Shown: positions 1 to 23,150 of the stretch, one piece after another
Layout of the letters: every line of letters starts with the position of its first letter
How positions within the stretch are numbered: position 1 is the stretch's first letter
Virus record (IMG/VR): IMGVR_UViG_3300045988_011306
Location: 1-23,150 of that record
DNA: 23,150 bases
DNA from: a virus
Reading direction: 5' to 3' (one strand)
Position numbers and translations under genes: made by a program
The notes under the pieces: model-generated
Seen by the model: only the letters and a program-made list of their open reading frames with translations
Databases searched by the model: none
What the model was told of the DNA's origin: nothing

Positions 1-18
1 GACGGGCTTTCATCTCGG

Positions 19-727
19 CTACAAGTAACCGAGAATTCCCACCTGATTTCTTAAAACATACTGTTTTATAAATCTTCGTGCATATTGTGGATGAATCATA
101 CTCCTTTGTGTTTGCACACTGTATTCACCTTTTTTGACCTTAGAAATTACTTTCTTAGGCACATATTCAATAGGTTCAAAATCTAAGTTATTTTGTACTT
201 CACAATTAATGAACCAATATTGTGTTGGCTTCTCGAAATAATCTCCGTCCATTCTTCGATTTTTATCAATCATAGAAGGTTTTATGCACCAATAACTTGT
301 TAAGTAATGAGGTTGCGTATATGGATTTTCAATAATCATCTGCAATCCTCTTTTTTCTGCTACAACAACTAACATACTGATTAATTCATATAACTCATGT
401 AGTTCATTATGCAGCTTCATGCTATATTCTAGCTTCTTTATATCATCCCAATTTTTTTGTTGCTGTGCTTGTCCTCTAAACCAAAGAGGAACTTTTGCTT
501 CAAACCTTGTACAAGGAAAGAAAGCAATTATTAAATCATCTTTCTTTATCCTGTCAAATATGGAAGGCTCGTTATGATACCCCCCCCCGAATCTCTTTGA
601 ACAAATCAATAACATAATCGGTTTGATTGAACTCATTTTGAATATCGTAGTCATAAGCATTGATTCCTAGCTTTATGAACTCATTCTTAAATGTTCCTGA
701 TTGTTCAAATAAACAATGTACTTCCAT
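19..727 (-). CDS. Small SAM-dependent DNA (cytosine-5)-methyltransferase-like gene with its frame broken at a G9 tract. The N-terminal 51 codons lie at 572..727; the rest is the 19..660 frame.
   Basis: A minus-strand ATG at 727 has AGGAG 9 nt upstream and gives MEVHCLFEQSGTFKNEF (motif I-like). The downstream frame carries IIAFFPC (motif IV PC) and MIIENPY (motif VI ENV-like). Removing one G fuses ...DLFKEIRGG to YHNEPSIF... Confidence 0.55.
580..588 (-). repeat. Homopolymer tract of 9 C on the plus strand (G9 in the coding sense) inside the methyltransferase gene
   Basis: Counted directly: gttatgataCCCCCCCCCgaatc. Confidence 0.95.
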
Positions 728-763
728 CTTTTTTTACTCCTATTTAAAACAATCTCTTTTATT

Positions 764-1378
764 CTATTCTGCATATCTAACACCTAAACTATTCTTTATG
801 TTTCCACGCAACATAATTGATATTGCACTAGGTGTATATCCTGTATTCCTTGCACATTGTGCGATTGATTCATATTCAACCCCATTCAATACAACTTTCT
901 TTTGCCGTACTTCTCCACCTTCAACGCCATTGTTTACAAGATATAAATTCTTAACGTGTTTCTTTCCTTTTAAGCGAACTTTGTGGCTTCTGCTTAAATC
1001 GCCGATAAAAGCTTTGTATGCTAGTCTGTAAAGTTGATACATCTTACCATTTATACAAACTCTATACGCTCCTTTATCAAATGTGGGATGAATCTTTTTT
1101 TTAACTCCATTTTTACTAACTGAAATTACATTTAAACGATTTGAAATGTACCATCTTCTGCCTGTCTTAGATGTTTCAATTAATTCATACAATTCTGTAT
1201 CGCTTGCTTTCTTTTCATCTGCTTCATCTTCAATCAACACACACCCTTTGTATAGCCTTTGATACATAACGTGTGCGTCAAATTGTGCTTTGGTTAACCC
1301 TAACTCATCCATTACCTTTTCGTCGCTTACAAACCCTTTAAATTCGTTTGTGTAAGGTTCTAACATCATGTAATCCAT
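764..1378 (-). CDS. Homing-endonuclease-like DNA-binding protein (NUMOD4/HNH_3-like core, C-terminal NUMOD1/IENR1-like HTH), possibly catalytically degenerate
   Basis: ATG with GAGGTG 6 nt upstream. RRWYISNRLNVISVSKNG ... YRVCINGKMYQLYRLAYKAFIG resembles the NUMOD4 + HNH_3 layout, but Y replaces the usual H. The C-terminal VVLNGVEYESIAQCARNTGYTPSAISIMLRG looks like an HTH. Confidence 0.45.
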   Translation of the reverse strand: MDYMMLEPYTNEFKGFVSDEKVMDELGLTKAQFDAHVMYQRLYKGCVLIEDEADEKKASDTELYELIETSKTGRRWYISNRLNVISVSKNGVKKKIHPTFDKGAYRVCINGKMYQLYRLAYKAFIGDLSRSHKVRLKGKKHVKNLYLVNNGVEGGEVRQKKVVLNGVEYESIAQCARNTGYTPSAISIMLRGNIKNSLGVRYAE

Positions 1379-1603
1379 TTATTTCACCTCTTCAAAGTCT
1401 GTATAGTCAATTGATTCAAGTCTCTTTTCTAATTCACGTTTCTGATATTCAAGCGTTCTAATCTTTATTCTGTATTCGTTATACTTTGAAATACATTTAT
1501 TTGCCTTGTCCTGCTCTTCTTGAATTCTTTTTCCAACAAATAGGCTATATAGAGGAAGTGTTGCAAAACTTCCACATATAAACCCACAAATCCAATAAAT
1601 CAT
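1379..1603 (-). CDS. Small protein with an N-terminal transmembrane helix and a coiled-coil tail
   Basis: ATG with AAAGGTGA upstream. MIYWICGFICGSFATLPLYSLFV is hydrophobic and the rest is charged and helical. Confidence 0.5.
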   Translation of the reverse strand: MIYWICGFICGSFATLPLYSLFVGKRIQEEQDKANKCISKYNEYRIKIRTLEYQKRELEKRLESIDYTDFEEVK

Positions 1604-1693
1604 TTAATCACCTTTCTATGCTCCAAATAGTTGTGCTCTAAGCCTATTAAATTCATCTTGTACTTCTTTATCTGTCTTTGTGCTTTTCTCTGC

Positions 1694-1738
1694 ATAAAAC
1701 TTTGAATCAAGTGTGATAAGCTTGATTCAAAGTTTTAT
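1694..1738. repeat. Perfect 18-bp inverted repeat (ataaaactttgaatcaag / cttgattcaaagttttat) with a 9-nt loop, overlapping the replisome-organizer stop codon
   Basis: Arms at 1694..1711 and 1721..1738 were checked base by base. No clean U-tract follows on the minus strand. Confidence 0.85.
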
Positions 1739-2340
1739 TCATCATGCACCCACTTCTGAATTACTAGTGAATGGTTCTTGTATTTCTTTCCACTCGTTTC
1801 AATGTACTCATCTAATATCTTTATGTGCTCATCTAATGAATCACCATATAAATCTAATAGGTGTGTGTGTTCTTTATCTGTTAATAGAACGTGTTGATAT
1901 TCTCCGTATTTGTGTTTGTGCGTACATACATTAATATTATTTTTATTTAATTCATTTTTAGTTGAATTATTATTTAATTTAATAGGGTTTAGATTTTCTA
2001 ATTTTAGATTTTCTATTTTTAGATTTTCTATTTTTAGATTTTCTAAATTCCGAGGATTGTCTATTAATGTATATTGCCAATCAACAATCAAATTACCTTC
2101 TCTAATTGGTTCACGAATTAAATATCCTTTTTCAATTAATTCTTTTAAACCTGAACGAACACTTGATATTCCATCTGTAGCTAATGCTTTAATACTATTT
2201 TCCTTAAAATCCCAATTATCAGGAAGGCTTAACATTTGGCAAAACAAGCCTTTTGCTTTATAGGATAATTCTCTATCATGGAATATCTCATTATTGACAT
2301 GAGTGTAACCACTTTGTAGTCTTTTCTTTAGTTCTGCTAT
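1735..2340 (-). CDS. Phage replisome organizer / replication initiator (winged-helix N-terminus, DnaD-like C-terminus)
   Basis: N-terminal HVNNEIFHDRELSYKAKGLFCQMLSLPDNWDF ... GLKELIEKGYL and C-terminal YGEYQHVLLTDKEHTHLLDLYG ... YIETSGKKYKNHSLVIQKWV are typical of this family. The track's GTG at 2349 sits inside the SD (GGAGGTG). ATA at 2340 lies 8 nt after GGAGG and is the proposed start. Confidence 0.7.
   Translation of the reverse strand: MAELKKRLQSGYTHVNNEIFHDRELSYKAKGLFCQMLSLPDNWDFKENSIKALATDGISSVRSGLKELIEKGYLIREPIREGNLIVDWQYTLIDNPRNLENLKIENLKIENLKLENLNPIKLNNNSTKNELNKNNINVCTHKHKYGEYQHVLLTDKEHTHLLDLYGDSLDEHIKILDEYIETSGKKYKNHSLVIQKWVHDE
1991..2050. repeat. Four tandem 15-bp direct repeats (agattttcta[a/t]tttt) inside the replisome organizer gene; candidate origin iterons
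   Basis: Units at 1991-2005, 2006-2020, 2021-2035 and 2036-2050 encode ENLKIENLKIENLKLENL. An extremely AT-rich stretch (1929..1990) lies next to them. Confidence 0.8.
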
Positions 2341-2341
2341 T

Positions 2342-2728
2342 CTAATCACCTCCTAGAATTTCTACCTCTATCCTTGGATTTTCTTTATCTGTAAATACTG
2401 AATGATTCACTTGATTAATGTATTTTCTTGAATCATCTTCTAAAATTCCTGTTCTAACTAATGAATCTTGAATGAATTTGGTTGCAAATGTTATGTTGTC
2501 AATATCTCTTTTGTTATTCGGTTCATACCAATTGATATTTAATTTAATTGGATAGTTCTTAACTTCGTAAACTTCGCCAAAATTTACTGCCTGTAAGATA
2601 TAAGCCATAACTAATCGTTCATTCTTTTTCTTCATTTCCGCTCCTTTGTATCGGTTCGTTCTACAAGCATTAATATATTCATTCAATCCATCTAGTTTTC
2701 CTTTAATTACAAATTTTATTTCTATCAC
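2342..2728 (-). CDS. rusA: RusA-family Holliday junction resolvase
   Basis: KRDIDNITFATKFIQDSLVRTGILEDDSRKYI matches the RusA D-x-D-N...K...D-x-L...DD signature. GTG start overlaps the upstream stop (GTGA). Confidence 0.8.
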   Translation of the reverse strand: MIEIKFVIKGKLDGLNEYINACRTNRYKGAEMKKKNERLVMAYILQAVNFGEVYEVKNYPIKLNINWYEPNNKRDIDNITFATKFIQDSLVRTGILEDDSRKYINQVNHSVFTDKENPRIEVEILGGD

Positions 2729-3255
2729 CCCTTGATTCCTTTATCTAAATAATATTGAGTACTGATTCCTAATTGTTCTGCATAATCTAATATGCAATCA
2801 ATTAATACTCCCATTTGTTTTGTGTCCATTTGTGAGCTACCTAGAAACAATCTGCAATTCACAAATTCATTACCATTTTCTCTAACCTCAGTACCTAATA
2901 TTTGCACTGCTCTAACTCCATGCGCTTGAGCCAACGAATCAACACCATCTTTCAAAACTGAAACATATGTATATAACGCTTTTGCCATTCTAAGAAATTC
3001 GCAATACATATCCCATGTATCGTTATAACTAGCATTTTCGTTATCGCATATTTCCTTGATTAAAGCCCACATAAGCCGATTCTGTTCATTAGTACGTAAA
3101 TGTTTAACAGAATCTATAATCACGCTATATGGCCCTTTTTCGAGCTTCTGAGCGTATGATTCGTATATTGGCTCAGTCAATTCAAATGTTATTTCTAGGT
3201 TTCCATCTTCATTTCTTGATTTACGGATGAAATTACCTATTAATTTTGTTTTCAA
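2725..3255 (-). CDS. NinB/Orf-like recombination mediator
   Basis: RTNEQNRLMWALIKEI parallels lambda NinB RSLDQNRKLWACLGDV. GSSQMDTKQMGVLIDCILDYAEQLGI parallels GQSTSRMRVGEFAELLELIQAFG. TTG start overlaps the upstream TGA. Confidence 0.55.
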   Translation of the reverse strand: MKTKLIGNFIRKSRNEDGNLEITFELTEPIYESYAQKLEKGPYSVIIDSVKHLRTNEQNRLMWALIKEICDNENASYNDTWDMYCEFLRMAKALYTYVSVLKDGVDSLAQAHGVRAVQILGTEVRENGNEFVNCRLFLGSSQMDTKQMGVLIDCILDYAEQLGISTQYYLDKGIKG

Positions 3256-3482
3256 AATGGAATGCTCTCCATTTCCTCAAATTTCTGCAATCTGAAAAGT
3301 TCCATTTGCTCATCTGTAATTCCTAGCTCTTTCATTCTTTTAACATCCGTCCATGAATCTTGATATGGATTGAAGTTCTCATTCATGATGTAGTTTTCTA
3401 AATCCTCAATTCTTTTAGCTTGCTCAAAATAGATTTCTCTAGGATATGATTCTTTATTCGTCATAACATTATATGAAAACAT
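3252..3482 (-). CDS. Hypothetical acidic protein
   Basis: ATG with TAAGGAGG upstream; the ORF is tightly packed with its neighbours. Confidence 0.5.
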   Translation of the reverse strand: MFSYNVMTNKESYPREIYFEQAKRIEDLENYIMNENFNPYQDSWTDVKRMKELGITDEQMELFRLQKFEEMESIPF

Positions 3483-3492
3483 ATTTACCTCC

Positions 3493-3750
3493 TTATAGAT
3501 AATTCTTATGAAATATCTTCATAAACTCTTTTCTTGTGTGTTCTTCTTCAAATGCCTGTTGACATTCCTTCTTAAGTTTCATGTCTAATTTGTGATTGAA
3601 ATGTACTCCTTCACTGCTCATATTGTGATGTCTAGCACATAATCTTACATAACATCCATGCTCAATTGATTTCTTTCTGTTTGCAGTGCCGAAATATATT
3701 TCATGTGTGTGTAGATTTAAAGTTGAACCACATACATAGCATTTAGACAT
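3493..3750 (-). CDS. Small zinc-ribbon / HNH-like protein
   Basis: CYVCGS ... HTHEIYFG ... CYVRLCARHHN gives CxxC plus a C..HH metal-binding pattern. It sits in the recombination module. Confidence 0.4.
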   Translation of the reverse strand: MSKCYVCGSTLNLHTHEIYFGTANRKKSIEHGCYVRLCARHHNMSSEGVHFNHKLDMKLKKECQQAFEEEHTRKEFMKIFHKNYL

Positions 3751-3782
3751 ATCTTTTTGTAATATTGATTTATCTCTTTTCT

Positions 3783-4430
3783 TTATACCTGTTCCCTCGC
3801 AATCTTTTCTTTGTACCCTTTAATTAATGCTCCATAAGCTTTAATTGTTGATTGCAATTGTTGCTCATTTAATTTCTGTAAATCTTGTGATTCGCATTGT
3901 GAATGTTTAAGAATCCAACCTGCATATTGTTCTCTAAAGTCAATTCCTAATTCATTCATTTCAGTTTGCATTGCTACAAATTTCTTAACTGTTTCTTCTT
4001 TTGGTTCTAGTTCCTTTTTCTTATCTTCTTCCGGTAAATCTTCGCCTGCATAAATGTATAAACCTAATCCATGACGAGCTATTGCTTTTGTTAAACTTCT
4101 TTGAATTGCTTTATTGACATCAAATGAAGTCAACTTATCAAGAGTGATTGATTTGTTCTTGTAATCCATTACAGGTAATTCTTCAATGTGTTCTAATCCC
4201 TCAATAATTACACTTGTCTTAACCCAAGCAGTGTGACCGTCTGTGAAGTAATTAATAGGCCCATAATCTGATTCACGCTCATAAATTTTATATTGAGCAT
4301 TTGGATACTTCTTTTTTACTTCTCCCCATGCCCATGCCCACGATAAGTAGCTAAGATTATTCTTTTTTTCAACTTTGTCATTTACATTGATTTCATTCAG
4401 TGTTTGAAATACTGATTTCTTTTCTTCCAT
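3783..4430 (-). CDS. sak: Sak-type (Rad52-like) single-strand annealing protein
   Basis: VEKKNNLSYLSWAWAWGEVKKKYP ... AIQRSLTKAIARHGLGLYIYAGEDLP is the hallmark of the Sak/DUF1071 SSAP family. ATG has a strong SD. Confidence 0.75.
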   Translation of the reverse strand: MEEKKSVFQTLNEINVNDKVEKKNNLSYLSWAWAWGEVKKKYPNAQYKIYERESDYGPINYFTDGHTAWVKTSVIIEGLEHIEELPVMDYKNKSITLDKLTSFDVNKAIQRSLTKAIARHGLGLYIYAGEDLPEEDKKKELEPKEETVKKFVAMQTEMNELGIDFREQYAGWILKHSQCESQDLQKLNEQQLQSTIKAYGALIKGYKEKIAREQV

Positions 4431-4529
4431 TCTTCCGTTTCTCCTTTTTTTCTGCTATAATGTATGTGTTCTTATTTTAGAACGTCATTTCTTGTTTGTG
4501 CGTGCTTTTGTCGAGTACGCACCTCTTTT

Positions 4530-4760
4530 TTATCGAAATAACATTGCATACGACTTGCCTAAACAAGCTATTGAAATAAGTAGAATCACGATTGTTGTAA
4601 TTAGAATTACATTTACGCAATTTGTGATTCTTTTTTGATACCTTTTTTCTCTAATAAGTTCTTTTTCTTCTTTGCTTAAATGTATTCGTCTTGGATTAAA
4701 TGGATAAATACTTAACTCCATTTCATCCTCCTGTATTGCATTCATTCTTATATCTTGCAT
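4530..4760 (-). CDS. Small protein with a C-terminal transmembrane helix
   Basis: ATG with GGAGATAG upstream. VNVILITTIVILLISIACLG is hydrophobic. Confidence 0.45.
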   Translation of the reverse strand: MQDIRMNAIQEDEMELSIYPFNPRRIHLSKEEKELIREKRYQKRITNCVNVILITTIVILLISIACLGKSYAMLFR

Positions 4761-4763
4761 AAT

Positions 4764-5057
4764 CTATCTCCTAAAGCTTTTTTTAAATTCAGGACAACAT
4801 TTCAAAAATGTTTCCGTAGGAATTACCTTTTGATGAATATTCCTTTGCGTGAATGAATCTTCCCAATCAGTTCCTGTTTCTTTTTTGTAAGCTTCTTTTA
4901 CTTGCTTCATAATACTGTAGCAGTAGTTTTTCTGCGTTTGTGGCTTGTATCTGTCCAAGTCATAAAGTGCGATTATATCATCTTTATTAAGCAACGCTTT
5001 ATAATCAATAATCACTCTCATACACCTCCATTCTAGATTCACAAGTCTTGATTTCAT
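4764..5057 (-). CDS. Hypothetical protein. The true start is probably internal: ATG at 5021 or GTG at 5015, both downstream of GGAGG.
   Basis: The track ORF overlaps the upstream gene by 53 nt. GAATGGAGGTGTATGAGAGTG provides an SD for the internal starts. Confidence 0.45.
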   Translation of the reverse strand: MKSRLVNLEWRCMRVIIDYKALLNKDDIIALYDLDRYKPQTQKNYCYSIMKQVKEAYKKETGTDWEDSFTQRNIHQKVIPTETFLKCCPEFKKSFRR

Positions 5058-5184
5058 TTACTTCTTGTAAATCTCTTACGTTTAATCTGTTCGCAATTTC
5101 TTGTGCTTCTTCACTGTCATGTGCTTCAACCTCGAATGTAACATTTGCAACCACATCGCAAGTTACGAAATACGTTTTAGTCAT
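5005..5184 (-). CDS. Hypothetical small acidic protein
   Basis: ATG (MTKTYFV...) lies 6 nt after GAGGTG. Confidence 0.5.
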   Translation of the reverse strand: MTKTYFVTCDVVANVTFEVEAHDSEEAQEIANRLNVRDLQEVNEIKTCESRMEVYESDY

Positions 5185-5321
5185 GTTTCTCACCTCTTTT
5201 CTTCTTTTTTTGATTCGTTACTGATTCTAAAATTCTTTTTTCTATTGTTTCACCTCCATGACCTGTCATCATCAGTGCTAGTAGGTCGTCTCTAGCAGAT
5301 AAGCCTTTCGGCTTATTTCGA

Positions 5322-5588
5322 CTAATTTGTAGGAGTAATTCTTTCAACTTGATTCAATTTGAATAAGTAAGCTTTTGCTAAGAAGAAATTGTTCTCAACT
5401 TTTTCTTCTCCGTTTGTATCAGTGTATTTCTTTGCTTTAGGTTTCCATAACTTTGTACAAGTTACTGCGTGCTCACCTTCCTTAACTTTGAACCCCATTT
5501 CTTTCCATTTTTGGAAAGTGCGGAGAGGTTCGAACTCTCCCATTCCTAATGCTTTCTTTGTATTTTGGATAATTTCTTCGTTTGTCAT
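5322..5588 (-). CDS. Hypothetical protein, weakly ArdC-N-like (ssDNA-binding type motif)
   Basis: LRTFQKWKEMGFKVKEGEHA resembles the T-x-x-x-W-x-x-x-G-x-x-V-K-K-G-E motif of ArdC N-terminal domains. This comes from memory only. ATG has AGGAGG upstream. Confidence 0.35.
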   Translation of the reverse strand: MTNEEIIQNTKKALGMGEFEPLRTFQKWKEMGFKVKEGEHAVTCTKLWKPKAKKYTDTNGEEKVENNFFLAKAYLFKLNQVERITPTN

Positions 5589-5605
5589 TTCTTGTGTCCT
5601 CCTTA

Positions 5606-5851
5606 TTAATCCAAGTTTCCTCTTAGAAGTCTTAATGTATTTTTTGATTCATTAATAATTGTTTTCAATCTGTTTAATTCGAAACTGTAATATTGAAGCT
5701 TTTCAAATTTATTATCATTAACATCTAGGATTAATTTTTTCTTTAATTCTTCAATGTCGTTTTCTGCAAGCTTAATTTTTGTTTCATGTACCCAAATGAA
5801 ATTGTCTATTCCTTTTTCTTTTGGTTGTGTTGAGTAATCAATTTTGTTCAT
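5606..5851 (-). CDS. Hypothetical coiled-coil protein
   Basis: ATG with TGGAGGA upstream. Confidence 0.5.
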   Translation of the reverse strand: MNKIDYSTQPKEKGIDNFIWVHETKIKLAENDIEELKKKLILDVNDNKFEKLQYYSFELNRLKTIINESKNTLRLLRGNLD

Positions 5852-5855
5852 TTTC

Positions 5856-6080
5856 TTAATCCTCCAATTTTAAGATTCCTTCTAATTCATATTTGTATGA
5901 TTCATAAACTTTTAATTCTCTTCTAATTTGCTCTATTCTTTCACAAGTTACCTTTACATAACTTGTATCACCAATTTCTGCTCTTTCCTTCATTGATTCC
6001 ATTTCTTGATTCAATGTTCTTTCTAGACTATTTATTTGCCAATCTGTTCTAGCTAATAGTTTTTCAATTTCTTTCTTCAT
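5856..6080 (-). CDS. Hypothetical coiled-coil protein
   Basis: ATG with TGGAGGA upstream. Confidence 0.5.
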   Translation of the reverse strand: MKKEIEKLLARTDWQINSLERTLNQEMESMKERAEIGDTSYVKVTCERIEQIRRELKVYESYKYELEGILKLED

Positions 6081-6123
6081 TTCTTGTATCCTCCATTTAG
6101 TACTTATTTGTACCTTACAAGTA

Positions 6124-6151
6124 CATATAGTACTTTTAAATTAAATTGCAA
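6124..6151 (-). promoter_or_regulatory. Possible early promoter (TTGCAA-16-TATATG), followed by phased GTAC repeats
   Basis: TTGCAA at 6151..6146 and TATATG at 6129..6124, upstream of gene 5856..6080. Confidence 0.3.
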
Positions 6152-6182
6152 AGTGTTTTTTTATTCTAATTTACAAGTTTAC

Positions 6183-6353
6183 TTATTTCATTCTTGATAA
6201 CAATTCTTTTTTTACCATTTTCAATTCTGCTTCGTTTAGTTCTGTTGGATTTGTAATGCTTTTACGATATAACCCACTGTAAATGATTACTATCTCTTTA
6301 TTGCCAATTTTCTTAATATTTCTTTCAAAGTTTTTTATTTCTTGTTTTGTCAT
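6183..6353 (-). CDS. Hypothetical small protein (56 aa)
   Basis: ATG at 6353 lies 9 nt after AGGAGG. The leader is nearly identical to that of gene 6896..7111. Confidence 0.5.
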   Translation of the reverse strand: MTKQEIKNFERNIKKIGNKEIVIIYSGLYRKSITNPTELNEAELKMVKKELLSRMK

Positions 6354-6392
6354 TTCCTGTTTCCTCCTGTGCACCTTATTAATTTCATATAT

Positions 6393-6421
6393 AGTATAAC
6401 ATACACGTATGTACTTGTCAA
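6393..6421 (-). promoter_or_regulatory. SigA-type early promoter: TTGACA, 17-nt spacer, TATACT with a TG extension
   Basis: -35 at 6421..6416 and -10 at 6398..6393. The spacer contains ACATAC-GT-GTATGT. Confidence 0.7.
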
Positions 6422-6428
6422 TGCTTTT

Positions 6429-6459
6429 AAAGAAAACAGACTATTTTTTTTTAGTCTGT
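6429..6459 (-). terminator. Intrinsic terminator after the RHH gene
   Basis: Minus strand reads ACAGACTA-A8-TAGTCTGT followed by TTTTCTT. The 8-bp stem overlaps the RHH stop codon. Confidence 0.65.
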
Positions 6460-6623
6460 AAATCTTTTCGAATTAATTTTTTAATGTACCCCATTTTAGA
6501 ATCAACCTCATCCAATTTCTTTAGGATGTCTGCGTCCGTGTTGAAACTTAACCGAACGCAGATAGTCTTTGTGTTTTTTTTATTTGATTTATTATTTGCT
6601 CTTATCTTTGCTTTTGAAACCAC
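6441..6623 (-). CDS. Ribbon-helix-helix (Arc/CopG-like) DNA-binding protein
   Basis: TICVRLSFNTDADILKKLDEVDSKMGYIKKLIRKDL fits a strand-helix-helix pattern. GTG start lies 8 nt after GGAGG. Confidence 0.6.
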   Translation of the reverse strand: MVSKAKIRANNKSNKKNTKTICVRLSFNTDADILKKLDEVDSKMGYIKKLIRKDLQTKKK

Positions 6624-6636
6624 TTACAATTCCTCC

Positions 6637-6882
6637 TTATACAATTGTGATTTTATTTCTAAAAATATCGTTGTATCTGTTACTACTAGAATACCACTTA
6701 TCGTTGAACATATCATATTGTTTCACAATTAATGGATTCTTTTTTCCTGTAACGATATAAACGTTGTCCATATTACTTGGCATAGAATGAACATATTCGT
6801 CCATTCTATTTCTCAAGCTTGTTAAGGAGTTGCTTTTATCAACAACTTCTCCTTTATAAATTGCATAATACTTAAATGTCAT
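6637..6882 (-). CDS. Hypothetical small protein (81 aa)
   Basis: ATG at 6882 (MTFKYYAIYKG) lies 6 nt after GGAGGAG. Confidence 0.5.
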   Translation of the reverse strand: MTFKYYAIYKGEVVDKSNSLTSLRNRMDEYVHSMPSNMDNVYIVTGKKNPLIVKQYDMFNDKWYSSSNRYNDIFRNKITIV

Positions 6883-6895
6883 TTCTAGCTCCTCC

Positions 6896-7111
6896 TTATT
6901 TCTTTGCCTTTCCAAACAACCCTCTATCTTCTAAGCTATTAATCAATATTAATTGTTTCAGTTCTTCAACTGTTCTGTCATCTCCACATAAACTTTTATC
7001 TTCATACAATAAGCGACTGTTTTCGTTTTTAGCATCCATTGCTTCTTTGTCACTCATCTTTTGTACTGCATAATAGAAATCTTTTACTTGCATTAATTTT
7101 TCGTTTGTCAT
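6896..7111 (-). CDS. Hypothetical small protein (71 aa)
   Basis: ATG at 7111 (MTNEKLMQV) lies 9 nt after AGGAGG. Confidence 0.5.
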   Translation of the reverse strand: MTNEKLMQVKDFYYAVQKMSDKEAMDAKNENSRLLYEDKSLCGDDRTVEELKQLILINSLEDRGLFGKAKK

Positions 7112-7148
7112 TTCTTGTTTCCTCCTGTGTACTTCTTTGTACATACAT

Positions 7149-7177
7149 AGTATAACATACACGTATATATATGTAAA
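7149..7177 (-). promoter_or_regulatory. SigA-type early promoter: TTTACA, 17-nt spacer, TATACT with a TG extension
   Basis: -35 at 7177..7172 and -10 at 7154..7149. It shares the 20-nt block ATACGTGTATGTTATACTAT with the promoter at 6393..6421. Confidence 0.7.
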
Positions 7178-7192
7178 GCACTTTTTTTTAGG

Positions 7193-7226
7193 AAAATAAA
7201 AAGTAGCCCTGCATAAACAGAGCTAC
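7193..7226 (-). terminator. Intrinsic terminator (second of two after the lysis genes)
   Basis: Minus strand reads GTAGCTCTG-TTTATG-CAGGGCTAC (9 bp with one G-U pair), followed by TTTTTATTTT. Confidence 0.65.
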
Positions 7227-7280
7227 CACATATTAACATCAACATGAATATTAACCTAAAAACCATATATATTATAGCAC

Positions 7281-7313
7281 AAAAAAATAGCCTATGAACT
7301 TAATCATAGGCTA
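7281..7313 (-). terminator. Intrinsic terminator, potentially bidirectional
   Basis: Perfect 10-bp stem TAGCCTATGA / TCATAGGCTA with a 6-nt loop, flanked by an A7 run on one side and an A/T run on the other. Confidence 0.75.
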
Positions 7314-7340
7314 AAATATAAAAAAAATAGTTGAAGGATT

Positions 7341-7424
7341 TGTGTCATAATTTCAGATTTTGACACTTTTTATGAAATTTAATTGTAATTTTTGCACAAA
7401 ATGTGCAATTTTGACACTTTTATG
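7341..7424. repeat. Non-coding repeat cluster between the endolysin stop and its terminator
   Basis: Direct repeats attttgacac-ttttt-atg (7357..7374) and attttgacac-tttt-atg (7408..7424). There is also an inverted GTGTCA copy (7343..7348) and the palindrome TTGCACA-AAA-TGTGCAA (7392..7408). Confidence 0.8.
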
Positions 7425-7440
7425 TGCCATTTCTCTTATT

Positions 7441-8205
7441 TTAAGCTACTTCAATTAATGGGCCACATTTTACCCATACCCCACCAATTTTAGCAAGGTT
7501 CTTTTGTGCGTTGACTTCATCAACACGAATTCTAGTTACGTAGACAACTGCATTTGTTGTATGTAGCACATTGTCATTGTATCCATCAGAATAGCGAACT
7601 TTATCCACTAGACGAATTGGAAACCAACCACCTAATTGTGCAAGGTATGCACATAAATCACCATTGATTTGTTTAAGCCCTTCATCTCCAATTTTCATTT
7701 GGACTGATGTCACATAGCTTCCTGCGTGCAAGATTTGGTCAATCGCTTCTGCGTGTTGTGGAATACTTGGCTTTGTAGCTCCTGTATTTGCAAAACATTT
7801 AGGTCTAAATGCAGTATCGAATGTAGCAAAATAAGGTAATTTAATTAAATTGAATGCTCCGCCTTTTCCACCTTGATTTTGGCCCAAGAACCATCCTTGC
7901 TTTCCGTCAATATCAGAATCAAAGATTGCGATATGACTGTATGGCGTAACTCCTGCTACTTCTTTAAAGACTGCGATATCTCCTGCTTGCATAATTGAGA
8001 CCTCATTGCAGTAGCTTAAAATTCCATTTGTTTTTCGATTGTTCCAAATATCCTTAACGTAGCCACTTGTCGTACAATGGATAGCTTTATAGCCTAAATC
8101 AATCATGTACTTTGCGAATCCGTCCCAACACTGCGCACCATAGTATCCGTCAATGTCGAATGCTTTGCCTAATACGGCTTTTTTAAAACTTTGATAATCT
8201 ATCAA
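7441..8205 (-). CDS. Endolysin: N-terminal CHAP domain plus a C-terminal SH3-like wall-binding domain
   Basis: GYYGAQCWDGF (catalytic Cys) and PYSHIAIF (His) are CHAP signatures. The start is TTG at 8205 (4 nt after GGAGG) or ATA at 8202 (7 nt after). Confidence 0.8.
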   Translation of the reverse strand: MIDYQSFKKAVLGKAFDIDGYYGAQCWDGFAKYMIDLGYKAIHCTTSGYVKDIWNNRKTNGILSYCNEVSIMQAGDIAVFKEVAGVTPYSHIAIFDSDIDGKQGWFLGQNQGGKGGAFNLIKLPYFATFDTAFRPKCFANTGATKPSIPQHAEAIDQILHAGSYVTSVQMKIGDEGLKQINGDLCAYLAQLGGWFPIRLVDKVRYSDGYNDNVLHTTNAVVYVTRIRVDEVNAQKNLAKIGGVWVKCGPLIEVA

Positions 8206-8225
8206 GAATCCTCCTTTCTGTACCA

Positions 8226-8255
8226 ATTATAGCACATAAAGGAGGTTTCTATCAC
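8226..8255 (-). promoter_or_regulatory. Extended -10 promoter directly upstream of the endolysin
   Basis: Minus strand reads GTGATA, an 18-nt spacer that ends in TGC, then TATAAT. The extended -10 TGCTATAAT lies at 8234..8226, followed by AAAGGAGG. Confidence 0.5.
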
Positions 8256-8689
8256 TGATATACTGAGAACATTTCTCTTAATTTATCTCTGACCATTTCT
8301 CTTTCTTCTTGAAAGTCGCTAGATGATTTCATTTCTTCCAAAATTCCATACATGGCATTCAGAAAAGATTCTAACTCACGAATAGAAGTTCGCTTATCTA
8401 TTTCATTGTTATCTTTTCGATATTCTTTTTTTGCTTCTATATATCTTCTGAAATGGCTATTCATCAATGCGATATTATCATCAATTTCTGTTCCTTCAAT
8501 ATTTGTATCATTTGTTCTTAATGAATTTATAGCCATTCTTCCATCACTCATAGCTAATATCGTATCAATATCTTTGATGTTGTCTAATGCTTGGCTCATG
8601 ACTCTAAAGTCTAAATCATTATATCCTTTTTCTAGTCCTCTCATTGCTTCGGTTAAGAGGTCTAGATTCCTTTTTCTAACCTCTTGCAT
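8252..8689 (-). CDS. Hypothetical all-helical acidic protein (island gene F)
   Basis: ATG follows AGGTG. No signal peptide or recognisable motif. Confidence 0.5.
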   Translation of the reverse strand: MQEVRKRNLDLLTEAMRGLEKGYNDLDFRVMSQALDNIKDIDTILAMSDGRMAINSLRTNDTNIEGTEIDDNIALMNSHFRRYIEAKKEYRKDNNEIDKRTSIRELESFLNAMYGILEEMKSSSDFQEEREMVRDKLREMFSVYQ

Positions 8690-8696
8690 GATACAC

Positions 8697-9116
8697 CTAC
8701 GCTAATTTCTTAATGATGATATTTGCGTTCTGAACAGATAAATCTAAGCCACTGTTATTTCCTAAAGTAATTGTGTAAGAAGCTCCACAAGGTACTTGAA
8801 TCAATGTTGCTCCACTAACATTTCCGTATGCACTTGCAGTAGCTACATTATATAGAGATTCTGTTCCTCCTACTGCTTCTCCATTCTGTTCTAATTCTAA
8901 AGAAGCAACTCCTACTGTTGTGCTTGTGATGTCTGCCGTATATTCTACCTCATAGATTCCTTGCTTAGTCAATGTAAATAGTCCACTTCCTACATCATGA
9001 GCAAGCCAACCTTTACAAGCACATTGACATGATTTCGTTCTTACTCTATCCGTTGGAAATAAAACATTTTGTCCGTTTACTACTGTCTGAATTGCCGTTG
9101 CTATACTATTAATCAT
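8697..9116 (-). CDS. Stand-alone BclA C-terminal-domain-like (C1q/TNF-like jelly-roll) protein (island gene E)
   Basis: It aligns by eye along its length with the B. anthracis BclA C-terminal domain: NVLFPTD... / VPFNTV..., GLFTLTKQGIYEVEY / TFVISETGFYKITV, LELEQNGEAVGGT / LTIQVNGVPVPGT, and the terminal ANIIIKKLA / ASIIIEKVA. There are no collagen repeats. ATG has AGGAGG upstream. Confidence 0.65.
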   Translation of the reverse strand: MINSIATAIQTVVNGQNVLFPTDRVRTKSCQCACKGWLAHDVGSGLFTLTKQGIYEVEYTADITSTTVGVASLELEQNGEAVGGTESLYNVATASAYGNVSGATLIQVPCGASYTITLGNNSGLDLSVQNANIIIKKLA

Positions 9117-9132
9117 TTTCTTTTCCTCCTAT

Positions 9133-9163
9133 ATAAAATAAATGGGTAGCCTTTCGACTACCC
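9133..9163 (-). terminator. Intrinsic terminator or attenuator between island genes D and E
   Basis: Minus strand reads GGGTAGTC-GAAA-GGCTACCC (8 bp with one G-U pair, GAAA tetraloop), followed by ATTTATTTTAT. Confidence 0.55.
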
Positions 9164-9198
9164 TATAATCCAAAGGCTATTGCCTAATCTCTTTCGAG

Positions 9199-9810
9199 CT
9201 AGATTTGGTTACATCCACAACCTGTCATATTGTATGCATAATAAGGTGAGCAAGTAAGATATGCAGGCTTTGGCGTTGGTTGCAATGTGTTAATGATATT
9301 TGCAGATTGGGCCTGTTGGCTCAATTGGAAGTTAGCAGTCATTAGTTCTCTATCTCTATCTGCCAATTTATCACGCAATTCTTGCATTGTGTTAGCATTA
9401 ATTAATGCTCTTGTTGCTTCTGCTTCTGAGTGGATTGCAGTTGTAATATCACACGTGTTCTTGAAGTTTTGTGCGTTTACGCCGTCAATCGCTCTTTGTG
9501 TCACGCAACAACATTCTTGATTCTGTTGACCTAGATTCTGCAAACCTAATTGTGTCGTGTATCGGCTCTCTAAAATGTCTCTTGAATTTTGGAAACCTTG
9601 GCTAGATACATTTTGATTTGTGTTGAATAAATCACGTTTAATAAATTCTTGATTCATTAATGTGTCATTTTGCATATTGCCATTGTTTCCCCAATTTCCA
9701 CCAAACAATAGGAATAAAAGGATAATCCAAATCCAATATCCACCACCGAATTCATTATTGTTTCTGTCTGCTAAATCGTACATTGGTTGAATACCATTCA
9801 TGCTTTCCAT
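9199..9810 (-). CDS. Single-pass membrane protein with a Q/N-rich, Cys-containing ectodomain (island gene D)
   Basis: ATG lies 8 nt after AAAGGAGG. It has a GGGYWIWIILLFLLFGGNWG membrane anchor, a CCC triplet, a coiled-coil-like segment and a C-terminal TGCGCNQI. Confidence 0.6.
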   Translation of the reverse strand: MESMNGIQPMYDLADRNNNEFGGGYWIWIILLFLLFGGNWGNNGNMQNDTLMNQEFIKRDLFNTNQNVSSQGFQNSRDILESRYTTQLGLQNLGQQNQECCCVTQRAIDGVNAQNFKNTCDITTAIHSEAEATRALINANTMQELRDKLADRDRELMTANFQLSQQAQSANIINTLQPTPKPAYLTCSPYYAYNMTGCGCNQI

Positions 9811-9834
9811 CTATATTTCCTCCTTTCAACGCAA

Positions 9835-10044
9835 TTAGCGTTTTAGCCCATACTGATAAGTCACATTTTCAAACTGTTGTTTCTGTTGTGGCGTAAGTTG
9901 CCCCATCATATTGTTAAGCAATTCTTGGGGATTCTGCCCACTCTGCATTAATTGTTGTACTTGATTAAATGCTTGTGGATTTCTTTGTTGTAACATACTC
10001 AACAACATCTGTTGAGGATTCATCATATTCATTAAAGGATTCAC
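9835..10044 (-). CDS. Small Q/M/N-rich protein with repeated NPQ motifs (island gene C)
   Basis: GTG start lies 8 nt after AAAGGAG and overlaps the upstream TGA (GTGA). Confidence 0.5.
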   Translation of the reverse strand: MNPLMNMMNPQQMLLSMLQQRNPQAFNQVQQLMQSGQNPQELLNNMMGQLTPQQKQQFENVTYQYGLKR

Positions 10045-10466
10045 TCTTTAAGCTCCTTTCTAGGCGTTTCTTTCTCTGCCCTTGTATTTATATTAGTTCC
10101 GTTTGTTAGACCTAATATCATGGATTCTAGCTTGTCTAAGCGTTGTTCTATGTTGTCTTTCTTCGGTTCTATTTCTTCTTGGAATCTGTATTTCTTGAAA
10201 CTTCCATCTAAAGACTTCATATAGAATACTGAATCATTTCTATCTAGCATAATACTAGGCAAACCATTCACTATCATATTCCTTGCTTCTTGTTCATTAT
10301 TGACCCATTTCCCGTTGAAATCATTTAATGACATATTAGGCGTGATTTGGTTGTTAATATTAATAGGTGGAATGTTTGCTAATTGTTGAATGTTTTGCAA
10401 TTGCGATTCAATCATCTGCTTTTGATTCAATAAATTATTAATTCTGTCATTGATTGGATTATACAT
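10041..10466 (-). CDS. Hypothetical Q/N-rich protein (island gene B, 141 aa)
   Basis: ATG at 10466 (MYNPINDRINNLL) lies 6 nt after GAGGTG. The longer track ORF begins at a TTG inside a TTGACA box. Confidence 0.55.
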   Translation of the reverse strand: MYNPINDRINNLLNQKQMIESQLQNIQQLANIPPININNQITPNMSLNDFNGKWVNNEQEARNMIVNGLPSIMLDRNDSVFYMKSLDGSFKKYRFQEEIEPKKDNIEQRLDKLESMILGLTNGTNINTRAEKETPRKELKE

Positions 10467-10544
10467 TTTGCTCACCTCTTTACACTCATAATTATATTCA
10501 TGAGCAATCTCAATTTGTTTCCACATTAATGTCAAATAAATGTC

Positions 10545-10570
10545 AAAAAAAAGAGGTATTTCAACCTCTT
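10545..10570 (-). terminator. Intrinsic terminator inside the lysis cassette, overlapping the stop codon of the sigma-r4-like gene
   Basis: Minus strand reads AAGAGGT-TGAAAT-ACCTCTT, running into a T8 tract. Confidence 0.7.
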
Positions 10571-10835
10571 AATTCTCATCTAGATACTTTTCTTTTTCAC
10601 TGCTTTTTCTTGGTGGTAGGATTGTGCTAAACTTCTCTACATTATCATACTTGCTCTTTAATCTTTTGATGATTCTATTAACGCTAGAAACACTCATGTT
10701 CAATTTGTCGGCTTGTTCTCTAACTGTCCATCCATATATTCTAGTTCTTAGAATCATTTCTTCCTCTTTTGTTAATAAAGCTAGGTTAATGAATTCTTCA
10801 AGAATAATCTTATTCCAAGGTACTTGATTCGTCAT
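10569..10835 (-). CDS. Small sigma-70 region-4-like / LuxR-type HTH regulator (island gene A)
   Basis: LTKEEEMILRTRIYGWTVREQADKLNMSVSSVNRIIKRLKSKY fits the region 4.2 HTH pattern. Its ATG lies 26 nt inside the 3' end of the holin gene. Confidence 0.55.
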   Translation of the reverse strand: MTNQVPWNKIILEEFINLALLTKEEEMILRTRIYGWTVREQADKLNMSVSSVNRIIKRLKSKYDNVEKFSTILPPRKSSEKEKYLDEN

Positions 10836-11316
10836 TGTCTTGCTCTTCGTTAATGAGTTTATCTGCTACTTCTAATCCTTTAGTTAATACGTTAGGCACG
10901 TTATATCCACATTGTACAAGGTTCTCAATAATGCTACGCACTTCATTAATGCATAAAGAAGCTAACACAAACCAACCCAATAATGTTGTTACATGGAAAT
11001 CAACTCCTAACATTTCTCCAATTTCTACCAAGAATGCACTGAATGTGAACGCAACTACAATCATAATCCAATACCCTAGCTTTTTTAGGACCCCAATCCA
11101 ACCTTTATTGCTATTGATTTTGTGATTAATAGCCGACTTCATGCACCCTGTAATATAATCCACTACATTCATAAATAAGAAGAATGCGAATAAATACCAA
11201 TGCTCACCTAATACGTATGTTAATACGGCTACGGCTACGCCACCCATTGCATTAATCTTATCTAGAAAATACATACTTCTTGTTATTTGTTTAAATCCTC
11301 CATTGTTATTTTCTAT
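10810..11316 (-). CDS. Holin, phage_holin_4_1 / TcdE-type family
   Basis: VVDYITGCMKSAINHKINSNKGWIGVLKKLGY and CINEVRSIIENLVQCGYNVPNVL match the TcdE-like D..TG...A...S...G..KK and NE..SI.EN...G..VP signatures. Three hydrophobic helices. The proposed start is ATA at 11316, 8 nt after AAGGAG. The track's GTG at 11325 is part of the SD. Confidence 0.8.
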   Translation of the reverse strand: MENNNGGFKQITRSMYFLDKINAMGGVAVAVLTYVLGEHWYLFAFFLFMNVVDYITGCMKSAINHKINSNKGWIGVLKKLGYWIMIVVAFTFSAFLVEIGEMLGVDFHVTTLLGWFVLASLCINEVRSIIENLVQCGYNVPNVLTKGLEVADKLINEEQDNDESSTLE

Positions 11317-11328
11317 TAAATTCACTCC

Positions 11329-12342
11329 TTACATGATTTTTAAGTTATCAACCTCTAATTCTAGAGTTCTGTATCCACTCTTAATGACTTCAAATATATT
11401 TCTAATTCTTGCCGTCATTACTAATCCAATATCTGCTACTATAACATCCACTTTATCGCCTAAATCAAAGTCAACCTTGTATTCGTATGAATCCGTATTC
11501 AATCCGAAATTCACATTTTCCTGAATTTGACAATCTGCTAGTTTTTCAATTCCTTTCTGAATGAGTACCTTCTTATATTCATCAAGCGTCATATTGTCGC
11601 CCATACGCTCAGAACGTGCGTCTACGAATAACTTTTTGATTCTTTCGTTCTTATCTATTCTAGCGTCATATTCTACGTAAATACGCTCTTCTGATTGTCC
11701 TTCACCACAAATGATAGCATAGTTCTTATATTTGCTTGAATCAATCATAACGTCAGGTTCTTCAATATTTCCAAACTCTGTTGAAAAGGTAACAAAGTTG
11801 TTTCCATCTGTATTATTCTGAGTTAAATCACGACCACGATACAAAACAAATGTGAATGTACTTGACACATAGTCATATTCTATACGGAACGACAATTCTA
11901 ACGGATACAATAATTCATAAAGTTTTGTATCAAGGTTTGCTCCTGTTTCTTGGAAGTCTACTCTATCGGTAATGGATTCATCATATCTATACCCCATTTC
12001 CCATGAGCAATACTTGTCTAATAGCTTTTTTACAACATCGACAATTTTTCCACTGCTTGAGAATGTAGGATAAATACAATCATCTGCTAGAATCTTTTCA
12101 AAGAAAGAGCCTTTTAGCAACATTTGTTTCGTGTTGTTTGAAACCGAATAATGTGGTATTTCTACGATTCCTAACTCTTTATCCTCAGTTGAATAAATAT
12201 ATTTTATGTCGCTTGAATACTGCCCTATATCAATATAAATTTCAAAGTCTCCTGTTTCATAATATCGCCTATTCCACTGCACGTTATAAGGTGCTAGATG
12301 TGTAACGATATTGAAATCTTTATCTAATCCAAAGTAAGACAT
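11329..12342 (-). CDS. Siphovirus Gp37-like tail (baseplate/Tal-position) protein
   Basis: It lies directly after Dit. The N-terminus NIVTHLAPYNVQWNRRYYETGDFEIYI ... ELGIVE resembles the ReqiPepy6 Gp37-like family (from memory). Confidence 0.55.
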   Translation of the reverse strand: MSYFGLDKDFNIVTHLAPYNVQWNRRYYETGDFEIYIDIGQYSSDIKYIYSTEDKELGIVEIPHYSVSNNTKQMLLKGSFFEKILADDCIYPTFSSSGKIVDVVKKLLDKYCSWEMGYRYDESITDRVDFQETGANLDTKLYELLYPLELSFRIEYDYVSSTFTFVLYRGRDLTQNNTDGNNFVTFSTEFGNIEEPDVMIDSSKYKNYAIICGEGQSEERIYVEYDARIDKNERIKKLFVDARSERMGDNMTLDEYKKVLIQKGIEKLADCQIQENVNFGLNTDSYEYKVDFDLGDKVDVIVADIGLVMTARIRNIFEVIKSGYRTLELEVDNLKIM

Positions 12343-12343
12343 A

Positions 12344-13216
12344 CTATAAACCTAAATACCTTTCATTGTAATAAACCGTACAAGCTAGGTTCGTATCTCC
12401 ATTGTCTGCCGTATACCCTATGATATTTTCTCCTAGTTGAATCGTCATATCGTTGAATGATGATGTTCTGTCAACCTTTCCGATACAATTTACACCATTC
12501 TTTTTAATCGAAATAGGCTCAGAAACTAAATCAATTTCTAACACATCACCATTGTGTAGCGTATCTAATACACGAATATATTTATCTTTGTTGAATAATT
12601 CCGGATTTGTAACATCTCCGAACGCTTCAATAACGGCTCTACAGTATGTTTCTGTATCACCTTGATTATCGATATAGATTTCTCTAGCAAATGTAAATGT
12701 TCCAAAGTTCACGCCTGTTTCAGGTATTTCAAAGTTGAACGCTAAACCTTCTCCAATTTCTGCGATATTCCTTGCGAAATCATCATATGAAAGCAATAAA
12801 GGTTGTGTGCATAGAATCGTAAAGTTAAGCTCTAAATCCTTGTAGATGTTAGCAGTAGGCAAGCTATACGCATATAAACGACCTCTGCAATATTTCTTTT
12901 CTCCCATGTACTCAACTATCACATCAAATATATGAGAATATTGGAAGAAGCGTCGTAGCTTCTCCCTTTCTTCTCTTTTTTCTTCTAGCGAGCCTTTAAA
13001 GGTAGCTTTCACGCTTCTTTCTTTCGTTGGAATACGTGAGCCGATTAATCTAGCACCATTTCCGAATGCGTTGTCTTGAGCCGTATATGAAGGTGCTACA
13101 TAATCAAATCCATCTAATCCACTACTTGAAGGAATCCTCCATCTTTTTTGGTTGTCGATTTCAAATTCTTTGCCATCATCCCTACGGACAATAACTCTTA
13201 CTTTATTGATATCTAT
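12344..13216 (-). CDS. Distal tail protein (Dit, phage tail family)
   Basis: It lies directly after the tape measure gene. The frame stays open for 67 codons upstream of the track's GTG with no canonical start. ATA at 13216 lies 9 nt after GGAGG and overlaps the TMP stop as ATAG. Confidence 0.7.
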   Translation of the reverse strand: MDINKVRVIVRRDDGKEFEIDNQKRWRIPSSSGLDGFDYVAPSYTAQDNAFGNGARLIGSRIPTKERSVKATFKGSLEEKREEREKLRRFFQYSHIFDVIVEYMGEKKYCRGRLYAYSLPTANIYKDLELNFTILCTQPLLLSYDDFARNIAEIGEGLAFNFEIPETGVNFGTFTFAREIYIDNQGDTETYCRAVIEAFGDVTNPELFNKDKYIRVLDTLHNGDVLEIDLVSEPISIKKNGVNCIGKVDRTSSFNDMTIQLGENIIGYTADNGDTNLACTVYYNERYLGL

Positions 13217-15792
13217 TGAATTACACCTCCATATCCATATCTTGCTTGCATACGTAACATTCTAGCGATTTCATCAGGACTTTGAGCTTTATTATAGAAG
13301 TTGATAGTCTGTCCGTTGTTATTCGTTGTTACGCTTGGTATGATTTGAGCCATATCTTTAGCAACGGCACGAATCCAAGCTTTATTTCTTTCTAATGGAA
13401 CGACTGCTTCTGCTCCGTTACCTTCTAGCAAACCGATTTGGCCACGTTTCAATACACCACCACGTTCTAGCTTTGGAATCTTTCCAATGTGTACACCGGG
13501 AATCTTATTGATGATTCCGATTGCGCCGTTAATACCTCCTATAACGCCATTTACAAAGCCTTTTACGCTTCCAACTAACGATTGTACTGCTCCTTCAATT
13601 CCACCAAATACACCACCTACAAAGTCTTTTAAACCGTTCCATGAGTTTTGTATTCCTTGTAGAACGTTTGAAATCTTTTCGCCTACTTTGCCCATGATAT
13701 CTTTAACTTTAGACCAAATACCGTTGAATACATCCGAAACGGTATCCTTAACATTATTGAAATATTTATTGATATTATCTATCACACCTTGAACCTTGTC
13801 TCTTACCTTGTTCATAGCGTCTTGTATCTTACTCCAAATGTTTCCTACTACATCCGAAACTGTCTTAAATACATTGCTTACGAATTCAATAATCGCAGTA
13901 ACTACTTCGCTAATCTTACTCCAAATATTTGTTGCTACTGTTAGGATAACTGACCAAATATTCGCTACGATTGTAGCTACGACTTGAACAATAGGCATGA
14001 TAAATCCTAGTATTGTTGAAATTGCAGTACCTACAATAGAAATTACTGTGCTAATAAATGATATAATACCACTTATAACACTTCCGACAACTTGAAGGAT
14101 AGATGTTATTACAGGAATCATTCCAACTACCGTTTGAATAATCATCTTAATAATTGCTAGAATCGGTGGGCCTACAACGCTAAGAATCTTTTGAGCTTGA
14201 TTCACAATATTTTGAATCACTTCAATAATCTTGCTTAATATATCCTTTGCAATAGGCTCAAGAGCAGTTTTCATCTGCTCAATCGCACCTTTTACCTTGT
14301 CAAAAGCAGGAGCTAACACATCTGAAACTTGGCTAACGATATTGGTTATACCGCTTGTATCAATACTTCCGAATACATTTGAAATGACATCACCAACTTT
14401 AGCGAATCCTTGTTGAATGCCTTGAATTGCTACTGTAATAAATCCAATGATACCGGAAAGAATAGGAATAATTGCTTCGCCTATTGGAGTAAATGAATCA
14501 AGAAATGTACGGCCTAATTCACTTAAAGCGTTCTTTAGACCACCATTTGCAATTTCTTTGACTTTATCCATTGCTCCTTCTACATCTTTATATTTATTTC
14601 CTACTGTCGTTAAGGACTGAATGAATCCTGCGTTGAAATCTTCTCCCATTGTACCGAAAGCCGTTGCCGATTTATTCAACTTTTCTTGCTCGTTTGTAGT
14701 GTTTGAAATATCTTCTACAATCGCATTCACAACATCTTTCTGAGTTGCTCTTCCCTCTTGCCAAGCTTTAAAGACATCTTGCGTCTTGGAACTGAAACTA
14801 TCTAAAGCTCCTTCAATCGTTCCATCAACTAACCTTGTGGTAACTTCGTTGATTGCGTCGTTTACTTTATCAAGGTTGTAAGCTCCACCATCTAAGCCAT
14901 TCTGCATTAATTGGAAATATTCATCTGCAGAATATCCTGCTTGTGCGAATTTACCGGAGTATTCTGAAATGTTGTCGCCTAATTCATCTGATTTATTCAA
15001 ACCGTTCTGAGCACCTGTTGCCATTAGGTCAAAAGCTTCTTGAGAAGTAATGCCGAACTGCTTCATCAACTGTTGAGCACCTCTTAATGTTTCGTTCTCG
15101 TCCATGCCGAATGCGTCTCTTAATGTCAATAAATCCTCGGTCACGTTCTTTAGGTCAACATCACTTATGCCTTGCATTTGTTGCTTGACACGGCCCATCA
15201 TGTCGGCTACATCTGCAATATCTTCACCGAAATTGTTTGACCAAACTTCACGAGCAATGTCTTTAAACTTGCTCATTTCTTTACTTGAAGCACCTGTTTG
15301 AGCTTGGAAATTAGCCATAGCGTCATCTAGCTCTGTAGCTTGATTTACACCTGTCTTAATCGCTAGTGCCATACCACCGATAGCTCCTGCTACGGCAGTA
15401 ACGCCTACAACACCCCCTATGCCTAATCCTGTTAGTGTATCAGTGATTGTAGTTGCTTCCGGACTAATATTCTGAATCTTATCTAATAAGCCATCAAATC
15501 CACCTTGAATTGAATCTAAGGCACTGCTACCAACCTTTTTAAATACATCAAACTTTGAACCTGTTTCTTGTGTTTCTGCTTGTGTATTCTTTTGCTCTTC
15601 GTTTAAATCCTTAAGTTTATCTTTAATCTTTGGTGGTGCTTTTGAACCGTCAGAGCCTAATTTGTCGATTGCTTTTGAAGTATCTTTAATTGCATTTGTA
15701 GCTTCACTTGATACGACCTTTACAGATTTAATACCATTCTCTAGACCGCTTGTATCTAGCTTTGTCTCAAACTTTAAAATTCCGTCTGATAT
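13213..15792 (-). CDS. Tail tape measure protein (about 859 aa)
   Basis: Long helical protein with hydrophobic central repeats and repeated ...NIWSKI / GIWSKV units. The frame is open for 140 codons upstream of the first ATG (SDGILKFETKLDTSGLENGIK...). ATA at 15792 lies 11 nt after GGAGG. Confidence 0.85.
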   Translation of the reverse strand: MSDGILKFETKLDTSGLENGIKSVKVVSSEATNAIKDTSKAIDKLGSDGSKAPPKIKDKLKDLNEEQKNTQAETQETGSKFDVFKKVGSSALDSIQGGFDGLLDKIQNISPEATTITDTLTGLGIGGVVGVTAVAGAIGGMALAIKTGVNQATELDDAMANFQAQTGASSKEMSKFKDIAREVWSNNFGEDIADVADMMGRVKQQMQGISDVDLKNVTEDLLTLRDAFGMDENETLRGAQQLMKQFGITSQEAFDLMATGAQNGLNKSDELGDNISEYSGKFAQAGYSADEYFQLMQNGLDGGAYNLDKVNDAINEVTTRLVDGTIEGALDSFSSKTQDVFKAWQEGRATQKDVVNAIVEDISNTTNEQEKLNKSATAFGTMGEDFNAGFIQSLTTVGNKYKDVEGAMDKVKEIANGGLKNALSELGRTFLDSFTPIGEAIIPILSGIIGFITVAIQGIQQGFAKVGDVISNVFGSIDTSGITNIVSQVSDVLAPAFDKVKGAIEQMKTALEPIAKDILSKIIEVIQNIVNQAQKILSVVGPPILAIIKMIIQTVVGMIPVITSILQVVGSVISGIISFISTVISIVGTAISTILGFIMPIVQVVATIVANIWSVILTVATNIWSKISEVVTAIIEFVSNVFKTVSDVVGNIWSKIQDAMNKVRDKVQGVIDNINKYFNNVKDTVSDVFNGIWSKVKDIMGKVGEKISNVLQGIQNSWNGLKDFVGGVFGGIEGAVQSLVGSVKGFVNGVIGGINGAIGIINKIPGVHIGKIPKLERGGVLKRGQIGLLEGNGAEAVVPLERNKAWIRAVAKDMAQIIPSVTTNNNGQTINFYNKAQSPDEIARMLRMQARYGYGGVIQ

Positions 15793-15812
15793 TCAATTTG
15801 CCACCTCCTTTT

Positions 15813-16376
15813 CTAAACATCAAAATATGAATCGAATTCATCTTTCATTTCTTGTTCCTCTATTGTTAACTCGATTGGGAAAGACCACGCTTCTTTTGCT
15901 CTTTGATATGCTTTATCCTGTGTATCATTCTTTGAAGGCTTTTCGTAGCCTCTAACGCTCTTTGCATATCCCCATAAAGTTGTATCACCAACTATATTAT
16001 TGGCTAGTGCTAAGAACTTATGCCAATGCATATCACATTCAGTTAAATCAATGCCGTAAAGTTGCATAAACGCCGAATAAATATATTCCCCATCTTGTAC
16101 ATAATCCAATGTCTTAACGCCAGTAGAATCACTTCTAGGCGTACTAGAAGGGTTATATAGGAATCGTTCTAGCTCTTTTAAAATATGCTCATCTATAATA
16201 GGTAGCTCATCTGCAAATAGATAAGAGCAATCTATTTCATCAATGATATGATTGTTAAATCTTTCTAATTCTTCATAGAATCTTATCCACAACCGAAAAT
16301 CTGTATTTAATAAAATAGGCTCGCCATCTAGCGACTGTATGCTATTTGGCAAGCCTTTTATTCGTAAATCAATCAT
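15813..16376 (-). CDS. Gp15-like tail assembly protein (upstream of the TMP)
   Basis: Supported by position and by the N-terminus ILLNTDFRLWIRFYE. The ATG overlaps the upstream stop (ATGA). Confidence 0.55.
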   Translation of the reverse strand: MIDLRIKGLPNSIQSLDGEPILLNTDFRLWIRFYEELERFNNHIIDEIDCSYLFADELPIIDEHILKELERFLYNPSSTPRSDSTGVKTLDYVQDGEYIYSAFMQLYGIDLTECDMHWHKFLALANNIVGDTTLWGYAKSVRGYEKPSKNDTQDKAYQRAKEAWSFPIELTIEEQEMKDEFDSYFDV

Positions 16377-16735
16377 TTCTTCTCCGAAATGCTAGAAACA
16401 GTCTTGCTTGCGTCAAGAAATTGTTTCATTCCATTTGTACCGAATGTTGCTTTTAATTTCTTTTCCAACTGTTCAACCGTTTTCCTTGAATATTCATCAT
16501 CAATCAAATTGACAATATACAATACTTCCATCAAATCAACTTGTTCAAAGTCTGCACTTCCTAACATGGATTCAATTTGTTCATCTGTTAATACTGTTTT
16601 CAGATACTCGAATTTAGCTCGATATGCTTCTTCATGCGTAGAATGAAATGCGTTACAAGCGTCCTCCGCTTTTAATACTTCTAGTGTTTTAGGTGGAATG
16701 TCATACTGTTTCCCTTCATACGTGATTCTATTCAT
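16373..16735 (-). CDS. Tail assembly chaperone (gpG position)
   Basis: Small acidic protein between the major tail and Gp15-like/TMP genes. ATG has an AAGAGG SD. Confidence 0.55.
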   Translation of the reverse strand: MNRITYEGKQYDIPPKTLEVLKAEDACNAFHSTHEEAYRAKFEYLKTVLTDEQIESMLGSADFEQVDLMEVLYIVNLIDDEYSRKTVEQLEKKLKATFGTNGMKQFLDASKTVSSISEKK

Positions 16736-16752
16736 GATTTACCTCTTCTTTC

Positions 16753-17259
16753 TTATGCTCCTAATGTACCTTCTTCAAATGTTACTGTTCCATTAGATAC
16801 CTTTGCAGTGCCGACACGAATATCGCTTGCAAAGTTAATGTTGAAGTTGATTTTTGAATCGACACCGCTTAACGTGTCAAAGATTAATTTAGCGTCAACT
16901 TCCCACGCTTTATATCCTGTTGTTTTATCTCCGTCAAACATGAATACAAGTAAGGCTTTTGTATTTACTTCTTCGTTGTTTGGTACGGATTTCATCATTT
17001 GTTCGTAAATATATTCAAAGTCATCTTCGCCCTTAATCATTGTTAAATCTTGCGAAATCTGAGGTGAATAACTCTTTAATGATTCGGTTGGGTTCTTATC
17101 TGCGATAAAGTCATACGTTTCAGTTTCACTGTTAAAAGAAATATCTAAAGTTGTTGATTTCTTAACTCGTTTATAACCTTCTCCCATTTGTAAGAACAAG
17201 CCAATCATATACTTCTTGACTGTCTGTCCTGTAGTTACTTCAGTTCCTGTAGTTGCTAT
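16753..17259 (-). CDS. Major tail (tube) protein
   Basis: Supported by position and size. ATA at 17259 lies 8 nt after AAAGGAG and overlaps the upstream TAA (TAATA), adding ATTGTEVTTGQTVKKY. The internal ATG at 17208 has no SD. Confidence 0.65.
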   Translation of the reverse strand: MATTGTEVTTGQTVKKYMIGLFLQMGEGYKRVKKSTTLDISFNSETETYDFIADKNPTESLKSYSPQISQDLTMIKGEDDFEYIYEQMMKSVPNNEEVNTKALLVFMFDGDKTTGYKAWEVDAKLIFDTLSGVDSKINFNINFASDIRVGTAKVSNGTVTFEEGTLGA

Positions 17260-17678
17260 TAATTAAGCTCCTTTCTGTATTTGATTTGAATAGTCAATGC
17301 ATATACTGCTTGATTATCCTCATTTGTGTATAGATATAAACCACTTGAAACGGAAACATCATCACAATATCTGTTTCCGTCTAGTTGTGGTAATTCTCCG
17401 CTTAAATTCTTTTCGTCAATCCAATTTTCTAATTCTTCTAGAAAAACATTGTTATCTTGTCTTTCTGATTCAATTTGTGTATTCCTACGAGCTAGAAACG
17501 TGTAGTATTCCGTACGCATTTGAGAGCCGTCAATGTATGTATCTACAATTGCGTTAGGTTCTTTATACAACGCATAAGATATAGCTTGTTGCGCTAAAAC
17601 ATCCGTTTCAATACGTTCATCTATCTGTATATTTCCATAGCCATATAGCCATTGAATCAACGCTTTTGATACTGTCAT
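17259..17678 (-). CDS. Head-tail joining / tail terminator-type protein
   Basis: Position between the gp10-like and major tail genes. ATG overlaps the upstream TGA. Confidence 0.5.
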   Translation of the reverse strand: MTVSKALIQWLYGYGNIQIDERIETDVLAQQAISYALYKEPNAIVDTYIDGSQMRTEYYTFLARRNTQIESERQDNNVFLEELENWIDEKNLSGELPQLDGNRYCDDVSVSSGLYLYTNEDNQAVYALTIQIKYRKELN

Positions 17679-18037
17679 TCTCCGTCTCCTATCATTTGTT
17701 GTGCTTTCTTCAAGATTGCTTCAGCTCCACCATTTCGCATAGCTTTATCGAACCAATGGTCTACTTTACCACCAACGAATTCAACTTCCTCTTTGTTGTA
17801 ATACCAACGTCTTGCGTATGGTGCACTTGGTCCACCTTGCTTTACTAATCCACTACCAATTTGTGTCATTCTGTATGCAGACCTTGCTAAAGGACCGTTC
17901 CTATACGGAACATAAGGTGTCATAAGGTCAATAACTTCGGTATCAATCATTTTTTGTACACGTCCACGTTCTTCAAGTCCTCTTGATTGTTTAATTTGGG
18001 GGATTGATTCAACATCAAGTTTGACTTTCATTACTAT
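17675..18037 (-). CDS. HK97 gp10-like tail completion protein
   Basis: PYVPYRNGPLARSA ... APYARRWYY is gp10-family-like. The start is ATA at 18037 (10 nt after GGAGG, ATAG overlap) or ATG at 18031 (16 nt after). Confidence 0.55.
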   Translation of the reverse strand: MVMKVKLDVESIPQIKQSRGLEERGRVQKMIDTEVIDLMTPYVPYRNGPLARSAYRMTQIGSGLVKQGGPSAPYARRWYYNKEEVEFVGGKVDHWFDKAMRNGGAEAILKKAQQMIGDGE

Positions 18038-18465
18038 TGACCGACGACCTCCCAATGCTTCAACATATCGACATTTGTACAATCTGTTACGCTTTGAATT
18101 GTTGTCCATTTATATTTCTTTTTAGCTTCGTTTATTGCCTTGATTGTATACAAATCTTCTTTGACCTCTCCAAAGAATACGAAATCTGTCTTATCTGTGT
18201 TTAATGTGAAGTGCTTTTTCTTTTCATCATTTGAAAGCTTTGCATATGCGTAAGGTTCAACATATCCATCACGATATAGAATGGTAATATTTGTGGATGT
18301 GGCTATGCTCATAATATTACCGTTTGCAGTTCTAACCGTTGATTGTCTCCACATACATTTATCAAGGATAGAAGCTTGAAACTTATCTTCTCTTGTCAAT
18401 GTGTCATAGTAGTGATTTACAAGTGTGATTGAATCTTCAAAGAATCCTATCATAATGCAATCCAT
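18034..18465 (-). CDS. Head closure / minor capsid-type head-tail protein
   Basis: Position. ATG at 18465 or 18453; the longer track start overlaps the upstream gene. Confidence 0.5.
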   Translation of the reverse strand: MDCIMIGFFEDSITLVNHYYDTLTREDKFQASILDKCMWRQSTVRTANGNIMSIATSTNITILYRDGYVEPYAYAKLSNDEKKKHFTLNTDKTDFVFFGEVKEDLYTIKAINEAKKKYKWTTIQSVTDCTNVDMLKHWEVVGQ

Positions 18466-18797
18466 CTTTCTTTCATTAAATCTGTATCTCCTAACCAAAA
18501 GGCTATGATATCCTCAATTGTGTTCCTTTTGTCTGAGTGTGTAGTGTTTATAAAGCTTTTAGAATATCCACCATTTGAAATACTTGATACACCATCAATC
18601 GAATCTTGAAAGATTACATTGTTTAATACATCACAGATACAATCTTTTAAAGTATCTTCGTTTTGTTCATTAATAGAATCAACATTCACATACTTCAATA
18701 CCATTGCTTCCGCTTTGTAAGAATACTGATTGAATTGATTTTCATCGAATTTAGGAAAATGGGAATTGTAATATTCCCAATCTAAAATGTTGTTCAT
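18450..18797 (-). CDS. Head-tail connector-type protein
   Basis: First gene after the capsid gene. ATG has an AAAGGGGG SD. Confidence 0.45.
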   Translation of the reverse strand: MNNILDWEYYNSHFPKFDENQFNQYSYKAEAMVLKYVNVDSINEQNEDTLKDCICDVLNNVIFQDSIDGVSSISNGGYSKSFINTTHSDKRNTIEDIIAFWLGDTDLMKERWIAL

Positions 18798-18817
18798 TTT
18801 ACAACCCCCTTTTTATG

Positions 18818-18922
18818 CTATTTTTCTTTTTGAGGTTTAGCTTCCTCTTTTTTTGTTTGAGGTTTACCTTTTTTAGTCTTTTCAACTTTAGAAGGATAAC
18901 CCCATCCGATTTCTACTGCCAT
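18818..18922 (-). CDS. Possible 34-aa Lys-rich peptide (MAVEIGWGYPSKVEKTKKGKPQTKKEEAKPQKEK)
   Basis: ATG overlaps the capsid stop as TAATG. It fills an otherwise non-coding gap. The SD is weak. Confidence 0.25.
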   Translation of the reverse strand: MAVEIGWGYPSKVEKTKKGKPQTKKEEAKPQKEK

Positions 18923-19791
18923 TACTTCGCACTAGCAGATAAGTAGATACCTGCTACCTTATTTTGGTATACATCAACAATTCCATACTTACGATATTTT
19001 AGTACATCTGAATCTGATTCAATGTTATTGCTTGCAGGAATTACATCTGAAACGGTGTGTTTATCCCATTTCATAACTGCAGGTTTATGAACAATTAAGA
19101 AATTGATTACGTGGCCATCTGTTGCTTTTTGGTATCCGCCGTCTAATTCTGTTTCTTTTCCGCTCAACAATTTAATCTTTGTATAGAAACGTGTTGCAGG
19201 TACAGGAACAACTTTCGCAAAACCTTGTAAGGCTTCACGAGATTTGTTTGTATCCAAAGCCTTAACGCTATTTAACAACGTAGGTGTTGAATACAAGATA
19301 CGTTGTTCGGAAGGAACTTCGTCCTCATCCATTTTAGTGGTTGCTTTTAATAACGCACTCAAGAAAGCTTCTGCACTTTCATAGTCTTCTGAAACTTTTG
19401 AGATTCCTGTTGTGCCGGCAATCTTAGCAAATGTGTAAGCGTCTGCTTCCGGTGCTACCTTAGTACGCATTAATTCTGCTCCTGCCATACCGAATGCAAT
19501 ATTCATTGATTCTGCATTGTCTTGTGTATCAACTGCAATCTTTGTCCCTCTGTCATAGTCAAATGTAGCAGTTTTCCATTCTAATTTAACTGAATTTGAT
19601 GTGTAACCACCGTTTCTATCATAGTCTCCTAAACCTTTAACAGAAATCTGTGGATAGATGATTTCTTTTGCGTTCGCTCCTGCTCTAACCATTGTAGCAT
19701 CTACGTTTAAATCACCTGTAACTGAAGCTAATTTGTATACCTCATCTAGATTTGAGACATACGATTTAGCTAATGCAATTTGATTTGGTAT
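18922..19791 (-). CDS. Major capsid protein (289 aa with the proposed ATA start)
   Basis: It follows the scaffold gene. GANAKEIIYPQISVKGLGDYDRNGGY is typical of this capsid family. The frame is open for 33 codons upstream of the first ATG. ATA at 19791 lies 9 nt after GGAGG. Confidence 0.8.
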   Translation of the reverse strand: MPNQIALAKSYVSNLDEVYKLASVTGDLNVDATMVRAGANAKEIIYPQISVKGLGDYDRNGGYTSNSVKLEWKTATFDYDRGTKIAVDTQDNAESMNIAFGMAGAELMRTKVAPEADAYTFAKIAGTTGISKVSEDYESAEAFLSALLKATTKMDEDEVPSEQRILYSTPTLLNSVKALDTNKSREALQGFAKVVPVPATRFYTKIKLLSGKETELDGGYQKATDGHVINFLIVHKPAVMKWDKHTVSDVIPASNNIESDSDVLKYRKYGIVDVYQNKVAGIYLSASAK

Positions 19792-19805
19792 TAATTAAAT
19801 CCTCC

Positions 19806-20390
19806 TTATTTCTTTTCTGTAGCTAAACCCATCGCTTGTCGTAGCAATAAATCTTCGGCATTTGGGTTTGCTCCTTTCCCACTGCTTCCAACGATGTTTC
19901 CTGTTGCAGTAGGTTCTTTCTGCTCTTCTTCAAACAAGATTGGCTTATTTTCTTTCAATTTTTTGAAAGCTTTGTCAATATCATTTGTTTGGTCTTTTGA
20001 ATTTAGTAAATCATCATAGTTGATTTGTGATTTTGCTAAATCGAAATCTTTACATCCGTATTCTTTAGCTTTAGCACTTAATACAGAATCAAGATTCATT
20101 TTGCTAATCTGAGTTTCGTAGTTTGTCTTTTGCGTGTCAATATCATTCGTCAATGTATTGATTTTATTTTTCAATTCTTCTACATCAACTCCATCATAGC
20201 TTTTCTTGAAATCATCAAACTTTGTTTGAATTTCCTTTGCGTTGTTCTCTGCTAAAGATAGCTTTTCTTTTTGCTTGTCGAACTCTGCAATCGTCTTATA
20301 GTTCTCATTCACTAGCTTTGTGATTGAGCCTTCTTGCTCTTTGGTTAATTCAATGTTTGATTCTTTTAAAATTTCAATAATGTTTTTCAT
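19806..20390 (-). CDS. Scaffolding protein (GP20-like)
   Basis: Acidic coiled-coil protein immediately upstream of the capsid gene. The N-terminus IIEILKESNIELTKEQ is typical. Confidence 0.7.
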   Translation of the reverse strand: MKNIIEILKESNIELTKEQEGSITKLVNENYKTIAEFDKQKEKLSLAENNAKEIQTKFDDFKKSYDGVDVEELKNKINTLTNDIDTQKTNYETQISKMNLDSVLSAKAKEYGCKDFDLAKSQINYDDLLNSKDQTNDIDKAFKKLKENKPILFEEEQKEPTATGNIVGSSGKGANPNAEDLLLRQAMGLATEKK

Positions 20391-20486
20391 GCGCCCTCCT
20401 AAAGTATTTTATAAACCGAATCTTCTTCGGTATGGTTTTGGCTAACTATATTTTATCTTGAATAATAGCTCACAATGTGAGCGTTT

Positions 20487-21668
20487 TTAGCCGATTCTAA
20501 GCCTATCGTTGTGAACCCTGTCTCCCATTTCAGAACTGAAAGCTTTATACGTTGCATTTGCGTGTTTTAGCTTAATTTTGGTTTCTGTACTGCTTAATCC
20601 TTGATTGCCCAATAAGATTATTTCCCTTTTCAACGCTCTGATATTTCTTTCTAGTTCTCTTTGATATTGTCTAGCACCATATCCTTCATATTCTTTTCCT
20701 TGGAATGTGAAAGGCTTTGTGTCAATATTCTTTAACTGCTCTTTTGTGTATGCATACGGCATATCCACATCCCAAACAGGTTGAGCAAAATGTCTACATC
20801 CATAGTCTTTTTCTTCTCCATGTGTTAATTCATACAAGCTAGGATATAACTTCCCTTGCGTGTCGTAGCGTTTCCCTTGCCACTTCTTATGGCTTGGTCT
20901 TGCGTTTGCGTGAGCGTCAAACTCAAATACAGTAACCCCCATATCCTTTGCACATTTATTGTTAATTTCTTGTGATGATTCTTTTTCTGCGTACTGCATT
21001 TGTTGCCTTACCCATACATCAACATTTCTTTTAACGCCTGTATCATATTCAATGATTTTCACTCCACTATCTGCTAATTTTGAGATAGCTTTTCTACAAG
21101 AATCATCAATTGTGCATTTACCACCTACTACATTTTTAACTTCTTCTTGAACTACCTTTGTAAAGAATACCGGTAATTTATCTTTACCGATTGCATATGT
21201 ATTCGCACTTGTCTTAATGTATTTCTTCCAACGCTTTGCAGTGTCATTTTGTGGACTGATATATAAATCTATCTTGAGCTTATTTTTGATAGGTTTACCA
21301 CTTGCTTCTTCGATTAAATCAAGTGTTCCTTGTTTATTTTCTTCAAAATCTTTTTTAGAATCCTTAATTACATCTTTTTTTAGGATTTTTGATTCTTTTT
21401 TTGTGAATTTACGCAAATCTACGAGTGATTTTGCCAATATCTCATTAAATTTCGCATTTTCTTCGGTGGCTTTTTCTAAAACTTCACGAATTTTATTTGA
21501 AATAAATATCATCATTCCTAATTCAAATACACTAGCACGCTTTACGCTTTTTCTTTCTCTTTCTTCAAGTTTCCTTCTTTTTTCAATTTGCTTTTGAATA
21601 CGTTCTTGCTTCCTTTCTTCTTGCCTTTTTTTACGCTCTTGTTCCCTTTGTTCTTCTTCACTTAACAT
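20487..21668 (-). CDS. Head morphogenesis / minor capsid protein (SPP1 gp7 / Mu F-like)
   Basis: HANARPSHKKWQGKRY and YGARQYQRELERNIRALKREI match motifs of this family. The N-terminus is an E/K/R-rich low-complexity stretch. Confidence 0.7.
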   Translation of the reverse strand: MLSEEEQREQERKKRQEERKQERIQKQIEKRRKLEERERKSVKRASVFELGMMIFISNKIREVLEKATEENAKFNEILAKSLVDLRKFTKKESKILKKDVIKDSKKDFEENKQGTLDLIEEASGKPIKNKLKIDLYISPQNDTAKRWKKYIKTSANTYAIGKDKLPVFFTKVVQEEVKNVVGGKCTIDDSCRKAISKLADSGVKIIEYDTGVKRNVDVWVRQQMQYAEKESSQEINNKCAKDMGVTVFEFDAHANARPSHKKWQGKRYDTQGKLYPSLYELTHGEEKDYGCRHFAQPVWDVDMPYAYTKEQLKNIDTKPFTFQGKEYEGYGARQYQRELERNIRALKREIILLGNQGLSSTETKIKLKHANATYKAFSSEMGDRVHNDRLRIG

Positions 21669-21685
21669 TTATATGCCCTCCTACA

Positions 21686-21709
21686 TAAAAAGGGCTTAAA
21701 TGCCCTTTA
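21686..21709 (-). terminator. Hairpin / weak intrinsic terminator between the XkdX-like gene and the head genes
   Basis: Minus strand reads AAAGGGC-ATTTAA-GCCCTTT, continuing into TTAT. The head-gene SD follows immediately. Confidence 0.5.
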
Positions 21710-21724
21710 AAACGCTTTTAAAGC

Positions 21725-21844
21725 CTATTTAATTAATTCTTTTCTCTGAGCTTCTGTAATCCATCCAATAGAAACAAACATTTCTAAATCGCTCTTTGTA
21801 AATAAGCCTAATTCATAATACGATTTGATTAATTCATAACTCAT
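21725..21844 (-). CDS. xkdX: XkdX-family small protein (39 aa, below the ORF-track cutoff)
   Basis: MSYELIKSYYELGLFTKSDLEMFVSIGWITEAQRKELIK matches the XkdX pattern (Y..G..T...v..fV..g.IT.e....I). Confidence 0.7.
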   Translation of the reverse strand: MSYELIKSYYELGLFTKSDLEMFVSIGWITEAQRKELIK

Positions 21845-21845
21845 A

Positions 21846-22193
21846 CTACTTCACCCCATTCAATTGAGCTTTTAATTGTGCAATCTGTAGCATTAATTGT
21901 GCATTAATCTTATCTTGCTCAGTCGGTACCGCTTTTGGCTCTTCAATTGTAGGTTTATCTGTTTCTGCGACCTCAATAACTTTACCTTCTACATATTTGT
22001 AGTTATAACGACCATACTCGTCAACTAATCCTTTTTCTAAGTATTTACTTTGTGCGTGAGCATATTTATCGCCTTGGCCTTGGTCAATCTCTGTCATTGT
22101 TTGAATTTCTTCTTCTGATAAGAAAATTTCTGAATTGATAGATGTGATGTATCCATCTTGTAAGGATACGTATACTTTATATTCGTTGTTCAT
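21846..22193 (-). CDS. Hypothetical protein of the tail-fibre module (XkdW position)
   Basis: ATG with AGGAGGAAG upstream. It is tightly coupled to the fibre gene, and its C-terminus is a coiled coil. Confidence 0.45.
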   Translation of the reverse strand: MNNEYKVYVSLQDGYITSINSEIFLSEEEIQTMTEIDQGQGDKYAHAQSKYLEKGLVDEYGRYNYKYVEGKVIEVAETDKPTIEEPKAVPTEQDKINAQLMLQIAQLKAQLNGVK

Positions 22194-22202
22194 AGCTTCC
22201 TC

Positions 22203-23087
22203 CTAATAAATCTCGGCATCAATTTCAACAATACAGATTAATCTAGCGTATCCGTCTAAACCTGTTGTGAATCCAATATAAGGGCACTTATTGTAATCAT
22301 CACTGCCTACTGACCATGCTGTTGATGCTCCTGTAATGTTATACATATCTTGTTGGTCACTGACCGTTATTGTACCTGTAGTTCTAGTTTGAGCCTTAAT
22401 AGGAATTGGAAAATATGTTATTTGAAACCTTGCTACGTATCCGGAAAAGTGTGACTTCATTCTTTGATAAAATCTATAACATTTAGTTAATTCTTCTGCC
22501 ATATTAGGAGCTACAAACGAAGTTGCTACTATACCTTGCTCTAGTTTCATATATTTAAGCGTTATACTCGCTCCAACTGCTAATTGTAAACCTACCGAAT
22601 TAAAGTTATTACTTGAGTTAACTCCTTGAAAAACATTTTTTCCACTAGTTACAGTTTTCCATTCTCCGTCAATTGCAATCCTTACAGTTCCGGAAATACT
22701 TACTACTTCCATTGATACCGTAAAAGGGCCACTTATAGCATTCTCTAATTTTTGTTGGAAGTATCCCTCTTTGTTAGTTGTTCCTCCTGTAGCAGTTATA
22801 GTTACAGTTTTATCAGAATTTACAGTTGCTTTCCCTCTTGAAAGCATCCATCTATCTACTGTATAAATTGGTGATTCTGACGTTGTCGTATATGTACTAG
22901 AACCTCTCTGATTAATTTTGAAATCCGGATTAATCAATAAATTCGGATTACTGAATTTTGTTCCTAAATAATTTGCTAGTTGCGATAATAATCCTTTTTT
23001 CAATCCTGCGCCATTATGCACAGGTAATAAACTATCGTCTGTAAAGCTAGGCAATGCGTCTAATTCATTCACTTGTTTTCCTATCAT
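22203..23087 (-). CDS. Tail fibre / receptor-binding-type protein
   Basis: NPNLLINPDFKINQRG is a motif common in Firmicute phage tail fibres. The N-terminus (LDALPSFTDDSLLPVHNGAGLKKGLLSQLANYL) is also fibre-like. ATG has AAAGGAGG upstream. Confidence 0.6.
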   Translation of the reverse strand: MIGKQVNELDALPSFTDDSLLPVHNGAGLKKGLLSQLANYLGTKFSNPNLLINPDFKINQRGSSTYTTTSESPIYTVDRWMLSRGKATVNSDKTVTITATGGTTNKEGYFQQKLENAISGPFTVSMEVVSISGTVRIAIDGEWKTVTSGKNVFQGVNSSNNFNSVGLQLAVGASITLKYMKLEQGIVATSFVAPNMAEELTKCYRFYQRMKSHFSGYVARFQITYFPIPIKAQTRTTGTITVSDQQDMYNITGASTAWSVGSDDYNKCPYIGFTTGLDGYARLICIVEIDAEIY

Positions 23088-23150
23088 ATTATTCCTCCTT
23101 TTTTTGATATTTAATTAATTAACTAAATTCTTATTTAGTTAGCTAATGTC

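Follow-up and report, generated by a model that had tools for sequence, protein, structure and literature searches.

A conserved viral gene cassette with its own sigma-like regulator, found between a phage holin and endolysin

Why do six genes lie between the holin and the endolysin of this phage, and do they depend on the lysis genes that flank them? A preliminary description of the window (the whole stretch of 23,150 nucleotides that was analysed, from virus record IMGVR_UViG_3300045988_011306) had noted the unusual gap and proposed that the genes inside it, here called A to F, are cargo of an export or surface-remodelling device. The gap was confirmed: about 2.6 kb separate the holin stop from the lysin start, and A–F lie within it, on the minus strand like the holin and the endolysin.

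The locus and its genes

The genes of the locus are listed below in the order of transcription.

10810–11325, minus strand: holin of the TcdE/Hol44 type (Pfam Phage_holin_4_1, E = 1.4e-32; TIGR01593, E = 1.4e-20)
10569–10835, minus strand: gene A, 88 aa, sigma-70 region-4-type HTH protein, first gene of the cassette
10041–10466, minus strand: gene B, 141 aa
9835–10044, minus strand: gene C, 69 aa
9199–9810, minus strand: gene D, 203 aa, core protein
8697–9116, minus strand: gene E, 139 aa, jelly-roll of the TNF/C1q/BclA-C type
8252–8689, minus strand: gene F, 145 aa, acidic and helical, variable fifth position
7441–8205, minus strand: endolysin with a CHAP domain (PHROG endolysin families, E = 4e-16)

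The six open reading frames are real genes, because A–F are conserved in 24 close relatives (82–100% amino-acid identity) and B–F also in an otherwise unrelated phage lineage (33–84%). The endolysin starts at a TTG with a GGAGG ribosome-binding site (the list of open reading frames offers 8226 as an alternative), and its DNA is 65–70% identical to Streptococcus prophage lysins. The window element, possessing genes for head, tail and replication, is a complete phage.

Gene A overlaps the 3' end of the holin gene by 26 nt. The protein scored 26.6 bits against HTH_23 (cut-off 24.6) and 23.4 bits against Sigma70_r4_2, below the cut-off of 25.7, and it matches the NCBIfam family 'positive control sigma-like factor' over the region 4 part only. 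When compared with a profile of the HTH genes of 77–95 aa that lie directly upstream of B in 16 other lineages, A gave an hhalign probability of 96.8% (E = 2.8e-10); Sigma70_r4 matches were found in 12 upstream open reading frames. By these profile comparisons, the HTH gene directly upstream of B in other lineages is homologous to A.

Conservation and placement of the cassette

A–F are one copy of a conserved, widespread cassette with its own regulator, to which no function is assigned. Synteny mining recovered B–F in the same order in 32 loci with varying neighbours, and the arrangement of HTH gene, terminator, leader of ~100 nt, B, C, D, hairpin, E-type gene and fifth gene is conserved in more than 30 divergent loci. 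The coherence of A–F as a module with a small sigma-like regulator and its own punctuation, proposed from the window in the preliminary description, is borne out by this recurring order. For the opposite idea, that these are independently acquired, unrelated morons or spurious open reading frames, only the missing annotation speaks; the common gene order and intergenic architecture refute it and leave it a negligible probability.

Carriers include prophages and contigs binned to Erysipelotrichales, Negativicutes, Clostridia, Bacteroidales, Melainabacteria and Spirochaetes, as well as crAss-like Suoliviridae, C. perfringens phages and viruses assigned to Methanomassiliicoccales. Clostridium phages CPD1 and XP41-N3 and Bacteroides phage C3_41T2LP are carriers available in culture. 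The hosts of these viruses are monoderm, diderm or wall-less, and all live in anaerobic gut habitats. The B family occurs in 27 open reading frames of the 32 loci and the C family in 26; D had 5,014 matches at the 90% cluster level, and D alone accounts for 1,135 clusters at 50% identity. The suggestion that the cargo decorates spores or the exosporium fails, because the cassette is present in viruses of Bacteroidales, Negativicutes, Spirochaetes, Melainabacteria and Methanomassiliicoccales, and the carriers' hosts thus include non-sporulating clades with very different envelopes.

Placement between the two lysis genes occurs only in the window's phage lineage. Most lineages have the cassette downstream of holin and endolysin alike, usually at the prophage end or a late/early boundary, with host genes or early genes beyond it; the closest other lineage carries it upstream of an r1t-type holin and the CHAP lysin. 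The two lineages with the closest cassettes have no TMP, Dit, Tal or holin in common. Adjoining holins belong to at least five families (holin_4_1, r1t, Dp-1, LLH and the crAss 'pholin'), and linkage to the holin_4_1 family is confined to the window lineage and two other loci, such a holin being missing beside the cassette in other lineages. The window's holin ends the structural side of the late operon and is a lineage-specific neighbour outside the conserved cassette. The CHAP endolysin, 78–93% identical in lineages 1 and 2, accompanies the cassette in two lineages and was independently swapped in some relatives; a close relative, L014, carries a 551-aa CHAP+Amidase_2 lysin in its place, followed by an integrase and a repressor. 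In Bacteroides phage C3_41T2LP recombination genes, not lysis genes, precede the D set, and in crAss-like phages this set comes after the 'pholin' and a protein with a TM segment and a coiled coil that is annotated as LysB-like. Because the cassette usually lies outside the holin–lysin pair and the holin families vary, the 'sandwich' seen in the window is a lineage-specific mosaic junction.

These observations bear on the model of the preliminary description, in which B–F, lacking signal peptides, pass out of the unlysed cell by way of the TcdE-type holin and the endolysin, under a TcdR-like A, and remodel the cell or spore surface. The holin does belong to the TcdE/toxin-secretion family (TIGR01593 is entitled 'toxin secretion/phage lysis holin'), A is sigma-related, E carries an exosporium-type domain, and a check of the N-termini agrees that B, C, E and F have no signal peptide (B, C and F have no hydrophobic N-terminus, and E none with a charged n-region). 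However, the link to the holin–lysin pair is missing in relatives, A has no sigma region 2, and the supposed export hydrolase has close relatives in phages and the full length of a phage endolysin, and the element is itself a complete phage. Together with the wide range of envelope types and non-sporulating hosts, this makes the export model very improbable.

The same neighbourhoods could instead reflect an accessory role in lysis or egress, with a D-centred complex at the cytoplasmic membrane acting with holin and endolysin on lysis timing, envelope disruption or the shape of breakage. The cassette is repeatedly tied to lysis genes in three arrangements (after, before and between them), the cassette promoter has lysis genes downstream of it in the window and in the L006 lineage, the crAss-like D set follows lysis-annotated genes, and D has a hydrophobic segment. 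Against this, the holin families and many lysin types differ between carriers, whose hosts include wall-less archaea, D is far better conserved than its holin and lysin partners, and a TNF-like knob in lysis is without precedent. Moreover, C3_41T2LP and the archaeal virus have no recognisable lysis genes beside the cassette, and the end of a late operon is a standard site for any accessory gene. We regard such a role as rather unlikely. The conserved order across very distant viruses, with neighbours that change between lineages, was shown directly, and we tentatively read A–F as a self-contained cassette that does not depend on the flanking holin and endolysin as their cargo.

Promoters, boxes and hairpins

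The terminators after A and after D, the twin -35 boxes before B and the separate promoter of the endolysin, all named in the preliminary description, were found again, the boxes as TTGACA and the promoter as a promoter-like site, and the key elements are conserved.

10551–10570, minus strand: terminator-like hairpin with T-run directly after the A stop codon, conserved
10541–10546 and 10530–10535, minus strand: two TTGACA boxes 11 nt apart, unit TGAYATTWA, candidate operator for A
10491–10502, minus strand: -10-like element TGAATATAATTA of the inferred B promoter, by conservation
9144–9163, minus strand: GC hairpin with GAAA loop and interrupted T-run in the D–E gap, conserved
8226–8255, minus strand: promoter-like site before the endolysin, GTGATA-18-TATAAT with TGC directly upstream, by conservation
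7288–7313, minus strand: terminator-like hairpin closing the lysin unit, from the hairpin search

Four terminator-like hairpins were found against 1.6 expected. The stem of the post-A hairpin is invariant in 23 lineage-1 variants, and about 13 of the 18 lineages examined have a GC hairpin with a T-run after their A-like gene. The D–E gap is almost invariant within lineage 1, and nearly every lineage other than the crAss-like ones has a strong hairpin there; compensatory pairs were seen. The window's hairpin would partially terminate transcription or stabilise the mRNA 3' end.

Promoter-like matches as a class were not enriched (9 against 21 expected), so that support for the promoters comes from the conservation of their elements and not from match counts. 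TGAATATAATTA is invariant before B in 23 distinct lineage-1 sequences while flanking bases vary; it has no -35 element at 17 nt, and other lineages have a TATAAT-like box 16–32 nt before the B start. Before the lysin, TTTATGTGCTATAAT is likewise invariant in 19 lineage-1 variants amid varying flanks, and GTGCTATAAT of this site recurs at 7280–7271. The TTGACA boxes are kept as TGAYATTWA among lineage-1 variants, and lineage-specific direct repeats with a period of 10–11 nt occupy the same place in the leaders of L006, L046, L005, L112 and L115 (five copies in the last), and the leader of L096 has a pair of GTTTATCA 11 nt apart, read by eye; each of these repeats is individually weak and not significant against shuffled sequence.

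Since its start lies inside the holin gene, A is probably the last gene of the late operon. Judging from this anatomy, A would be translated at the end of that operon, transcription would then stop at the post-A hairpin, and A would bind the two boxes and turn on the -10-only promoter before B; A could equally repress this promoter. If the promoter depends on A, B–F would be made very late, only after A has built up, and the post-D hairpin would raise the amounts of B, C and D over those of E and F. The scheme is not universal, because in C3_41T2LP the cassette is placed elsewhere and in the crAss-like phages neither an A-like gene nor a D–E hairpin was seen.

Own promoter-like and terminator elements would also suit lysogenic conversion or superinfection exclusion, in which the cassette's own promoter would be active in lysogens or at an early stage of infection, and an anchored stalk and head on the membrane would block DNA entry by other viruses. 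The position beside lysin and integrase or at the prophage edge is that of a classic moron, a membrane-type anchor with an exchangeable head could serve it, and a block to entry at the cytoplasmic membrane would be of use whatever the host type, which fits the spread across phyla. Yet A is fused to the late operon and overlaps the holin, so that lysogens would keep a promoter that needs A switched off; a set of five conserved genes is large for exclusion, crAss-like phages carry the cassette within the late block, and no PADLOC model matched. Exclusion is thus a distinctly unlikely function. The very late, A-dependent operon remains our preferred scheme.

The proteins and a possible assembly

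B is rich in Asn (15.6%) and Gln (7.1%) and consists of an N-terminal helix, a disordered N/Q/P linker, a small alpha/beta domain and a C-terminal helix. Its AF2 model has a mean pLDDT of 71.6, with 80–92 in the domain at residues 52–94, and the fold had no significant match in the PDB; the protein falls into PHROG 21718, of unknown function. C, whose start overlaps the B stop by 4 nt, contains 24.6% Q, 13% N, 13% M and 7% P, and in the crAss-like, Bacteroides-phage and archaeal-virus versions D carries a fused C-like stretch at its N-terminus. D (PHROG 16490) is conserved in a CCC motif, a long helix (~113–175), PxxxPAYxxCSPY and a CxC motif; its cysteines are at 100–102, 120, 187 and 198/200, the last pair forming the C-terminal CxC, and its AF2 model is poor outside the helix (pLDDT 48.7). 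While the two Cys motifs stand as first described, the label of single-pass membrane protein is plausible but not secure: the hydrophobic segment at residues 25–36 has a core of only 12–13 residues (YWIWIILLFLLF), with Gly but no K/R at its flanks.

Profile and structure searches placed E and found nothing characterised for B, C, D and F. E scored 40.0 bits against Pfam BclA_C (cut-off 38; E = 4.4e-10), and a profile of its homologues matched the crystal structure of the F-BclA C-terminal domain (9H38, E = 3.3e-8), ExsF/BxpB and a TNF ligand, with Sf6/HS1 needle knobs at 0.03–0.08. By these matches E is a TNF/BclA-C-type knob. Unrelated small beta-proteins, E2 and E3, replace it in other lineages, and in L072 identity is 96% for E but only 74% for D, a difference that indicates recombination at the head gene. 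F (pI 4.9) belongs to a family found in 7 open reading frames, and DUF7841 holds the same fifth position in 15 loci; hhalign detected no relation between the two, and F had no relative in the PDB.

An exchangeable knob raises the question of whether the proteins belong to the virion, as a fibre, knob or decoration for gut binding or persistence, with D as stalk and E as the receptor- or mucus-binding tip. E resembles BclA-C tips and tail-needle knobs, is swapped with E2 and E3 and recombines between lineages as receptor-binding proteins do, and a hairpin after a 'major' gene recalls the stoichiometry control of structural operons. In addition, no receptor-binding or fibre gene can be recognised in the window phage beyond its 337-aa Tal, and crAss-like genome annotators have labelled D 'spike/viral fiber'. 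However, the cassette is insulated by a terminator and brings its own regulator, is usually found at the prophage end beyond the lysis genes, adjoining integrase or host genes, and goes with no single tail type (sipho-like and crAss-like carriers, some loci beside Baseplate_J). The hydrophobic segment of D is unusual among fibre proteins, and solved virion proteins share no similarity with the cassette. We consider a virion role unlikely.

We propose instead, with less than even confidence, that A activates a very late operon that builds an anchored, Cys-knotted stalk of C and D carrying an exchangeable head, E, which lysis releases or exposes. D would form a parallel coiled-coil stalk with Cys clusters on both sides of the helix, and its Gly-flanked N-terminal segment would anchor it in a membrane or a hydrophobic core, membrane anchoring being uncertain. 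C would be its Met/Gln-rich partner, fused to it in other phyla, E a trimeric head, and the fifth protein (F or DUF7841) an exchangeable accessory. As B, C, E and F have no signal peptides, the assembly would form within the cell as infection ends and would be exposed or released by ordinary holin–endolysin lysis. Given the monoderm, diderm and wall-less hosts from anaerobic gut habitats, a membrane or the gut environment is a likelier target for it than any particular cell wall. Candidate roles are protection of the progeny, blocking of entry and help with egress.

The preliminary description did not recognise this gene combination as a described system, and we likewise found no description of it in Pfam, PHROGs, NCBIfam, PADLOC, the PDB or the literature searched. 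A was likened to TcdR and UviA, but is a region-4-only protein, unlike sigma factors of that type. E shares with BclA the BclA-C-like C-terminal domain and, as the preliminary description had stated, differs from it in having no collagen repeats or stalk of its own.

Gene layout of the window

The window locus is a complete siphovirus genome, in which genes for capsid, tail, replication and recombination are all found. Identical proteins are present on human-gut metagenome contigs, and one 28.5-kb phage contig shows an identical gene order. Six genes (A–F) separate a holin from the endolysin and, together with their non-coding elements, form what we call the cassette: A (a sigma-region-4 HTH protein), a terminator, a leader, B, C, D, a hairpin, an E-type gene and a fifth gene. 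The relevant features are:

13213-15372, minus strand, tape-measure protein (TMP)
12344-13012, minus strand, Dit
11329-12342, minus strand, short Tal of 337 aa (Sipho_Gp37)
10810-11325, minus strand, holin of the TcdE family (Phage_holin_4_1, Pfam E 1.4e-32; TIGR01593, E 1.4e-20)
between holin and endolysin, minus strand, genes A to F
10570-10551, minus strand, hairpin and T-run directly after A
10546-10530, minus strand, two TTGACA boxes, 11 nt apart
9163-9144, minus strand, hairpin between D and E
8234-8226, minus strand, promoter-like site before the lysin (TGCTATAAT), with the 10-mer GTGCTATAAT (extended -10) at 8226-8235
7441-8205, minus strand, CHAP endolysin of 254 aa
7313-7288, minus strand, terminator-like hairpin after the lysin
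beyond the endolysin, minus strand, Sak single-strand annealing protein, RusA, NinB-like protein and HTH_36 protein

The punctuation claimed in the preliminary description was found, namely hairpins after A and D, twin TTGACA boxes and a promoter-like site before the lysin; a further terminator-like hairpin follows the lysin. Its accounts of the six proteins hold in general, except that the membrane segment of D and the score of E need qualifying. The holin directly follows the 337-aa Tal (11329-12342) at the end of the tail module, and no receptor-binding or tail-fibre gene is recognisable across the late region of the window lineage. An Rfam scan of 7000-11600 gave no family matches.

A second, identical copy of GTGCTATAAT lies at 7271-7280, just past the endolysin terminator and before a small ORF. 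As the 10-mer precedes both the lysin and the next unit, the lysin may, judging from these motifs, be driven by the promoter type of the next transcription unit rather than by the late operon. In the intergenic region after the lysin (7266-7441), AAAAGTGTCAAAAT occurs twice, at 7421-7408 and at 7370-7357, and there is a palindrome, TGCACATTTTGTGCA, at 7407-7393; these elements look like operators at the late/early boundary. The small ORF (7108-7266, 52 aa), directly after the lysin terminator and promoter-like site, has a hydrophobic N-terminal half (MVFRLIFMLMLICGSSVYAGLLFIFL...) and is partly conserved in relatives (51-74%). It could encode a small membrane protein (a second holin, an antiholin or an exclusion factor), or be no gene.

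Distribution and genomic setting of the cassette

D has 5,014 relatives at the 90% cluster level, and a profile search with it in a library of 1.84 billion proteins returned 1,135 clusters at 50% identity. Among 80 IMG/VR loci, 24 belong to the window's own phage lineage (lineage 1) and have TMP, Dit, Tal, holin, A–F and lysin in common, at 78-100% identity. The other 56 derive from ~45-kb phages that have none of TMP, Dit, Tal and holin in common with the window. Most of them keep the same cassette order, with identities of ~52% (B), ~63% (C), ~76% (D), ~84% (E) and ~33% (F); in a minority, B and C are at 42-47% and F is undetectable. Between lineage 1 and lineage 2 (otherwise unrelated phages with the closest cassette, typified by locus L006), the cassette and lysin are the sole shared genes. 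One of the 56 loci, L072, has an E 96% identical to that of the window and a D merely 74% identical, indicating recombination within the cassette.

Iterated HMMs were run over 32 diverse loci, comprising MAG prophages, annotated phages and crAss-like phages. The order B, C, D, small beta-protein, fifth gene was found throughout. The fourth position is taken by E (BclA-C-like), by E2, a beta-rich protein whose N-terminus has an NCC motif, or, in crAss and Bacteroides phages, by E3; the fifth is taken by the F family or DUF7841. No relation was detected by hhalign between E and E2, and F and DUF7841 were likewise unrelated by hhalign; on this sequence comparison, E/E2 and F/DUF7841 are non-homologous replacements at fixed positions. 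A gene for a 77-95-aa sigma-70 region-4 HTH protein lies immediately 5' of B in most lineages. Because the A protein of the window aligns to the profile of these genes (probability 96.8%, E 2.8e-10), we consider A part of the cassette. The preliminary description had proposed that these genes make up one coherent module, with punctuation of its own and a sigma-like regulator; the conservation across lineages of gene order, the A-type gene and the terminator, leader and hairpin bears this out.

Chimeric metagenome proteins (P0063, P0161, P0076, P0078) are of several types, with the N-terminal part of B joined to D just past its hydrophobic segment, B joined to the C-terminal half of E, or other N-termini joined to D. 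They look like deletion variants arising at short homologies (FNGKW, FGGNWG), which implies that the cassette is decaying in some genomes. As apparent deletion chimeras, the B::D and B::E fusions were dropped as evidence of interaction.

D is accompanied by the same partners in viruses of Firmicutes, Negativicutes, Bacteroidota, Melainabacteria and Spirochaetes and in records with methanogenic archaea as host, all from gut or other anaerobic sources. Siphoviruses and crAss-like phages carry the cassette, as does an archaeal-virus record. Hosts named in record titles include Solobacterium, Phascolarctobacterium, Megasphaera, Anaerofustis, Ruminococcus, Christensenellaceae, Bacteroidales, Gastranaerophilales, Spirochaetaceae and Enterousia. 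In the Solobacterium locus D is 77% identical to that of the window, an identity from which Solobacterium is probably near the window's host. Among annotated viruses, D is found in C. perfringens phages, in lemur and rodent gut viruses and in the cultured Bacteroides phage C3_41T2LP; the same collection gave zero D matches among its many Bacillus, Staphylococcus, Lactococcus and enterobacterial phages. Two viruses with Methanomassiliicoccales (archaea) in the host field also carry D (NC_092586.1, L116:5153-6034; BK063680.1), which implies that bacterial and archaeal gut viruses have exchanged the D gene. The neighbours of D at the L116 locus include an integrase, a DGR reverse transcriptase and a gene encoding an adhesin-like repeat protein. 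The proposal that the cassette proteins decorate the spore surface is at odds with this host range, on which a spore or exosporium role was rejected.

The genomic setting was examined in 26-28 diverse loci by scanning the ORFs that lie within 3.5 kb of the cassette in either direction. On the upstream side we found many endolysins (Amidase_2, Amidase_3, GH25, M15, ELLD, PG_binding_1), holins of several families (holin_4_1, Dp-1, LLH), tail or baseplate proteins and the HTH gene. Downstream lie either host housekeeping genes, marking a prophage edge, or early genes (ERF, Gp157, HNH); the only lysis genes on this side were two r1t holins and one lysozyme. The cassette is thus mostly downstream of holin and lysin, and the adjoining holins are r1t, Dp-1, LLH or 'pholin', or absent. 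L006 has tail fibres first, then two small ORFs, the A-like gene, B–F, an r1t holin and the CHAP lysin; fibre-size genes of this locus encode 526, 348 and 654 aa. L014:11699-17189, with cassette proteins 88-99% identical to those of the window, has a 551-aa CHAP+Amidase_2 lysin followed by an integrase and a CI-like repressor, whereas in the window (19-7441) the 254-aa CHAP lysin is followed by the Sak, RusA and NinB-like genes, with no integrase. The lysogeny module of the window phage is either elsewhere in the genome or lost in this variant.

Together, the flank scans and the L006 and L014 orders show that the holin-cassette-lysin arrangement is confined to the window lineage. Most simply, A–F and the lysin would have been joined as a block to a tail module ending in its own holin. 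The notion that the intervening genes are cargo linked to the holin/endolysin pair is not supported by this synteny, in which the cassette sits next to varied holins and usually outside the pair. Genes between a holin and an endolysin cannot safely be read as export cargo; here they mark a mosaic junction. Just 5' of the A-like gene of L006, a 77-aa protein (L006:6703-6936) combines a coiled coil with a transmembrane segment at its C-terminus. If this is a membrane protein associated with lysis, as it could be, the cassette would possibly lie within a split lysis region there too.

In crAss-like Suoliviridae, D is annotated as 'spike protein/glycoprotein' or 'viral fiber'. The idea that B–F supply a missing tail-fibre or receptor-binding module arose because the window is without such a gene; it is unlikely, as the cassette also occurs in phages with large fibre genes, and the location past the lysis genes disfavours it further. 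More broadly, we regard a virion fibre or decoration as a rather improbable function of these proteins.

Regulatory elements and proteins of the cassette

Immediately 3' of the A-like gene, a GC-rich hairpin with a T-run is present in ~13 of 18 lineages examined. Past this terminator lies a leader of 80-140 nt, with a TATAAT-like box 16-32 nt ahead of the ribosome-binding site of B. Across 23 distinct window-lineage sequences the terminator stem, AAACAAA and TGAATATAATTA are invariant, and the twin boxes are conserved as TGAYATTWA with a spacing of 11 nt. Direct repeats with a 10-11-nt period occupy the equivalent leader site in L006 (GAGTATTA, two copies), L046, L005, L112 and L115 (TTTCCAAAA, five copies); in L096, two copies of GTTTATCA were read by eye. 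The leader repeats of each lineage are weak singly when compared with shuffled sequence. The cassette's terminator-like hairpins are thus present and conserved, and we infer the B promoter from the invariant -10 box and the upstream repeats.

Outside the crAss-like lineages, nearly all have a strong hairpin in the gap after D, and a T-run often accompanies it. In the window the D-E spacer (9117-9198) is near-invariant among 12 lineage-1 sequences, and it has AATCTAG-hairpin-GATTAGGCAATxGCCTTTGGATT and a GAAA-loop terminator in common with L006:8625-8711, where D is only 76% identical. The first spacer hairpin changes from CTC/GAG to CAC/GTG between the lineages, a compensatory change. The spacer may be a structured RNA element, for example an attenuator or a processing site.

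A is an 88-aa protein that scores above the HTH_23 cut-off and just below that of Sigma70_r4_2 (23.4 against 25.7). Within its orthologous group, 12 members match Sigma70_r4 and r4_2 (best E 6.9e-10), and A matches the region 4 part only of sigma models (model positions 103-160 of 170). Its top NCBIfam match is 'positive control sigma-like factor'. Since the start of A lies inside the holin gene, we read A as the final product of the late operon. These features suggest a scheme in which A would be made last from the late operon, with transcription then ending at the hairpin after A. A would in turn switch on the B promoter, and the hairpin past D would keep the output of B, C and D above that of E and F.

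The hydrophobic core of D has only 12 residues, with Gly on both sides and without adjacent positive charges. Family-wide, D keeps this hydrophobic segment between glycines. RYTTQLGLQ...CCC, present once or twice, NTC, AIHxEGExTRALI, a long helix, LxPxPxPAYxxCSPY and a C-terminal GCGC are likewise family-wide. The AF2 model (pLDDT 48.7) is unusable for a fold search and places the helix at 113-175. Cys clusters flanking the long helix suggest that D could be a covalently knotted coiled-coil oligomer. In three versions, crAss-like (L092:5506-6441), Bacteroides-phage (L117:4731-5648) and archaeal-virus (L116:5153-6034), a Met-rich, C-like GxDPxxxAMM stretch is fused to the N-terminus of D; these loci are without B and without an A-like gene. 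That a C-like stretch is joined to D in the Bacteroidota and archaeal versions speaks for joint action of the two proteins.

The AF2 model of B (pLDDT 71.6) begins with a helix and a disordered linker, continues with a small beta-alpha-beta3 domain (pLDDT 80-92) and ends with another helix. Foldseek with this model gave only weak polo-box or SH2-like matches in the PDB (E >= 0.08), and in BFVD only uncharacterised gut-phage proteins. E is 139 aa long, the domain alone, and its BclA_C match (Pfam PF18573) is barely above threshold (40.0 bits, cut-off 38). The E profile matched the crystal structure of the F-BclA C-terminal domain in the PDB (9H38, E 3.3e-8), and the nearest solved relatives are this tip domain of Bacillus endospore appendages, the Sf6/HS1 needle knobs and ExsF/BxpB. 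By profile similarity, E is a TNF/C1q/BclA-C jelly roll. Neither a collagen-like GXX repeat nor, among NCBIfam models, an exosporium leader was found in E, and E, E2 and E3 had no DUF3992 or DUF4183 Pfam match at E <= 0.1. In DUF7841 (e.g. L096:9205-9657), several His, Asp and Asn columns are invariant (H56, D99, N105, D110, D132, D134), a pattern that suggests metal binding or catalysis.

The profile and structure searches that the preliminary description proposed for B–F were informative for E, with 9H38 and the knobs, but left B, D and F without a PDB relative. Searches of A–F and distant homologues against Pfam, PHROGs, NCBIfam and PADLOC assigned a function only to A (HTH) and E (BclA_C), plus the name DUF7841. 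No enzyme or toxin domain was found in B–F with Pfam, PHROGs and NCBIfam, and PADLOC had no match for B–F, DUF7841 or E2 and only weak HTH-type matches for A. PDB sequence-profile searches with B, D, E2, F and DUF7841 returned nothing; with Pfam, PHROGs, NCBIfam, PADLOC and the PDB taken together, B, C, D, F, E2 and DUF7841 have no characterised relative. Public annotations of these proteins read hypothetical, and a phage-genome DNA search with the region matched only the CHAP domain of the lysin. The cassette is likewise undescribed in the literature searched on BclA and prophage lysis, crAss spike and pholin, the DUFs, C. perfringens phage proteomics and a Bacteroides uniformis phage. As far as these libraries and papers show, we rate it as outside any described kind of system, and the earlier impression of an undescribed gene combination stands.

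Interpretation and relation to known systems

We tentatively favour, at somewhat less than even odds, a very late operon, activated by A, for a Cys-knotted stalk of C and D that has a hydrophobic anchor and carries an exchangeable head. The stalk-head assembly would form in the cytoplasm, and ordinary lysis would expose or release it; its target would be membranes or the gut environment, not a specific wall. A bolder version, which we consider a long shot, is a cross-domain, very late module peculiar to viruses of gut anaerobes. Its Cys-rich stalk-knob or matrix would be built in the dying cell, set free by lysis and disulfide-hardened once outside the reducing cytoplasm, and would protect or aggregate progeny virions or mask cell debris during gut passage and oxygen exposure. 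It would be the viral equivalent of the exosporium nap, of endospore appendages or of baculoviral very-late occlusion proteins.

The conservation of the cassette, the breadth of its carriers and its apparent self-regulation point to a common, uncharacterised step in the gut-virus life cycle, which looks tied to habitat or to membranes generally rather than to a particular host envelope. As cultured carriers exist (Clostridium phages CPD1 and XP41-N3; Bacteroides phage C3_41T2LP), the function is directly testable, and with this breadth the cassette is a worthwhile target.

The preliminary description had read B–F as signal-less cargo exported through the holin and endolysin. The window resembles PaLoc (TcdR/TcdE/TcdL) and UviA/UviB-BCN5 in having a TcdE-family holin, a sigma-related regulator, signal-less proteins and a nearby peptidoglycan hydrolase. 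However, A comprises region 4 only, unlike the full TcdR/UviA sigma factors (regions 2 and 4), the lysin is intact, the locus is a complete phage without toxin or bacteriocin genes, and in relatives the cassette is unlinked from the TcdE-type holin. Holin/endolysin-dependent export is therefore very unlikely. Type 10 secretion involves a non-phage chromosomal locus with a defined secreted enzyme or toxin, whereas here the genes lie in a siphovirus genome with integrase-bearing close relatives.

We judge an accessory role in lysis or egress unlikely though not negligible. Another comparison is with the late/lytic region of Bacillus PBSX, with the sigma-like positive control factor xpf and xepA-xhlA-xhlB-xlyA. 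Both regions have a small sigma-like late regulator, positive in PBSX and putatively so in the cassette, and non-enzymatic extra proteins inside the lysis region. In contrast to PBSX, B–F are without sequence similarity to XepA or XhlA, A has region 4 only and the cassette moves between unrelated phages.

Phage morons are accessory genes of late regions or prophage ends that form a transcription unit with a promoter and a terminator of their own. Like them, the cassette is mosaic in unrelated phages and typically lies past the lysis genes, near an integrase or prophage edge; its promoter-like and terminator-like elements would make it a putative autonomous unit as well. It differs from them in being an operon of six genes, in having a dedicated regulator and a fixed order, in crossing phyla and in occurring also in non-temperate crAss-like phages. 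Superinfection exclusion or lysogenic conversion by the cassette is, in our estimation, decidedly improbable.

For the favoured stalk-head reading, a structural parallel is offered by Bacillus endospore appendages, whose tip fibrils are of the F-BclA and L-BclA types and have connectors with Cys motifs. There, tips with BclA-C and connectors with a CC motif are put together, with no signal peptide involved, inside a cell that lyses afterwards (PMC12357932). E falls in the same TNF/C1q-like BclA-C family, and the CCC of D and the N-terminal NCC of the E2 substitutes recall the CC-motif connectors. The cassette proteins also are without signal peptides, and by analogy they would be assembled in the cytoplasm before lysis. 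Unlike BclA and the appendages, the cassette is without a collagen-like stalk, an exosporium leader or DUF3992 and DUF4183 fibre subunits, and it is phage-borne, in non-sporulating bacteria and an archaeal-virus context. The P22-like tail needles of Sf6 and HS1 combine a trimeric coiled coil with a TNF-like knob, as is proposed for the cassette, and the E profile has a weak match to these knobs (E 0.03-0.08). In the cassette, by contrast, two different polypeptides would make up stalk and knob, the putative stalk protein has a hydrophobic segment near its N-terminus and the genes lie outside the tail module.

Follow-up and report, generated by a model that had tools for sequence, protein, structure and literature searches.

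Sequence comparison indicates that siphophages of a human-gut clade start about a fifth of their genes, including those for nearly all major virion and lysis proteins, at ATA codons, and an initiator tRNA for these starts is likely to be provided by the phage itself. If true, this would amount to a naturally occurring private route into protein synthesis. The first-pass annotation of this DNA knew of no phage described as using ATA starts in this systematic way, and we likewise found no description of ATA starts with a phage's own tRNA in the literature searched. The stretch analyzed here (23,150 nt, referred to as the window) comes from a siphophage and covers its late region along with some of the early one, with all genes on the minus strand. 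Relatives of this phage carry an integrase. One relative, with 79% DNA identity, is integrated in an uncultured Erysipelotrichaceae genome, and judging from this integration site the host is an uncultured Erysipelotrichaceae.

ATA start codons in the window

Five ATA starts had been noticed on late genes, and direct reading confirmed all of them as described:

18922..19791, minus strand: major capsid gene, 289 codons; ATA 19791..19789; SD GGAGG 19805..19801, spacer 9 nt
17675..18037, minus strand: Minor_capsid_2-like (gp10-like) head-tail gene; ATA 18037..18035; SD GGGAGG, spacer 10 nt
16753..17259, minus strand: putative major tail (tube) gene, 168 codons; ATA 17259..17257; SD AAAGGAG, spacer 8 nt
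13213..15792, minus strand: tape measure (TMP) gene, 859 codons; ATA 15792..15790; SD GGAGGTG 15808..15802; PF10145, E=1e-22
12344..13216, minus strand: distal tail (Dit) gene, 290 codons; ATA 13216..13214; SD GGAGGTG 13230..13224; PF22768, E=3e-11

In the capsid gene the frame is closed upstream by TAA (19808..19806), the first ATG, GTG or TTG lies 33 codons past the ATA, at 19692, and the start is the sole ATA codon of the whole gene. The ATA of the gp10-like gene (PF11114, E=1e-5, slightly under the curated cutoff) overlaps the upstream stop as ATAG and is followed 6 nt downstream by an ATG. For the tube gene, whose function is assigned from gene order alone and whose protein gave no Pfam match, the ATA has one base in common with the upstream TAA (TAATA) and a canonical codon first appears 17 codons later. 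An in-frame TGA immediately precedes the TMP ATA, and the first canonical codon comes 140 codons later. The Dit ATA overlaps the TMP stop (ATAG), and the next 67 codons are free of canonical start codons, the first being GTG 13012. As annotated earlier, TGA is used as a stop throughout; TGA, TAG and TAA all terminate genes.

The trait had been described for major structural genes, where it holds, yet it is not restricted to them. A survey for further SD+ATA starts added the following genes, the lysin in relatives and the small gene as a candidate only:

10810..11316, minus strand: holin gene (Phage_holin_4_1; PF05105, E=1e-32); ATA 11316..11314; SD AAGGAG 11330..11325, spacer 8 nt
7441..8205, minus strand: CHAP-domain lysin gene (Pfam CHAP); TTG 8205, then ATA 8202; SD AAAGGAGG 8217..8210
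3493..3786, minus strand: small gene with a candidate ATA start; ATA 3786..3784, overlapping the Sak stop as ATAA; GAGGG upstream
2342..2719, minus strand: RusA-like gene (PF05866); ATA 2719..2717; SD AAGGGGTG 2733..2726
1735..2340, minus strand: HTH_36-domain gene; ATA 2340..2338; SD GGAGGTG 2353..2347

The only canonical codon earlier than the holin ATA, GTG 11325, lies inside the SD, as does the in-frame GTG 2349 of the HTH gene, whose orthologue in contig 058288 likewise starts with ATA. GTG 2728 of the RusA-like gene is not kept in relatives. In relatives of the lysin gene the TTG position reads TTA or TTT while the adjacent ATA is kept in 8/8, so the clade starts this gene at ATA, and its start in the window is ambiguous. 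For the small gene the ATA is kept in 9/9 relatives, and the alternative start ATG 3750, which has no SD, in 20/20. Just beyond the window, SD+ATA is also found on the genes for the portal and a 268-aa (head) protein, the latter overlapping the upstream stop as ATAG, and probably on terS. Counting terS as probable, about a fifth of the genes (11/53) in the window and adjoining contig start with ATA; scaffold, minor capsid, terL and Tal have ATG starts.

We scored an SD+ATA signal where an SD with dG <= -9 preceded an ATA and the first canonical codon came 10 or more codons after that ATA. The signal occurred in 209 of 909 long frames from 34 clade loci, which is more than chance: loci of capsid homologues outside the clade had it in 9 of 2363 frames, and Sak-related loci in fewer than 7 of 2197. 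ATA starts also differ from canonical starts in their surroundings: SDs are stronger (-11.9 vs -9.2 kcal/mol, p=0.008) and G is frequent at +4 (8/11 vs 5/42, p=2e-4). All 11 ATA starts have A at -1.

Either the host or the phage had been proposed to have an unusual initiation capacity. About 30 genes were sampled from the host of a relative, which here stands in for the phage's own host: ATG begins all 19 genes called in L191, and about 12 in L192 have canonical starts. This speaks against a host that uses ATA starts as often as the phage does, and of the two options the phage is favored, as it carries a candidate initiator-type tRNA(UAU).

Conservation of the ATA start codons

In phages 79-91% identical in DNA, the start codons of these genes are ATA in about 97-100% of cases, the holin being lower, and change to ATG only. 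ATA was found in 34/34 clade loci for the capsid, 33/34 for the tube (ATG in one), 33/33 relatives for TMP, 30/30 for Dit, 35/35 for the gp10-like gene, 25/28 for the holin (ATG in three), 32/32 each for the portal and the 268-aa protein, 11/11 relatives for the RusA-like gene and 7/7 for the HTH gene. In about 270 observations across relatives and genes, ATT, ATC or GTA never replaced a start ATA. Internal ATA codons behave differently: just 62% are conserved and 20% become ATT or ATC. Genes with ATG starts keep ATG in relatives, with rare ATG-to-ATA swaps at other starts. Outside the clade, capsid homologues carry ATG at the homologous codon in 65/65 cases (46 viral and 19 genomic), and two unrelated phages with related lysins have ATG starts. 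The comparative evidence that translation truly begins at these ATA codons is strong, and selection acts on ATA as a start codon. It supports the core of the earlier reading, namely real initiation at ATA combined with a special initiation capacity.

It is very improbable that translation instead begins at the first internal ATG, GTG or TTG and that the SD+ATA stretches are untranslated leaders. Public gene calls are indeed truncated in this manner (capsid 256 aa, TMP 719 aa, Dit 187-222 aa). However, dozens of phage capsids have an N-terminus homologous to the product of the supposed capsid leader, with tblastn matches to major head proteins from residue 1 onward; these homologues do not lack the extension, as they would if the proteins began internally. 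The internal canonical codons have no SD, and their positions shift among relatives while the ATA stays fixed; in L190 (79% identity) the first canonical codon of TMP is elsewhere, at codon 20, and the ATA is retained. The ATG following the gp10-like ATA is ATC, ATA or ATT in several relatives. A TMP without 140 residues and a Dit without 67 would also be unusual.

Any odd codon raises the prior suspicion of a systematic G-to-A sequencing or assembly error at starts, or of a decaying defective prophage. We give this almost no credence: assemblies from at least two independent samples agree at the ATA sites, the same ATA is shared by over 30 relatives with distinct genomes, alongside neighboring substitutions and changes in spacer length, the frames are otherwise free of lesions, and the changes are limited to the start positions of a fixed set of genes. 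Hardly any weight goes to a general reassignment of AUA to methionine in the host-phage system, in which ATA would be a plain Met and start codon. AUA encodes methionine in vertebrate mitochondria, and an AUA-reading tRNA of Met-tRNA descent does exist here. Yet internal ATA mostly exchanges with ATT, ATC and GTA (27%) and only in 4% with ATG, internal ATG is 93% conserved, the tRNA features are those of an initiator and not an elongator, and ATA frequency in the host is normal for isoleucine.

A phage tRNA with the anticodon UAU

A tRNA gene is located 9.2 kb past the right edge of the window on the same contig (L193:667-742; L193 and the window have 0 mismatches over 10.9 kb). It scores 48.8 bits with Rfam, has the anticodon loop CUUAUUA with the anticodon UAU, cognate to AUA, and its sole non-standard pair is 1:72. 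This mismatch, together with A11:U24, G12:C23, G2:C71, C3:G70, A72 and A73, is a hallmark of bacterial initiators. A11-T24 and G12-C23 are apparently complete discriminators of fMet tRNAs, and C3-G70 excludes tRNAIle(CAT) (Silva et al. 2006, PMC1635315). The same D arm is present in 106 phage tRNAs outside the clade, 104 of which have the anticodon CAU, and the best matches in annotated phages are all labeled tRNA-Met.

The gene is flanked by terminator-like hairpins and lies between a gene with weak similarity to sigma-70 region 4 and the late operon. At least 29 of 34 clade contigs have it; of the five contigs without a match, four are fragments of at most 25 kb, and in one 43-kb contig the exact pattern search gave no match. 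The L190 subclade, we infer, also has the tRNA. Every copy found in the clade has the anticodon UAU, changes in the anticodon stem are compensatory, and the cloverleaf is 95% paired with double changes in 10 pairs. In a divergent lineage (L217/L274), whose terL protein is only 60% identical, a C1xA72 version of the tRNA is directly upstream of a terS with an SD+ATA start.

A possible second initiation channel

We suggest that tRNA(UAU) is the initiator for the ATA-start genes. At ATA codons positioned by an SD, it would form a perfect match with AUA in the P site of the ribosome and so open a second initiation channel for a fixed set of phage genes. The A at -1 could pair with the unusual U37, and the G at +4 with U33. 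With the acceptor-stem and D-stem determinants still in place, the tRNA is probably formylated. MetRS depends on C34, and charging with isoleucine instead of methionine is therefore probable; ATA-start proteins would then begin with (f)Ile. Since the channel would depend on a phage gene, synthesis of virion and lysis proteins could be tied to expression of the tRNA, and ATA starts may gate late synthesis. A pure late gate would be incomplete, as the RusA-like and HTH genes are early/middle-region genes that precede the tRNA in gene order. The channel could also keep phage initiation going if host tRNA(fMet) were attacked.

Alternatively, the ATA starts are real but read by host fMet-tRNA(CAU) through a third-position C.A mismatch helped by strong SDs. 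The weak codon would then attenuate translation or make it sensitive to IF3, as AUU does for infC, and the phage tRNA would be unrelated, acting as an AUA elongator, a decoy or a nuclease-resistant spare. We consider this unlikely. It would fit the strong SDs that always accompany ATA, as well as the overlaps at Dit, the gp10-like gene, the 268-aa protein and the tube, since coupling or re-initiation could assist these starts. AUA is moreover documented as a bacterial initiation triplet, though a poor one (PMC5499595).

Attenuation, on the other hand, is ill-suited to the most abundant virion proteins, capsid and tube, which have AUA. ATT and ATC are starts about as weak as ATA with tRNA(CAU), yet only ATG is seen to replace ATA. 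The body of the tRNA is of initiator and not elongator type, and internal ATA usage is equal in host and phage (15.7 vs 15.1 per 1000), so that compensation for codon usage is not needed. The tRNA and the ATA starts occur together in the clade and in the second lineage; capsid-homologous phages outside the clade have neither. With a cognate initiator supplied by the phage, as we favor, ATA would not necessarily be inefficient here.

Comparison with known initiators is also where host fMet-tRNA gains a point, as the phage tRNA does not have the three G:C pairs thought to be required for P-site selection. In E. coli, binding to the P site and getting past the IF3 checkpoint depend in part on these anticodon-stem pairs. 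The main variant of the phage tRNA has A29:U41, G30:C40 and U31.G39, keeping one of the three, and its T arm is bulged with a non-canonical loop (UGCAAAU); most copies are missed by ARAGORN. The anticodon arm of variant 2, UCGGU-CUUAUUA-GCCGA, may be compared with UCGGG-CUCAUAA-CCCGA of E. coli tRNAfMet. Relative to canonical initiators, the phage tRNA further has A instead of C at position 1 and U at position 37, and outside the anticodon it is without most of the determinants of E. coli IleRS.

ATA start codons in the window and its contig

Every long open reading frame (ORF) in the window (23,150 bp, G+C content about 33%) is on the minus strand. The first-pass annotation had described ATA as the apparent start codon of five major structural genes, each behind a Shine-Dalgarno-type (SD) site. 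Direct reading of the strand and translation of the frames confirmed every detail of these five sites, but the trait is not limited to structural genes as had been thought. A survey of all stop-free frames for start-like codons behind an anti-SD duplex added ATA starts for a holin, a RusA-like protein and an HTH protein. Just beyond the window on the same contig, the scan also flagged the genes for the portal, a 268-aa protein and probably terS. The sites in the window are listed here, with ATG, GTG and TTG taken as canonical codons.

19791..19789, minus: ATA start of the capsid gene; TAA at 19808..19806, GGAGG at 19805..19801, spacer of nine bases; first ATG, GTG or TTG 33 codons downstream
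18037..18035, minus: ATA start of the gp10-like gene; GGGAGG, spacer of ten bases; ATAG overlap; ATG 6 nt downstream
17259..17257, minus: ATA start of the tube gene; AAAGGAG, spacer of eight bases; overlaps the upstream TAA
15792..15790, minus: ATA start of the tape measure (TMP) gene; GGAGGTG at 15808..15802; in-frame TGA directly upstream; first canonical codon 140 codons downstream
13216..13214, minus: ATA start of the Dit gene; GGAGGTG at 13230..13224; ATAG overlap; first canonical codon is GTG at 13012
11316, minus: ATA start of the holin gene; the sole earlier canonical codon, GTG at 11325, sits within the SD site
8205 and 8202, minus: TTG followed by ATA in the lysin start region (SD-based scan)
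2719, minus: ATA start of the RusA-like gene (SD-based scan)
2340, minus: ATA start of the HTH protein gene (SD-based scan)

An ATA start is the best explanation for 11 of the 53 genes of this phage (about 20%). TAA, TAG and TGA each terminate genes and the late genes are intact stop-to-stop frames, in agreement with the earlier reading of TGA as an ordinary stop. Initiation at a quadruplet AUAG was rejected because it is ATA read as a triplet that is in phase with the long frames.

The ribosome-binding modules of the capsid and tube genes are nearly alike (GGAGGATTTAATTA-ATA and GGAGCTTAATTA-ATA, window 19794-19801 and 17262-17269), and that of the holin gene (GAATTTA-ATA) is similar to both. 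Two small ORFs were also noted. One of 34 codons directly after the capsid stop (18818-18922) is predicted by gene callers in all assemblies. The other, of 88 codons (10569-10835), shares 26 nt with the 3' end of the holin gene, has an ATG without an SD site and shows a weak HTH_23 match in the precomputed annotation of an identical contig.

Homologous start codons and controls

Sequencing error was rejected because independent assemblies are identical and ATA is kept in related, distinct loci. At least two other samples have assemblies with the truncated capsid reported by gene callers, and the DNA of these assemblies equals that of the window at all sites. A search of IMG/VR with the capsid as query returned 80 loci, 34 with 90-93% capsid identity (the clade) and 46 with at most 66%. 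In the alignment of orthologues at the start codon, which had been suggested along with the original observation, the clade keeps ATA (34/34), homologues outside it have ATG at the same codon (46/46 in IMG/VR and 19/19 from bacterial genomes) and the N-terminal extension is shared. The 34 ATA loci differ around the start, with CCA or GCA as second codon, Q or E as residue 4 and a spacer of 8 or 9 nt. In tblastn searches against annotated phages, the capsid aligned from its first residue onward with annotated major head proteins, which argues that the 33-codon extension is coding.

An SD site with ATA well upstream of the first canonical codon was found in 209 of 909 long clade frames. Two control sets drawn from other phage loci gave 9 of 2363 frames and fewer than 7 of 2197, and the signal there is no commoner than with arbitrary codons.

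Conservation of ATA starts among relatives

The relatives compared share about 91% DNA identity with the window, and the subclade represented by L190 shares 79%.

Start codons of ATA-start genes in relatives (relatives with ATA/relatives compared)
Capsid: 34/34
Tube: 33/34; one ATG
TMP: 33/33
Dit: 30/30
gp10-like: 35/35
Holin: 25/28; three ATG
Portal: 32/32
268-aa protein: 32/32
RusA: 11/11
HTH protein: 7/7

Nearby canonical codons are less stable. The downstream ATG of the gp10-like gene is replaced by ATC, ATA or ATT in several relatives, the lysin TTG of the window is TTA or TTT in relatives that retain ATA as the next codon, and the GTG of the window's RusA gene is unconserved. A gene with an ATG start in the window (9810) has an ATA start in L190, and the reverse swap was seen for a gene that starts with ATA in another clade member and with ATG in L190. 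Start ATAs swap with ATG only; ATT or ATC was never seen in their place. Internal ATA codons of the same genes are 62% conserved and change to ATT or ATC (20%), GTA (7%) or ATG (4%), while internal ATG is 93% conserved. Because these internal changes go mainly to ATT and ATC, internal ATA behaves as an isoleucine codon, and the possibility that ATA encodes methionine everywhere was rejected on this ground. This pattern argues that the start ATAs are held by selection. The ATG starts of the scaffold, minor capsid, chaperone and Tal genes remain ATG in relatives, and the lineage seems to have two start codons with each gene assigned to one of them. Homologous N-termini and start-codon conservation in relatives thus bear out the proposal that ATA is a genuine initiation codon. 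That it is the true start codon of a fixed gene set in this lineage is strongly supported and, in our view, close to certain.

A phage-encoded initiator-type tRNA

ARAGORN found no tRNA in the window and called a 'tRNA-Ile' with anticodon UAU in only one of the 34 clade loci. The Rfam tRNA model recovered this tRNA, here named tRNA(UAU), in another member where ARAGORN had missed it, and BLAST found it wherever the region is covered; detection needed both the Rfam covariance model and BLAST. For the phage of the window, the gene was located in L193, which belongs to the same contig and overlaps the window over 10,948 bases with 0 mismatches.

L193:667-742: tRNA(UAU) gene, 9.2 kb past the right edge of the window; sequence AGCAGGAUAGAGCAGUAGUAGCUCACUAGUCUUAUUAGCUAGAGGUCGAAUGGUGCAAAUCCUUCUCCUGCAACCA

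Positions L193:667-739 score 48.8 bits against RF00005 (gathering score 29), with 1:72 as the sole non-standard pair. RNAfold alone did not single out this tRNA (z = -0.96).

The body of tRNA(UAU) is of the initiator type. The clade has an A1.A72 mismatch, i.e. no Watson-Crick 1:72 pair, with base 1 differing from the canonical C1. The acceptor-stem formylation determinants G2:C71, C3:G70, A72 and A73 are all present and invariant, the D stem GAGC/GCUC provides A11:U24 and G12:C23 in all copies, and the variable loop AGGUC aligns as in E. coli tRNAfMet. The anticodon loop reads C32-U33-U34-A35-U36-U37-A38, with anticodon UAU cognate to AUA and U at position 37. In the main variant the anticodon stem (A29:U41, G30:C40, U31.G39) departs from the three consecutive G:C pairs at 29-31:39-41, also in their relaxed form R29 G30 G31 / Y39 C40 Y41, and the T stem is bulged with an odd loop. 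A second variant has G29:C41, G30:C40 and U31.G39 (UCGGU/GCCGA versus UCGGG/CCCGA in tRNAfMet). An analysis of the tRNA(CAT) genes of 234 bacterial genomes (Silva et al. 2006, PMC1635315) found A11-T24 and G12-C23 to be apparently complete discriminators of fMet tRNAs and C3-G70 to rule out tRNAIle(CAT). The same study lists the 1:72 mismatch, G2, C3, G70, C71 and A72 as proposed formylation determinants, and 15% of its fMet-classified genes also deviate from the three-G:C rule.

We do not class tRNA(UAU) as tRNAfMet, because its anticodon is not CAU and it lacks the three G:C pairs. Neither is it classed as an elongator tRNAIle(UAU): the anticodon reads AUA as in such a tRNA, but an elongator body would have a paired 1:72 and no A11:U24, and the reverse was found at both places. 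In an IMG/VR scan for the same D arm, 104 of 106 non-clade phage tRNAs have the anticodon CAU, and the closest counterparts of tRNA(UAU) in annotated phage genomes are without exception labeled tRNA-Met. By its predicted structure, tRNA(UAU) is an initiator-derived tRNA with a new anticodon, and these comparisons show that the lineage carries a conserved initiator-type tRNA cognate to AUA. The first-pass annotation had raised an unusual initiation capacity of the phage as one explanation; this tRNA on the same contig is a concrete candidate for its cause.

U37 also occurs in four unrelated phage CAU initiator-type tRNAs (L368, L370, L386 and L415; loop CUCAUUA) and is therefore not unique to UAU tRNAs.

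Maintenance, distribution and placement of tRNA(UAU)

By a pattern scan of IMG/VR, 29 of the 34 clade contigs carry tRNA(UAU), and four of the remaining five are fragments no longer than 25 kb. Many more copies came from a metagenome scan; all copies found, at more than 60 loci, have UAU as anticodon. Double changes in the anticodon stem compensate each other (CUAGU/GCUAG, UCGGU/GCCGA, UUGGU/GCCAA). In an alignment of nine phage variants with E. coli tRNAfMet, the cloverleaf is 95% paired, compared with 37-53% in slid controls, and ten pairs show changes on both sides. A second, divergent lineage (L217/L274), whose terL protein is only about 60% identical, has a form of the tRNA with the canonical C1xA72 mismatch, directly upstream of a terS gene that begins with an SD site and ATA. 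Internal ATA use is 15.7 per 1000 codons in the host and 15.1 in the phage (18% and 19% of isoleucine codons, respectively). Since these values are equal, codon supplementation offers no reason for an AUA reader, and an elongator tRNA for codon compensation was rejected as the phage is not richer in AUA than its host.

Two terminator-like hairpins flank tRNA(UAU), with a ParB-like gene, terS and the late genes downstream. An extended -10-like TGAGATAAT just upstream was identified by eye only. Neighboring ORFs are as follows.

L193:315-641: 108-aa ORF upstream of tRNA(UAU); weak, sub-threshold Sigma70_r4 match (E=0.004); its 3' end overlaps a terminator-like hairpin
L193:2204-3511: 435-aa protein between the tRNA and terS; weak, sub-threshold Radical_SAM match (E=6e-4)

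The 108-aa ORF may be a late-gene activator, which would put tRNA(UAU) at the head of the late region. The 435-aa protein is not present in all relatives, and in L190 its place is taken by a QueT-family gene; either may have to do with the modification of nucleosides or tRNA.

Initiator-type tRNAs with anticodon UAU were also seen in other metagenomic or viral contigs, both of low to mid GC (L329, L351, L353, L303, L251, L244) and of 60-68% GC (L196/L215, L262/L276, L285). A11:U24 is present in them, and positions 1 and 72 are either mismatched or form a weak U1:A72 pair; in some, C34 to U is essentially the sole departure from canonical tRNAfMet, and the three G:C pairs are intact. The SD-based start scan is uninformative for those contigs that are high in GC or poor in SD sites. 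If these tRNAs from unrelated contigs work in a similar way, the strategy would have arisen more than once.

Phage biology and host

Pfam searches identified a terminase, Phage_min_cap2, scaffold, Gp15-type chaperone, tape measure, SPP1-type Dit and Sipho_Gp37, as well as a holin, a CHAP lysin, Sak, NinB (just under the curated cutoff) and RusA. Among 50,697 annotated phage genomes, a nucleotide search with the late region gave zero matches, and the capsid had no relative above 70% identity among GTDB species genomes, where the best full-length match was 66%. The phage has no cultured close relative. Relatives carry a lysogeny module of about 3 kb between the lysin and early genes, with a 365-aa tyrosine integrase (PF00589) and opposite-strand ORFs. 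Two further regions were noted.

Window 6896-7441: only about 330 bp where relatives have the lysogeny module (compared with IMGVR_UViG_3300045988_058288, L007+L115)
L001:4157-6550, outside the window: 797-aa protein with a C-terminal glycerophosphodiester phosphodiesterase domain (PF03009, E=2e-35)

With the module absent there, the phage of the window may have lost the ability to integrate. The 797-aa protein is encoded among the head genes, after the 268-aa protein and before the 294-aa gene of the window; it is likely a teichoic-acid-degrading enzyme, for which this position is unusual.

One relative (L189) is integrated beside bacterial genes, including one for an ABC-F protein whose nearest named relatives, at about 60% identity, are from Holdemanella, Catenisphaera and Floccifex (all Erysipelotrichaceae). 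The host was assigned to this family on that homology; exact-cluster matching of the flank proteins gave no named entry. Full-length lysin homologues of about 50% identity were found in Faecalibaculum rodentium; the lysin C-terminal domain had no match in annotated phages. Host DNA was sampled as segments of 21.7 kb and 13 kb (34% G+C): all 19 called genes of one (L191) start with ATG and those of the other (L192) have canonical starts. The chance of seeing zero ATA starts in 20 host genes at the phage rate (0.2) is about 0.01. The host survey that had been proposed thus revealed, among the genes sampled, canonical starts only, and the idea that ATA starts are as common in the host as in the phage was rejected. 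Two unrelated phages with related lysins use ATG starts, and a trait common to such phages was rejected as well.

Start-site context and proposed mechanism

SD sites of ATA starts are stronger than those of canonical starts (mean -11.9 versus -9.2 kcal/mol; Mann-Whitney p=0.008). G is found at +4 in 8 of 11 ATA starts compared with 5 of 42 canonical starts (Fisher p=2e-4). A precedes all 11 ATA starts at -1, which in the window corresponds to minus-strand positions 19792, 17260, 15793, 13217, 18038, 11317, 2720 and 2341; an exception is T at -1 of the lysin start in some relatives. A-AUA-G could pair with the tRNA loop over five positions, A(-1):U37, AUA:UAU and G(+4).U33, and this would explain the unusual U37.

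We propose that tRNA(UAU) is formylated and initiates at the ATA codons of the fixed gene set. MetRS requires C34, and the tRNA would therefore be charged with isoleucine. With such initiation, synthesis of virion and lysis proteins would depend on a phage gene. Translation of AUA with a mutated tRNAIle is reported, in outline, for B. subtilis tilS-deletion suppressor strains (PMC3919564); these and Mycoplasma mobile are examples of elongator tRNAIle(UAU).

Overall, we consider it likely that the ATA starts are read by the phage's own initiator-type tRNA. Strong SD sites and coupling could also help host fMet-tRNA(CAU) to read AUA by mismatch, leaving tRNA(UAU) with another purpose. This is improbable given that ATA sits on the most abundant proteins, that neither ATT nor ATC occurs as an alternative, that the tRNA body is of the initiator type, and that this tRNA and the ATA starts are found together. 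Reading by the phage tRNA may go as far as natural orthogonal initiation, and we offer this full scheme tentatively: Ile-charged, formylated tRNA(UAU) would place fIle at the AUA of portal, capsid, tube, TMP, Dit, holin and lysin through a five-base helix. Virion and lysis protein synthesis would then be conditional on the tRNA, as a translational lock that holds back lytic functions in the lysogen or as a bypass of cleaved or depleted host tRNAfMet.

Implications

If true, this would be the first virus in nature, to our knowledge and in the literature searched, that redirects translation initiation through an initiator tRNA of its own; the orthogonal-initiator systems that we know of have so far been built in the laboratory. 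There are practical consequences for annotation. Gene callers that accept only ATG, GTG and TTG as starts shorten the main structural proteins of a common gut phage group or place their starts wrongly, and public assemblies contain such truncated proteins (capsid of 256 aa, TMP of 719 aa and Dit of 187-222 aa). Similarly, tRNA finders call tRNA(UAU) tRNA-Ile or miss it entirely. The system also makes several questions testable: which initiator tRNA features are essential, as the phage tRNA has lost two of three G:C pairs and has U37; whether formyl-Ile can begin proteins in vivo; and whether start-codon choice serves the phage as a schedule or as protection for late gene expression. If the explanation holds, it may provide an evolution-tested pair of orthogonal initiator and start codon for Firmicutes.

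Comparison with known systems

The system would belong to both phage tRNA-mediated recoding and orthogonal initiation, and is so far known here from computation alone. No description of ATA-start phage genes or natural non-CAU initiator tRNAs was found in the literature searched, mostly outside subscription journals. Schulman and RajBhandary reportedly showed that E. coli tRNAfMet with a changed anticodon (amber, Ile, Val or Phe) initiates at the complementary non-AUG codon. As in engineered orthogonal initiators, including those of recent i-tRNA engineering (PMC8576571, PMC11744186, bioRxiv 10.64898/2025.12.21.695813), the initiator body and formylation determinants are kept, the anticodon is matched to a non-AUG start, and a defined gene subset bears the matching codon behind a normal SD site. 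Unlike these, the phage system is natural, phage-encoded, conserved in a lineage and spread over about 20% of genes, with its function predicted from sequence; its tRNA has also drifted from three G:C pairs in the anticodon stem and has U at position 37.

Stop-codon recoding with phage-encoded suppressor tRNAs is known from crAss-like and Lak phages, whose structural and lysis genes depend on these tRNAs, so that a phage product could gate late protein synthesis. The present phage likewise encodes a tRNA whose anticodon is altered, here to match the unusual start codon. Suppressor tRNAs act in elongation and termination at in-frame stops, whereas here all three stops terminate, no in-frame stop codons were found in the intact frames of the late genes, and the altered step would be initiation. 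Animal mitochondria routinely start at AUA by means of tRNAMet with f5C34, and here too AUA would be read by a tRNA predicted to pair with it. In mitochondria, however, a single tRNAMet serves AUG and AUA in both initiation and elongation and AUA is reassigned to methionine, while internal AUA of the phage behaves as isoleucine and a separate initiator-type tRNA has a genomically encoded U34.

Ordinary phage initiator-type tRNAMet(CAU) shares the D arm and acceptor features of tRNA(UAU); the latter differs in its anticodon and in the systematic ATA starts of the same genome. Finally, infC has an AUU start read by host tRNAfMet under IF3 control, in a single autoregulated gene with low efficiency. 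Both cases have a third-position variant of AUG as a conserved start behind a normal SD site, but the phage uses it in many highly expressed genes, as ATA only and never as ATT or ATC, and supplies what appears to be the cognate tRNA.
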